Assembly: GCA_004431415.1 (NCBI GenBank) | Contig: QPMI01000684.1 | Coordinates: 1 to 64,000, forward strand | Direction: 5' to 3' | DNA length: 64,000 nt | From: Cyanophora paradoxa CCMP329 | Taxonomy: Eukaryota; Plantae; Glaucophyta | Shown here: piece by piece, positions 1-64,000 of the stretch | Numbering within the stretch: position 1 is the stretch's first letter | Layout of the letters: each line of letters begins with the position of its first letter | Made by a program: the position numbers and the translations under genes | Notes under the pieces: model-generated | The model's input: only the letters and a program-made list of their open reading frames with translations | Databases searched by the model: none | What the model was told of the DNA's origin: nothing

Positions 1-740
1 GCTCAGGTTGGCGCCCCGCGCCCCCACCGCCGCCCCCGCCCCCGCCACCGTCGGCGCCGTCAGCGTCACTGCCGGGGGCGGCGGCGTGAGCGGAGGCAAG
101 GCTAGGGGGCGGGGCCGGGGCGGACGGGCGCGGTAGGAGGCCTCGAAGCCGGCGTCGACGCCGGCGGCGTCGGAGGAGAAGGCGACGAGCAGCGCCCCGC
201 CCGAGCTCGTGAACCGCAGCGACGCCAGCTCCGGCACCCCGCTCGCCCGCCCCAGCAGCCGCCCCGCGTCCGCCTCGGACCCGTCGTACACCTGCCGCCC
301 CGCCCCGCTCGCCGGCTCCCGGTGCGGGGCGGCGGGGGGCGGGCGGACGGAGACGAAGTCGAAGCCGGCCTCGGTGCGGAAGGACGTGAACCAGAGGAAG
401 ACGCGCTGGCCCGCCGGCGCCGCGATCCGCCTGCGTGGCCGCCGTCACGCGGGCGGCCGCGGGCGGGCGCCGGCGCGCGTGCGGCGGGGCACCACTCGCG
501 GCTCGAGGCGGGGGCGTAGTTGGCGGCGGGCCCGGAGCCGTCGTGGAAGGACTGGGGGGAGGGGCCGGCGGCAAGCTCGAGGCGCTGGCCCCGCGCCGCC
601 CCCGCCAGCAGCGCCACCAGCAGCGCCGCCAGCAGCGCCGCCCCCCGCCGCCCCCGCTGCGCACGAGCCTCGGAGATCAGAGCGAGCGCGAGCGCCGCGG
701 ACGCGCAGGCTCTGCAGCGTGGCCGGTTCTGGGCACATGG
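1..740 (-). CDS. 5' part of a secreted or cell-surface CUB-domain protein (multi-exon, runs off the left edge)
   Basis: A signal-peptide-like segment (AALLAALLVALLAGAARG) is followed by exons that join into a CUB consensus: FHDGSGPAANYAPASSREW / IAAPAGQRVFLWFTSFRTEAGFDFVS / VYDGSEADAGRLLGRASG...FTSSGGALLVAFSSDAAGVDAGFEASY. The exact start codon was not resolved. Confidence 0.75.
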
Positions 741-2496
741 CCTTCCAGAAGAGACCTCGACGCACCGGGGCGCGGGGTTCCGACTCCGCGGCAGCAACGC
801 CGCCAGCGCGACGCAGGCAACTAGATCTAGACCGCGCCGACGGTGCTCGGAGACGAGCCCGACGGTGGTCGCGACAGGGCGGCCAGACCGACACGCCGCG
901 GTCGCCCTCGGGCCGCTCGTGCGGCCCACGCCCGCTGCTCATGGCACAGTAACGAGCCTCGGAGGAGCTAGCTAAGGGGAGTCAAACACGCTCTCATCGC
1001 CGCCGCGGCCGAAGCGATCTCTGTCGCTCGGAGCAGCCCGCCACGTGCTCCATCAGTCGATGTCTGCGCCGAGCTCAAGCTAAAGCTTGGGTTTGCGAGT
1101 TGGCCGTTTAATTGGGGCGCGCATAGCGCTTCCGCGTGCGCATCCGACGGCCGCCGGGCTGCAGCCGCTGAGCAGCTGCGCATGCAGGCCCAGCAGCAGA
1201 TTTTGAGCTTCTGCTGCTGCCGCAGTGCAGCTGCTGCTGGTCCGGTATGGTGCGGCTGGCACTGGCTGCAAGCCCATGCAAGGCAGGCGTTACCACAAGA
1301 AACGAGTACCCGTACCGGTCATCATCTATGATGTCATCTATGATCTATGATGAATGATTACCGTTTGGAGTCTTCAAACCGTTTTTTTGTGGACGCGTTA
1401 CGCTGCTTATGCATGCAGGCTTAATATAAGCTTTAGCTTGATGCAGCTCCGCCGTGCCCTCCAAGTTGCAATTGCAATATTAATTGCCTCCAACTGGTGC
1501 GGTCTCCGACGCGTTTCGGCGTCGCCTGGCAATATATTCGCGCCAATTTGGCCAGGGTATGCAGGCGTTCTGCCGCAGTGCCGGCCGTCTTGGGCACTGC
1601 AATAACATCGCGCTATAGCTACGTCAACGTTTACTTCCAGCGCGCCGCGCAGTACAGTCACTGAGTGTCGGCGCAGCCCACGAGTCGGGCCACGACGCGT
1701 TGCCTGGACATGTTGGCGCCGATTTGGCCAGGCTTTGCAGGCGTTCTGACGGCCGTCTCGGGGACTGAAATTACATCGATACGGAGCCTCGAATTCGAAT
1801 TCGAAAAGCCGGAGGGGCCGCTCGGACCTTGCGAGCGAAGCGACCATGCACGAGCGCCCACATGCATATGTCGCGTCCTCTCCACTAGCAATGCAGCCGT
1901 CTCCCTTTGTGTCGGCGTCGACGGCACTTGATGTGGAAGAGTGTCGCTTAGATTTTGCGGTACGAGCATCCATGTCCAGTTTTTCGTGTCGACCGTACGC
2001 GTCGCCGGTCCGTCGGACGTCATGATCATTCAATGCGGAACTCCAGGAGATCCGTAAAGTCGCTTAGATTTTGCTTTGCGAGTATCGAATAATAATATTG
2101 ATGGGTTCGACATGGTAGGAGCTCGAGGTCTAAATCTGGAGGGGCTGAGGGGCTAGTTCGGCGAAGCGGGGGCGGGGGCCCGGGGCCCGGATCGAGTCTA
2201 GAGGTCGAGCTCGTCGAGGCCGGCGTCGCCCCCGAACTCCTCCCCGTCCCCGTCCCCGCCCTCCAGGTCCACCTCCTCCCCGCCCTCTCCCTCCTCCCGC
2301 CCCTCCTGCCGCACGCGTACGCGTCAGGCTCACCGGGCCGGGCTGAAGCAGAAAGCCACAATCATCTCTAAATATGATGCGCCTTCTGCCGCACCCACTG
2401 GTCGAACGCTCGGGCGGCAGCAAAGCCAACAGCTGCGGCCCCCACCCCCGTCGCGAGCAGCGAGGGCGCCGCGCCGCCCCCCAGCACCTGCGAAAA

Positions 2497-5400
2497 TCAC
2501 ATGGAGCCAGCCACGTGAGTGCGCTCGGTCAGCAACACAAATCTAGAAAGCAATGCGGGCCGGGTCGGGCGGGCGCGGACCGCTACGGCGGAGTGCGGGC
2601 CGAAGGAGCCTCTCGCGTCGTCGTCGGCGGAGCGGGAGACGGAGAGCGGGTGCACAAGCACCGCCGGCGACCCCGCCCTACCCGCCCCTTCGTTGCCTTC
2701 GCCGGCGGCGGCGGCGGCGCGGGAGCGGCTGCGGGCCTCGAGGGCGGCCTCGGCGACGCCGGGGCGGGCCGGCTCGAGCTCTTCGGCGTGCACGCGCCCG
2801 AACGCGCGGCACGGCCGGCACGTGACGAGGCGGAAGAGGTGGCGCAGGATGCGCCCCACGCGGGCCGCCGCGACAGCGAGCAGGCGCCGCTCCGCGCGGA
2901 TCTGGTTCGCCACCGCCAGGCCCACCGACGAGGCCTGCTCCCGCGCCCCGCGCCCCGCGCCCCGCTCAACCCTCGCGCGCAGGGCGGCGGGGCGGCGGGG
3001 TCGTGGCGGGGGCGCACGGAGAGGAAGGAGGCGGCGAGGGAGCACTGGCGGAGGGCGGGGGTCTGCGGGTCCCACGCGACCAGCAGCAGCAGGGCCAGCA
3101 GCGCGTTCTGAAAGAGCAGCAGCGCGCCCTGCACCCCGTTCTCCACCCACTCCCTGCCCCGCCCACCACCGAGACCGCCCCACCCGGCCAGTCGGCGAGG
3201 AACCGGGCCCAGGGGCGGGGCGGGCAGGGCGGGGCGGGGCGGGGCGGACCGGAAGGGGGCGGTGCGGATGACGTAGAGGAGCTCGGCGGTGTTGAGCGCC
3301 AGCATTAGCAGCAGCTGCCCTCCCGGTCAACATTTCAGATCCGGCCGGCCACCGGAGGGGCGGACCTGGACGATGACGTAGAGGGCGGCGCGGCGGCTCC
3401 CCGCCGGCGTCTCCTCGGGGTGCGGGTCCGCCACCAGCACTGCCCCCCCGCCCCGCGTCGGCGCGGCCACGGAGGCGGCGGCGGAGGGGCCCGAGCCGGG
3501 CGGGGCGGGCCGGGGCGGGGCAGGCGGACCGACGATGAGACAGGAGAGGGTCTTGCGGACGAGGTCCCAGATCCCGTACCACTTGCCTGAGGGTCGGGAG
3601 GCGCCCGTGAGCGCGAGCCACCCGTCAGACCCAGCCCGCTCGGCGGGGGGCACCGGCGTTGTCGCCGCGGTACATGGCAAAGAAGAGGTCGAAGGACCTG
3701 CCGGTATGGCCCGGCGGGGCGCGGCCGCCCCCGTCAGCGCCCGAGGCGAGCGGGCGCGGGGCGGGCGCGGGGCGAGGGCGCGGAGGGCGCGCCAGAAGAA
3801 GTGGTCGGCGGGCCACCACGCGAAGAGCCGCTCCGTGAACCGCCGCCTCCCGCCCCCGGATGCCCCCGCCCCCGCCCCCGCGGCCCCCGGTACCGGCGCC
3901 CCCGGCGCCTCGGCCTTGAGCGTGGCTTTGGGGTCGTCCGCGTCGCCGTCCGCCCCGGAGCCTAGGCCTGGCCCCGAGCGCCCCCTCCCAGCCGCCTTCG
4001 CCCTCCGCTTCGCGACGGGATCCACGACCCAGACCCCCGACTCAAAGTTCACCCTGCGAGGAATCGGGTCGCGTCGCGATCGGAGGCGCTGCTGCGCGCG
4101 ATCGATATGAAATCGACATCGGCGCACCACGTGTTGATCAGCTTGATGCGGAGCCGCCAGAGGCCGACCGCCGGCTTCGCATCAGTCGGCGGCGGCGCAT
4201 TCGACGTGGGGGCGGTCTTCGCGGGGGCCGGGGCGGGCGGCTTGGGAGCGGCCCCCTTGGAGTTGCGGCGGTGGGCGCGCTGCCCGTGCTCCGCCGCCGC
4301 GGCGGAGGGGCCCCCGACGACGACGCCGGCGCCCCCGCCGCCGCCCCCGCCCCGCCTGGCCTCGGGCGGCAGCTCCAACACCTGCGCACGCGCCCGGCGG
4401 CGGCGGATCGGAGCGCGATTCGCATCGGGGGGCCAAGGGCCGGGAAGGCGGGCGGGCGGGCGGGCACCTCGAGGTCGCTGGGCTCGCCGTCGGCCTCGTC
4501 GTCGGAGCGTTTCAGCTTCGGCGGCAGCCGCGACCGCCCGTCCTGCCCCGGCCCCGCGCTTTCGAGCTCCCCCGCCGTCGCCTGCAGCGCACCCGCCTCC
4601 TGCGCGCGCCCCGGGCGACGCTCATGCTTGAGCGCCGGCGGCAGTGGCGCTCACAGCGGCGGAGGCGGCGGCGGCGCCGCGAAGAGGCCGCACCTGGACG
4701 GTCGCGGGCACCCGGGGGCTCCCTTTGGCGAATTTGAAGCTCGACTGAGCCGACGTGACCAGATTCGCTAGGGACGCCGGCCGCGTGCCCCCCACCCCTG
4801 CCTCGCTCCTCTCCGGATACGCCCGCCCTGCCGGCCCCGCGGCCGCGGCCGAGGTCCCCTCGCGAGGGGGCAGCGCCGCGGCGGAATTGGTGCCGGCGGG
4901 GCGCCTGGCGGCGATGACGTCGCGGGCGGTGCGGCGCCAGCGGGCGCGGCCGGCGGCGACGGTGGCGAAGTCGAGGGCGCGGCGGAGCTCCTCGACGTCC
5001 CGCTCGCGGTCCTCGGGGCGGCCGCGCCAGATGCGGCGCCAGTCGGGGGCCGGCGGGGCAGCCAGCGGACGTGCCGCTCGTGGTCGATGCGGGCGACGAG
5101 CACGGCGGCGATGAGCGCCGTGAAGAGCCCCGCGAACACCGCCTGCCCCCGGCCCGCCCCGCCGCCGCCCGTCAGACGCGAGGGGAGGGCCGGGGGCCGG
5201 GGGCCGGGGGGCGGGGCGGCGGCCCGGGCCGCGGGGGACGGGGCGGACGAGGAGGGCGGTGGCGTAGGTGCGCGCGTCGCCGTTGGCCCGCGCCGACACG
5301 ATCGCCGCGATCGCGAAGCCCTGCTCCGGGGCAGCCGTCAGGCAGAGGCCGCGGTTCGGAGGCGAGGGCGGGGGGCTGGGGGCCGGATATCGATGGCCGC

Positions 5401-6145
5401 GGGCGCGCGCGCCTCGTAGGCCATGAGGAAGCACGAGAGCTGCGGCTTGGGGAACCTGCCCGGGCGCGCGGCACGTGCACGTGCACAGCGCCTCAGGGGG
5501 GGGGGACCTTTCAGCGCCGGCGGGGCCTCAGCGGCGCACGTGAGGATGCGGGGGAGGCCCCTCCGCTTCGCGCTCCTCCGCCGGAAGAAGCGCGTGACGA
5601 CGAACGCCGCCACCTGCGCCGCCGGTGATTGTGATCATGAGGCCAGCCGGTCGCGAGGAGCTCCAGCGTGCGCGTCGGTGGCGCGGGGCGCGGGGCGGGC
5701 CTGGATGACGGAGACGAGGGCGATGAGGAAGGAGGTCCACACGAGGTTCTGCTGCAGGTAGAGCATCCCGTCCTCCCCGCTCACCGCCTCCTGCAGCAGC
5801 CGCCGCCGGCCCGGCGCCGGCCCCCGCGCGCCCCCCGGCGCCGCCAACGGGGACGCGTACGCCGCGTCGCGCGTGATGGCCCACCTGCCGGCCCCTCGCT
5901 CAGCGCGCCCTTCGATTTCGCGCAGCGGACCCCTGGGGGGGGGGGAGGGGGGGGGGGGGGGCGCACTGGTCGGGGTCTGTGCCGAAGAGGCGGAGGAGGA
6001 AGCGGGGGATGCCCGAGGGGCTCTCCCCGCGGCGCCACCACTGGCCCCAGTAGAAGAGCGACCAGTCGACCGAGGCCGCCGTCGCGTTGTACCCCGCCGG
6101 CAGCTCCATGTCCAGGAACTGCGTCTTCGCCGCGAACTGCGGCAA
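2497..6145 (-). CDS. C-terminal multi-pass transmembrane region, TRP/Flc(Pkd2)-like, with a cytoplasmic low-complexity insert
   Basis: Spliced hydrophobic helices: LVWTSFLIALVSVIQVAAFVVTRFF, FPKPQLSCFLMAYEGFAIAAIVS, FAGLFTALIAAVLVA. Later come FDLFFAMYR, WYGIWDLVRKTLSCLIVG, MLALNTAELLYVIRTAPF and ENGVQGALLLFQNALLALLLL, the motif order of TRP-like (PF06011-type) C-termini. Confidence 0.65.
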
Positions 6146-9100
6146 CCGATCTCAGAGGCGTTTCTTTGTGCGTGTGGCGGGCCGGGGCGGTGCCACGGTG
6201 GCAAGCTCGAGGGCGGGGACGGACCTGAGCCTGGCCGAGGACGCCCCCCGCGCCGAAGGTGGCCCCGCCTGCAGCCGACGCTGCGACCGACGCGCCGACG
6301 CTCACTGCCACCGCCGCCTGCGCACTCCCCCCGTCAGGTCGATCTAGGGCGGGCCCACTCCAGTGCAATTCCCGATGCTCTCGCACCGCGATGGCCTGCG
6401 CGACGCGCTCGCCGATGGCCTCGTCGTCCGCCCCCGGTGGCGCCAGGCCTGCCGCGAAATTCGCGCACACGAGACTCGGGCGCCGGCCGGCGCGAAGACG
6501 CAGCGGAACTACGGGAGGGTGCACCCTCGCAGACGATCTGGGCGAGGCTGACGGCGGCGCGCTCGACCTCGTCGCGGAGCTCGAGGGTGACGGGGATCGC
6601 GTTCGTCGCGTTGTCGGGCGTCACCAGCTCCCGGAAGAGCCCGAAGCCGCCCCCGAAGGCGTACCCATCCGCCACCGCCGGCACCGCGTACACCTGCCGC
6701 GTAAACCGGATCGCGATCGCGAGGGGACCCGAAGGGGAAGGGGCGGGGCCGGTTTGGGGCGCACGTTGCTGCGGCGCCTGGCGGCGGCGCTGGCGTTGCG
6801 GGCGCGGTCGGCGTCGAGCGGCTCGTCGAAGGCGGCGAGCACGATCGAGCGGACGACGCCCCGGCGCGCCCCCGCCTCCGCCGCCCCGCGCGCCACCTCC
6901 AGCGCCCGCCCCACCAGCCGCGGCGCAGTCGCGTCCAGCCCCTGCAGCTGCCCTCGCGTCCGTTGGGCAAGACTCGACTTCATTCCACCTATTCGTGCGC
7001 ACGGTGGCGTGGAGCCTGCCGGCGAGGAGGGCGTCGTAGACGGCCTTGGCCTCGGCGCGCGCGATGGCGATGCTCGCGTTGCCGTCCGGCGCGAGGCTGT
7101 ACGCCACCACGCTCGCGTACGTCTCCGGGCCCTGCCGCCCGCTCTAAATTCAAATCTGGTAGCGGGCGATGGCGAACCTGGAGCCAGAAGGGCCGCAGGA
7201 GCTGAGCGAAAAATCCCACAATCGTCGAGAACGATCTGGGACCGGTGCTTCGAGGTCAGCCCCTCTGCAGCCGCAGGGCGCCTTTTATGCGGGTCTCCGG
7301 CGCACGACTGCAGCGCCGCGGTGTCGATCGCAAACTGCGCGCTCGAGCTCAGCAGCGAGCTCGAGGCGGCGCGCGGTGAATCGGAGGGGACGGATAAGCG
7401 GGGTGCCGCACCACGAGGTCTTTCGCCACGTTGCAGCTGTGAAAGAGGTTGACAATCAGGTCCGATGCGCTCTTAGCATAGCGCGAAGGTCACCTGTACT
7501 CGTCGACGACCTGGGTGTGCACATTTAAAGCATCAGCGAAGGGCGGAGCCTCGCAACGCAAAGCAAGCGCACGTGGAGCGTGAGCGTCTCCGATTGCGAG
7601 TACAGATTTTCGTCGTCGAGCGCTGTTTAATTTGTGGCGTTCACAACGAGCCGAAAGTTATTGCAAACTCACAATTGCAATGCGATCGATCTGCTGCTCT
7701 GGACCGGATTGCGCACCGATGGCGTGGACGGTGTAGTTGCCGGGCCGCAGGCCGTCGAGTCGGACGGTTGCGGTCGCGGATGACTGCTGCACCCCGTCCA
7801 GGTACCTGCCGCGAATTCGGATCTGAAACACTTCGCGCACGAGGGCGCGCGCTGCGCACCACTCGTAGGCCTGAATAACGCCGGGGGCGGGGTCGGCCGC
7901 GATGGCCTCGACCGTCGCTGTTCCGATCTGCGCCGGCGCCGCAGCGTTGCGCGCAGCTGCAAAATCCAAGGGCAGCCGGCAGCGCGATGCGGACCTTGGT
8001 GCGCCGGTCGACGATGATGTAGTTGAACTTGGAGCGGGGCACGATGGCGAGCACCGGCACCCCCGGCGGCTCGTTCTCTGCCGGCCGCAGCCGTCAGCTC
8101 CAGCATTTCCGGCTTCAAATTCCAATCAGCAGCGCACCTCCAACCGCCTGAACGGAGACGGCGATGTTGGTAACGCGGCCCATCCGCAGTGTGAACTGGA
8201 GCAGGCACCGGCCGCGCCGCGCGCCGCCGGTGCCGGCGAGCCTGCGGAACTCGTCGGCCGTGAGCCTCGACAGCTGGTCCGCCACCTCCGCCCCCGTCAT
8301 CCCTGCAGGGCCTGTGAGTGGACGTGGCGGAAGGGCAATTGCAATGTTGGGGGATTTCGAATTCGGGCACCGGGGACCGCGGGAACTTTAGCGGAGACGG
8401 CGCCGAAACCGCCATCGCCCCCGCAGGGGACGGCACGCACGTCGCCGAAGCTCGCGGGGGCGAGAGGCTGCCCGAGGAAGGCCCCGAAGCCGGCCGCGAG
8501 CGCGCCCGCGGCGACCGTCGCGTTGAACGAGGCGGCGACGGCCGCGGCGCCCGCGTCCGTGCACAGCAGCGCCAGCACGGCTGCGAAAGTTGGCGAAAAT
8601 GTCAAACCGGCACGTCTGGAGGCGCCTCGCGCTGGAGCGGGGTGCACTCTTCCTGCCGGTGAGCTGGACAGAGACGAGGGCGGAGGCGCTCTGTCCGAGG
8701 CGGTCCCGCACGGTCAGGCGGAAGGCCGTCCGGCCGACCCGCAGCCGCCGCGCCGCCGTCGCCGCTGCAGACGGGCTCGCAATCACCGCCGGGCGCCGCG
8801 AGTCGCTCGCCGAGACCTGCCGCGGCATTCAGAGCGCGCGGTGGCCGGGCGGCTTGATCATGAGCGGCACGGGGCACCTCCTCCCAGGCGCGGGAGGCGA
8901 CGGGGGTGCCGTCGCAGGCGGCGCTCCCCGCCGAGTCGAGCAGCACCTCCACGCGGCCCATCTCCATCGCCAGCTCCCGCGCTGGGCCTGCGTGCCCATG
9001 CGATAAGATCAGATTCACCAGCGAGGATCGCAAGACATTGACACGGGACGCTTATATGTCTAATTCAATTGCTTACCGATCTTGCCGACGGGGTCAGAGA

Positions 9101-12100
9101 CGCTCGCCACGGCCGTGGGGGGGCGATTAAGGCAGGGATCGGGCTCGGGAGGCGCTGCGAAGCGACGGGACCCGTCAGCGGTCGTGCGTGCGTCTGTTTC
9201 GACGAACACAATGCGAAACAAAGCGGGCGCACGGGGCTTGAGCTCGAAGGCGGCGCTCTGGTTGCGGACGCCGGCGAGGGCGACCTCAACGCGGTACCGG
9301 CCCGGCGCCAGCTGCCCGGGGACCGCCCAGTCGACACTCTCCTCGACCACACCCCGTGCAATTACCTTCGCGCGCCCAGTGATTATGAGCGGATGCAGAT
9401 CTGGACGTTTATCCGACGTGGAATTGTATCATACCTCGACGAGGGCGCTCGATTCCGCAGCGACGAGAGCGACGTCCGCGCCGGCAGCGCCGTCGGCGTC
9501 CTCCCACGCGATCCCCGACGCCCGCCACGTGATTCTGACGCGAGCGTCAGATTAAGAAGCTTCAGCGCGCATTGCACCTTGAATTGAACTCGAATTTCGG
9601 CAATCTCGCACCGAAACTGCTGGCCCGGGAGGAGGACGGGGACGGGGCCGACGTCGAGGCGGGGCCGGGCGGGGTTGGCGACTGCGAAGGACCGGCTGGT
9701 GCTGCTCAGCGCCCCGCCCCCGACCGCCACCTCCACCGAGTACTCGCCCGCCGGCACCTCCGGCCCCACCGTGTACGCGTAGCTCCCCGTATTCGGCGCC
9801 GCCTCCGCGATTGTCTAGCCCCGCAAACTCAGGAGGAACCCGCGGCCGGCGATTTTCGCGTGGTGATTTCGCACCCTGAGGCGGCCGGCGGAGTCGACGA
9901 GGCGAATGGAGGCGGCGAGGGCGGCCACATTGGCGAAGTCCCAGCGGATGGGCACCCGGGCGCCGACCGAGTAGCCCGTGCGCCCGTCGGGCAGCCGAAC
10001 CACCAGGTACGCTGCCGGCACCTGCCGCAAATATCAAACCAAGGCAGTGCGCGCCTCGCGTGAGCGGGCGCCGCGCTCCGCGAAAATCGCTACTAGCCCT
10101 CGCTGAAGGCGCCCACGTCCTCGAAATAGCCACCACTGCCCGCGAAAAAGCCTACAGCTACCGCCCCGCGCTCCGTCCTCTCCGCGAAAAGCCCTATTCG
10201 ATACCGGCCGCCCTACTGCCAATCGCTAAAATCGCCGCCTTCCTTGAATCAAGCCCAGGCCAGGGCTCCCCCCACGGTAAAAATGCCGACGGTCCGGTAG
10301 GGTCCGAAAGTACGTATACGAATCCGGAGGCGCACCTCGAGGAGGACCTCGGTGGAGGCGGAGCGGACGGGCCGGCCGGCCGCCTGCGCGCTGATCTCGA
10401 AGAAGAAGAGGCCGGTGCCCAGCGAGGGTGCCGGCGTGAATGTGAAGCTTCCCGAGTTCTCCCGCACGCACACCTGCCCGCGGGCCCGCCGCCCGCCCGG
10501 TCACGCGAGTTCGAGCGCTAGCCCTAGGCTGTTCGAATTCGGCGTGCTCGGCTTCTCACCGGCATCGGCTTTCCGACGGCAACGTTCGTGATGGTGACCT
10601 GTACCATCGCGCTCCGCGGCACGCCGGCGCTCGCCCAGCGGATCGTGTACGGCCGCCCCACGTACAGCTTCGGCTGCTCGACGGTGCCCAGCAGCGGCGC
10701 CGGCGCACGAAACACGAAGCCCGCTGCGGAGGAACGTCGACTCAGCAAAAAAGCAATCGCAGTCCAGCTGTAGGCCTAGGGCCTCCGAATCAGAACGCAC
10801 GCTCGCAGGACCCGCCGATGCAGAATGGGTCCGTCTGCCCGACCACAGCGTCGGACGGGATCTCGGCCTGCGCGTGCACGAGGGCGCTCGCGCTCGGTTG
10901 GGTTGCAGAAGAAAGGAAAGAAGAGGGAGGCGCCTGGAGAACGTAGAGGCCGGCCTTGAGTGAGTCGGGCAGGCGCCAGATGAAGTCGCCGAAGAGGGTG
11001 CGGGCCGCCCCGGGGCCCGGGCCGCTGGCGGGCGCGAGGAGGCTGCGACGGCGGCGGACCTCGACGGTGGCGTTGCCGCCGGAGGCCGAGAGGCGGAGGA
11101 GGGGGGCGACGGGGGCGGCGGGGGAGGCGTCGGGGAAGCGGAGGAGGGAGAGGCGGGCGAGGGAAGTCGCCGCCCCCGGCGTCGGGTTCGACGAGGCCAC
11201 CGTCTGCCCGGGACCGAAGGCCTCGTGAGCAAATTAAACGGCATCGAGCAGAGCCGGAGAAGGCGCGCGCACCAGCGGGCGCTCCTCGCCGGGCTGCCAG
11301 GAGGACTCGGCCGTCGGCCCCTCGACCCAGACGCTGTACGGCGCGACCGTGAACGCGTCGGACTCGGCCGAGGCCGAGGCGCCCCCGGCGGAGCTCGAGG
11401 CGACGGTGAGGCGGAGAAAGAGGGGCGCGGCGGCGGCGACGTCGACGTCGACGGTCCACACGAGGGATCCCGAGGAGGTCGACCGCGTCCCGTTGGCGAC
11501 ACGCTGCGCCGGGACTGGAAGTGAGCCGGAGCGGAGCGGAGCGAGGCACCGGGCGGAAGACGAAGATCGCGAGGGCGGCGGACCTGGACGAAGGAGCCGG
11601 CGGAGGCGTCGAGCAGGTCGACCGCGACGGCGTGCGGGGGCGGCAGGCCCCGCGTCGTCCACTCCAGCCGCAGCGCCGCCCCCGCCAGCACCGGCCCGCC
11701 GGCCGCGAGCGCCGGCGCCGAGAGGGCGACGGCGGGGGCGACGGTCTCGAGGACGCGGGCCGACTCGCCGGCGACGACGCTGAAGAGCTCGCTCTCCAGG
11801 AGCAGCGGCCCCGCGGCGCGGCCCGAGAGGGACACGACGACCTGGTAGAGGCCGGGCGGGCTGAAGCGGGGCAGCGCCGCGAGGCAGGCCCCGCCGTTTG
11901 CGCCGCTGCAGACCTCCACGGGGCCCATGGAGCCGTCCACGGGGAACGCGGTGACGGAGGCGGAGTCAAACAGGGCGGCGTCGGAGGCCCAGGAGGCGCG
12001 GATCGGCCCGCCGGCCACCAGCACCGTCCCCGCCGTCGGGTACAGCACCTGCGCCGGCAGGTCCGCCGCCCTCGGGGCCGGGAAGTAGGGCGCCGTGGCG

Positions 12101-15100
12101 CGCATGTTGGCGAGGGCGGGCGGGTAGGAGGGCAGGCGGCCCGAGGCCCAGCCGGAGAGGCCGCCGGGGCCGAGGACGTGGAGGTCCCCCTGGTAGAGGA
12201 AGGCGGCGCGGGCGCCCGGCGCGGGGCCGGCGCCGGCGGGGGCGAGGCGCGTCCACGAGGCGAGGGCGAGGTCGTAGACGAAGAGGGCGGAGGGGTCGAC
12301 GGGCGCCTCCGCGGGGCCCACGCCCCCCGTCACGAACACCTGCCCCGCCCGCGCTTCAGCAGGCTGCAGAGGCTTCCGAACGCACCCGTGAGCTGTTTTC
12401 GCGCCTGGGTGCCGGCGGAGGAGACCTGCAGGGCGGCGAAGGCGCGCGGGGAGGGCGGCTCGCCGGCCGCAGCCCGGAGCGCCTCCGCCGCCCGCGACGG
12501 GCGCGCCAGCCCCTCCGCGTCCGCCCGCACTCTGAAGCTGCGGGGCGGGGGGGGCAGATCGAACCGAATGAGCGGAGGCGGCGGGCCCGATCGCGAGGCA
12601 CGCGCGGCGGCGGTCGCTGGCGGACAGGTCGTTAAAGTAGCGAGCGCTGCCGCTCTCCGAGCCAGAGCGGGAGACGCCGCCAAAGGTGTAGAAGAACGGG
12701 GCTCCGGGGCGCTGCGCCGAGGAGGCGGCCCCCGCACGGGCCGGGGCCGTGAAGGGCGCGGCGGCGGCGGCCCGCGTCCACGCGAGGGAGGCGAGGTCGA
12801 GCAGCCAGACGTCCGAGAGCGCCCCGCCCTCCCCGCCCTCCCCGCCCCTGCGAGCCCCGGGTTGGAGGCACGCTTTCTTTAAGCTTCGAGCACCGACTCA
12901 ATTGCGAGGGGCGCACGCGAGGAGGAGGGCGGTGCCGCTGAGGGGCACGAGCGTGGCGCCGGAGCGCGGGGCGGGCGCGTCGCCCGTCACGTTCAGCACC
13001 GCCCAGGACGCACCCAGCGAGTCGTACACGCGGAGCGCGCTGGAGCCCGCGGGGACACCCCCAAAGACTGCGGCGCGCGCGTGCAGATACATTTACGTCA
13101 GCCGAATATGCGAAATGATGCAATGCATATGGGAGGCGGGCGGGGGCATGCACCGAAGACGAAGGGCTCGAGGCAGGCGTACGCGGGGGGCCCGGGGGCC
13201 TGCGCGCCCCGGCCGGTCTCCGGCTCGGGCTCGGGCGCCGGCTCCGGGACGGGGTCGCCCCAGGCCCCCCGCTGGAGGTCGAAGGCGCGGGCGACGGGGC
13301 GGCCGCCCCCGCCGGCGGCGAAGGCGAGCACGGCGGGGCTGAAGGCGCAGGCGTGCTCGTAGGGGGCCTCCCCCGCCAGCACCCGCGTCCACACCCCCGC
13401 CGCCCCGGCCCCCGCCCCCGGGTTCACAGCCCTGCCAGGCGCCGTCGGGAGGGGCAGCGAGGGCGCCGAGCTCTCGATTTCCATAGTTTTCTCAGCGCAC
13501 TCGTCGGTGCCGTCGAGGGTGACGCCGTGGATGAGGCCCGCGGAGGGCGCCCCGTCCTCCACCGCCTCCCACAGCTTGATCGCCGCCTGCAGTGAAGTTT
13601 CGCCGACTCGGTCGTCCACCGAGTCGAAGGCGCAGAACCCATGCCATAGAAGAGCGCACCAGCATTGCGGGAGGGCCGTAGCCGAGGCTGACGGCGACCT
13701 GACTCGAGCGTGTTGCCTGCTGCCCGCCACCGCTTTGGAGCAGCCTCCGGCCGGTAGCGGGTGTGGAGGCGGCCGCACGCTCGGCGAGGGCGGCGGGGCG
13801 GGCGAGCCCGGCGACCTCGCCGACTCGGTCGAGGAGCTGGTTGAGGCCGACCGAGGCGACGGGGGCGCGCACGCTCGCCCGCACGGCCTCGGCCTCCCCG
13901 CACGAGGCGGCGAGGGGCCCGCGCTCCTCGGGGCGCGCCTGGCGGAGGAGGCACGTGCGCTGCTCGGAGGCGGCGCCGCCGCACCCGAAGTCGCGGGGCG
14001 GGCCCGCGGGGGCCCCCAGCGCGAACATACGGAAGCTCGAGAACGCGACCTGCCACCCCGCACGCAAGTGCATGCGTGAGCAAGAGGGTGGACCGAATTC
14101 GAGGGGGTTGGGGGCGGGGGCCGGGGCGGGGGCGGGCCCATCCGCGGGGCCGGGCAGTGCCGGCGGTGGCGAGGGTGAGGTTGAGCAGGCCGCACTCGAG
14201 CGCCTCCCCGAGCCGCCCCGACGCCCCCGCCGCCTCCCCCGCATTCATCGACGCGTTTGCGCCCGCCCGCCACTCTACCAGCTCCTGCGAAATCCGCCGT
14301 GGTTCATGCACATGCCCGAAGATAGGAATGTCGGATGGGAGGTATTCCCACCCGATTGGGCACCCGCGCAGTACTGCGCGGGGCCGGCTCCCTGTGCTGG
14401 AGCAGCTGTAGATGCAGGCTGGTGTATTCACTGTGTACCCGGAAGACTACTGACTCTGTACCCCTAAGACAGGTAGAGGCAGGCCAGCGTAGGCTACCGA
14501 GAGGTAAGCCTACAGGAAGAGAGACTATGCTAAGCCACTCAGGCTACGTCAGGCACCAACTAGCTCTAGTCACTAAGTCACCGCAAGGCCAGGGAATCGA
14601 GCCAGGCGACAACTCCTCTTCCGCTGACGTCGCGTCCGCGCGACGTAGCAAGTCAAACCGTGACTCTCGTCGGCATAACCGCAAGAGGGCGTCCCCAACT
14701 CCGCCGATGGGTGCACCGCTCGAGGGCACCGACAGGCCCCAAGACGAGGAACCTGAGCCACAGCCCGAGGACAGGAATGCAGACAGCTGCAGGCCAGGTA
14801 GAAGGCCAGGTAGCTGTAGATCGATCCAGTCCAGGTCGTACGCTGGGCATGGCTGGTGGGGGGCAAATGCGTGCATGCGGGAAAGCTCGAAAGAGAAAAG
14901 CATAAAAACTCGAAAGGTGTAAACGCTGGCCCAAACTCACTCCAAACGGCGAGGGCCGCTGGAGAGTGGCACGGATGGGAAGTTTCACCGCCTCGGGAAG
15001 AAACCAGCGAGGAGGTATTCGGGCCACCCATCAAGCCCAACGAAAGGACAGGGCACGTCCAGGTGCCCCTACTCGCAAGCGCCCAGTCCCCCCAAGAGAC

Positions 15101-18100
15101 TCGCACGCGCCCAGCAGGCCAACACCTGGACACTCTCCACGAGCGCCGGGCCCATGTCCCAGAAAAGTGAACGAAAGACCCAGATGGCGCCCGCGAACGG
15201 TCCCCCAACCGAATCGCGTCCCACCTCGCAAGTCAGGGTTGAGGCAAAGCTGGCAAAGAAATCTGCCCTGCGTCCGTCTCTTCTCATCTCTAGCGTCGCC
15301 CTCGGCGTCCCACACAGGAACCCTCGGCGCCGACGTATGGGGCAAGGTATAGATTTGGTTCGGGACGTTTGGTTGGGAGTAGGGTCTGCTGAGGCTCGTA
15401 GGAGGTCCGTTTCGCACGTCAAGAAGACGGGATTTGCGACTGCACATGCAGGCTTCCGATCCACAGCCAGCTGCAGCGTGCAGCTGCGTCGAGCGGAATA
15501 TTTGAATCCGAGCTCAGACGGCGTTGGCGCAGCTGATGTGGATTTATGAAGCGTGCAGTCGACGTCGATGTGAGCGGCGACCTTGTATGCACTTGCACGT
15601 GCGTCTCGAGCTCGAGCTCGCGACCAGGTGCACGCGATAAAGGTACGAGCCCTTGAGCCGCACATCATCGAAGAGTAGAAATGCTTCGACGATCCCGTGA
15701 CTGCGTTGGCGCTCCTGTCGAGGTCGCGCAGCTTGCAGTGCAGGGTCCAATCCGCGCGGCTCCCGGTTCTGATCGCTGGGACCACAGGGTGCACAGCTCA
15801 GCAGCTGCACCCTCGTGGTTGGATCACGAGGCCGACGGGCGAGTTGCCGAGCTCAACGCCTCAGCTGATCGCGGGCGAGCAGCCCTTCGCGACTGTCGGT
15901 GGGAGCATGCAAGGTTGGAGCTCGTGAAGCATACGCCAGGCCGTCAAGCACGCGCTACGGCGTGATCATGAGGGCTGCAGTGTACGCGTGTACGTAGAGC
16001 CGCGGCGCGGGATTCCCTGGAGGAGGTCCGGGTCCCTTGGCGGACGTACATCAGTGTACGCTGGTACTGGCGCTGTGTGTGGCCTGGGGCGAGAGATGGG
16101 GCGAGGACCCGAGACCGAGCCCTCGCGTTCGCGACGTGCGTGACATCGCAGCGCTCAGCTGCTGGCGATGAAGCCAGGTGTCGACGTCGACGCTCCAGCT
16201 AGACGCGGCCGTCAATCGAAGGCGCGCGTGCTGGCCGCGAATCCCATCAGTCGTTCCCTCGGCCTGGTCTTCCTGGGATCCGGCCGCAGCCAGGCTCGTT
16301 GGCGAGCTTGGCGGGTCATGATCACGGGAAGGGGTTCTGCAGCGATCCGCGAGACTGCATGTTCGCGGTGCCGAGACCCTCGGATTTGCGACCGATTCGC
16401 CAGCCTTCGCCGTGGGCTCGTTTCGATCGCATCCCAATACCAGGCGATCAGGCGAAGCTGACGAACGGCGAATCCTTCAGAGACTCAGATCTCTTGATCG
16501 GGGATCCGAATTCGTGTTCTGTGCGTAGCCGGACCGCGACACGGCGTGCAGTCGGCTGCTGAGATCCGATTCCGATCCTTAGGAGGCCGCATCGGTGAGT
16601 AGTGCGAGCGAGTGCACTGGCCGTAGCTGGGCTCTCAAGCTCTGTCGAAACAGCACTTGCCGGTCCGTTCCGGACACGGTCACTGGCTGTGCACGTAACA
16701 ACAGGGCCTGAGGGCCATCAGCCCAGTAGCATCGCCACCGATGGGTTTCCGAGGCGGAATGTGGTTCGCCAACGGCGAGACCTGGATCCCGGCGAGCCGC
16801 CGCGTGAGGAGACCTCAAGGCGGTTGGCTAGGTTCGCTCGCTTGTGCTCGATCAGCCTGCAGACGGCAGCGCGCGCTGGGGCGTACTGCTCCACAGCAGG
16901 TCTAGGCGCGACGTCGACTGCATGCTCGAGTCTGATCATGATCCCGACTCCTCTTCCGCTGAAGAGGGGAAGTCGGGGCGTGGCAGGCATACGCCGATCG
17001 AGGAGGGGCTCAGGCGTCGGGCCAAGAGGCAGCCTTCGGCTCGAGCGCTTGTGCGCGTACTCCTCTTCCGCTGAAGAGCGGAAGCCGTAGCACGGCAAAC
17101 TGCCTCCGATGCCACTCCCTCTTCGGTTAAGCACCGTCCCCGGTGCTCCACCGTACGCGTCTTCCGCGAAAATTTGGGCACGCTGAGGCCGCTGGGCCCG
17201 GGATCCGTGATTGGATCGGGACAGCATGGCCGTGGTGAAGAAATTCGCGAGTGTGGGTGGAAAGAACGGAGAGGCGTGATCGTACACGACCGTATCCGTC
17301 TTTCTTTCGTTGTATTCCATGGCGTCCCGGGCCGCTTTGCTCTCGATTCGGGCTCAATCGAGCTCGAGGGGCAAGCGTGAGCCGCGGGGCCAGAGCGAGG
17401 TTGAATGGATGCTGGCTTCGATTTGAATTGAGTTGTGGGCAACTGAGCAATTGCGTCGGCCGGCCACGATTGTGCCGGTCGCGAGTCAATCGCACTGCAG
17501 TGCTCGCCGTTCGAATTTCGCGATTCGATCGGACGCCAGTCGTGTCGAGCACGAGGGCATCGAGCCTCGGAGCTTCGAGTCTCGAGCGGTCGTCGATCAG
17601 CTCAAGGCCTGGGCCGAGCTTCCGAAACACGATTTTGCATATATAGCGCTCGGCTGTGTATGCTCGTGTCTGTTGGCCCGTGTTGCCGCTTTTCGCGGTT
17701 TTTAGGCCAGGCGCCGGGGCGCCATGCCAGCACCCAGATTTATGGGAGCGGCCTCAGTGAATGAAGCTGGTGACGGTGGGTGCGCCACTGCCGGGAATAA
17801 GATCCCGGGTCGCCACCGCCCAGCGCGAAACGAATTTGACAGCTATGTCGAACTCGTTCGCTCGCAGGAGCGCCAGCTGCATGCAGCCGGGCCCGCGTGA
17901 CTTGGTACGTGCAAACGTCCGATGGTCCGGGTTGCGGGGCAGAATTTGAGAAAATCCGCGCCGCTGCTCGGGACGAGAGCCCGGCCGGCGGGTCGCCAGA
18001 GAAAATCGACGACTTTCGCCATGCTGGGCCCTCGCGAAATTTCGCGAGCCGAGAGGTACGAAATCGGCCGTGCGTGCGCGGTCCGACGGTCTGGCCTTCT

Positions 18101-21100
18101 CGAGCGGGCCGCGTACGCGTAGCCTACATCTCGGTTCCGAGCCGCGCGCGGCGTCGGGGCGGAATCGCGAGATCGAGGTCAACCGTCGGACTCGGGTGAG
18201 TCGCGAGAGCCGTGACCGCTTTAGTAAGCGTCAGAACCAGGCTCAGCGGCTGGTCTGAGGCTGAGGATGATGCATATGCTTGGCCGAAGGGCCGTGCAAT
18301 GGCCGGGCCACTTGGCATGGCCACGCACACGTGGGCGCGAAATTAAATTGCCGCACTCTGGTGCTGCAAACTTTTCGTGGCGTCGCGAAGTGATTCGCAT
18401 GCACAGATCTAGAGGGCCGGGAAACGTCCGGCGCGAAGATTGTGCACGCGGGCGCCCTCACGTCCGCTGGCGTGCGCCGTGACGGCCTCGCCACCGCAGC
18501 AGCCGGCCACGGGCGTGCACTGCGGCCGCCGGGCACAAGTGCGTGTGCAGGGCGCGGCTGCGCATGCCGTGGTATTGATGGCTGGGCGCCAGCCGCCGTA
18601 CGTAGTGTAGCAGCACCACAGGGATCGGCAGGTGGGCGCCGCGGCGTGCAACCGACGCGATTGGTTCCCAGCTGCAGGAGCGGGACCGGTAGCGGCCGGT
18701 TGCAGGAGCCGTGCTCGTGCATACGAGCGTCAATATCGTGCCGACGATATCATGCACGATCGCAAGCGTTCCCTTAGCGGACCGGGGGCCGGGCCCCGGT
18801 GCTCTCGAGAGAACTGACGATAGAGCTCTCGCTCGCTGTCTCGCAGTGGGCCGTGGCGGCTTTTGAGAGAGCAGACGATGAAGCTCAGCGGCTTTTGCTC
18901 GCTGTCTCTCGTTGGCCGTGGCGGGTGTTCCGGAGTGTGAAGCCGGCAGATTCCACCAGCTAGGTGGGAACGGCTTTCCGAAAATTGGATACCGTACGCG
19001 TGGCTTGTGCACGGGCCAGCCACTAGGGCTCGCTGTCGCGCAGATCGAGAACGGGCTGGGGATCATCGGATCCGGCGCCGCGCCCACGGTCCCGAATCAT
19101 TGAATTCCGAATTCGAATTGCGATGCTTTCGAATTTGGGTGCCGCAGTGCGGTCGACAGGTTCGCTTCGCTCGGTAGCGAATTACGATTTCTGCAGCTCA
19201 TGCAGTCTTCCCTGCCTCATCCTCTCTCCCACCGCGTTTTAGCGGGAGGTCGAGGCATGAGCGTGCCGCAAGGCGGGTGGGGCTGAAGGCCGCGTGCGCA
19301 GGCTTGGCGGCGAGCGGCCGTGCCGAGCCCTGGGCCTGCCGCCGTGCGGTCGCGTGTAAATTTTGCGGGCCGGTCTGCGAGCCCTGAAGGCTGCGCTACG
19401 GTGCGAAAAATGCCTGCAGCCAGCACCAGCTGCAGCATCGCCGGGTTTGGCGAAGTGGTGCACAGGTTCCGGCTCAGGGCGGCGGCAATGCTCTTTTCGA
19501 GCTAGCGCTGCCCTTGGCGGCGCAAATCGCGACCGTACATTCGATTGCTGGATCGGCGCTCTGTAGCACGGCGCTCCATTACAGCGCCTCATCAGCGCTC
19601 GCCGAGCGGCGTGCCGGCGTTGGCAGAGAGAGCCGGGCGCTGTTCAGCGCAGCCGATCGTCCGTTCGCGATCGCGAGTCGACGTCGTTTCGCGAGTCGGT
19701 CCGGGGCCGCGGCCGTAACAGCGAGGAGCCCGAGCCACGGGGCCGTGTGCGCAGCCTCTTTGGGAAAGCTACCGCATAAGGGCTCAGGCTTCGAATTTTT
19801 CGCTGCGCTCAGCTCGGCTGCTCAGCGGCTGCATCCGATATCCGGTCGCGATATCGATGCATATGCTGTACATGTGGGCCTGGCCGGGGCTGAGACCCGC
19901 GCCTGCAACACACACGTGCACGTGCACGCGGTTTATGCAAGGTAGGGCTAGCCGTTTAGTTTTGTTTAACGGTTGCAGCCTTTATTCCCGCTGGCCATGG
20001 TGGCTGCGGCTTGAATATTTGTGGCGCTCGCGATCGGTGTCCGTGTCCACGGCCACGCGATTGCACGTGCAAAGACTTCACGGGGCATACTGCCGTGAGA
20101 AGCCAGGACGTCGTGCGCGACTCGACAAGCGGCTCTGGGGCCCGCTGTACGTTGTAGCGCTGGCCCACGCGTGGGAGCCCGACATTCGATTCCAGTCGCT
20201 AGCTTGACGCTCGCAATTGGCCTCGGTCTCCCTGGGACTCGGGAGGACGAGTCGAGCCCGTTGCGAGCTTCGATATCGATTCGCGTTTGGGCCGGGGGCC
20301 ACAATCCGCGTTCTCGTAGGGGCGAGGCCCTAATTCACAGCTTTGCGACGTCCAGCGATCGAGCGTGATCGTGGATTCGCGACGCGGATATTCGCGGGGC
20401 CTAGGCTCGCCGCGAATTTCGCTGGGCTCGTGGCCGTGCCGGTTTTCGCAGGGCAGGCCGGTGCGGCCCGGTGGGGCTGGAATTCCGATGCGGGTCGCCA
20501 CAGGCGCTTACGAGGAGGCCCTGGGGCGAGAGGCTCGCGAGGGGACATGCCAGGCGAGGGCTGAGGGCGGCCTGAAATTGCGACTACTCCGATCTCAGGC
20601 CTCGCAATTGCGCGGGCTCGAATGTGACGGGCCGTCCGTCAGATACGGGCTGGCCGGGCACTCCGAGGCTCGGAATATTCGATCGCGAATCTTTAGTCCG
20701 GTCCCGATTATCGGATTTTCGCGATATCGAACGGGCACGGCTTCCGCAGTGCCAGCCCGGCGGTGGGGGCGGTCTAGATCTGGCAGAAGGGAGCCTGAGC
20801 TGCGAGCCCGGGCAACCTCAGACCTCAAAAGGGCCGAGGGCCGCCTGCGATCGCAGCTGCTCCAAACCCGATCGCGAAGCTCGCGATCATCGGATAGTCG
20901 TTCCTTGCGATCCAAATTCGCAGGCCGGCACCCTGAATCGGGGCAACGATTGCAAATTGACGGATCTCGATTATCGGATTCTCGCGGGTCATTGGACCCC
21001 ATATGCATGGCCAGGCACGTGCACGGCAGCCACAGGCGGGCTGGAGCGCGTGCGGCGGGCTCTGGGTTTAAATCCGAGCGAGCTAGCGTAACTTTGATTG

Positions 21101-24100
21101 TGAGCTCGAGCTCGCCTTGGCCAGAGGCGGCTCGAGACGACTTCGAAGCGCAGTGCCCGAGCTCCGAGGCTCGTTCACTGGTCGGGCTCGGAATTGGCTT
21201 AATTGAACCGTTCAACGGTGGGCAACGAGACCACCGTGGCACGATGTCGGCGATCGCGAGGCGCCCGCGCATCGGGGCGCCAGGCGCATTGGACGCTTCG
21301 GCGCGGGGCGCGGGTGCCGCTGTCAGCTTCGGCCGCGGGCCCTGCCAGGCTGAGGGCAGGGCCTCCGGGACGCTGCCGCCAGCTGTTCGCAGGCAATTGC
21401 AAGCGCCGATCGTAGGCTGAGCTCGTCCTCTGGATTCGAGGCCAGGGACCGCAGCTATTTGCAGAGGACTTCCAGGGCTCCGGGCCCAGCGGCAAGCCGC
21501 GGCCGGCCGTGGACTGCGGGGCCCCGGGCCGAGGGCGAGGCCGGGCGGCCGTTATTTAACGGGGCCGTATACGCATCGGCTTGAATGTTTACAGGCGTTC
21601 GCATGGCCGTGCGATCACGATCTGCGCCCACCAGCTGCCGCGGTGCGGGTGGGGGGGCAGAGCCAATATGCCATGATGCCTGGGGCCGGGCCGGGTGCCT
21701 CCGCCTCTGAGAGAGGGCGAGACTCAACGGGCTCAACGGCTCCGAGGCTCGAGTTCGAGGTCACGAGGCAGGCGGTCGCGACGTCGACGTCGACAGCGGG
21801 CCGGCGCCGTGCCGCGTGCACGGCGCTGTCGTAAGCGTGTACGTACACGTGACCAGCTTCGATCTCGAGCCGAGGGCGATCCCACGTTCACGGATCGGAG
21901 GCCGAGGCCGGGTTGGAACTTCGGAATTCAAAGTTCGATTTCAAGGCCCGCGATTTTGCGATCGGTCACCCGGGTCGGCGTAGGGCTGTGACCCGGCTTT
22001 GCAGCGCTCCTTGCTCGCAGCGGCGCGAGAGACGCTGTTCTCAGGCCTCTGGAGGCTCGTAGCGGCGCGAGATACAGGGCCGAGGCCTGGGGGCCGCAGG
22101 CCGATATCGATCGTGAGGCACGGCATTGGACGCGCGCGCGGGAACTCGAAGGATCCCGACGTCGCAGCACGCGAGATCAGCCATGGGCTCGATCCGTGCG
22201 CTGTGATAAGCGCCCTTGGTCCGGGCGTGCTGCGCAGCTTCGCAATCGCTCCTCTGACCATGGGGCCGGGGCCCGGCCGGCTTGAACGGCAGCTCGGCGA
22301 TGCGAACGGCAGCTCGGCGGTCGCGACCCTTGACCGCGAAGGCGAGGGCAACCGCGAGGGCGAGTCGCTGAGCGTAATTCGATGGGGCCCGGCGGCCGAG
22401 ACCGCGACCGACGGGTGTCGGCGGCCGAGACCGGAACGGCTTCGAATTTGTGCCTGGCGAAGCTCCAGACTCAGTTCATAAATTGAAACCGGGCCTTGGC
22501 ACTGCCAGTCGCTCGCAGGCCTAGGGCTCAGCGGCTGTGGAGCCTCGGGGGCCTAGGCTGGGCAGCTCTGAGCCGTACGCGTGGTACAGTGCACGTGCAC
22601 GTGCTCGTGCACGTGACTTCCGGCCCTCAGCTCGCGGCTGAGCTCGAGCTGTACCCGCTGGCCCATGGCACGTGCACGCAGCGGCAACGTTAACGGCGGG
22701 AGCCGAACTCGCAGTGCCAGCAGGTCCTGATCATGAGAGCCGAAATCGACTCGTAACCGGATCCAGGGCTCGGAAGCGAGCTCGAGCTCGATCGCGAGGC
22801 GCCGGGCCGGGCGGGCCGCCGGGCGTTTGAGCTGGCACAGTGGCGGCTTGCTCCGAGGCTTAGTCAACCGGGGCCCAGAGCGTCGACGTCTCGCTCGAAA
22901 AGCAAGCGTGAGCTTCGGGGTCCGGCCCGGCAGATCCGGGTCTCGGCCTGACAGCTTCCAGTCCGGATCGGAGAGCCTCGGGATCCGGAGTTGAGAGCTT
23001 GCATCGAGCAGGCCATGGCCAGGCCAGGTGCTGGCTCGCAGTGAGAGGTGCGCCGCGCGGCGCCCTCAATCTTGGGCCAGGCCCGACTGCGCATGCGGGG
23101 CGTCTTGCGCTTTTTGCGACAGCTGTAGGCAGAGAGCCTCAGCAACTCGGGTCCCTTTCGAGCCTGGGGCTCGTGACGGCGTGATTACGGTTTGAGCCGC
23201 GGGCCGGAGCTCGCCTCTCGAGCTCGAATCCGCAGTTGATATCGCCGTCGGCGCTAGCGCTAGCGCTAGGCTCGAGCTCAAGCTCTCGAGGACCATGGGG
23301 CCCATGCTAGGTAGCCAGGTGAACCTCGAGCTCGGGGCCGCATGGGCCGGCTGTGCGTGAAACGCGCCACTCTCCGAGGCTCGACGAGCCTCAGAAGTGC
23401 AGGCCGGGCCTCTAGCTCCGGGCCTGGTCGGGTAGCGGCTCGAATTCGAGCATCAAGGCCTCAGGATGCCGACCGGCGCTCCCGAATGCAGCACGCAGTG
23501 CTGCGGGAAGACCGTCGGACAGGCCTAGGGGCCGGTTGCGAGGCCTGGCGGCCCTGATCCGAGCTTGAAGCTCGTGCGGGGTAAATTTCCAATTTCGCAG
23601 TCAAGGCCCCGAAGGAGCTTGCTGCGAAACCTAAACGCTCAGCCTGGCTCTCGATCGCGACTGCAGTCGAGCAGCCTGGCAGCTTCGAGGCAGGCAGTCG
23701 CAATCGCGATGGGGTTCGCCGGTCGTGCGTGGGCCCGGCATCAGGGCATCAGCTCTGGCCCTCTCGAGCGTCTGGCGCGCACCCTTGAGCTCGAGCTCTG
23801 AGCTCGAGGCTAGGGGCTCTAGCCGCCGGTCGCAAAGCCGGCTGGTAGCTCGATATGCGGTTCAGCACTAGCGGATTCCAAAGCGGCGATAGCGGCCGGA
23901 TTGGAGCCGGATGCCAGTTGCAATCAGCCGGGGCCGACATTAGAGCTTAGCTCTGCGGCCCAAATTACAGCTGGAGCCGGAAGCCGGAAGTGGGCCCAAA
24001 TTACAGCTGGCCGCTGGGCGTTCGAGGCGGCCGATGCCGCCCGACCCAGAGCTTACTTAGTGGAACTCAGTGTCCGGTGCCATGTGCATGGCGCCGGCCA

Positions 24101-27100
24101 TGGGCTGGCCTGGCACGGCAGACCCCGGAACTCCGGCTTCGAATTCCACCCGATGCGGATATCGATCGGGAGTCAGCCGGTCCTCGGGATCGGCCGGCGA
24201 GCGCCAGTGGCGCGTGTTGTACTCGTCCCAGGGCTGCCACCTCAGGGCAGGGCCGCGGGGAAAGATCTCGTCAGGGTGCAGGGCCGCGGCTCGGCGAACC
24301 CTCGAGCGCCCCACCGACGAGGTCCAGTCTCTGAGCGCTTTGGGACTTCCTCGGCAAGCGCGAGGGGAAAGTCGTTGGCGTCACAGGCGTCCGGCGGGCG
24401 GGCCCACCAGGCGGCGACTCGTCGCCGGCCTTGCCCGGAGCGTCCCCGGCCGGGGTCGTCGGGCATCCCCTCGTCAGAGGGAATTTCGCGCTCCTCAGCG
24501 GCGGGGGCCCGGCCGGGCCCGGCTCTCGTTGCTTCGGAGCTTGAGGCGGCGGGGCTGGCCCAGGCACCGTCGGCGCAAAGCGTTCTGGCCACAGGGCGGC
24601 CTGCGGCCGCGCCTGCTTGCACGTGGCGGGGGCCTTGGCCTTAAGCTTCGCGAACCCCGCAGACGCGGCGAGCTTGGCGAGCTCAGCGGCTCGCGGGGGA
24701 GGCGTTGCGAGGCGCGTTTGAATTCGATTTTACAGCTCGAGCTCGTGATCTTGCATATGCATGATCAGATGCATGATCATGATCAGCAGCTCGCGTACTG
24801 TGCACGTGCATACGCATGCGGTACTGCCGCGGCTTGCCATCGATATCATGATCATGGCGTCACACCCCTTCTTGCTAGCACCGTCCGCGGTGCTCCGCGA
24901 GAGAAGGTGTCACGGTGTGCCAGGTACCGGCTAGCTGCAGCTGCCGCAAGCTTGAGCTCGAGGCAGACGGCTAGCGCATAGCTAGTGCACAGCGGAATGC
25001 GAAAGATAAAGCGGCTCGAGCCCCTGAGGGCCGCGCTATCGATATCGATATCGCTTCGCGGCTCAAGCTCTTGATCATGAAGTGAGCTCGAGACCGCGTC
25101 TCATAGCTAGGCCTTCAGCTTATAATTGATCAAGCTTGAGCCTTGCGTCGACGTTCGATGTGTGTGCCGCTGGCGCCGAGTGCATCACCGTCACCGCGGC
25201 GTTGCGTCGGATCCGAGGCCATGGCCAGCGTGCAGGCGCTCATGATCATGATCAAGAGTTGAGGCCGAGAGAAGCATCAGCCGAGGGAAGGCTAATGCTC
25301 TCAAGCTCGAGATCTTGGCCATGGCGGGGCAAGAGGGCCCTGCCTGCAGGCAAGGCAGCAGGTGGGTCCGCTCTGCAGTCGGTGCCCTTGAGCTCCAGGT
25401 CTTGAGGGCATTCTCAGGTCAAGCGACGGCGTAAAGCCACGCTAGTCCATGAGATAATGTGCCTCACTCGAGATCCGAGGCCGTCGTGGTCCACAGCAGC
25501 GGCGAGCAAGCTCGGCTGCGGCGATTCTGGAGACAGCTCGGGCGCGCACGCCTCAGCCATCGATCCGATCGCTCTTCCTCTCGCCCGGAAGGAACTCGGG
25601 CGCGCGGCCTCAGTTCTCAATCCGGTCCACTCGCCGGAAGGAACTCGGGCGCGCGGCCTCAGTTCTCGATCCGGTCCACTCGAGCTTGTCCAGCACGATC
25701 GCAGCAGCCGTAGAGGGCTGGCGTCGCGGCGAGTGACTGGCGACCGACCGGGAATAGCACCCTCGGGCTCGCACGGCAGCTCGCGCAGGCGGCGTCGACG
25801 AATCCGACCGGGAATAGCACCCTCGGGTATTCGCGCGCGGGCCTGGCTTCCACAGGACTAAGTTCTGGCCGTCGTAACCGCGCTGAGCCAGAACCTCAGC
25901 CCGCGGCCGTGGGCGCCAGGCTAAGCCACGCGGCTGCCCCCACGTCTCCTCCAGATCCGCTGAAGGATCTGCGGGCGAGCGGCTCGCCTGGCTCTCTATA
26001 GCTGGCCAGCGACCGCCCGCGCTTTGTGGGGCGCGCGCGGCGCAGGCGAGGTCCGAGCCCGTACGCGTCCAGTGCCAGGATCAAATCTGCCGACCCCAGC
26101 AGATCAAATCCCAAGGGCGAGGGCCAGGCGCGCACCCCGAGGGCCGTGCGCGTGCGCTGCGCCAGCACAGGCCGTGAAGAACTCCGGCGCGAAGCGCTGG
26201 GCTCGGAGTGCAAGGCTAGCGAGAGCCAGCACAGCCGATCGACCAGACTCATGCACGCCTCGGTCCAGGGCGAGGCTCGCCAGTCGCCGGTCGTCGTAAA
26301 GGTCTTCTTTTATCTGCTCGAGGCCGTACGCGCGGCGCTGCGCGGCGGGGCGCGCGTACGGGCATGGGCGTCGAGGTTGTCCCTCGGGGATCTGGACAAG
26401 ATCTGCGGCGTCCGTCGGCGAGGGCGACGGGAGGGCGCGTCCGACCGCATTTATCGGTTCTCCAGAGCTAGTTCTACGTTTCCGGTGCGCTGACGGAGAG
26501 CCTGGCGGCTCGCTGAGGCTGATCGCTGTGTGCGTATCGATCGCACGCCGATCCGGGCCCGCCGGTGCGCGGGGGTCGCCGATCGGCACTGAAACGATGT
26601 TTCTAGAGCTACTAGCGATGCGTGCGCATCGCTGATGGTCGCCGAAGATGACGGGCTGATGCTGTCGGAGGCTGCCCACGGGCCCAGTTCCGTGAGCAGT
26701 GGCGCCTGTCGGATGGGAGGTATTCCCACCCGATTGGGCACCCGCGCAGTACTGCGCGGGGCCGGCTCCCTGTGCTGGAGCAGCTGTAGATGCAGGCTGG
26801 TGTATTCACTGTGTACCCGGAAGACTACTGACTCTGTACCCCTAAGACAGGTAGAGGCAGGCCAGCGTAGGCTACCGAGAGGTAAGCCTACAGGAAGAGA
26901 GACTATGCTAAGCCACTCAGGCTACGTCAGGCACCAACTAGCTCTAGTCACTAAGTCACCGCAAGGCCAGGGAATCGAGCCAGGCGACAAGGAACCAGAT
27001 CTAGACCGGGCGCGCGCACCCCCGTCGCATCGGCGGCGAGCACCGAGACGAGCGCCCAGCGGCCGCCCGCGCTCCCGAACTGCATCCGCAGCGAGCGCGC

Positions 27101-30100
27101 CGGCCCAGCTGCGCGGCGATCGTTGTCAGCGTCCAGCTGCGAAACCGGATCTGATCATGAATTCGGAGGCGCACAGGCGGCATCCCATCGCGCGGGGCTG
27201 TTCCAGTCGACGGTCACGTTGGCGAGCGCGTCGAAGACGCCGCTCGGGTCCGGCCCCGATGTCACCGCCGACTGCGGGAAATTAAACTCAAGATCAGCCG
27301 CTGGCCATGGCCAAGCGATAAATCACGATCGTGATCAAATCACGGGAGCCGTTGAGCGGCGCGCGCCTCGATCTGGCCGCGGCGCGGCTGCTCGACGCTG
27401 ACGCCGTCGACGACGCACTGCAGGCGCCCCGCGACGAGCGTCGACCCGTCCGCCGCCGCCGCCCGCAGCAGCACCGCACGCGGCGCCGGCGTCGCCGCCG
27501 GCCGCCCGCCGCCGCGCCGGCGCCGGCGGCCGTGTCGCGGTCGCGCACGGTGAACTCGGGCCCGGGCTCCGTGCAGCCCGAGGGCGACTCCTCGTCCTCC
27601 AGGAGGCACGCCACGAGGGCGTACTTGCCCCCGGCCGCGAAGGGCGGGGCGATCAGCGGAATGCGCGCCGAGTGCCGCCCGTTGCTGCTCCCGCTCGGGC
27701 TGCTCACGGCGATCGACTGGACGACGCGGTGATTCGCGGCGCTCACAACGCTGATCTGCAAGCGGGGCGTCTCCATTGCGAAACACAAACGCGTGCCTAC
27801 ACCAGAAGGGCGCGCACCTGGACGCTGCTGGCGAAGCCGCCGACCATGTAGCCCACCGTGAGAGAGGAGCCGAGCTTCGCCTCCGCCGCGTCGACGTCTC
27901 CTACGAGGCGGATCGTGCCTGGACGATTGCCAATGTACAATTAAAACGGCGAATCGAACTCGATTCAAGCGAATCGGAACACGAGCGCACTCTGGCCGAT
28001 GTCGAGGAGGGCCATGTGGGCGCCGGCGACTACGTAGAACTGCCGCGGGGCCGGCCCGCCCCGCAGCACGACGGGCCCCAAGGCGTTCGAGGCGAGGCCC
28101 GGCAGCACCGCCGCGAGCTCCAGCAGCGTGCTCCGCTCCACCTTCCCCTCCGCCAGCGCCAGCAGGCCCAGTCGCGGCCCGGCCGGCTCGGAGCCGGCCA
28201 GGACCCGCCGCCGCGCTCCGCCCTTGTCGCCGTCGCGATCGATGGCGACGACGGCGTAGGAGCGGCTGACGAGGAGCAGGTCGGAGACGGCGCCGCCGCC
28301 GGGGAGCGCGGGGTCGCGCTCCTGCGGGACCTGCTCCCGGCCCGGCTCCGACGGGTCCGGGCGCAGCGGAAGGCGGAGGAGGCGGCCGGCGTCGGTCACG
28401 AGCACCGCGAAGCGCTCGTCGGGGCCACAGCGAGCGAGCGTGGGCACTCGCCCCGCGCCCGCACAACCACCGTCTCCACGCCGCCCGTCGCGTCCACCGC
28501 GTGCACGTGCACCGACCCGCTCTCCGCGTTGCACCGCGTGCCGCCCGCCTCCGCCCGTGCATCCGACTGCAGGAACACGGCCCGCGTTGGGCGGGCCATC
28601 GGGGCCGTGCCCACGAGTACGATGGGCTTGGCGCTGGAGGCCGGGAGGGCGAGGCGCTGGGCGGCGAGGCCGCCGGGCGGAGGAGGACGCGGTAGACGGC
28701 GCCGGAGCGCGTGCCTACGAAGACGGCGGCGGCATCGGCCCCGGCCCCGGCCCGGCGACGAGGGCGCAGGCGGAGGGCCCCGGCAGGTCGGCGGCGCTCA
28801 GCGTGCGGTTCGCGCCGCTGCTCGCGTTCATCGCCACGAATGTCACGTCGCCTGCAGAATTAGACGTGAGCGGCCGCGAAAATCGCGGTATCCGCCAGCG
28901 CTATAGTTGCGGCGCACCTTCGGCGCCGTTCATGGCGAAGAAGAGGGTCTCGGCGCCGTCTGAGAGGGCGCAGGCGGCCTCGCCGGTGCGGGAGACGAGG
29001 ACGGACCGGACGCCGGCGGCGCCGGCGGTGCCATTTGAATTTGCGCCCGGGGCGCCCACCGCGAGCAGGCGGGCGACGACGGGCTTCCGCGTCGCTGCGA
29101 GCCCGAGCCCGAGGCCGAGGCCGGAGAAGGCCGACCCGGCCCCAGCGCTCAGGAACGCGAAGGCCGCCCCGGGGCCCGCCGTCCCGTTCGGGTCGAGCGC
29201 GAGCGACGCGCGGCCCGCGGGCTGCGTGATGGCTGCGGCGCGCAGGGTCAGATCCAGATCTAGTCCGCCTTCATATTATTATTTCGTCCTGTGGTGTGCT
29301 CTCACTCGGGATGGGTACGGCGTCGGTGGAGGCGGTGAGGCGCGGGTTGGTGGCGGTGCTCCCGTCGATCTCCAGAGTCAGGCTGTACACCGCCTCGATG
29401 TGACCCCGCGAAACCATCTCCAGCGTCTGCGGAAATTTATGATCAGTTTGCGCAAAATACTGCAAAGTGAAGTGTAGGACAATCTGCTTCTGTCCGCTTG
29501 GCACCTTTCTCGCGGCGGCGAGGGCGCCGGTGGAGGAGCCGAAGTCGACGACAGCCGTCTCCTGCGCGAACTGCAGCAGCGCGCGGGCCGGCCGCCCGGT
29601 CCGCGCCTGCACCGACATCGCCGAGGGGAGGTGGCCCGTCACGTCCCGGATCGCCTCCGCCACCCTCGAGAATCGCTCTGCGCGAAGGCGCCTTCGGCTT
29701 TTGCTGCGCCGCAAATTCGCGGGCCTGAAAGCAGTGTGTGCGGCGGACCGATCTCGGGGTCGTAAGTGAGTCTCGCGAGAACATTCTTGTCAAGCGGCGC
29801 CCCTGCGACCCCGCGAAAACGCGCGTGAAGAAACGGCTTCGTTGTCAGGCAATGCGCCGTTCGCGAGATCACGCACCGAGGAAGGGATAGGCGACGTTCG
29901 CGCGGGCCTGCAGCTCGGAACCCTGCAGGTAGACCTCGTAGATGCCGACGAGCGTGGGCGACGTCCCTGGGAGCGATCGCAGCAGCGAGTAGAACGTCTG
30001 ATCGACGGATTAGTTAACGTTGCTCGGAAATAAAAACCGGAAAAGAAGCCAATTGCAAGGCGCGCGGACAACGGAGTTTTGAGCATAGGAGGAAAGGAAC

Positions 30101-33100
30101 GTGAAGCTAATGGTGGCTTCGGCCTTTCTGCTGCGGACGCTCGCGCCCCCCAACGAGCCGGAGCCCCGCTGCGCCAGGCGCCGCGCTGGGGATGCAGACG
30201 CAGAGCCGCCCTCCGCGACCGGCTCGTCCTTGAGGAGGACGGGGGCGATCGGGTAGGACGTGTAAGCCGCGATCCTCGAGACGAGGGCGGCACCATCAGG
30301 GACGACGCTCGGGTTGTAGGCGACAACCTCCACGACGCTCAGCAGCATCGGCGTCGGCGTTGGAGCCGGCGCCGTCGTGAAGGGCGCGGTCGCGGCGCGG
30401 GGCGACTCGCCGGCTGCGTTGATGACGGAGGCGCTGCAGACGTACACCGTACCGGCGCTCAGGCCGGTCACGTCGATGGTGGCCGCCTCGTCCCCGGGCA
30501 GGGCCGGGACGGCACCGGACCACGCGGCCGTCCCGGCGCCCGCGAGGACGCAGCTCGCTGAGACGCCCGTGATCCAGGACCCGCCATTGTAGCCAAAGGT
30601 GGCCTTCAGCAGCGCCTGGTCCCGCCGGATGGACGAGACGGTCACGGCGGACGGGGCCGCCGGCGCCTCCGCCGCCGTGAGAAACGGCGCCGATGCGTTC
30701 GCGCGGGATGTCCCCTGCGCGTTGCTGGAGTTTGCGGAGCAGAAGTAGGTCGCGTTGGGGAGGAGCCCGGTCGCCAGGAAGCTCCAGGTGGAGGTGCCGG
30801 CGGCCACTGGGCTGGACCCCGTCCAGACGAGCGGGCCGCTGCCTCCGCTGCCGCTCGTGCAGGAGGCGGCGACCGACGTGATCCAGGCCCCGCCGCTGTA
30901 GCCCAAGACGATCCGGACAGTCGCGTTTCTCGGATGGATGGCGGAGATGACGACGCTTGCCGGCGGTGCAGGCGGTTCCGCGCCCGTCGAGAATGGCTCC
31001 GATGCGTTTGAGGACGAGTTGCCGCCCGAGTTGCGCAGCACGACCGAGCAGGTGTAGCTGGTGTTTGGCGTCATGCCGTAGACGCCGAAGGTCACGGATG
31101 TCGCGACCTCGGGCGCGGCCACTGATCCGTAGCCCGACCCTTCGCTGGCGCCGGCGGCGGCCACTGCAGGAGCGCAGCGTGCCGAGGCCGACGTGATCCA
31201 CCCGCCACCGTTGCCTCCAAAAAAGGCGGTCACGTTCGCGGAGCGCGCCGTCACGTCGAACATTGAGACGGTGCGGGGCGGGTCAGGCGGCTCGGCAGTC
31301 GTCACAAAGGCGGGCGACGCAAAGTTCTGCGACGTGCCGACCCGCGTCGTTGTGTTTGCGGAGCAGACGTACGTCGTATTTGGTGTCAACCCCACGACAT
31401 CGAACGTTGCCGAAGTTGCGTCTGGCGCGGAGGGGGCCGAGGCCGACCAGACTTCTGCTGACGTGTTGCCTGCGGGCGCACAGCTCGCCGCGGCCGAGAC
31501 AATGAGGTCTCCGCCAGCAAAGCCGTAGGAGACGAGGATGGTGGCGTTTCGGGGCCGGACGCCCGTCGCGGCAACGGAGGGCGCCGCGGGTGGCTCGCGA
31601 AGCATGAGAAACGGCGCCGATGCGGCGTTCGAAGACGTCGTCCCGCTGCTCGTCGCGTTCGCCCGGCAGACGTACGTCGTGTTCGGGACGAGGCCGACGG
31701 CGATCAGGACCGACCAGCCCTCGTTGGCGGAGGGCGTCGCGACAGCGCCCCAGTGAGAGGGGCCGCCGGATGCGGGGGCGCAGCTGACGGAGGCACGCGC
31801 GATGGCCACGTCGCCATTGTAGCGGTAGCGCACGAGGACGGTCGCGTTGCGGCTCTGCACGTCGTACACCAGCACCTCCGCCACGCCCGCCGCCGCTGAT
31901 GCCCCCGCCGGATGCGAGCCTGGAGGGGGCCGGATCGGGACGGGAAGCCGATTAGTAGCTGCGGCGGGGCAAGAGGTTTGCACCGTTGATGCGGACGGCA
32001 AACGACGTTGCTGCGGAAGAGCTGTTCAGGCCCCCGACAGCAAAACTGTCCGCCGAAGCTCAGCCCCATCAGAGGCATCCGAAACGAATAATGTTGGAGC
32101 CGCAATCGGGCGCACGTGGTGCAGGTGAAGGAATCGGATCCCGAGGCGGCATACCGCAGGCTGTAGGCAGGCCCGGAGACCGCCGCATTTAGCTCGCTCG
32201 CGACCAAGCCCCCGGCTGGTTGGAATTCAGGGATTCCGCTACAAGAACGTGCAAAGAATTGCACACTCGTAGGGTCGATGAAGAGGGGCCGGTAGCCGTC
32301 GCCCACCCAGAGGAGAAGGTCGCCGCACGCACCGAGCACCGCACCCGCCTCGGCTGTGATCGGCCCGAGCGTTGTCGTGAGCCCAGCGTTCCAGTGGCGG
32401 GCCGCCACGACGCCCGCCAGCGACGTGACTAGCCGCCATGTCTTTGTTCCCGGCGCCGCCAGGTCGATTTCGCTGCAGGATCCGGAGGCATTCTCAGCGA
32501 CAACACCCGGTCGTGCACGCGATCGCAAGCAATCGATCGCGAGCTCAAAGCGGCCCGTGCGCACTAAATCGATGTCGAAGGTGCACCGTCGCCCCATCCG
32601 ATAAACCACTTCGACGCGATGCGAGCGTGAGGGGCATGGAGGCCGAGGGAAACGGGCGACGAAACGTTGTCGAAAGCCCACCCTGCCGCCGCCGTCCACC
32701 TACAACCGAGCCCGAACAGGGGTTAGATCGCATCTTTTCCACTCTATTTGCCACGTTACCATGTAGACCCGCGCACCTCAGCAGGTCGCCGGTCGCGAGG
32801 GCGCTCCCGCCCGTGATCCACAGGACTCCGTTGTAGACGGTGCTCGCTGCGTGCGTGGCTGTCATCATCAAGCGACTTCGGCGAAGCAGTACCGGAAAAG
32901 CTTCGACTACGATTCTAGATCCGAAGAGATGCACCGTGCCCGTAGATAGGTACCGGCATTGCCGGGCCATCCACACGAGCGTCGAACGACACGGGAAATC
33001 TGCAGAACATGTCCTTGGCTGCCCCGTCGAAGCCACCTGTCTCCGACCGCAAAATTCAATCGATATCAGACTCGGACGTCCGGTTCGCGCGAAACTCACG

Positions 33101-36100
33101 CGCGGATGCGCACCGGTGCAAAAGACGGCGCTGTCTTCGTTGTAGGAGCACGACGCGCTCCGAACCGCGACCGGAAGCGTCGCACTTGCCACGGCCCACA
33201 AGAACGCGTTGGAGTCTGCGGAAAGACGATAGATTTGCAGATGACGATAGGCGTTCAGGGAACGCTCTCGCCTGCATTGAGAATCACGATTTCATTCATG
33301 GCGTTCGTGCCGTCCGCCAGTGACGCGCCGCCAAGGCTTGCCAGGTGCAAGCCTCCGCCTGCCCCGCGGAAAACCACCCCCGCGGCGAGCAGCCGGGCCG
33401 GGAAGGGGCCAGGCCCGCCCTGCACAGTCTCCAGCGCGTGCGGCAGCAGCGTGGAAAATTCGCCGGACGACACCGAGCTCGACGTCTGCCCGCCCTTCGT
33501 CGCATTGGCGGTGCAGCTGTACGTGGCGTTCGGCGAAAGGCCCGTCGCCATCAGCGTCGCGGCGCCCGTCGTGCTGTTGATCGCCGAAGTCTGCCCCGTC
33601 CATGCCGCGAGCCCGACACCCTGACCTGAGGGGACGCAGCTCGCGGCGACGCTGTCGCCCGCGACGCCGCCCGTGTAGCGCAGCCGCACAGTCACGAGGG
33701 CGTGCCGGGCACCCATCCCGCCCATGGTTACCGAGCTGACTCCGGCTTGACCGTCTGCGTGATACGATGCTGCATGCGTGCAAAAGTGATCGATGTGCGA
33801 CACCGCGTATACGACTTCCGACGCACCAGAAAAACGATATGCGTCGGATTTTAGCGAGCCGGTCGCCGAAAACCCCCCAAAGGAGATGCTGCGCAGCAAG
33901 AGCAAGTCAGCAAGCGGCTTCGGGATTGTACATGTGAACGTGAAGTAATTCTATAACAGCTTGGAAGGGGGAAGAGCTTACACCGTGCAGGAGAAGGCTT
34001 CGAAGGAGGATGCCGGGGCGTAAAAGGGCAGGAAAGGGCCGATCTGCTCAGAGGTCGATGCGTCTGCCACGACCTGACCGCCTGCGAAAGCGACGCAGCC
34101 GTCGGCCGGCATCGTTAACGTGTGTCTCTCGCGAAACAGAACAGAAGCGTTTCCAATTCGCGCACTGACAGAGTCGATGAGAATGGGGCGGTGGTCCATC
34201 CCGGCCCACAGCAGGTGATAGCCGCAGCCTCCTAGGGCTGCAATCGGGGCGGCGCCGAGGCGAGAGGCATCCACGGATGGAAGGCTGGCTAACAGGCGCC
34301 ATTGCTTGGTGCCAGTTGCAAAGAGAAGATCAAGCTCGCTGTAAGCGAAAGAATTAATGCAGAATGGCATGTGGTCGCCCTACATCGCGGACGCACAAGA
34401 TTGCGGTGGCGTTGAACAGTGCGAACCAGCGCGACCCGACGCGCGCATGAGGCGCGGATTGGGCGATGTTCAACGCCGGAGAGGGGGTTAAGAGGCTCTC
34501 GATGACCCAGCCAGTCAACGCGGACCATCTGCAAAAATACGTATGCAAATCATTGAATGCGACAAGCGTCCGCATCCAGTTTTCGAACCTCATTAATCTC
34601 CTTGAAGAAAAATCCGTTCCTCCGTGCCCAGTAACCCAAAGCGATCCCGCAAAGAACGTGCTACCTTTTCAGCGGTGTGAGGTGCGAAATTGCAATTCGT
34701 CACGTATGCGTCGCGCTCATAATTATGCACGCGCGCTTACAGTGGCCAGCGACTGTGGATGGCAACCTGCCAAGGTCCACGCGCCTTTCGAGCGTCGCCG
34801 GGAAGCTCCAAAAGAGGTCCAGGGCAGCGCCGGTCTCGTTGAACCCGCCTGACACGATTCAAATTACACGGTGCAGTAAAGCACGTGCATGCACGGCCAC
34901 CGAAGCACCGGAGCAGTAAACGGTCGAGGCCTCATCGTACGTGCACGACGCGGAGTAGACCGCGGCAGGTGCTGTCACCGAGGCCAGGAACCACGCGTTG
35001 GAATCTGCGAGGAGTTGAAGTAGGTCTAGGAATGCATGTGCAGGGACTGCAGATCCCCTTCTGAAACAGCGCACCGGCATTGAACACGTGCACCTCGCTT
35101 GTAACGTTAACGGAACCGGCAGAGGAACTTGTTGCCCCGCCGATCGCGGCAAGGAGCCTATCGCCCGTCGCGCCGGCCGAGCTGCGGAACACGACGGCTG
35201 CAGAAGCAAAGCGCGGCAAAATGCCGGACGCGGCAACCCGCACAGTCTCGAAACCTCTGGCATCTTACGCGCGCGCATGAGGCACTGAAAGCTCAAATGC
35301 TTATCATGGCATGCAAATGCGACCGTCCCGGCGCACCTTTCGTCGTGAACGGCGGTGAGGCGGCATCCGCTGACGTCGCCGTCGCGGTGCTGATGTTCCC
35401 GGAACAGGTGTACGTGTTGTTAGGCACGAGCCCGGTCGCCCAAAAGAAGGCGTTCCCGCTGCCCGCGCGGACGGACACGCTCTCAGTCCACACCGCAGGC
35501 CCGCCCGCCACCAGGGCGCAGCTGGCCGCGGCGGCCGTGATCCAGTTGAAGCCGTTGAACTTGAACGCCAGGCGGATGCGCGCCTTGTCCCGTTCCACGG
35601 TGTCCACAAAGAGGGATTGCACCACGGGCGATGTATTGGCCAACAGGGTGGCTGCTCGCAGAAGATGCGCATGCGTCGGCAGGCGGAAAATTAGACATGC
35701 TTGAAATCACGCATACCGTTCACGCGGTATACTATTGCAGAGAATGACCCAGCTCCAGCATACCTGGGCGATCGCAGGCCGTAGTTATAAGCTTGAATAT
35801 GCGCGCGTTCGGAGAGACTCGGTGGCACTCACGCTGTGCAAGCATACGGCTCGGAGCCTCGAACGGATGCAGTGATTTCATACAGCGGGCCCGTGTTGCT
35901 TTTCGCCGTCTGCGCATTTGCGACCACGCGTCCCGCTGTCGCGCGTGCGCGATGCATGTGCACACGTTCAGAAAGAGGAAGGGAAGAGATCACAGATATT
36001 GGTACCGTTCAGCGCACCGGCCGCGTCCAGGAGCATGGGCCGCACTCGGATCGGCATTAAGAGGAGGAGGTCTCCGCAGCCGCCGAAGATCGGGTTGTCG

Positions 36101-37358
36101 ACAGGAAAACCCGGAAGGACGGCGGGCGAAATAGCCTGTCACATGCACGCGCCCCCATTACGGTTGACGAGTGCGCCAAAGCATTGTGTGTCAACCCGAA
36201 TTTTTATCGCACCGTGCGCCAAGTCTTTTGAAGAAACGGACGCGACAGGTCGATTTTGCTGCCCGGTACGGGAATAATGCAGAGAATAAGACCAGGAGGA
36301 TATAAATAAATTAAATGATTAAGCGCACCTTATTGTGTGGTCTTGGCTGGTTGAGCCCCAAGCGACGTACCACTTGCTCCCGAGCCTAGTGCAGGTCGCA
36401 AAGAGCTTGATGTTCACCGTGTTCGTTGGCGATTCGATGACCCAGCCGGTCTCGTGCGAGTAACTGCCGTGAAGCCTCGGATGCGAGGGGCAGCGTGTTT
36501 AAAGCCACATGTTGACGCGCACCGGAGAAGCTTTCCTTGCGTCCCAATACCCCATCCTAGGCATGCGTGAGCGCCATGCAAGCGGAAACATGTTTGAGGC
36601 CCGCGCGGACCTCCAGTTGCCCAGACGTATTTATCATAAACGGTTAAACCTGCGCGAACAGCATCGGGGCCGCGGCATGCTCCGTATACATCCACACAGA
36701 TCGAAGCAGCTCACAGTGCCCGACGAGCTCTACTGGCATGTCCTGGAGGATCGAGCGCGTGTCGAGCGCCACGGAAAAGCTCCAGAAGGTGCGGAGCTGA
36801 AACGGCGTCGCCGTGTCGTCGTGCCCGCCTGTGCATGCAAGAGAAAGCTCGAGCTCGTTTTACGTGCGCCTGCAATTGCAAAGGGCGCTCAAGACGCACC
36901 CGAACAATATATCGTGTCAGCTTCGTCCCTGTAGAAAGTCAGTTCATGATATTTTATTTAAGGCCTGGAAGCGAAATTGATAAATGCCGCACGAACCAAG
37001 CGCAGGCGCCCTCTCTACCAATGAAAGGCTGCTTGATGCTGGGCCAAATCCACGTCCCAGAATCGAAGTCGTAGTACTGAATCATATCCGTGTGGACAGC
37101 AGAACCGCCGACGACAGCATATCCCCCCACTACGGCCAGCTTCAAAGACCCCGAAATGTTCCGAAAAAGCGCTCCGGACGCCCAGGAGCGCCAGGCGACG
37201 TTCGTGTTGGGGGCAGCAGGAAGCGTGTCCACCTGGAGCTCGATCCAGTCTGGCTCAAGGTGTTCGTCGGCATAAGAAGGGCAGAGGAGCGGAAAGAGAA
37301 ATCTTAAAAGTAAGCGCGTGTGTCTCACTGGACGTGGTGAAGGCTGTCGAGTTGACAT
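2497..37358 (-). CDS. Putative single giant multi-exon cell-surface or receptor-like membrane protein, interrupted in an intron by the LTR element
   Basis: An ATG at 37358 precedes a signal-like RLLLRFLFPLLCPSYA. Same-strand exons continue down to ~2.5 kb with no obvious intergenic gap apart from the LTR element, and the splice phase is preserved across it (DATG|ELVEW). Not all junctions were verified (e.g. ~29230), so this could be two genes. Confidence 0.5.
6334..12050 (-). CDS. Extracellular beta-sandwich (Ig-like, PKD/REJ-like) repeats of the giant protein
   Basis: Repeated ~100-aa beta-rich exons with motifs such as WRLPDSLKAGLY, WAVPGQLAPGRYRVEV, PEVPAGEYSVEV, LYVGRPYTIRW and FRLTVRDRLGQSASALVSV. 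Confidence 0.55.
12050..13420 (-). CDS. Kelch-repeat (beta-propeller) exons
   Basis: FVTGG...LFVYDLALASWTRL, VFGG...VYDSLGASWAVLNVTGDAPAPRSGATLV and LSDVWLLDLASLAW match the GG...YD...W kelch pattern. Confidence 0.75.
14329..14611 (-). repeat. 3' LTR (283 bp)
   Basis: Identical by eye to 26707-26989, with TG...CA termini. Confidence 0.95.
14612..14627 (-). promoter_or_regulatory. Polypurine tract of the LTR element
   Basis: The minus strand reads TCAGCGGAAGAGGAGT immediately before the TGTCGCC start of the 3' LTR. Confidence 0.75.
18250..24320 (-). pseudogene. Heavily decayed gypsy-type pol remnants (RT, RNase H, possibly integrase)
   Basis: Fragments occur in the expected order: RLTPDRYPHRV (~24170, like T.PDRYPLPRI), SFGALT (~23605, like PFGLTN), DGDI (~23240), RVAEALCLQLSQK (~23130), PDPEA..EAVR (~22980), PVNIQADAY (~21580, RNase H TDAS-like), SPFSI (~19050). 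Each match is weak, and the order is the main support. Confidence 0.5.
25585..25682. repeat. 49-bp tandem duplication inside the LTR element, with a nearby ~24-bp direct repeat (~25744 and ~25804)
   Basis: CCGGAAGGAACTCGGGCGCGCGGCCTCAGTTCTC(A/G)ATCCGGTCCACTCG occurs twice, and CCGACCGGGAATAGCACCCTCGGG occurs twice. Confidence 0.85.
26707..26989 (-). repeat. 5' LTR (283 bp)
   Basis: Identical by eye to 14329-14611. Confidence 0.95.
30370..31880 (-). CDS. Array of five fibronectin type III-like repeats (large exon)
   Basis: ORF 30010..32001 has five ~100-aa units of the form PP.PP.V......RNATV...GG.WITS..ASC...W...GL.PNTTY.C.A......S..F.T. They are followed by a Pro/Thr linker and an RRL site. 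Confidence 0.85.
31900..37358 (-). CDS. N-terminal region: signal peptide plus three diverged tandem modules (kelch-like segment, Cys motif, FN3)
   Basis: Recurring motifs: DTIYCSG / YDEASTVYCSG / YNEDSAVFCTG; VYDKYVWATGG / VYNGVLWITGG; FN3 units GLVPNNTYTC and GLSPNATYSC; ACG.(H/D)LLW.G..(H/Y)RP..ID. Confidence 0.6.
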
Positions 37359-37359
37359 T

Positions 37360-37643
37360 ACACATAGTAAAATGCGGAGTTTTAACCCTCGGCTTAATCT
37401 TAATTGATTTTGTTGATATATATCGTATATTCTATTTCAATCAATCGATAATCTGTGTATATCTTATCGAATATTCATTTATTTCGATTATTTTGTATTC
37501 TTTTCGATATTTTATCGTAAATTTCTCTTATTTTCCGATTAGTCTTACTGAGTTAATCGATAATCTGTATATATTTCCGAATAATATAACTGAATCTCAA
37601 TTAGATCTTGCCTCTGGTTAAAACTCCGCATTTTACTATGTGT
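37360..37643. repeat. 28-bp perfect inverted repeat at the left terminus (37360-37387 / 37616-37643)
   Basis: ACACATAGTAAAATGCGGAGTTTTAACC ... GGTTAAAACTCCGCATTTTACTATGTGT. Confidence 0.95.
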
Positions 37644-37895
37644 GATTGGTCTTTTTGTTAATTGATTTAATCGATATTATATTCATGTACTTTCTCGATT
37701 AAATTTAATTAAATTTAATTCATTTAATCGGAAATATATCGCTTAACTCGATTAAGATCCATAAATGATTCATTTGTTTAATAAAACAAATAGATCTCTT
37801 ATTGAATTCAATCGTAATTATACATGAAACTTATATGATTTTATCATTGTTTTATTGAGTCTAAGGGGGACCCTTAGGATTTTTGAAATAATTGG

Positions 37896-38215
37896 GTGTC
37901 ACAGGTGTCACAGGTCCATCCCAAACTTTTGAAAATTCATTCTTTATAGGAGAAACTTTGGGATAAACCTGTGACACCTGTGACACATACCATATTTAGT
38001 AAGGATCTCTTTTATAATGAAAAACTCAGTAATAATCTTATCTATGTATTTCTAATTAAATGAATAAATGATTTAATCGAGTGTCACGGGTGTCACAGGT
38101 CCATCCCAAACTTTTGAAAATTCACTCTTTATAGGAGAAACTTTGGGATAAACCTGTGACACCTGTGACACATACCATATTCAGTAAGGACCTCTTATAT
38201 TGTGAAAATCTCAGT
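37896..38215. repeat. Two direct copies (period 185 bp) of a ~90-bp palindromic iteron unit; candidate replication origin
   Basis: (TGTCACAGG)x2-TCCATCCCAAA-AT-rich spacer-TTTGGGATAAA-(CCTGTGACA)x2-CATACCAT..AGTAAGG at 37896 and 38081. Confidence 0.85.
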
Positions 38216-38613
38216 GTTAGTTGGTGTAGTTGATTCAAAAAATGCATTTTATACTCTGATTCATTGTTATTTCCTGTGAAATTTGAGTCAACTCAACCCA
38301 CTTAGTCAACCCTTGCATTGAATTCGTAACAAAATCCATATACTATTACTACTTTTACGATTAATATGAGTCAACCTTGAGTCCACTTTAATTATAGGGG
38401 GAATCTTGGGCAGATGCTGAGGTTTTAGTGTAAGGAAATCGAACATTATTCTAATTATTTGACATTGCTTAATGTAGGGTGCATTCATATTTCGGCTACA
38501 TCATACAGTAGAATTTCTATCGTAAAGAATGACCGGAATCCGGAAAATAATCATTGTAGAAAGCTTTTGTAATAAAAAAGGTAAATTACCCTGATTATCA
38601 TTATATAAACCTA

Positions 38614-39012
38614 TCAAAACGGGAATCTATCATGTTTATGTCTCTCAGTCTTCTCAAATGTGAGGAAATTCATTGTTTTATCGATCTCATCTGCAACTGC
38701 TTGTGTTTTATGCTGAGCTTCTTTACCACAACTGAATATATCAATTGCTAACATGCCTTCATTGGAATAACAATGAGCTGTACAATGGCTTTCATCTAAT
38801 AGCAGAACCAATGCAAAACCAGGAGGTGATAGTTTCCCATCAAATATCTCACAGTGTTTATGAACAATCCTAATACCTTGTCTCAATATTGCTTGTTCAA
38901 GGGTTCTCATAATCCAATTACCAAGAAAGCTAACATGCTCATAACCTGTTGCTATAGCTGTTTTAGCCTTGTAATCAAGCATTACATGAAAGCCTCTGTA
39001 TTTAGTCTCCAT
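38614..39012 (-). CDS. speD: S-adenosylmethionine decarboxylase-family pyruvoyl enzyme (short prokaryotic-type fold)
   Basis: GFHVMLD...PPGFALVLLLDESHCTAHCYSNEGMLAIDIFSCG contains the E-SH self-cleavage site and the downstream H, Y, D and CG motifs; 132 aa. Confidence 0.88.
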   Translation of the reverse strand: METKYRGFHVMLDYKAKTAIATGYEHVSFLGNWIMRTLEQAILRQGIRIVHKHCEIFDGKLSPPGFALVLLLDESHCTAHCYSNEGMLAIDIFSCGKEAQHKTQAVADEIDKTMNFLTFEKTERHKHDRFPF

Positions 39013-39041
39013 TAAGAATACCTTAGAAAAATTAATTAATC

Positions 39042-39314
39042 CTAATCGAACCTAATGCAAATATCCCTGTACTCTACTTTGATTGATGAAGTAGCCCTTT
39101 TCCTGTAAGCCTGAGAATGCTTTTTGTTGCATTCCCTACAACCTGATCCCTTCACATGATTAAAGGGATATGTAAGGATCACCTTGTTACACTGCAAACA
39201 TCTAACAGATACTTTCTCTTGAGCTTTGATGTAATGTGTCTCACTGTAATCGAATTTATCTTTACCATGAACTGTCATAGCAGCATCAATAAACTTTTTT
39301 GTTTTACTATCCAT
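39042..39314 (-). CDS. Small zinc-binding protein, DUF723/CapR-homology-like
   Basis: KFIDAAMTVHGKDKFDYSETHYIKAQEKVSVRC..C......P.NH.KG.GC..C. Confidence 0.7.
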   Translation of the reverse strand: MDSKTKKFIDAAMTVHGKDKFDYSETHYIKAQEKVSVRCLQCNKVILTYPFNHVKGSGCRECNKKHSQAYRKRATSSIKVEYRDICIRFD

Positions 39315-39336
39315 ACTCTATATATAACCAATATTC

Positions 39337-40170
39337 TTATGGAGCAGTATCCTGCCCAAAAATGGGGAAATATCGATTTGTCCCATAGTATTCAGCATAG
39401 GTATTCTGCTTTGCAATAAAATCGGTTCTCTCTGCAAACATCACACACTTGTAGATACCAAACTTGGTGGCTCTCACTAAGAACTGATAGTCTTCCAAAC
39501 CGAAATTGACTCCATGATAAGCAATTCCGAAATTATCATATGGGGTGATCACTACTGCAAAGTTGGGAGTTCCACCTTCAACTTGGCATACAGCATAAAC
39601 ATCTGGTGGGATATCCACAACAACCTTGTAGTGATCACCAATCTCAACAAGAGAGTCTACTACTGCTGTTTGTTCATTCACAACAATGGGGAATATCTTG
39701 ATTATATAGGGGGCATTCATGCTGGGGACATAGGTTCGAATTCTTGTGTTGGGATCAATGGGATTGGGTTGATCATTCACAAATAAAGGCGCTCCAACAG
39801 CCCCACCAACCCTAAGACCATCACCAATATAAGCTCCCCCCGATTTGCAGTTAATAGCTCCCGACCTAGATTCAAAAGAATAAGTAGACAGAGGATCTCC
39901 ATAGCTATCTGGGTCTCCATAATGAGCAGAAAAGTTTGCATTTGTGACAAGTAGCTTAGTTGTCTTAACTATTCCATTATTTTTATCACATCTGAGTTCC
40001 TGTAATCTCAGCTTGTGGGTGGAACCAAATGTATTCATTGTAGGTTGGACCTCTGTGGATTGGAGACCCTCAACATCATCAAAAGTAGCATGCTGCAGAA
40101 CATGGTTTGCTGGTGCAGCTAATGAAAGCTGAGGTGTAATAATTCGTTCAAGTGGGGGTTGCTCAGCCAT
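39337..40170 (-). CDS. Putative virion fibre or spike protein, paralog 1
   Basis: Its N-terminal half is shared with 40194..41039 (ELR.DKN.G.VKTT.LLVTNANF; SGGA.IG.G.RV.G). The C-terminus is beta-rich and the gene lies next to the fibre gene. Confidence 0.55.
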   Translation of the reverse strand: MAEQPPLERIITPQLSLAAPANHVLQHATFDDVEGLQSTEVQPTMNTFGSTHKLRLQELRCDKNNGIVKTTKLLVTNANFSAHYGDPDSYGDPLSTYSFESRSGAINCKSGGAYIGDGLRVGGAVGAPLFVNDQPNPIDPNTRIRTYVPSMNAPYIIKIFPIVVNEQTAVVDSLVEIGDHYKVVVDIPPDVYAVCQVEGGTPNFAVVITPYDNFGIAYHGVNFGLEDYQFLVRATKFGIYKCVMFAERTDFIAKQNTYAEYYGTNRYFPIFGQDTAP

Positions 40171-40193
40171 TTTACATTAAAGGGATATATCTT

Positions 40194-41039
40194 TTATGGG
40201 GTTGGGTCATCAATTACATCTGGCTCCATGTAAAACCCTGTAACTGAAAGAGTATCAGGAGTTACACCTCTAAGAGCTGATACAGCGGCTATATCTGTTC
40301 TCAAACCGATAAGAGTTATAGTATATAACCCAATATCTGTAACAAACAAGTCAAAGGTGAAATTATTATTATAAACACAGTAGCCATAACCGAAATGATT
40401 GTATCCCTGAACATTGAAATAGTATTTATGACCTACTTGATTGTTGTTGGCTCTACAAAGGGAAAGCATTGCAGATGGAATCGCAAGACCTCTCAGTACT
40501 CTTTTGGTTCCTTCAATTAATTCCGAGTTTTCAAGAGTAACAGTATATCCAATGTAAAATTGAATTAATGGCTGCTGTGCAACAGGAGTATATAATCGAA
40601 TTCGTTGGGGGTCTTCAACATTCTGTTCAAGAGTATCTGGGACATCATTATACGAAATTGAGGATGAAAGCTGACCTGAAACTCTGCAACCTCCACCAAT
40701 AAAAGCTCCTCCTGATCTCACAGTAACAGCAGCAGAATTCTTATCGAAATCAAGGGCTTTCAGATCAACACTGAAAGCATCTGGACCTCCATTAGTAGGT
40801 TGGAAGAAGTTTGCATTTGTGACAAGAAGTCGAGTTGTTTTCACCACACCTGAATTCTTATCAGCTCTCAGCTCTTTAACTCGAATAATCGAATTTTTAT
40901 CAAAGGAGTTACCATTGGAGTTGGGTCTCTCTGTGGATTCTAAACCACGAACCTCATCATTAACTTCATGCTGGCGAAAATGCATTGCAGGGGATCCAAG
41001 GGAATATATAGGCAGTTGAACTCGATTATATTCACCCAT
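40194..41039 (-). CDS. Putative virion fibre or spike protein, paralog 2
   Basis: Clear paralogy with 39337..40170. The ATG at 41039 (MGEYNRV) aligns with the paralog start. Confidence 0.55.
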   Translation of the reverse strand: MGEYNRVQLPIYSLGSPAMHFRQHEVNDEVRGLESTERPNSNGNSFDKNSIIRVKELRADKNSGVVKTTRLLVTNANFFQPTNGGPDAFSVDLKALDFDKNSAAVTVRSGGAFIGGGCRVSGQLSSSISYNDVPDTLEQNVEDPQRIRLYTPVAQQPLIQFYIGYTVTLENSELIEGTKRVLRGLAIPSAMLSLCRANNNQVGHKYYFNVQGYNHFGYGYCVYNNNFTFDLFVTDIGLYTITLIGLRTDIAAVSALRGVTPDTLSVTGFYMEPDVIDDPTP

Positions 41040-41078
41040 TGCTTCTTTTACTAAGAAGTAAAGAAAAATAAACTGCAA

Positions 41079-41384
41079 TCAAGCCAAAGTGATTAAATTC
41101 GATCCAAGGGATTGGTAGGCAACTGAAAGTGATTGAAGGTTGGATGTCATTGATTTGATGTTGTTATCACATTCAGTGTATTTAACAACAGGGTCACCAT
41201 ATGCAGATTTGGCAAGGACATTAACCAAGAGGTTTTTATACTCATTTACAACTGGTGAGAGCTTGTTAGTTTGCTGAATCGTTTTTTCAACTGTTTGTAA
41301 TGCGTTTACAAGGGTGATTGTGTCAAAAGAAAGCGCAACAGGCTCAGTTGAATAGGTGGTTCCACCAAGAGGATAGGTCGCCAT
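41079..41384 (-). CDS. Hypothetical helical protein (101 aa)
   Basis: ATG-initiated ORF packed between the fibre genes. Confidence 0.6.
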   Translation of the reverse strand: MATYPLGGTTYSTEPVALSFDTITLVNALQTVEKTIQQTNKLSPVVNEYKNLLVNVLAKSAYGDPVVKYTECDNNIKSMTSNLQSLSVAYQSLGSNLITLA

Positions 41385-41387
41385 TTA

Positions 41388-44300
41388 TTATACTTTGACA
41401 TTTTTAATTTGGTCTATTTGATCCTGTTGATCTTTGCATTTTTGGGACAACTCCTTCACAGCTTCAATGAGAACTGGAATTAAACCTGTGTATTCAAGAG
41501 ATAGGTAGCCATCGTCTTTTTTAACATTAACTACCTCTGGTATTACCTTTTCTACATCTTGCGCAATTAAACCTAATTTCGTTCCATCTTTTTCGCTTCC
41601 AATTCGTTTAAAACTCACTCCTTCTAATTTTTCGATTGCTGAAAGAGCGCCGGATATCTTTTTAATGTCGGTTTTGTATCTTATGTCACTTCCTTGTGTT
41701 AAATAACCTCCAATCCACATCCATCCTCCATGATACATGTAACAAATATCAGTATCTTGTTCATTTCGGAATACAAGGGGAATATCTCCCCCTCCTTTCA
41801 AATATGTAGAAGTTTGGTTACCGAAATGGATACGATTATATCCATCACTGGAATTAAACCAAGTCCCCACAGTTCCTGTTAAGATATTGGGTTTGCTATA
41901 AACGTTATTCCAATGAATATAGCCGGTGTGACCGCCATAACTATTTCCAACCCAAATTTTCATGTAACTAATACCCATAATATGAACTCTTCCAATCTTT
42001 GGTCTAATTCGAATTGTGAGGAATCGATTACCAAGATGTATTGGAACATTATTTATACCACTGTGGTTACCATCAGGAGATGTGCTGTATGGTTGATAAC
42101 TATTTACTGATGTAATAAAAACTTCATTCCCTTGTCGATTCAGTCCCCAAATTTCAAAAATTCGTGAGTTAGTCCAAGGTAAATAAGTTAAAAACGCTGT
42201 TCCTTTGTGGTATCCATCAGGTATATCGAAGTCAATCCAAGCGGTAGATGTTTGATCATCCGTTTGATTATTATGAACATATGAACCATAATTATAATGT
42301 GGATCCCATGCTGAACTCCATGCCCATGTCCAACCCTCAGAACATCTATTAAATTCAATACCTCCTACTGTTTTATCTGCTGTGTGAAACTTTGGAACAG
42401 CATTACCATTTATTTGAAGATCTGTTGTAGCATTAATAGTGGGTGCTGTAATAGTGTTTTTCACCCAAAAGTTACCATTGTTATAAGACTTTAAAATTGC
42501 TCCATCTGCTGAGTCTCTAAATTCAATTGACACACCGTCACCATTCGGTCTCCCTCGTATATATGTGCAATCGCCATTACCAAACCAAATTCGCTCGACT
42601 GCATCTACTGATTTTAACCATGTATTTGTTGCCCATGTTGCGGTTTGTGGAAGGTCTGCGGCTGAGTAAAATGATGGTTTACTAAATACATTATCCCAAG
42701 AGATCATGCCCAATTCATTATCAGTTGCTCTCTGTCTGCTCCACCCAAAAACACCTGTGAGATGAATGCGACCTTTTCGACCTTGGACATAAATATATTT
42801 GTAGAATTCGCAATTGATAGAGACAAACAAGATTGTATTATGTGTTCCATCCTGATTCACCTGTTGAATTCCCTGATAGGCATTTACTCGTTTTAAGAAA
42901 TGTTGATATCCATTGACTGTTTGCCCATAGATATCAAAATATCTACAATTATACCAAGGCATGTGCTGGATATAAAATGATTTCATACCTGTGGGAATGA
43001 GCCATCTCATCCAACAACCACTGCAATCTTCATCATTTTGTGGTGTGGTATGACATCCATTTTGCCCTGTTCTTGATGCCCATGTAACAGTCCAGTTATT
43101 TGGAGATCTGTCTGTTGAAATCACATCTAACTGATCAAAATCATAACCTTTTGGAATTGTGGTTCCACCAATTTGTAGAGTGGTAGCATTCACAGTTCCA
43201 TTGACAGTCCCACCTGTAAGAGGTAAATAATTCCCAAGAGCTGCTGTTAATTCGTTATCTGTTACAACATCTGTAAGAGCTAATTGTAATTCTGTATTTG
43301 TTACATAATCTTTGTTTTCTAAATAATCATCTGTAACAACACCAGAGAGGGTCTCATTGTGTAAGTTTTTTGCTGCCATCCTCTGATTGACTTCTAAGGC
43401 TCCTCCTGCTAATGTTTTAATCCAGGACATTTCGCATTTCCCATAGTTATCTGATGGTTGTCCCACAAGTGGGACATAATTGAATTTGGATCGACTGAAT
43501 ATTATTTTAGGTCTGGAGCCATCAGTTGCACTGACATCTGTTACATTTACTTGCATAATGGCATCCTTATCATCATATGCTGCTGGATCAGATGGGAGAG
43601 GTGGTAATCCTGATGTCAATGTGATGTCCTCATTATAATAACTTGTTAAGAAGATGCCTGGTTTGGTATCAATCACCCCAACACCACCTGCTGAAATCAT
43701 TTGGATTCTTGTTGGTTGTTTGATGTATAATTCACCTTCCATTGTGGTCCCTGCATCAATGCCTTTTCGATTGACATAATAATCATTTAGTTGTAGCCTT
43801 TCAGGTATGGTATTACTCTGGTAGAGACTCACACCATTTGTAAAGTCTGTCAAAATATTGCCTGATGATGCAAAAGTTGGTTGTTCATCTATTTGACTCC
43901 AAGGGTGTCTGTGGTTGCTATTGGTTATTGTTGAGTAATCATGAGTGTGTGAATCAGGTGGGAAGGTTAATGGAGGATTTGTGATATGCTCCCATAAATG
44001 AGTATGGGCGAAATCTGTGATCTGATCTTTGGTGTGAGTATGGGCAAAATCTGTGATCTGATCTTTGGTGTGAGTATGGGCGAAATCTGTGATCTGATCT
44101 TTGGTGTGAGTATGGGCAAAATCTGTGATCTGATCTTTGGTGTGAGTATGGGCGAAATCTGTGATCTGATCTTTTGTGTGAGTATGGGCGAAATCTGTTA
44201 TTTGGTCTTTTGTGTGAGTATGGGCGAAATCTGTTATTTGGTCTTTTGTGTGAGTATGGGCGAAATCTGTTATTTGGTCTTTTGTGTGAGTATGGGCAAA

Positions 44301-47300
44301 ATCTGTAATCTGGGCTTTTGTGTGAGTGTGATTTTGAATCCAACCTTGAACCACATTAGAGGTTGGATGATGTGGTAAATTTGCATTGCTTGTAACTGTA
44401 AGGTAATCTATTACAGTATCAGGTGAGGTTATTTTTAATCCTCTGTAAATATTCAGAGTCTGGGTATGAGTGAATCCATATTTTTGTTGAATGTAATACC
44501 TCACAGCATTCTTTTCAGAAGTTGTCAAAGCCCTATTGAAAACAATCAACTCGGAAATACCACCATTCACAATATTACCAAATCCGAAATGATTGACAGT
44601 ATTATCTGGTAGATAATTTGTTCCTACAAGTGTTTCAATATCTACTCCATTTAACCCGACTGTGTAGCTGCTGGAAGTAATTGTTTGGTCAGTGTAATAC
44701 CATGTATTTATTAAAGAAGGAACCGTAATAACTGGGCGGTTTTGGGATGCTCCATTAATAGTGAACTGGTTCATTCCAATAGCAGTAGAAGATGTTGCCC
44801 CATAATAACAATATCGTGATGGAAAGGCGCTTCTGTAAAGTCTCAAGTGAACTTGCATAGAAGAGGCAGTTGGATGATATTTTCCCACAAAGAAAAATGT
44901 AAGCCCATTTGAGAAATCAATAGTTCTTGTAGCAGAGGTATATGCATAAAAAGTGCCTGTTGGGCTTGAAACACTAACTTGGTTGTTGATTTCGGGATTG
45001 GTGTAATAGGAACTGGCTCCGGAGATAAACAAGTCTGGAACAACTGAATTCGGGACTCTGCTTACTATAGTTGTATACATTGCTGATTGACCTGGTACTC
45101 CTGATGCCTTCCAAGCAAAAATGCAGTTCGAGATATTTGATGCTGGATCAAAGCTTGGTGGGACATCATACCATTCTTCGTAAACCTGATTCATGGTATT
45201 GAAATTGCAAGAGCCAATTGTGAGGATTCCATTTACTTTCAAATTGCTGGTCTCTATATTGCTACTGTAAATATTACTATTAACTGTGAGGTTTCCTGTG
45301 ATTGTCCCACCCACAAGAGGGAGATATTTGGATAGTTCTGCTGCAAGTTCAGCTTCTGTAATAAATTGATCAAGCATAGCAAGGGTTACAAAATTAACAA
45401 GGATTACTGCAGTAAGGTAATCCTCTGTGACCACTCTCGAAATATTTTCGTTGTGTATGTTTTTTGCAGCCATCCTCTGATTGGCTTCCAGAACCCCACC
45501 ATAATCTGTTTTAATCCATGCAAGCTCTGCCCTCCCATAATTATCATTTGCAGTTCCCACTATGGGAATGTAGGAATATTTATCTCTGCTGAATACTATC
45601 ATTGGTCTTGAGCCATCTAAACTGCTTACATCTGCTACATGAACCTGTATAGCAGAGTTGTAATTTTGGTAGGTTGCTGGGTCTGTTGGGACTCTAAAAG
45701 TATCTGTGGGTATGTCAGCCTCCATGTAGCTTGACACAAAGATATTTGGTATGGTTGCTCCTGGTTCAGGTGGGGTTTCATAAGAGCCTGGTAATGTCCT
45801 AATATGAAGTGGTCCTCTCATAGCTGAATTCGCAAGTGTCCCATTCACATGAACATAGTGGTGATTCAAAAAGATCCTTTCAGGGACATTGCAAGTCTGG
45901 TAAAGAGAAACTCCCAGAGTAGCAAGAGGCTCAACTTTTGCAAATTCTGGTTGGTCATTGATCTCATCCCAGGTGTGTTCATGGTTGCTTGCTGCAAACT
46001 TATCTGGAATCCCATCAATATCACCCCAATCATGCCTGTGGTCTTCTGGTGGGTATTTCTGTGGTTTGCCTAAGATCTCATCCCAGTCATGGTTGTGATC
46101 CTCTGGTGGATATCTGGCTGGTTTATTGTTGATCTGCTCCCAATCAGGGAAGAATTCCCAAATCTCTGGGCGAAATCCATCTGGTAATAGTTCCTCATGG
46201 GGTTCATAAGGTTGCTCATAATCAACAGCTGGTGGATCATGCCCATCTGGCAAATACTCCTCATCAGGTTCATAGTTCTGCTCATACTCAAACTCTTGTG
46301 GATCTAAGCCATCTGGTAGTATCTCCTCCTCATTGGGGTCAAACTGATCATATTCATATTCTTGTGGGTCAAAACCATCTGGTAAATATTCTTCCTCATC
46401 TGGAACGAATTGATATTCATCAAGCTCTAATATATCGACTTCAGGAGGTAAATACTGCTCATCTATTTGCTTTCTGGGTTCAATTATAGGTTTATTGCGA
46501 ACTTGCTCCCAACTAACAATATGCTGCCCAAAAGCAACTGTCTCATCTGCTGTGTACTCTCTGCCTGGTTGCTTTTTCGGTGTTAAATCCGGTGGATCCC
46601 ATGGAAGAGGGAAGGGAACTGGGACAGGTCCATAATACTCAAAGATCTCTCTTATGGTCTTCTCACTTACAAGTTTCTCCCCATTTGCATACACATTGCT
46701 GCCATGGATATTTCGCCATTGCCTGGTTCTAATTCCAAGGTCTTTCACATTGCTATACAAAGGCAAAAGGTGCCTATCCATTTCGACTAAATCAGGATGT
46801 AAATGGATTGCTACTGGTTGACTGGGGCTACTGTTGATTGTAATTGATGGCTTTTTTTGATGGACATCTTTTGGAGTAAAGAACCCAAAAGGCTCATTCC
46901 TTGCAAAGTCATATGTAATATCCTTGGGGTAGACATCATTTGTGTAGGAGACCTGATTTGTATTGGCAATGGGACCCACTTGCAATACTTGGGGGACCTC
47001 AGCTTTTGCAGTGCTGCCCTCATTGTAAATTCGCAAAGCTGTGTTCTGTTTGCCCTGCTCATCTTGAACATTGAAAATCAATCGACCACTATCAAACCTG
47101 GAAGGTATATCTGGGTGAGTGCCACTGGTTTTTAGTTTCCTAGGTCTCCTTCTTGTTGCTTTGATCTCTGCCACTTGGTTTGCTTTCACATTACCCAAAC
47201 TAAAGGCTACACTGACATCCTCTTTATCTGGATCGGTTTGATTCACAGATAAAGCATGCTCCCTTGATTGAGTCTTTGATGAATTATCAGAGCTGTGGTC

Positions 47301-47408
47301 AATTGAAACTGAACCCTTTACTTTAATATTATCAAAGTTCACATGCTTGGTGCTGCTTGCATTATCATCTTGAATGGTTTCTAGATTTGGTGGGTAATTG
47401 AAGCTCAT
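41388..47408 (-). CDS. 2006-aa tail-fibre-like protein with C-terminal intramolecular chaperone (peptidase S74)
   Basis: The C-terminus reads SDIRYKTDIKKI...GLIAQDVEKVIPEVV...YTGLIPVLIEAVKEL. Other elements are HTH/HxHxW phage tail repeats, YLPL.GGT motifs, a LamG-like block (GGISELIVFNRALT..E) and acidic E.LPDG.DP repeats. Confidence 0.88.
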   Translation of the reverse strand: MSFNYPPNLETIQDDNASSTKHVNFDNIKVKGSVSIDHSSDNSSKTQSREHALSVNQTDPDKEDVSVAFSLGNVKANQVAEIKATRRRPRKLKTSGTHPDIPSRFDSGRLIFNVQDEQGKQNTALRIYNEGSTAKAEVPQVLQVGPIANTNQVSYTNDVYPKDITYDFARNEPFGFFTPKDVHQKKPSITINSSPSQPVAIHLHPDLVEMDRHLLPLYSNVKDLGIRTRQWRNIHGSNVYANGEKLVSEKTIREIFEYYGPVPVPFPLPWDPPDLTPKKQPGREYTADETVAFGQHIVSWEQVRNKPIIEPRKQIDEQYLPPEVDILELDEYQFVPDEEEYLPDGFDPQEYEYDQFDPNEEEILPDGLDPQEFEYEQNYEPDEEYLPDGHDPPAVDYEQPYEPHEELLPDGFRPEIWEFFPDWEQINNKPARYPPEDHNHDWDEILGKPQKYPPEDHRHDWGDIDGIPDKFAASNHEHTWDEINDQPEFAKVEPLATLGVSLYQTCNVPERIFLNHHYVHVNGTLANSAMRGPLHIRTLPGSYETPPEPGATIPNIFVSSYMEADIPTDTFRVPTDPATYQNYNSAIQVHVADVSSLDGSRPMIVFSRDKYSYIPIVGTANDNYGRAELAWIKTDYGGVLEANQRMAAKNIHNENISRVVTEDYLTAVILVNFVTLAMLDQFITEAELAAELSKYLPLVGGTITGNLTVNSNIYSSNIETSNLKVNGILTIGSCNFNTMNQVYEEWYDVPPSFDPASNISNCIFAWKASGVPGQSAMYTTIVSRVPNSVVPDLFISGASSYYTNPEINNQVSVSSPTGTFYAYTSATRTIDFSNGLTFFFVGKYHPTASSMQVHLRLYRSAFPSRYCYYGATSSTAIGMNQFTINGASQNRPVITVPSLINTWYYTDQTITSSSYTVGLNGVDIETLVGTNYLPDNTVNHFGFGNIVNGGISELIVFNRALTTSEKNAVRYYIQQKYGFTHTQTLNIYRGLKITSPDTVIDYLTVTSNANLPHHPTSNVVQGWIQNHTHTKAQITDFAHTHTKDQITDFAHTHTKDQITDFAHTHTKDQITDFAHTHTKDQITDFAHTHTKDQITDFAHTHTKDQITDFAHTHTKDQITDFAHTHTKDQITDFAHTHLWEHITNPPLTFPPDSHTHDYSTITNSNHRHPWSQIDEQPTFASSGNILTDFTNGVSLYQSNTIPERLQLNDYYVNRKGIDAGTTMEGELYIKQPTRIQMISAGGVGVIDTKPGIFLTSYYNEDITLTSGLPPLPSDPAAYDDKDAIMQVNVTDVSATDGSRPKIIFSRSKFNYVPLVGQPSDNYGKCEMSWIKTLAGGALEVNQRMAAKNLHNETLSGVVTDDYLENKDYVTNTELQLALTDVVTDNELTAALGNYLPLTGGTVNGTVNATTLQIGGTTIPKGYDFDQLDVISTDRSPNNWTVTWASRTGQNGCHTTPQNDEDCSGCWMRWLIPTGMKSFYIQHMPWYNCRYFDIYGQTVNGYQHFLKRVNAYQGIQQVNQDGTHNTILFVSINCEFYKYIYVQGRKGRIHLTGVFGWSRQRATDNELGMISWDNVFSKPSFYSAADLPQTATWATNTWLKSVDAVERIWFGNGDCTYIRGRPNGDGVSIEFRDSADGAILKSYNNGNFWVKNTITAPTINATTDLQINGNAVPKFHTADKTVGGIEFNRCSEGWTWAWSSAWDPHYNYGSYVHNNQTDDQTSTAWIDFDIPDGYHKGTAFLTYLPWTNSRIFEIWGLNRQGNEVFITSVNSYQPYSTSPDGNHSGINNVPIHLGNRFLTIRIRPKIGRVHIMGISYMKIWVGNSYGGHTGYIHWNNVYSKPNILTGTVGTWFNSSDGYNRIHFGNQTSTYLKGGGDIPLVFRNEQDTDICYMYHGGWMWIGGYLTQGSDIRYKTDIKKISGALSAIEKLEGVSFKRIGSEKDGTKLGLIAQDVEKVIPEVVNVKKDDGYLSLEYTGLIPVLIEAVKELSQKCKDQQDQIDQIKNVKV
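43998..44330 (-). repeat. 36-bp coding tandem repeat, about 9 copies (AHTHTKDQITDF)
   Basis: Directly visible repeat of GTGTGAGTATGGGC(G/A)AAATCTGT..., in frame within the fibre gene. Confidence 0.95.
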
Positions 47409-47451
47409 GGCTTTTACTATATGGATTTATAAAATTCCTGATAAGTAAAAG

Positions 47452-49008
47452 ATGCCCTTGAAAATCTGCCTGTCTTTATCAGGGGGAGGTGCAAGGGGCA
47501 TTATCATAACCAGGCTGCTAAAAGAAATCGAAAATCGAACTGGCAGGAGAATAATCGATCTTGTGGATCTTGTGAGTGGAACTTCCACTGGTGGGATCAT
47601 TGCAATAGGTTTGAATATAAGGCATCCTGATAAACCAGGTGAACCTAAACTCACAGCAAACGATTTACACAACATTTACCTAGCCCAACTGCCCTTGATT
47701 TTTGCAAATCCTCGAAATATCATCGAAAATGCCCTTTTTAATACAAAATATGATGTGGGACCCTTGGAGACTGCAATCAATTCAGTTACTGGTGAATCAC
47801 TAATACAGGATTCCCTAAAGGACATTGTGATTACATCCTTTGATACTCAGAATATGAAACCAATATTTATCACAAATGACAACAACTACAACTTTATGCC
47901 TTGTAAGATTGCTGCTAGGGCTACTTCTGCTGCTCCTACATATTTCTCTCCTGTAAGCATTGTTGATTTCAATCGGGGAGTATTTGTCTGTCTCATTGAT
48001 GGTGCCATTTCTGGAAACAATAATCCCAGTGTGTGTGGTTACAGCCATGCAAAGAAAATTTACAGTGATGATGATGATATTATAGTAATAAGTATATCTT
48101 GTGGAGAGGTGGACCCACATTTAGAGTCTGATTATGTGGGTTATGCTTATGAGACTGTCAACAGCTGGGGCATTCTCTCATGGATTGCCTCAACAGATGG
48201 AAGCCCATTGATTAACATGCTCATGGCTGCAAGTGAGCTTTCTGCCCTTGATAAGATGGAGGAGTTGTTACCCTACAACTATGATCAGGATTATGGGAGA
48301 TACTATAGGCTATCAGTCCCACTTCCAAATCATATAGTAAGCTCCCTGGATGACACTTCTAAAATCCCAGACATGCTTGCATTCACTGAAACATACATTG
48401 CAGCAAACAATGATATGATCAATAAGCTTTGCAGCCTTCTAGTAGCAAACTACGAACTTAAGAACCCTACAAAGGCTTACATCTCATCCACTCTCACTAC
48501 ATCACCTCCTTTGGATGCTAATTGGTATCAGCTTGCAGATGATGCCTTTACTGCCTCATCCTCTGTGACAGGTAAAGAGCCTTTCATGGCTAGACCTTCA
48601 GCATTTGGCTGGGAAGCTGGAGCCTTTGCTCCTGAACAGATATGGGAAACCCCCACTGAATACCTTCAAGTTGCTTTCCCATATACTTTTGAACTCTCTT
48701 CTGTGATTGCCTATGGATCAGGGGACACCAATGCTTTTATTAAGACTTTCAATGTGGCAACATCCACTGATGGGATCAACTGGTCTTTTATTCGATCAGA
48801 TGGGCAGAACAAAATATATGTCTGTGAGAACATTAACAATGCTCACAACTCTGGTGATGTGGCTCTATTGAGTGGATTTCCTCTCAGCATCAAGGATGCT
48901 TTTTACATAGGTTTCTCTCTCAGAATTAAATATATTCGCATTTATCCCCTTGTGTATGTGAATGCTCCCACAATGAGAGTTGATTTCACAGGTGCCTTTA
49001 TTCGATAA
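47452..49008 (+). CDS. Patatin-like phospholipase fused to a C-terminal F5/8 type C (discoidin)-like domain
   Basis: Patatin motifs GGGARG, GTSTG, ATSAAPTYF and LIDGA. The C-terminus has FTASS...EYLQV.F...S.DG.NW...KYIRIYP...MRVD. Confidence 0.88.
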   Translation: MPLKICLSLSGGGARGIIITRLLKEIENRTGRRIIDLVDLVSGTSTGGIIAIGLNIRHPDKPGEPKLTANDLHNIYLAQLPLIFANPRNIIENALFNTKYDVGPLETAINSVTGESLIQDSLKDIVITSFDTQNMKPIFITNDNNYNFMPCKIAARATSAAPTYFSPVSIVDFNRGVFVCLIDGAISGNNNPSVCGYSHAKKIYSDDDDIIVISISCGEVDPHLESDYVGYAYETVNSWGILSWIASTDGSPLINMLMAASELSALDKMEELLPYNYDQDYGRYYRLSVPLPNHIVSSLDDTSKIPDMLAFTETYIAANNDMINKLCSLLVANYELKNPTKAYISSTLTTSPPLDANWYQLADDAFTASSSVTGKEPFMARPSAFGWEAGAFAPEQIWETPTEYLQVAFPYTFELSSVIAYGSGDTNAFIKTFNVATSTDGINWSFIRSDGQNKIYVCENINNAHNSGDVALLSGFPLSIKDAFYIGFSLRIKYIRIYPLVYVNAPTMRVDFTGAFIR

Positions 49009-49930
49009 ACTCCAACTGAAAAGAATTATCGATTCCATTCATATCAATCAGTTCACCAAAGTAATCTTTAAACTCAACTGTGAGTTCCCTTATCACCAGG
49101 TTTCTGTCATTGATTTGAATAAATTCTGCATGTTCACCACTATGGTAAACATAGCCACCTATATCTTTACTCAATTGTAATCTAAGGATAGCTCCCTGGT
49201 TTTGTGGTTGCGATTTCGGAATTATATTGTGTCTACTTGCAAAGGGGGCAAGCTCTTTAATATGCATGTACAGATACTGCTCAGCATTCATATCAGACAT
49301 CTTATTACTGGTGAAATAATACTGCAAGGGCTTTGAGGAGAGTCTGGGTCCTGAGAAGGTGATTCCCCATGCTGGGTGATCAGGTGTAATAGGTTTGCCA
49401 TCATACTTTAAAAGGTTCTCAGGTCGATATGGAGATCCACCAACAGGAGGAGTGCTATAATACCCAGTGGTGTATTCAGTAGAACTTACACCCAAAAGCT
49501 TCCCTATTCGCTTGTTGCTTGCAATAAAACGGAACTCATGGTTACTGTAAAACTCCACTTTATAGGTAGTTGGATTGTAGAATATCTTGAACTCAAAAAA
49601 CACAGTTTTATCTGCAATGGTTTTGAAGCTTGAATAGTTCAGCCCATAATTATAGGGATGTGTGACCCCAAAATGACCCTGGTTAATGTAGCCACTGGGA
49701 AGGGGATACACTTTCTGTGTGATGATTTCATTGTATGAACCATCTTGGTAGTTAAAATCAACTGTTAAATGATCAGTTCCCACACTGTTATAGATACTGT
49801 TTGGAATCTCTGCATATAGAACCCTGCATTCCCTTGGTCTCTCTACTGGAGTTGTGAGAGTGACCCTGTAAGAGTTTTCATTTTGTCCTTGGCTTCTATC
49901 CCTGCTATCAATATTAACAAGTCGATTCAT
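48998..49930 (-). CDS. Minor capsid (penton)-like protein 1
   Basis: The N-terminal VNIDSRDR...Y...L...EIPNS.YN and C-terminal ELTVEFKD..GELIDMNG...SF.LE are typical of PLV/NCLDV single-jelly-roll minor capsid proteins. Confidence 0.75.
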   Translation of the reverse strand: MNRLVNIDSRDRSQGQNENSYRVTLTTPVERPRECRVLYAEIPNSIYNSVGTDHLTVDFNYQDGSYNEIITQKVYPLPSGYINQGHFGVTHPYNYGLNYSSFKTIADKTVFFEFKIFYNPTTYKVEFYSNHEFRFIASNKRIGKLLGVSSTEYTTGYYSTPPVGGSPYRPENLLKYDGKPITPDHPAWGITFSGPRLSSKPLQYYFTSNKMSDMNAEQYLYMHIKELAPFASRHNIIPKSQPQNQGAILRLQLSKDIGGYVYHSGEHAEFIQINDRNLVIRELTVEFKDYFGELIDMNGIDNSFQLEFIE

Positions 49931-49959
49931 TTTAATATATAAATATAGATAAAAGAAGA

Positions 49960-50970
49960 ATGCCTGTGGATTACATCGAGGTTAGCTCATTTAATACAAT
50001 CTCTGGTGATGGTCCCACATCAAGCTTTGTGGCTAGACTCCCCAGTAGTTATGAGAATGTGAGGGCTGTAAGACTGGTATCAGCCGAATTTTATAACAGC
50101 ATCCCTATGGTGAGTGGGGAAACCAAAGTAGGAGATGTAACAATCGACAATTCATTTAGTATTTACTATTCTGAAGAACTTGCAGGAGCTGGAATTGATG
50201 GTATCCCCACAGTTCGCCCAGCTGAGGACTTTGAACAGTGGAAACAAATCATTATAAGTCGCAAAGCCCCCATCCAAAGCCACCAACAACTGGTGAATGT
50301 TATTAATGAAAAGTTCGATTTAAAAAATCCTAAACCATCTCTTCGCTGCAAATGGGATGAGTCACTGAAACGAATAGTATTCCATTCCGAAAAAAAGTTT
50401 TACCTGGCTTTCTCACTTGCTGTAAATCCAAACCTGCAAACAATTCAAAAGCTATTGAGTTCAGGTAGACTGCTTGGTCTTGATCCTGGAAGATATGGCA
50501 ATTCCTCAATCCAATCACAAGTTTATGATGCTCTCACTGATGGTATCTTTACTGGAACTCGAGTGAACGGTATTCTATCTTCATTTGAGCCTGAAAAGAC
50601 CAGAGATAGTGTTTTGTTTGTGAGAGTAAAGGAGCTGGGTGATCTGGTGCAATGTGGGGATGGTCTTCTGACTGGTTACTTCCATAAAATAGTGGTCCCT
50701 GACAAAGATTATGGTGAGCATGTAGTTTACAATTCGACAGAGGCTCATCCACTTTATAAATACTATAATAAGAAGGTTGGATTATCCACTTTCTCGGTTG
50801 ATATTGTAAATGCTATTAATGAACCAATTGATTTTGAGGGTCAACCTGTTCATCTGACCTTTGAAATTCGCTATGGTGATGAGCCAGCAGGCGACCCTGT
50901 TTATGAATACTTTAAGATGCGAATGTCACAGCTTCACCCTTCCTATCCAGTTATTACAAGCTTCGCATAA
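49960..50970 (+). CDS. Minor capsid (penton)-like protein 2
   Basis: SSFVARLP..YENVRAVRLVSAEF at the N-terminus and FSVDIVN..NEPIDFEG....LTFEI at the C-terminus. It lies directly upstream of the MCP. Confidence 0.7.
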   Translation: MPVDYIEVSSFNTISGDGPTSSFVARLPSSYENVRAVRLVSAEFYNSIPMVSGETKVGDVTIDNSFSIYYSEELAGAGIDGIPTVRPAEDFEQWKQIIISRKAPIQSHQQLVNVINEKFDLKNPKPSLRCKWDESLKRIVFHSEKKFYLAFSLAVNPNLQTIQKLLSSGRLLGLDPGRYGNSSIQSQVYDALTDGIFTGTRVNGILSSFEPEKTRDSVLFVRVKELGDLVQCGDGLLTGYFHKIVVPDKDYGEHVVYNSTEAHPLYKYYNKKVGLSTFSVDIVNAINEPIDFEGQPVHLTFEIRYGDEPAGDPVYEYFKMRMSQLHPSYPVITSFA

Positions 50971-51023
50971 ATTAAGGATCATTGGTAGATTTTTTATGTT
51001 GCAGTATAATAAAAGAGAATATA

Positions 51024-52391
51024 ATGGATATCACTTCCACTCTTCAAAGACTTTCGCTGAAAGAAGCCCTAACAACCCCAGAGGAGGCGAAAGCCTTTTT
51101 CTTGGATAACTCCCTTATGCTTGGTCTCGAATCCAAGTCTAAGCCAGTTCTAGTTGTTGTGAATCCCAGCAATACTTTTGAGAATAATGTAGGAAATCGC
51201 ATTTCCTTCAAGCTACCTCGCTACAATTTCTGTGGAAAACTCGAACTTGCTTTCGACCTTCCAGCCATCACTTTTGCTGGTGATACGGACCTTGTTCGCA
51301 ATGGATACACTCGCCCTGTTGGTGCTTTAGTTCAGCGACTTGAAATTACCTATGGATCTTACACCTACCACATTCCTTCTGATTTCCTTGCTCATTTCCC
51401 CCTGGTCTATTATTCGGAGGATCAACTAGCTAAAAAGAAACGCTCAATGGGCATGGTTCATGGTATCCCTGCTCATGGAACCAACCGACTTGGTGGCTCA
51501 TTTTTCGTTGAAATCCCTGTGCCTTGGCTAAATCACTATCTTCCCCTTGGTGCTTTATCTGGTGAAATGGTTGTTACTGTTTGGTTTAAGGATGCTGATA
51601 AGGGTTATGTTGAAACTTCCTATGGTGGTCGTGAACTCACAACTGCTGTTGGAACTGTTGATGCAACTGCTGATGATGGTCTTGGAAACTTTACAGATGG
51701 AACCCTTGCCCATGTTGGTCAAAATATCACAACTTTCAGTCTTGGTGCAACAACCCCTGTCATTTCTATTACTTCTCCTCGCCTTTACATGCATGCTATT
51801 AATGTTTCTGATGAGCTTTTCGCTACTGTAATTGAAAAAGTAAAGACTACTGGCATGGCTATTCCTGCTCTAGACATTGGATTTGTAGATGCTAGTGCTT
51901 TCCCTGCCAAGGGCAATGCCCAACCCAATCGAATTAACCTCTCTCAAATCTCAGGTCTTGTATATGCTCTGCTTGTTTCAGTTCGTGATAATGCAACTGT
52001 TGATAAATCCAATGGCTCCCACAGTGTTCTTAAGACCTATGCCAACTCCAAAGACATAACATTCACAACTGAAATAAATGGACAGCGACTTTTTGCCACT
52101 GAGCCAATTTCCCTACTCAAAGGTGCTGAGCTAATTGCTGATGCCTTCAAATGCTCTAACATGGACAAGGTTGCTGATCGCTATGTCCTTTCAGGACTCC
52201 CATTCTGCCTTGATGGAGAAAAGGCAATTCGAAATATTGCCCAGTCTGGTTATGTTGATTTAACAAATTCCTCTTCTTCCTTCCTCACCCTCTACATGCC
52301 TTCAGATAAGGTAATCGATGTTAATGTTCGCGCTCTCATGCATTCGTTCATAATTGTAGACAAAGATGGATTACGTCGTATAAATTTGTAG
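51024..52391 (+). CDS. Major capsid protein (double jelly-roll, PLV-type)
   Basis: A 455-aa beta-rich protein with ISFKLPR...L.L.FDLP, LVQRLEI..G and FVEIPVPW...LPLGAL motifs. It lies between the minor capsid and ATPase genes. Confidence 0.72.
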   Translation: MDITSTLQRLSLKEALTTPEEAKAFFLDNSLMLGLESKSKPVLVVVNPSNTFENNVGNRISFKLPRYNFCGKLELAFDLPAITFAGDTDLVRNGYTRPVGALVQRLEITYGSYTYHIPSDFLAHFPLVYYSEDQLAKKKRSMGMVHGIPAHGTNRLGGSFFVEIPVPWLNHYLPLGALSGEMVVTVWFKDADKGYVETSYGGRELTTAVGTVDATADDGLGNFTDGTLAHVGQNITTFSLGATTPVISITSPRLYMHAINVSDELFATVIEKVKTTGMAIPALDIGFVDASAFPAKGNAQPNRINLSQISGLVYALLVSVRDNATVDKSNGSHSVLKTYANSKDITFTTEINGQRLFATEPISLLKGAELIADAFKCSNMDKVADRYVLSGLPFCLDGEKAIRNIAQSGYVDLTNSSSSFLTLYMPSDKVIDVNVRALMHSFIIVDKDGLRRINL

Positions 52392-52456
52392 ATTGTTACG
52401 ATTTTCAGTCTCCCTGCATTATTTTTATCTGTCTTTATGTAGAAAGATATACAACA

Positions 52457-53239
52457 ATGAATGATCTGGAAGAATTTAATGCTGGTGAAATGATAGAACC
52501 ACCATTTCGTGTATTGGCAATCGGGAAATCAGCCACTGGTAAATCAGAAGCTGTAAAGTATTGGTTAAAGCAGTTACATGATGCCAAAAAGATTGATGTT
52601 GTTTTAGTTGTGAGTGGAACCAGCTTCAATCATTTCTGGGATAAAGTGGCAACACTGCAACTGGGAAAATGGGATGCCCCTTACATTGCTAAATTGCTAG
52701 ATGAGAGGCAAGAGAAAATAGAAAAGGGTGAGCCTGTTAACCAGTTATGTGTAGTTTTAGATGATTTAATCGATAATGAGATAGTCGATCTCACAAGGGA
52801 TAAAATAATCGGATCTCTGTATTCCAGAGGTCGCCATTCGAAAATATCCATTATCTGCATCACACAAAAGCTAAGGAAAGTCTCGTCGACTATTCGAGTT
52901 AATTCTGACTATGCTATGTTTCTCAGTGCTGCTAATCGCAAAGAACTTGAAGCCATAGAGGAAGAATACAATATAATGCGAAATAAAGAGGATTTCTACA
53001 AGATGTTTGAAGAGTATGTTCACTCCTATCAATATATCATTTGGTCCTCTGCAAACTACTCAGTTAAATACTATGTAGATAAAGCTGAGCTTGTGAAAGA
53101 TTTCCCATTTCCTCGCTTCCACAGGAAGCCAAAAAAGAAAGAGGATGAACTGAAACCACCAGAAAAAGAGGAAGCCCCCAAAGAAGTGAAAAGCCAAGTC
53201 CATAGCAATAAATTGATGCGATATAAACGCGGTTTATAA
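52457..53239 (+). CDS. A32-like (FtsK/HerA) genome-packaging ATPase
   Basis: Walker A GKSATGKS, Walker B VVLDD, and the RGRH..ISII..TQ and IRVN motifs. Confidence 0.93.
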   Translation: MNDLEEFNAGEMIEPPFRVLAIGKSATGKSEAVKYWLKQLHDAKKIDVVLVVSGTSFNHFWDKVATLQLGKWDAPYIAKLLDERQEKIEKGEPVNQLCVVLDDLIDNEIVDLTRDKIIGSLYSRGRHSKISIICITQKLRKVSSTIRVNSDYAMFLSAANRKELEAIEEEYNIMRNKEDFYKMFEEYVHSYQYIIWSSANYSVKYYVDKAELVKDFPFPRFHRKPKKKEDELKPPEKEEAPKEVKSQVHSNKLMRYKRGL

Positions 53240-53267
53240 AATTATCTCTCATTCTAATAAAGATACA

Positions 53268-54002
53268 ATGCCTCCCAAACGAAAAATAGGGATCCCTGCT
53301 GGGGCTGTTGGCTATTCAGGTGGTGGAAACAATGGATCCATTAACACAGACCCACTGAAATTCAATGGTATGAATGAAGTGAAGCCCTCTCAACAACAAG
53401 AAGACCCCCTCAATGCTGCCTATGAGGAATCATTTGATGACAAAGCCCCACAGGCTTCAACCAGTGACCAACTCAACATTTCACCTGAAGCCTCAAAGAT
53501 GAAGGCTGTTGCTGAGGGAGCCAGGCGAATTATTGGTGCTGCTGATGATAAAGGTTTAGGCTTGCAAGATCTATCACTGGCTCGCAAAGGTGAAGGTCTA
53601 AGTAAAGAATCAGACAAGGTTATTCAGTCTATGGCTGGTGAAGTCACATACAAGACTGCTCCCACTCAAAATATTCATCGAATTCCCAAGGCTCAATGGG
53701 ATGAGATGACTGCTAAACTCAAAGACCTGGAAGCCAAATCAAGTGCCTTGGAGCAGTATGTTACTGAGAAGAAAGAGAGAGCCAAGCTAAAGGAGATGCT
53801 TCGAAAGGAAGTTTATAAAATGGGAATCACTGGTGTCCCGGATAAACAGTTTATTGCTAAGAAAGAGAACCAAATCGATGAGCAGGCAGTAGATGAAATG
53901 AAAACAAAGACCCAAAAGGGAACCATTGAACCTGGTGCCACCAAAGCTGAAGTAGAAAAGGGAGTTGCCCCAACAGTATATAAAAGACGAGTTTGGCTTT
54001 AA
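53268..54002 (+). CDS. Hypothetical charged or coiled-coil protein (possible core protein)
   Basis: A 244-aa ATG ORF with an N-terminal PPKRK, co-oriented after the ATPase. Confidence 0.6.
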   Translation: MPPKRKIGIPAGAVGYSGGGNNGSINTDPLKFNGMNEVKPSQQQEDPLNAAYEESFDDKAPQASTSDQLNISPEASKMKAVAEGARRIIGAADDKGLGLQDLSLARKGEGLSKESDKVIQSMAGEVTYKTAPTQNIHRIPKAQWDEMTAKLKDLEAKSSALEQYVTEKKERAKLKEMLRKEVYKMGITGVPDKQFIAKKENQIDEQAVDEMKTKTQKGTIEPGATKAEVEKGVAPTVYKRRVWL

Positions 54003-54024
54003 TTATCTCTGTTTTATTAGAGAT

Positions 54025-54297
54025 ATGGACATAATACGAAAGTTCTTCGAGATGTTCAGTCTGCATGTGGTGAGCAATTGCCACAGTGGATGTTGTGAGA
54101 CAACAGTGGAGTTTGAGATGTCAGATAATGAGGATAATGCCTCAGAAGCAAGAGAGAGAAGGAGATCAACAGTTTCTGTGGAGTCAATGCCAGCAGACCC
54201 CACAGAGTATACATATGAGCAACAGGAGTATCCAAGGAGAAGTTCTTTGCCAGGCGAAAACGTTTTCTCAGCAAATATTAATGGAGGATACAATTAG
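54025..54297 (+). CDS. Small hypothetical protein
   Basis: An ATG ORF (MDIIRKFF...SNCHSGCC) filling the gap between neighbours. Confidence 0.45.
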   Translation: MDIIRKFFEMFSLHVVSNCHSGCCETTVEFEMSDNEDNASEARERRRSTVSVESMPADPTEYTYEQQEYPRRSSLPGENVFSANINGGYN

Positions 54298-54526
54298 TTT
54301 GATCGAGTTTACCAGTGATGAGCCTTTAACTGAGGGTGCTATTAGACACATTCTAGCAAAGCAGAAACGATATAGAGAGGACCCAGAATATAGAGAGTAT
54401 AAAAAGCAGCAAGCCCTGGCATCCTATTATCGCAGAAAAGCCCAAAAAGAGGAGCAGAGACCCAGAGGGAGACCGATTAAATATTATTTGCCTACTGATA
54501 GTAGCAATGGACCCCCAGGTCTATAA
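54281..54526 (+). CDS. Small basic protein with an AT-hook-like PRGRP motif
   Basis: YREDPEYREYKKQQALASYYRRK...RPRGRPIKY. Confidence 0.55.
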   Translation: MEDTISLIEFTSDEPLTEGAIRHILAKQKRYREDPEYREYKKQQALASYYRRKAQKEEQRPRGRPIKYYLPTDSSNGPPGL

Positions 54527-54613
54527 GATAATCGAGAAAAAGCGGTCTCAGTATGCTACTGAGGCAGCTATAAAAATATATACAAAGGAATTGGCTTTAT
54601 ACTTGCAATCAAG

Positions 54614-54835
54614 TCACAGATAACTTTTGTAAATATGCTTTTGTTGTTTTTTGTTTGCATTCTCAGACACTGAAACAGTAATGTGAATGTTAACTGATCT
54701 ATTTCTCTTTGGTTTAGCTGCATACATATTGTAACCTATCAATCTCTGTGACATTTCGATATATGCTCCAATATCTCCATGCTTAATGCATTTATCTAAC
54801 TCAGTCATGGTCATCTCATCAAGAGTCTTTGCCAT
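54614..54835 (-). CDS. Small hypothetical protein (MAKTLDEM...)
   Basis: The ATG at 54835 is preceded by a degenerate copy of the ACTTAA promoter-like motif. Confidence 0.5.
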   Translation of the reverse strand: MAKTLDEMTMTELDKCIKHGDIGAYIEMSQRLIGYNMYAAKPKRNRSVNIHITVSVSENANKKQQKHIYKSYL

Positions 54836-54902
54836 TTTGTCTTCACTATACACAATCAAGTAAGCCTTAAGTATTCTTGTCAAATTTTGGTCTTTTCCGA
54901 TA

Positions 54903-55013
54903 GGTGTCACAGGTGTTCACAGGTTTTTATCGTCCCCTGGTCATTTTTCTTTTTATAGCCCCCTAGATGGGATGGACCTGTGACACCTGTGAACAACACC
55001 ATTTCCAGTAAGG
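54903..55013. promoter_or_regulatory. Third iteron palindrome, candidate replication origin just 3' of the primase-helicase gene
   Basis: GGTGTCACAGGTGTTCACAGG...TTTTTATAG...GGGATGGACCTGTGACACCTGTGA...ACCAT..AGTAAGG has the same architecture as the 37896 and 38081 copies. Confidence 0.6.
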
Positions 55014-55055
55014 CTATAAAAAATACATATACATTTCAATCATAAATCGTTTTGT

Positions 55056-57382
55056 TTAATATTCAACATCCTCTCCATTGTCTTCTTGAACCCTTGTTAT
55101 CTTTCGAAGTCCAATGTAGCCCCTTGCTCTGGTTCCCTGAATTCGTTTAACCTCTGATTTCACATTGAAGATTTCCCTTACTCTCTTCATCACAGAAACA
55201 CATTCAACTTTATCATCGACACTTCTGTATGATTTGTAAATGATATCACTCGAAACAAAGTCGTTTGCATTATGGGTAACTTCGAAATTATCCCTAAGCC
55301 ATTCACCAATCTTATCATTTTCAGCTATAAAGTTTATTCCCTGTTCAATAATCGATTGAGGGGGATTTCTTAAGATCTCTTCAACCTCTTTGTTCTTCCA
55401 CATATCCAGTAATATCTTCATGTGAGCCATCTTATACTCATCATCATTGTGTAGAAGTGTGAACAGTGTTGGGTCAGCTTTCTTCTGACCAGCTTCAGGC
55501 TTCTCTCTGAATATATTATTGAATCTCTGGTATGAAAGTCTTCTTTGAATTGCAAAGTCTGGTTTATTTATAGTCAAATTGTCATTAGTTGTAATGTAAA
55601 CCTGGAACATTGGAGTGAGGATTACTGGGTCTTTGAACAAGGCTCTCACAGTCATTTCATTTCCACCTGTGACCTCCTTAATTTTGGAGATCTGCAGTTT
55701 ATCACCATCTTCAGCCTCATTACTGAATACAAGTCGCTTTCCAAGGAGTTTGGCAAGTTCAGGAGTAGCATCTGATGAGTTCTTTTTAGGTTTGGTCCAA
55801 TAGGATATTTCGAGAGGGCTATAATAAGCCCCTGAAATCTGTTTGCAGTATTCCTGAACAAGTGATTTACCATTTGCCCCAGCACCAGTCCACATGTAGA
55901 ACTTCTGTGATTTTGTTGATCCACTGAGGGCAATTGCAATAGATGCCAGAAGGTAGTTTCGCTCTGCTGGATCATCTACAATCTCTCTATAAATCTGATT
56001 GAGATGGTCTACTTTCTTGGGGTCTACATTCTCAGTATAATCATAACCCACACTCTTGCTCACCATATCTTCCAGTTTCCCCTTTCTGAAAGTCATAGTT
56101 GTCAGATCAAATACACCATTATCGAATCCAATTACATATGGAACTGTATCAATCTTTTCATAGAATTCATCATCATTCAGCAGAGGGAGCAGATCAGTCA
56201 GAAGGGATTTGCGATATCCTGATTGTTTAAGATTTTTGGCAATAGAAATTAATGTTTTCGATTTCTCTTCGAAAGCTGTTCTATTCTCTTCATCCTTCAA
56301 AGCTCTTTGGCTATAATGCACAGCCCTGCCAAGGTATTGAGGGACAACAAGGCAACTTATGTCTAGGTAAATCTTTTGGTTTGTGTCATCATGCTCCCAA
56401 ATCCCAGTATCAGTATTGAGTTTGAACCATGACTTTTTGGAGTATCTCCAAGTATGTTGTAGTACCTCTTTGCACACAAGACTGACATCATAATGAGCGC
56501 CTCCAGAACCAGCGGACTTATCAATGAGATTGAAGATATCAGATTGCATTCCAATGAAGATAAATCGTTTTTTGCAATTGCCACTGTAGCTGGACACAAT
56601 ATACTTTTTATCTTCTCCTTTGGCTTTCATAACATACCAGTTATTCGATTCATGGGACCCATTGCAGCATGGGCAATTAAGTCCCTTATTAGCAGCATCA
56701 AAGTTAAAGCCCAGTTCAGTTTGAGAGATTATATTGGATGCATAAAGCCCATATCCACCAGCTCTTTAAGAATACTCTTTTCCAATGCATCATGTGAGGT
56801 AGCATTAGCAGTATACTCACTCTTATAGATATAGTTCTCTGCAATCCACTTTTTAAACTCATCAGTAGGCTCATTGAAATCACAGGTATCATCCCATGGA
56901 GCAATTACCCAGGTCTTGTTGACACTGGGACAAACATTAATTAATCCAGAAGTTCCAGTTCCAGTGATTGTTTTCAGGTCAACCTTTTCAAAGCCTTTAA
57001 AGCCTGGAGCCTTATCGGTGATTTTGAGTTTAGTGAACTCCTCAGGTCGTTTAAAGTAGACATGATAGCCTTTTTTAGTTTTTGCCATGGGCTGATTGGC
57101 ATCAAAGTCATCAGGAAACATATCCCGGAATTTCTCAAAGTTCTCCTCATCATCAAAGTCAATAACCATCATGTTGTCTGAGAGCAGAATGCCCCAAGAT
57201 ACATACTGATTAGTTGCCAGCGCTTCCTCATACTTTTCCCAGGACCAAGCACCTCCCTTATGCTTGAAAACTGGGTCTTTGCTGTCAGGTTTCACTGGGA
57301 TAATCATGTTTTTGGCGAGTTCCTCATCAGAACGAAGCCAGTTAGCGAGCGATTTGATTAACTTGGTCTGTTTGGCGTTCAT
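55056..57382 (-). CDS. Prim-pol (AEP) primase + Zn finger + D5-type SF3 helicase, split by one frameshift near 56733
   Basis: N-terminal motifs are GILL..MMVIDFD and TKKGYHVYF. The bridging frame gives CPCCNGSHESNN. Then come D5_N IGFDNGVFDL, Walker A GAGANGKS, LVFSNE, IKEVTGG and TTN. Confidence 0.88.
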
Positions 57383-57389
57383 TTTCAGC

Positions 57390-57452
57390 GATTGGGGGTC
57401 CCTTTTATATATATAGAAGATTTTTCTTTAAGTAGTTTTGGGTCCCCCAATC
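57390..57452 (-). promoter_or_regulatory. Conserved promoter-like motif upstream of the primase, enclosed in a 13-bp imperfect inverted repeat
   Basis: The minus strand reads AAAACTACTTAAAGAAAAATCTTCTATATATATAAAAGG. The flanks are GATTGGGGGTCCC and GGGTCCCCCAATC. Confidence 0.7.
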
Positions 57453-57594
57453 ATTTTTGTTGGAAATCGAGAAAGTATCCCTACGAAATTTATCCACATG
57501 ATATATCGAGTGGTTCAGATACAAAAAGGATGAATTGGTATTTCAGCGAATAAACAGCATATCCCCAGCCTAGTAATATGCTGGGAAAAATAAT

Positions 57595-57849
57595 TTAGAC
57601 ATGTTTCGATTTTCTCCCTCTGTTTGAGTAAGGGACATCATACAAATATTTGACAAAGCAGACTGCATTGGCTGCATACTTTCGCTGACATGAACTTGCT
57701 ATTTTCATGGCTCTATAGGTATCATCGGTTTGATATAGATCTCTTAGCTGTGTGGCTATTTTTTCGTTAAACTTTTTGATTTGAGCCTTACCTTTTTCAG
57801 TTTGCTGGTACCTCTTCATAGCTCTCTTCTGGGCTTCACTGAGTGGCAT
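57595..57849 (-). CDS. Small basic hypothetical protein
   Basis: MPLSEAQKRAMKRYQQTEKGK..., with the promoter-like motif at 57865-57898. Confidence 0.65.
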   Translation of the reverse strand: MPLSEAQKRAMKRYQQTEKGKAQIKKFNEKIATQLRDLYQTDDTYRAMKIASSCQRKYAANAVCFVKYLYDVPYSNRGRKSKHV

Positions 57850-57905
57850 TTTTCCTCTGTCTCTCTTAATATATATAGAGAATTCTTTAAATCATTTTTT
57901 GTTCT

Positions 57906-58724
57906 TTAACCTCTCTGTCCAAATCTCTCAATATACATAAGTTTGAAATGCTTACCTAGCAATGCTACAAATGGTTCGATTTCCAAGGTCTCCCATGTTT
58001 TCTTGTCCTTATTCCATCTGCAATCTAATCCTTTTGCGATATCTTTTTTAAGAAAAGGCACCTGAAACCCAGCAACCAATGTGTTTGTTGTACTGAGTTC
58101 TGCATACATTTCAATCAATGCAGATCTACCCTCTCTGAACCTCTCTATATCATCTCTGCGAAGATTATCCATTTTTGGAATGAACTGGTTGCACCAAATC
58201 AGGAAAAGATTAACTGCATGTCTATTCCTTGCTCTTTCTTGTTCTAATTCTCTCTGCCTTCGCTCTCTTTCTTCTAATTCAAGTTGTTTCTTTCGCTCCT
58301 CTGCTTCTTTCTGGATTTGCTTTTTTCTTTCCAATTCCTCCTCCTTTATGATAATCCTGCACTTATTGCAGAAATTATCCTTACGGTTTTTATGTCGATC
58401 TCCGCATTTCTTGCATATATCTTCCCTCCTTGCACCATTTGGCATAAATCGTTTAATGCAGCAGTTGCCAACAAGAACCACAATCTTTTTATCCACATGC
58501 AAGATGTAGCATTGTTCTTCAATATGATGCTTGCAAGCACAGCTGTTTGAGTGTGGAGGAAGGCTTTCGTGAGTCAAATCATACTTTGCAAGTTTCAAAT
58601 ACAAAGAGTTCATATATTTGCTTCTCCCCAAAGCGACAAAGTCTTTAAAGTTATTAGATCCACAAAGAAACATTAATGTAGCCTTCAAGCGTTCCAGAGA
58701 AGATGTTGCTTTGTTCTCTGCCAT
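57906..58724 (-). CDS. Cys-rich zinc-binding protein with coiled coil and DUF5710-like C-terminus
   Basis: CACKHHIEEQCYI...VGNCCIKRF, C..C.......FC..C, and VPFLKKDIAKGLDCRWNKDKKTW. Confidence 0.7.
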   Translation of the reverse strand: MAENKATSSLERLKATLMFLCGSNNFKDFVALGRSKYMNSLYLKLAKYDLTHESLPPHSNSCACKHHIEEQCYILHVDKKIVVLVGNCCIKRFMPNGARREDICKKCGDRHKNRKDNFCNKCRIIIKEEELERKKQIQKEAEERKKQLELEERERRQRELEQERARNRHAVNLFLIWCNQFIPKMDNLRRDDIERFREGRSALIEMYAELSTTNTLVAGFQVPFLKKDIAKGLDCRWNKDKKTWETLEIEPFVALLGKHFKLMYIERFGQRG

Positions 58725-58728
58725 TGTC

Positions 58729-58766
58729 CTTTTATATATATAGAAGATATTTCTTTAAGTAGTTTT
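58729..58766 (-). promoter_or_regulatory. Promoter-like motif copy upstream of 58724
   Basis: AAAACTACTTAAAGAAATATCTTCTATATATATAAAAGG is nearly identical to the copy at 57401-57439. Confidence 0.7.
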
Positions 58767-58835
58767 CATCAAATTTTTGCGTTCGGAATATCCCCATTTA
58801 AAACCTCCCCTTTTAGTAGGAACAAGTTAGGAACT

Positions 58836-61800
58836 ATGCCCCGAATTAGCAACAGACTCATTAGAGAGAAGAAATGGGAACTCATGGGATTACTGGGAAC
58901 ACTGTATGCAGCCCATGAAATTACAGAGGCTGAATATGACCGGGAAATCGGATTTATTTCAAGGGGCAGACCCACTTTAGCGAAATTAACCAGAAAAGCC
59001 AATAACCTCTATGATAAAGTTGAAACTCTTGATGAACTCGATCGCCTGAGGCAAATAGAACCAGAGGCAGAAGATGGTACAGCAATGAATGAATTATATC
59101 GCTGGCTCACTTACAGAGCCAGAAGGGAAGTTGTTGTTGATGTGATTGAATATTTAGATAGAATTGCAACCTCTCTACCAAAACGTTTAAGAGACAGTCT
59201 AGATCAATTCAGGGCAATCAAAGTTCGCTTATCGTTTATCTGCAAGTTCGTAAAAGTCAGCAATCCACAGGTTTGGATATCGAAATACATTTACAGCGAT
59301 TATTTTGTATTAACCAAATCGAGAAATATTCGAACTGAGCTGAATAAAGCAGCCCAAATGTGTCAGGAGCAGATGAATGTTGTTGATAGCTATCGATTGG
59401 AGAGAATCGAAATGCTCAGAGTTGCTATTATGAGTTATGCCCCAACTGGTGGTTGCTATGTTAAAACACCTGATTCAATTGCAGCCAAGAGAGCCACAGT
59501 GAATATTCGAAATATTGATGATTCTTGCTTCGAAAATGCAGTTTTGGCATGGATCCATAGGAAAGATGTGAATTCCCACAAGAGAAGTGAGCTAACACAA
59601 TATCGCAAATGGAAATACTCACCAACTACATACAATCCTCTGGCTCTCAATTTCGATAACATCCCATTCCCTGTTCCCTGTGATGCTGAAATCATTGATA
59701 AATTCGAATCTCAAAATGCAGGCATCAGCATAAACATATTTGGAATGGATCGAGATGTTATATATCCCCTACATCAATCCAGCAACCCAGGCAGAAAGCA
59801 AAAGATTAATCTCATGCTCATTCATGATGATGAAGGGAATGGTCACTATATTACAATCATGTCCCTTTCAAGACTTCTCAGAGTTGCCCTTGATAAAACC
59901 AAGGATCAAAAGTTACACTACTGTGACACATGCTTATCTCGATTCAGGTCTGAGGCTAAACTCACTGCTCATGTGGACTCAAACAGATGCATTGATTGGA
60001 GACTCTCAAAGGGAATCACTCCTAAGCCTGAGACCACCATAGAGTTTGGACTGAAAAACCTCAGGAAAACTGTGTGGCTTCCTGTTGTGGTATACTGCAA
60101 GATTGAACATAGAAGCATCCCCATTGATGCATCAAAATCCAAGAGAGAAGTCTCAGCAGTCAACATAAGAATAGTCACTGGGGCAGATGTTCAAGATTTT
60201 CGATTTGAGGGGCAGGATCCAATGGGAGGTCTGTTTGAATGCTTGGAGTCCAAAGCAAGAGAACTAATCGATTTCCTGTTTACCAATATTCCCATGAATG
60301 AACTCACAGATGAGCAGAAAGCAATTTACAAGGCTACTAAACACTGTTACCTTTGCAGTGAGAGGTTCACTAAGGAAAACTTCAAATGCAGGGATCATGA
60401 TCATCACACAGGCAATTATATTGCTCCTGCATGCAGAAACTGTAATCTACATAGGAGAATCTCAAAGCAAACCAAAGTTGCAGTTGTTGTTGACCAAATG
60501 GATGAATGTGGGACATTCATTTTCAGAAAAATAGCAGGCATGGGTGATAAAAAGCGAATCGAAATCCTTTCGAAAAACTTTGATCAATACCTTTCATTGC
60601 AATGGGGTCTTTACAAGTTCATTGATGCAAGTAATTTTATGGACTTTGGGGCTGCTGATGTAGATGACTTAATGGACAAATTCCAAGCCTTCAGAAGGCT
60701 TTCACACTCAGTATATGGATTGGACCCAGTTCATTATGTATCTGCACCTGGGTTATCTTGGGATGCTATGCTTAGGACCACCAAGGCAAAAATAGAGCTT
60801 ATAAGTGATGTAGAGCAATACGAATTTGTTGAGAGGGAATCAGGGGTGGCTTTGCAACAATGCCTTGTAGGTATGCTGAGGCTGATGGTGAGAACTCCCA
60901 TATTATGCTGTTTGATGCTAACAACTTGTATGGCTACTGCTTGAGTCAGCCTATTCCAGTTGGTGATTTTAGATGGGAGACCGAATTCAACCCACAAGAT
61001 AACAGATCCAGTTTCCTGGAAGTTGATCTGGATTACCCAATTAGGCTGTTTCTAGATCACAGTGATTTCCCCCTAATTATAAACAAGAAAATAGTAGAAT
61101 ATGCAGAATTATCACAATATCAAAAGAGCCTATTGGATCTCTCAGGAGAAGAGCTTGATAAGACCCCTAAGCTAACTGCAACCTTTGGTTCTGTGACAAA
61201 CTATGTGATTTCTGAGCCTCTTCTACAGTATATTCTGACCAAAGGTGTGAAACTAAAGAAGTTCACAGGGTCCTATCATTTACTGTGGCTCCTGTAATGA
61301 AACCCTACATTGAGCTGAACACTGATATGAGAAGGAAAGCAGTGAATAAATTCGAGGCTGATTTCTATAAACTCATGAATAACTCAATCTATGGGAAATG
61401 CATTGAATCATGTAGAGGTAGATCTGTGGTTAAGATTGCCAACAGTGAGAAACTGTTTATGAAATATGCAGCCTCTCCTTTAGTGAAATCAACAAGTCCC
61501 ATAAGTGAAAGGGCAGTTGCCTTTGAGTTTTACACAAAGCATGTGAAGCTAGATAAGCCTGTTGCAATTGGGGCTTATGTTTTGGATGCAGCCAAACTGC
61601 ATAATTACAAGTTCTTCTATGATACTGTAGGTCCCAGTGGTCCAAAGCCAAGTTACTATTCCATGATACTGATTCCTTTTGTCTATACATCGAATCTAAG
61701 ACCCTTGAAAAGATATAGAGAATATATCCTATGCATTAGACCTTGGAGGGATTCAAGAATGACCCCAGGTAAATACAAAAATGAGATGCCAGGTTCTGCT

Positions 61801-62076
61801 ATATTGGAGTATGTAGGTCTGAGAGCCAAAGTTTACAGTTTCAGAACTGCTGAGATTGAGAGAAGTAAGCTATCTGGGACTTCCACTGAGGAACTCCAAT
61901 TCAATGATTTTAAGGAGTGTTTATTTGCAGGTATCAGCAAGACTGTGACTGCAAAGCAGAAAAGAAGGGCAGATCACACAATAATAGATACTGTGAGTAG
62001 AAGGGTTGCCCTAAACTGCTTTGATGCAAAGAGATACATCTTACCAGATGGTATTAATTCTGTTCCTTTTAATTAA
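58836..62076 (+). CDS. polB: Protein-primed family B DNA polymerase (Maverick-type), frameshifted
   Basis: Motifs: N.DD.CF..AV, GHY..I..LSRL, C..CL..F, an endonuclease VII-like RDHDH.TG.Y...C..CN, LDPVHY...PGLSWDAML, GIRGG (after a shift), DANNLYG, KLMNNSIYGK, HDTDS (alternate frame, 61662-61676), GLRAKVYS and FDAKR. Confidence 0.92.
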
Positions 62077-62079
62077 GAG

Positions 62080-63464
62080 ATGCCAGCAACTGGAAGAATA
62101 GTAAGGAGAACCACTGAGCAACTGCAAGGTAACCTACTGCCTATCACAGTTCCAAAGGAGGAAAAAGGGGAATCTCGAATTGTCAAAAAGTCTGAGATGA
62201 AAGAGCTTGTCCCAGTAGAGATCCCAGTTGCTATTGCAGTGAAAGAAACTAGCAAGATTGCCAAGAGATTCTATGATGTGAGAACTGGTTACAAAGGGCT
62301 TCAAGCTATGAGGGCTGAGTTACCAGATGAATCCTATAAGCAGTTGCAAGAGTTCTATAAAAAACAGGAAGTTGTTCAGATCAATGCACCTGCTATATCT
62401 AGGAAGAGAGATCCCATGGTTCCAATAAGGCAACCCCTTGATACCTATGTGATTGATTTGCTCTTTTTCCCAGCTTATAAGAAACAAAACAATGGCTATG
62501 ATACCTTTATGACTGCAATGGAATCAACACTGAGAACTGGGTATATCATACCAATAAGAGATAAATCAGCTCTCACTACATTGGCTGCATTTAAACAGCT
62601 TGAGATGAGAGTAGCAAGACCCATAGTAAAGGTTCAATCAGATGCTGGGAGTGAATTCCAAAATCGAATATTCCAGGAGTATTTATCTAGTAAATACATA
62701 GAACACCAAGTGAGTGGAACTGCAGACCATAGGAGCCAAGGTCGAATTGAAGCCTTTAACAAGCAGATTAAGAGATTGATCACAAACTACTGCATTGCAA
62801 TAATACAGCTAGATTCTTTGATGTGTTAGGTGATATTGAGTATAATTACAATAATACAGTTCACTCAGCTACTAAGATGAAGCCAGGTGAAACTACAGAG
62901 GAGCATTATAGGTATATAGTAGGATTAGAAGATGAAAGATTCAAGAAATCAATAGCTTATCTTGATACCATGCAGCCTGGCATGTTTGTTAGAGTGAAAG
63001 TGGAGAAGAATCCCTTTGCTAAACAGGGTAACAATTGGTCTAGGATGGTTTACACTGTTGATAGTAGAGAAGGCTTTAAGTTTAAGCTAAAGAGTCCCAC
63101 TGGAGAGATCATAGATAACAGGTTTGCTTTCCATGAGCTGTTGCCTGTGAATGCAGTTGAGTATCTGGAAACCCCTACAGTAGATGCCTTAGAGCAAGCT
63201 AAAGAGGAAGCTAGGGTTGATGCTGCTATAAGAAGAGAGGGCATAGAAGCTGCTAATGAAGTCCCAGATAAGCCTTTGATAGAGGCTAGAAAGGAGAAGG
63301 CTGGCAAAGTTAACAGGGAACTCAAAAAGCTCACTATAGCAGGAACACAGAAACTTTCAGAAGTGAATAGCCAGAGATGGTATAATGACTTTCAGACTAC
63401 TAAGGAGTCATATACAGCCCCTAAACCTCAAAGAACACTAAGAGAAAGGACCAAAACTAGCTAG
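62080..63464 (+). CDS. Retroviral-like (RVE, DDE) integrase, one frameshift near 62799
   Basis: The catalytic triad lies in VIDLL, QSDAGSEF and GRIEAFNK. The continuation YNNTVHSATKMKP and VRV...F.K...NWS..VY.V is typical of Maverick integrases. Confidence 0.9.
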
Positions 63465-64000
63465 TTTGCTAGGCGAAAACTCGTTTTTTCCAAATATATG
63501 TATGACTGATATACATATATGCATATGATATACACATTGTCTTGTAGATCTTTTCAAGCGCTTCACAGCGATATGCAGAACGTTGCGATTTGATAATCTG
63601 GTGATGAGATACAAGCGTTTGAAGATGCCGATTATCGATTTTTCGAGATTTCGGAATGATGCATCATAATGATGTAATAATGATGTATCATAAACACATA
63701 ACATATATATATCGCCGTGATCGTCATGATCTCCCGAGTTCGATGGTGTGTCATATATATCATATACATATGCATCGTCATTATGACATCATTTCGTAAC
63801 ATAACACGTCCGTCATCGTCTTTTTTCCGCAGCGAACAGATAAGTGAACAGTTAACGAGACAACTATTGTAATAGTGTACTGCAACAACAATTGAAAACA
63901 AGATATGCGGGAAAGCTATTGAAAGACAATGAAGCAAATTGCGAACAATTAAGTGAACAGTTAAGTGGACACCTGTTGGGAGTAGGCAGTGTCTACTCGT

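Follow-up and report, generated by a model that had tools for sequence, protein, structure and literature searches.

The window analysed here, the whole stretch of 64,000 nt from Cyanophora paradoxa CCMP329 (contig QPMI01000684.1), contains an intron-rich host gene into which a 12.66-kb LTR element is inserted (Table 1). The element is present in at least 15 copies in the genome; its paired TG...CA LTRs, target duplication, multiple copies and want of an intact gag-pol fit a non-autonomous LTR retroelement, and its orientation is taken as minus because of the polypurine-tract-like run adjoining one LTR. The original prediction placed reverse transcriptase (RT) landmarks in its interior, stretched 3-4-fold. 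A motif scan and a tblastn comparison with 20 long ORFs taken from coding LTR elements, run to find RT, returned only a remnant of the linker between RNase H and integrase; this remnant is about 1:1 in length with the pol of the coding relative, in which RT occupies residues 458-617, RNase H 687-812 and integrase 1391-1555. The TPDRYP motif (24170, minus strand) adjoins the remnant just downstream, far from RT, and an exact PFGL is absent from all six frames; the proposed stretching is therefore unsupported. Where the relative has 2.0 kb of integrase region, the element has an 8.9-kb stretch that might be inflated integrase; a gap-tolerant alignment of 15270-24183 to the relative's region scored 1262, near the 11 controls (1175-1251).

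Table 1. Features of the window, in positions of the 64,000-nt stretch ("expected" refers to Markov models)
Feature	Position	Strand	Remarks
Host gene region	1..14328	-	67 scars vs 16-21 expected, C/G form 9 vs ~2; mostly intronic by a crude splice model
Target duplication of LTR element, AGGAA (5 bp)	14324..14328	+	second copy at 26990-26994
Non-autonomous gypsy-derived LTR element, 12.66 kb	14329..26989	-	no long ORF; the record on which insertions were read
LTR (3' by polypurine tract), TG...CA	14329..14611	-	identical to the other LTR; no scar motif
Polypurine-tract-like run adjoining LTR	14612..14624	-	probable basis of orientation
Scar-saturated interior	15450..25450	n/a	motif counts vs Markov models
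Polymorphic 6-nt scar GTC-GAC-GTC	16180..16188	n/a	most copies without it
Polymorphic 6-nt scar TGT-ACA-TGT	19867..19875	n/a	long allele in 2 copies, short in 11
Polymorphic 8-nt scar GAT-C-ATC-G-GAT	20885..20895	n/a	long 3, short 7
Polymorphic 6-nt scar CGG-CCG-CGG	21330..21338	n/a	long 2, short 11
Polymorphic 6-nt scar TGC-GCA-TGC	23088..23096	n/a	long 5, short 6
Pol linker remnant (RNase H to integrase), not RT	24184..24392	-	70-75% aa identity to residues 1098-1168 of coding relative L065
Weaker second pol remnant	24543..24684	-	61% nt identity to L065 6149-6290
LTR (5')	26707..26989	-	
Host gene region	26995..37350	-	29 scars vs 7-9 expected; long exon 30010-32025 scar-poor

Short palindromes in the LTR element

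The interior of the element had been described as dense in short palindromes, and all five quoted runs were located, at 15605, 22589, 23251, 24752 and 25038. Between 20 and 26 kb, perfect palindromes with arms of at least 4-5 nt exceed local order-1/2 Markov models 2-5-fold and an order-3 model 1.6-3.7-fold; enrichment is far stronger for the motif X-rc(X)-X, in which X is 3 nt long. This motif occurs 104 times in 15450-25450 against 6-12 expected (simulated maximum 18), and its variant X-C-rc(X)-G-X, the C/G form, 25 times against 0.4-0.9, with expectations drawn from 30 simulations at each Markov order from 1 to 4; low-order composition does not account for these counts. A control with G/C linkers has a single match, as do the linkerless motifs with 4-nt and with 5-nt X, and 10.8% of the interval falls within intact motifs. 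The LTR of the window copy (0 motifs in 283 nt), the long exon at 30010-32025 (6 X-rc(X)-X, 0 X-C-rc(X)-G-X) and the viral ORF at 41388-47426 (1 and 0, respectively) are poor in palindromes as originally noted, though other copies of the element carry such insertions within their LTRs.

The palindromes are genuine and not a basecalling artefact, as short-read contigs from four runs show 0 differences from single-copy intron-rich stretches across up to 6.9 kb and contain the 6- and 8-nt indels at 16180, 19867, 20885, 21330 and 23088. Indels of 1 nt in runs of G or C appear to be assembly errors. Among the short-read runs there was no strain polymorphism in a single-copy gene.

Insertions with inverted copies of the flank

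Comparison of the 15 copies of the LTR element gives indel lengths with peaks at 6 nt (88 indels) and 8 nt (39). A 3-nt inverted-copy template fits 101 of the 143 clean, de-duplicated indels of 6-8 nt (71 X-rc(X)-X, 25 X-C-rc(X)-G-X and 5 close variants); reverse, direct and complement controls fit 5, 1 and 22 of them, and 1000 site permutations gave a mean of 1.6 and a maximum of 6. The template is matched with at most one mismatch by 87 of the 88 6-nt indels, X is exactly 3 nt, and the junctions carry an inverted copy of flank bases, as hairpin-type excision footprints do. In the 8-nt class both linkers are flank-templated in only 4 of 26 cases, and events of 7 nt number three, so that intermediates are nearly absent.

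Singleton alleles among these scars are long in 36 cases and short in 2 (23 and 10 for other indels), and scars therefore arise as insertions, not deletions; the earlier proposal that inverted copies of adjacent bases are inserted, rather than bases substituted, is borne out. The 36 singleton scars stand beside 343 singleton substitutions, about one scar per 10 substitutions. Micro-inversions of 3 nt, the product expected of tyrosine-recombinase-type or unfilled-end hairpins, were absent among 359 same-length events, in which four-nt inversions numbered 7 against 10 for the reverse control. The target sites show a weak T-W-A tendency; 32 of 79 lie within existing palindromes compared to 27%, a slight excess by which strong self-targeting is unsupported.

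Distribution through the genome

Eleven arbitrary 10-kb stretches hold 606 X-rc(X)-X against 91 expected and 92 X-C-rc(X)-G-X against 12, a 7-8-fold enrichment in which introns share; scars are of the order of 10^5 per genome and extend over introns, intergenic DNA and repeats. In 21 stretches C/G linkers outnumber G/C linkers 162 to 29, motifs with one linker have no excess of C or G genome-wide, and the 6-nt class makes up about 85% of motifs. Under the crude splice model six-nt motifs reach 6.5-8.1 per kb in introns and 2.5-4.3 in exons, and C/G motifs 0.8-1.4 and 0.25; such a crude split is no proof of in-frame scars in proteins. Scars are not tied to reverse transcription, because they vary from one repeat unit to the next in the tandem array of a DNA element and occur as private events within the ORFs of one old LTR copy. 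A coding LTR family of 38 copies has only 4 scars against 1489 substitutions, a low rate that selection and youth explain only partly. A RIP-like defence directed at silenced DNA, as once envisaged, is unsupported by this distribution, since scars are just as dense in host introns and in gene-rich stretches picked arbitrarily.

The CGCTA...TAGCG family

Several mobile elements were rejected as the source of the scars by their target duplications: the virus of the window (6 bp, with ACA...TGT ends in 7 of 8 paired copies), hAT elements (8 bp), a TATCC...GGATA element (6 bp), a Tc1-like MITE (TA, in our reading) and the LTR element itself, whose 5-bp stagger does not make 3-bp scars. A candidate family with ends CGCTA...TAGCG was first recognised from an inserted copy whose paralogous site is empty. 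It was missed by the first TIR scans (0.48-1.0 Mb) and is the sole terminus returned by a blind scan of 1.95 Mb for recurring 3-bp duplications; its terminal pattern has 79 matches against 29 for the control. Exactly 3 bp, the length of X, are duplicated at 15 of 21 complete elements, the remaining six having duplications of 0, 1, 1, 4, 8 or 9 bp. Identity among four copies from unrelated sites is 99-100%; these C...G-ended elements have thus been recently mobile. The variable 3-bp duplication agrees with CACTA/EnSpm elements; the ends read CGCTA rather than CACT(A/G), and the family is therefore filed as CACTA-like only. Plant-type CACTACAAGAAAA termini are not above control (46 vs 78).

Scars of the C/G form number 48 at 0-199 nt from 40 CGCTA ends and 22 at 380-579 nt (binomial p=0.0013, Wilcoxon 0.0017); the corresponding counts are 82 and 86 for 6-nt scars and 4 and 6 for G/C motifs. 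A C/G scar directly abuts 3 of 60 ends, and a weak preference for C before and G after is common to element sites and scar sites (43% vs 46-50%). Elements and scars might both favour open DNA as a target, which could also produce the excess near ends, although 6-nt scars show no such excess. At the one paralogous site among the 21 elements the partner is simply empty, without a scar; no site was seen to carry the element in one copy and a scar in another. The 15 and 38 LTR copies contain no standing element with a 3-bp duplication, and 1.95 Mb yielded no source family for the 6-nt class. Transposase profiles PF02992, PF13960, PF13963, PF18759, PF06869, PF12940, PF10551, PF18758, PF20231, PF04827 and PF21789 had no match in weak searches of this intron-rich genome, which are insensitive to intron-split genes, nor was a transposase found among 132 ORFs beside unpaired ends.

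Proposed excision mechanism and its alternatives

The palindromes are probably footprints left by the excision of cut-and-paste transposons with a 3-bp target duplication, the 8-nt form being likely derived from the CACTA-like CGCTA family. Insertion of an element would give X[element]X; we infer that on excision each end is nicked by the transposase on its 5' side, whereupon the 3'-OH of the flank attacks the opposite strand, closing the flanks as hairpins in the manner of hAT, Transib, RAG and Muta1. A host nuclease would open the hairpins off-centre, so that one flank ends in a 3' tail rc(X) and its partner in X; these complementary tails could anneal and be ligated into X-rc(X)-X regardless of the opening point. 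A nick one base inside the element would keep its first base, C, in each hairpin loop and produce X-C-rc(X)-G-X; the near absence of 7-nt intermediates makes it likely that the two forms stem from separate families or from separate concerted modes. A few elements hopping for a long time may leave many scars and few standing copies, repeated strikes would build palindrome chains, and exons are kept clean, likely by selection.

A transposase could also act without lasting insertion, joining ends at a 3-nt stagger, after which the host polymerase fills the gap (with X alone or with the first base of the element added) and the complex at once hairpins the target ends and leaves; a domesticated transposase is a further version. 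This would be the same chemistry with no standing donor, and it would suit the very uniform products, the 6-nt class with no source family in 1.95 Mb, and 36 singleton scars yet no standing 3-bp element in 15 copies. Young standing CGCTA copies exist, however, with C/G scars clustered around them, and the LTR copies are not expected to hold a standing one because some 50-80 ends genome-wide predict far fewer than one per 190 kb (a hand estimate); the proposal is considered improbable. Host nucleases and repair might do without a transposon altogether if breaks with 3-nt overhangs were filled, hairpin-capped, sometimes after a non-templated C, and rejoined. Scars spread over all old non-coding DNA, and a transposase missing from weak profile searches, accord with this, and the fixed C is compatible with a C-adding polymerase; a deoxycytidyl transferase would add a non-templated C. 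Independent addition of C, however, predicts about 84 seven-nt events for the 71 six-nt and 25 eight-nt ones (hand calculation) where three were seen, one-linker motifs have no excess of C or G, and neither the C/G clustering at CGCTA ends nor the agreement of that family with the scars in C...G and 3 bp is explained; host repair is accordingly held to be quite unlikely as the cause.

The cause originally put forward, short-range replication template switching or snap-back synthesis, possibly as a defence against silenced DNA, is already largely refuted and now very improbable. X-rc(X)-X is formally equal to a four-point template switch, and in the ape study cited (PMC7954356) switches insert inverted copies and for the most part make the sequence longer, with a median fragment of 12 nt (MAD 4.5, maximum 128) for 4017 events in total. 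Here the fragment is fixed at 3 nt, with 4- and 5-nt versions absent apart from the single match each in 15450-25450, and the 8-nt linkers are not templated by the flanks; template switching is unsupported for these reasons, and micro-inversions are lacking and introns of genes are struck as well as repeats.

Implications

What was a compositional oddity is now a defined type of mutation whose rate and direction are measured and for which there is a candidate agent. If the excision reading is true, most short palindromes in introns and intergenic DNA are departure marks of transposons, the genome keeps a dense record of past transposition that is invisible in standing copies, and such jumping is one of its main sources of mutation. 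A bolder form, which is possible but rather unlikely, makes transposase strikes a leading mutational force in this lineage, with the C/G scar recording CACTA-like cleavage through a flank hairpin and a nick one base into the element, and X-rc(X)-X coming from a transposase with no standing element, a palindrome-writing mutator that adds in-frame two-residue insertions to proteins. The mechanism provides a testable prediction for cleavage by CACTA-like transposases; no direct paper on how these cut was found in the literature searched. Nor was a paper describing this scar pattern found in a search conducted largely outside subscription journals and the older plant footprint papers; bioRxiv supplements (Pack-CACTA, morning glory) may contain footprints of the X-rc(X)-X type. 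Palindromic motifs in this genome are not to be taken for regulatory sites, and counting X-rc(X)-X and its linker variants by length of X offers a handle for any genome.

Comparison with known systems

For hAT (Ac/Ds, Hermes), Transib, RAG and Muta1 it is established that flanks close as hairpins and that rejoining on microhomology leaves palindromic footprints (PMC5499845, PMC5873905, PMC4561436), and the scars resemble these in the palindromic flank copies at the joint, microhomology rejoining and host-opened hairpins. In contrast to those accounts, both X copies here are whole, one or two near-invariant products predominate and scars are of the order of 10^5 per genome; the duplication is 3 bp, against 8 bp in hAT, and the loop base is a fixed C (presumably element-derived) or absent, whereas in Ac/Ds it is the complement of the flank base. 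With CACTA/EnSpm elements (En1, Tam1, Tpn1, Tdv1), as outlined in PMC3193017 and PMC4423477, the CGCTA family shares the variable 3-bp duplication, C...G ends, non-autonomous copies and imprecise excision. Its terminus CGCTACAAG differs in one base of nine from the CACTACAAG of En1/Tpn1 given there (PMC3193017, PMC4423477); the second base of CGCTA is G, and a Tnp2 transposase was not found by weak searches. Plant CACTA footprints are described as 3-5 bp or heterogeneous, with mixed deletions and fillers (10.64898/2026.08.24.746626, PMC4423477), whereas the scars are fixed at +6 or +8 and more uniform.

PIF/Harbinger (mPing) has a 3-bp duplication, and the weak T-W-A tendency of scar sites recalls it, but mPing excision is reported as precise (PMC4561436); Harbinger ends begin with G and target TAA/TTA (PMC4423477), in contrast to the varied targets of CGCTA elements. 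Short-range template switching, as characterised in PMC7954356, shares the inverted nearby copy and net lengthening but is variable in length, rare and without fixed linkers. The genome contains DDE_Tnp_4 genes, a further point in common with PIF/Harbinger, and hAT matches; no tie of either to the scars was established. RIP makes substitutions in duplicated DNA and degrades repeats over time, whereas the process described here inserts, and does so also outside repeats; gradual degradation of repeats is common to both.

Palindromes and Their Excess

The five palindrome runs quoted in the original prediction for the interior of the LTR element (15450-25450) are all present at their positions. 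Perfect palindromes with arms of 4-5 nt exceed local order-1 and order-2 Markov models 2-5-fold across 20-26 kb (2-kb bins); the observed/expected ratio is ~1 or below in most viral bins. Where 1-14400 is single-copy and intron-rich, short-read contigs from independent runs (the stretch is present in 20 runs from 15 studies) agree with it without a single difference over up to 6.9 kb, which rules out basecalling as the cause. With X denoting 3 nt, the 6-nt motif X-rc(X)-X occurs 104 times in the palindrome-rich region against 6-12 expected, and the 8-nt motif X-C-rc(X)-G-X 25 times against <1; the control with swapped linkers (G then C) has one match, and versions with a 4-nt or 5-nt X have one each.

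The Insertion Mutation

Fifteen copies of the LTR element (13 whole, 2 interrupted) were compared pairwise, and a difference was kept only where 8 identical bases lay to its left and to its right; a third interrupted copy, near-identical to one of the two used, was left out. Single substitutions numbered 798, clean indels 320, and complex length changes 1089. The length distribution of the clean indels has peaks at 1 nt (100), 6 nt (88), 8 nt (39), and 7 nt (16); the complex changes, which lie outside the classified set, also peak at 1, 6, and 8 nt. The 1-nt indels appear to be assembly errors in G/C runs. Relative to short-read contigs the assembly is one base short in G or C runs at 16721, 17199, 18416, 23333, 23588, 24395, and 24864, and frameshifts in this assembly call for caution; identical 6- and 8-nt indels are present in the short-read contigs.

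Of the 143 indels of 6-8 nt left once duplicates are collapsed, 101 fit the template X-a-rc(X)-b-X (3-nt X; a and b, linkers): 71 lack a linker, 25 carry C first and G second, and 5 are of other kinds; this bears out the proposal that the indels are reverse-complement copies of flanking bases. As control middles, the reverse fits 5, the complement 22, and a direct copy 1; the 22 are likely cases where X reads the same backwards, making complement and reverse complement equal. Insertions moved between sites give a mean of 1.6 fits, and if one mismatch is permitted 87 of 88 six-nt indels fit. Among 6-8-nt scars the singleton allele is the long one in 36 cases and the short one in 2, compared with 343 singleton substitutions. 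The linker C and G do not copy neighbouring bases, both matching the flank template in only 4 of 26 cases; there are 3 seven-nt forms in which just one linker (C or G) is present, whereas a hand calculation with independent ends predicts ~84.

Distribution in the Genome

The insertion process is real, genome-wide, and stereotyped. The flanking host genes hold 67 and 29 six-nt motifs (16-21 and 7-9 expected, respectively), and eleven 10-kb stretches, placed at round coordinates on four large contigs and thus arbitrary rather than random, hold 606 (91 expected) along with 92 eight-nt motifs (12 expected); across 21 such stretches the 8-nt motif has 162 matches and the swapped-linker control 29. 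Extrapolated, these counts imply several hundred thousand motif matches, overlapping ones included, or on the order of 10^5 events. Elsewhere, one intergenic stretch reaches the scar saturation of the palindrome-rich region; introns are richer in motifs than exons under a crude splice model blind to palindromes; and +6 and +8 insertions of these two kinds also distinguish the units of a tandem array within a DNA element. A RIP-like defence aimed at silenced DNA, as originally proposed, is not supported: 38 copies of a coding LTR family show 1489 substitutions but 4 true scars. Each of the four is private, and three sit in one diverged copy, two of them within its ORF region. Hence the scars arise in chromosomal DNA, by a process that does not target repeats. 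In the coding LTR family, a 73-nt segment immediately ahead of the integrase ORF is present in some copies and absent from others.

Features of the window and of the searched assembly (G000; C, contigs; L, extracted loci)
Feature	Position	Strand	Remarks
LTR element	14329-26989	minus (by purine tract)	identical 283-nt LTRs, TG...CA; target duplication AGGAA
Purine tract	14612-14624	minus	
Sole protein remnant of LTR element	24184-24392		linker between RNase H and integrase
Patches common to L032-L040 and LTR element	16080-16382, 16512-17308, 25871-26707		
Coding LTR family	L124-L163		38 copies, ~6% divergence between copies
Endogenous polinton-like virus	37360-64000, ends at G000:C682:65279		39% GC
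Harbinger-type DDE gene	L079 7242-8318 (G000:C549)		single, apparently intact, with intron
TATCC...GGATA elements	L025 4224-7800; G000:C102:24684-37825		6-bp duplication in L025 copy
CGCTA small TIR elements	G000:C549 ~76541-77225 (L079 6542-7226); L196-L283		several subfamilies

Elements of the Window and Genome

The LTR element has at least 15 copies in the assembly, none with a long ORF; across a 1-kb interior probe their identity is 73-100%. Pieces of it recur, in the same order, in a coding gypsy-type element (L065). The reverse transcriptase (RT) landmarks of the original prediction are not supported: TPDRYP (24170) lies downstream of the RNase H-integrase linker remnant, a position incompatible with RT, and a search for PFGL found none. 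The linker remnant is about equally long in L065; between anchors, the LTR element has 8.9 kb where L065 has 2.0 kb, and alignment scores (1262 vs 1175-1251 for controls) do not show the 8.9 kb to be an expanded integrase. The copies are mosaics: L009/L010 and L001/L002 match the window copy at 99.7% identity across one half and at 97% across the other, which shows recombination between copies. Two more distant non-coding families (L032-L040) share the LTR and patches that are possibly conserved cis elements.

The polinton-like virus matches packaging ATPase, D5-type primase-helicase, rve integrase, patatin, S74 chaperone, and endonuclease VII; in sister copies the ends are ACA...TGT and the duplications 6 bp long, and the two mismatched flanks of the window copy hint at recombination between copies or misassembly. 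The region upstream of the Harbinger-type gene is very scar-rich; no terminal repeats were found for this gene. The TATCC...GGATA elements are presumably IS3EU-like, the 13-kb one (C102) holding an inverted pair of ~350-bp tandem arrays. The tandem arrays at L081-L087 (C545, C272, C677) consist of 5-9-kb units with a DDE_Tnp_4 remnant and AGAGCCTTCTCAT inverted ends.

Candidate Agent and Proposed Mechanism

The scar pattern calls for a C...G-ended element that duplicates 3 bp; the virus (6 bp, ACA...TGT), hAT (8 bp), and the TATCC element (6 bp) do not fit. A 685-bp insertion, flanked by the duplication CTG and ending in CGCTACAAGTT...AACTTGTAGCG, came to light when two paralogous stretches were compared; it belongs to the CGCTA...TAGCG family. 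The terminal pattern has 79 matches (control, 29), and 15 of 21 complete non-redundant elements (74-1339 bp) have exactly 3-bp duplications; the other six have 0, 1, 1, 4, 8, and 9 bp, the last two being flanking direct repeats of two copies. Four copies located at unrelated sites share 99-100% identity, and one element is nested inside a copy of itself (L218). A blind scan of a 1.95-Mb sample recovered the CGCTA terminus alone (14 of 22 pairs) and no second TIR family with a 3-bp duplication; it serves as a positive control, since the CGCTA loci in the sample had been chosen deliberately. Around 40 non-redundant ends with full flanks, 8-nt scars number 48 at 0-199 nt vs 22 at 380-579 nt (p ~0.001), 6-nt scars 82 vs 86, and swapped-linker controls 4 vs 6; the 8-nt excess is the trace that local hopping would leave. 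An 8-nt scar directly abuts 3 of 60 ends. The sole paralogous CGCTA site is empty, not scarred; no autonomous copy was found, eleven Pfam transposase profiles giving no match, and no transposase was found among 132 ORFs beside unpaired ends.

For hAT, Transib, RAG, and Muta1 it is established that a flank 3'-OH closes a hairpin, which the host opens, and that repair then produces palindromic footprints, in many cases joined by microhomology (PMC5499845, PMC5873905, PMC4561436). From X-element-X, the left flank's hairpin would open to X-rc(X), and on the right flank the lower strand would become rc(X)-X; pairing of these tails over 3 nt would give X-rc(X)-X wherever the hairpins open, and hence uniform scars. 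A nick one base inside the C-starting end would add C to each loop, yielding X-C-rc(X)-G-X. The 8-nt class very probably originates from the CGCTA family, and a transposon origin of the 6-nt class is reasonably likely; overall, the palindromes are best read, with good probability, as excision footprints of 3-bp-duplicating cut-and-paste transposons. Template switches, the mechanism originally suggested, are variable and rare in apes (PMC7954356).

Comparison With Known Systems

Within limited literature coverage, no published description of either insertion pattern was found; a term search of the main text of the C. paradoxa genome paper (PMC6704402) returned neither 'palindrom' nor 'transposon', and the methylome paper (PMC12344493) reports most repeats as methylated. 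Plant CACTA footprints have been described as 3-5 bp long (10.64898/2026.08.24.746626), and rice excisions as a mix of deletions and fillers (PMC4423477); footprint sequences were not found in the available parts of 10.1101/342816 or PMC8195511. Unlike CACTA elements, the CGCTA elements have ends that do not match CACT(A/G) and no transposase was found, so they are named CACTA-like only; however, they share the 3-bp duplication and C...G ends, and 8 of 9 terminal bases are as in En1/Tpn1 (PMC3193017, section 18). The scar process itself resembles hAT/RAG-type footprinting.
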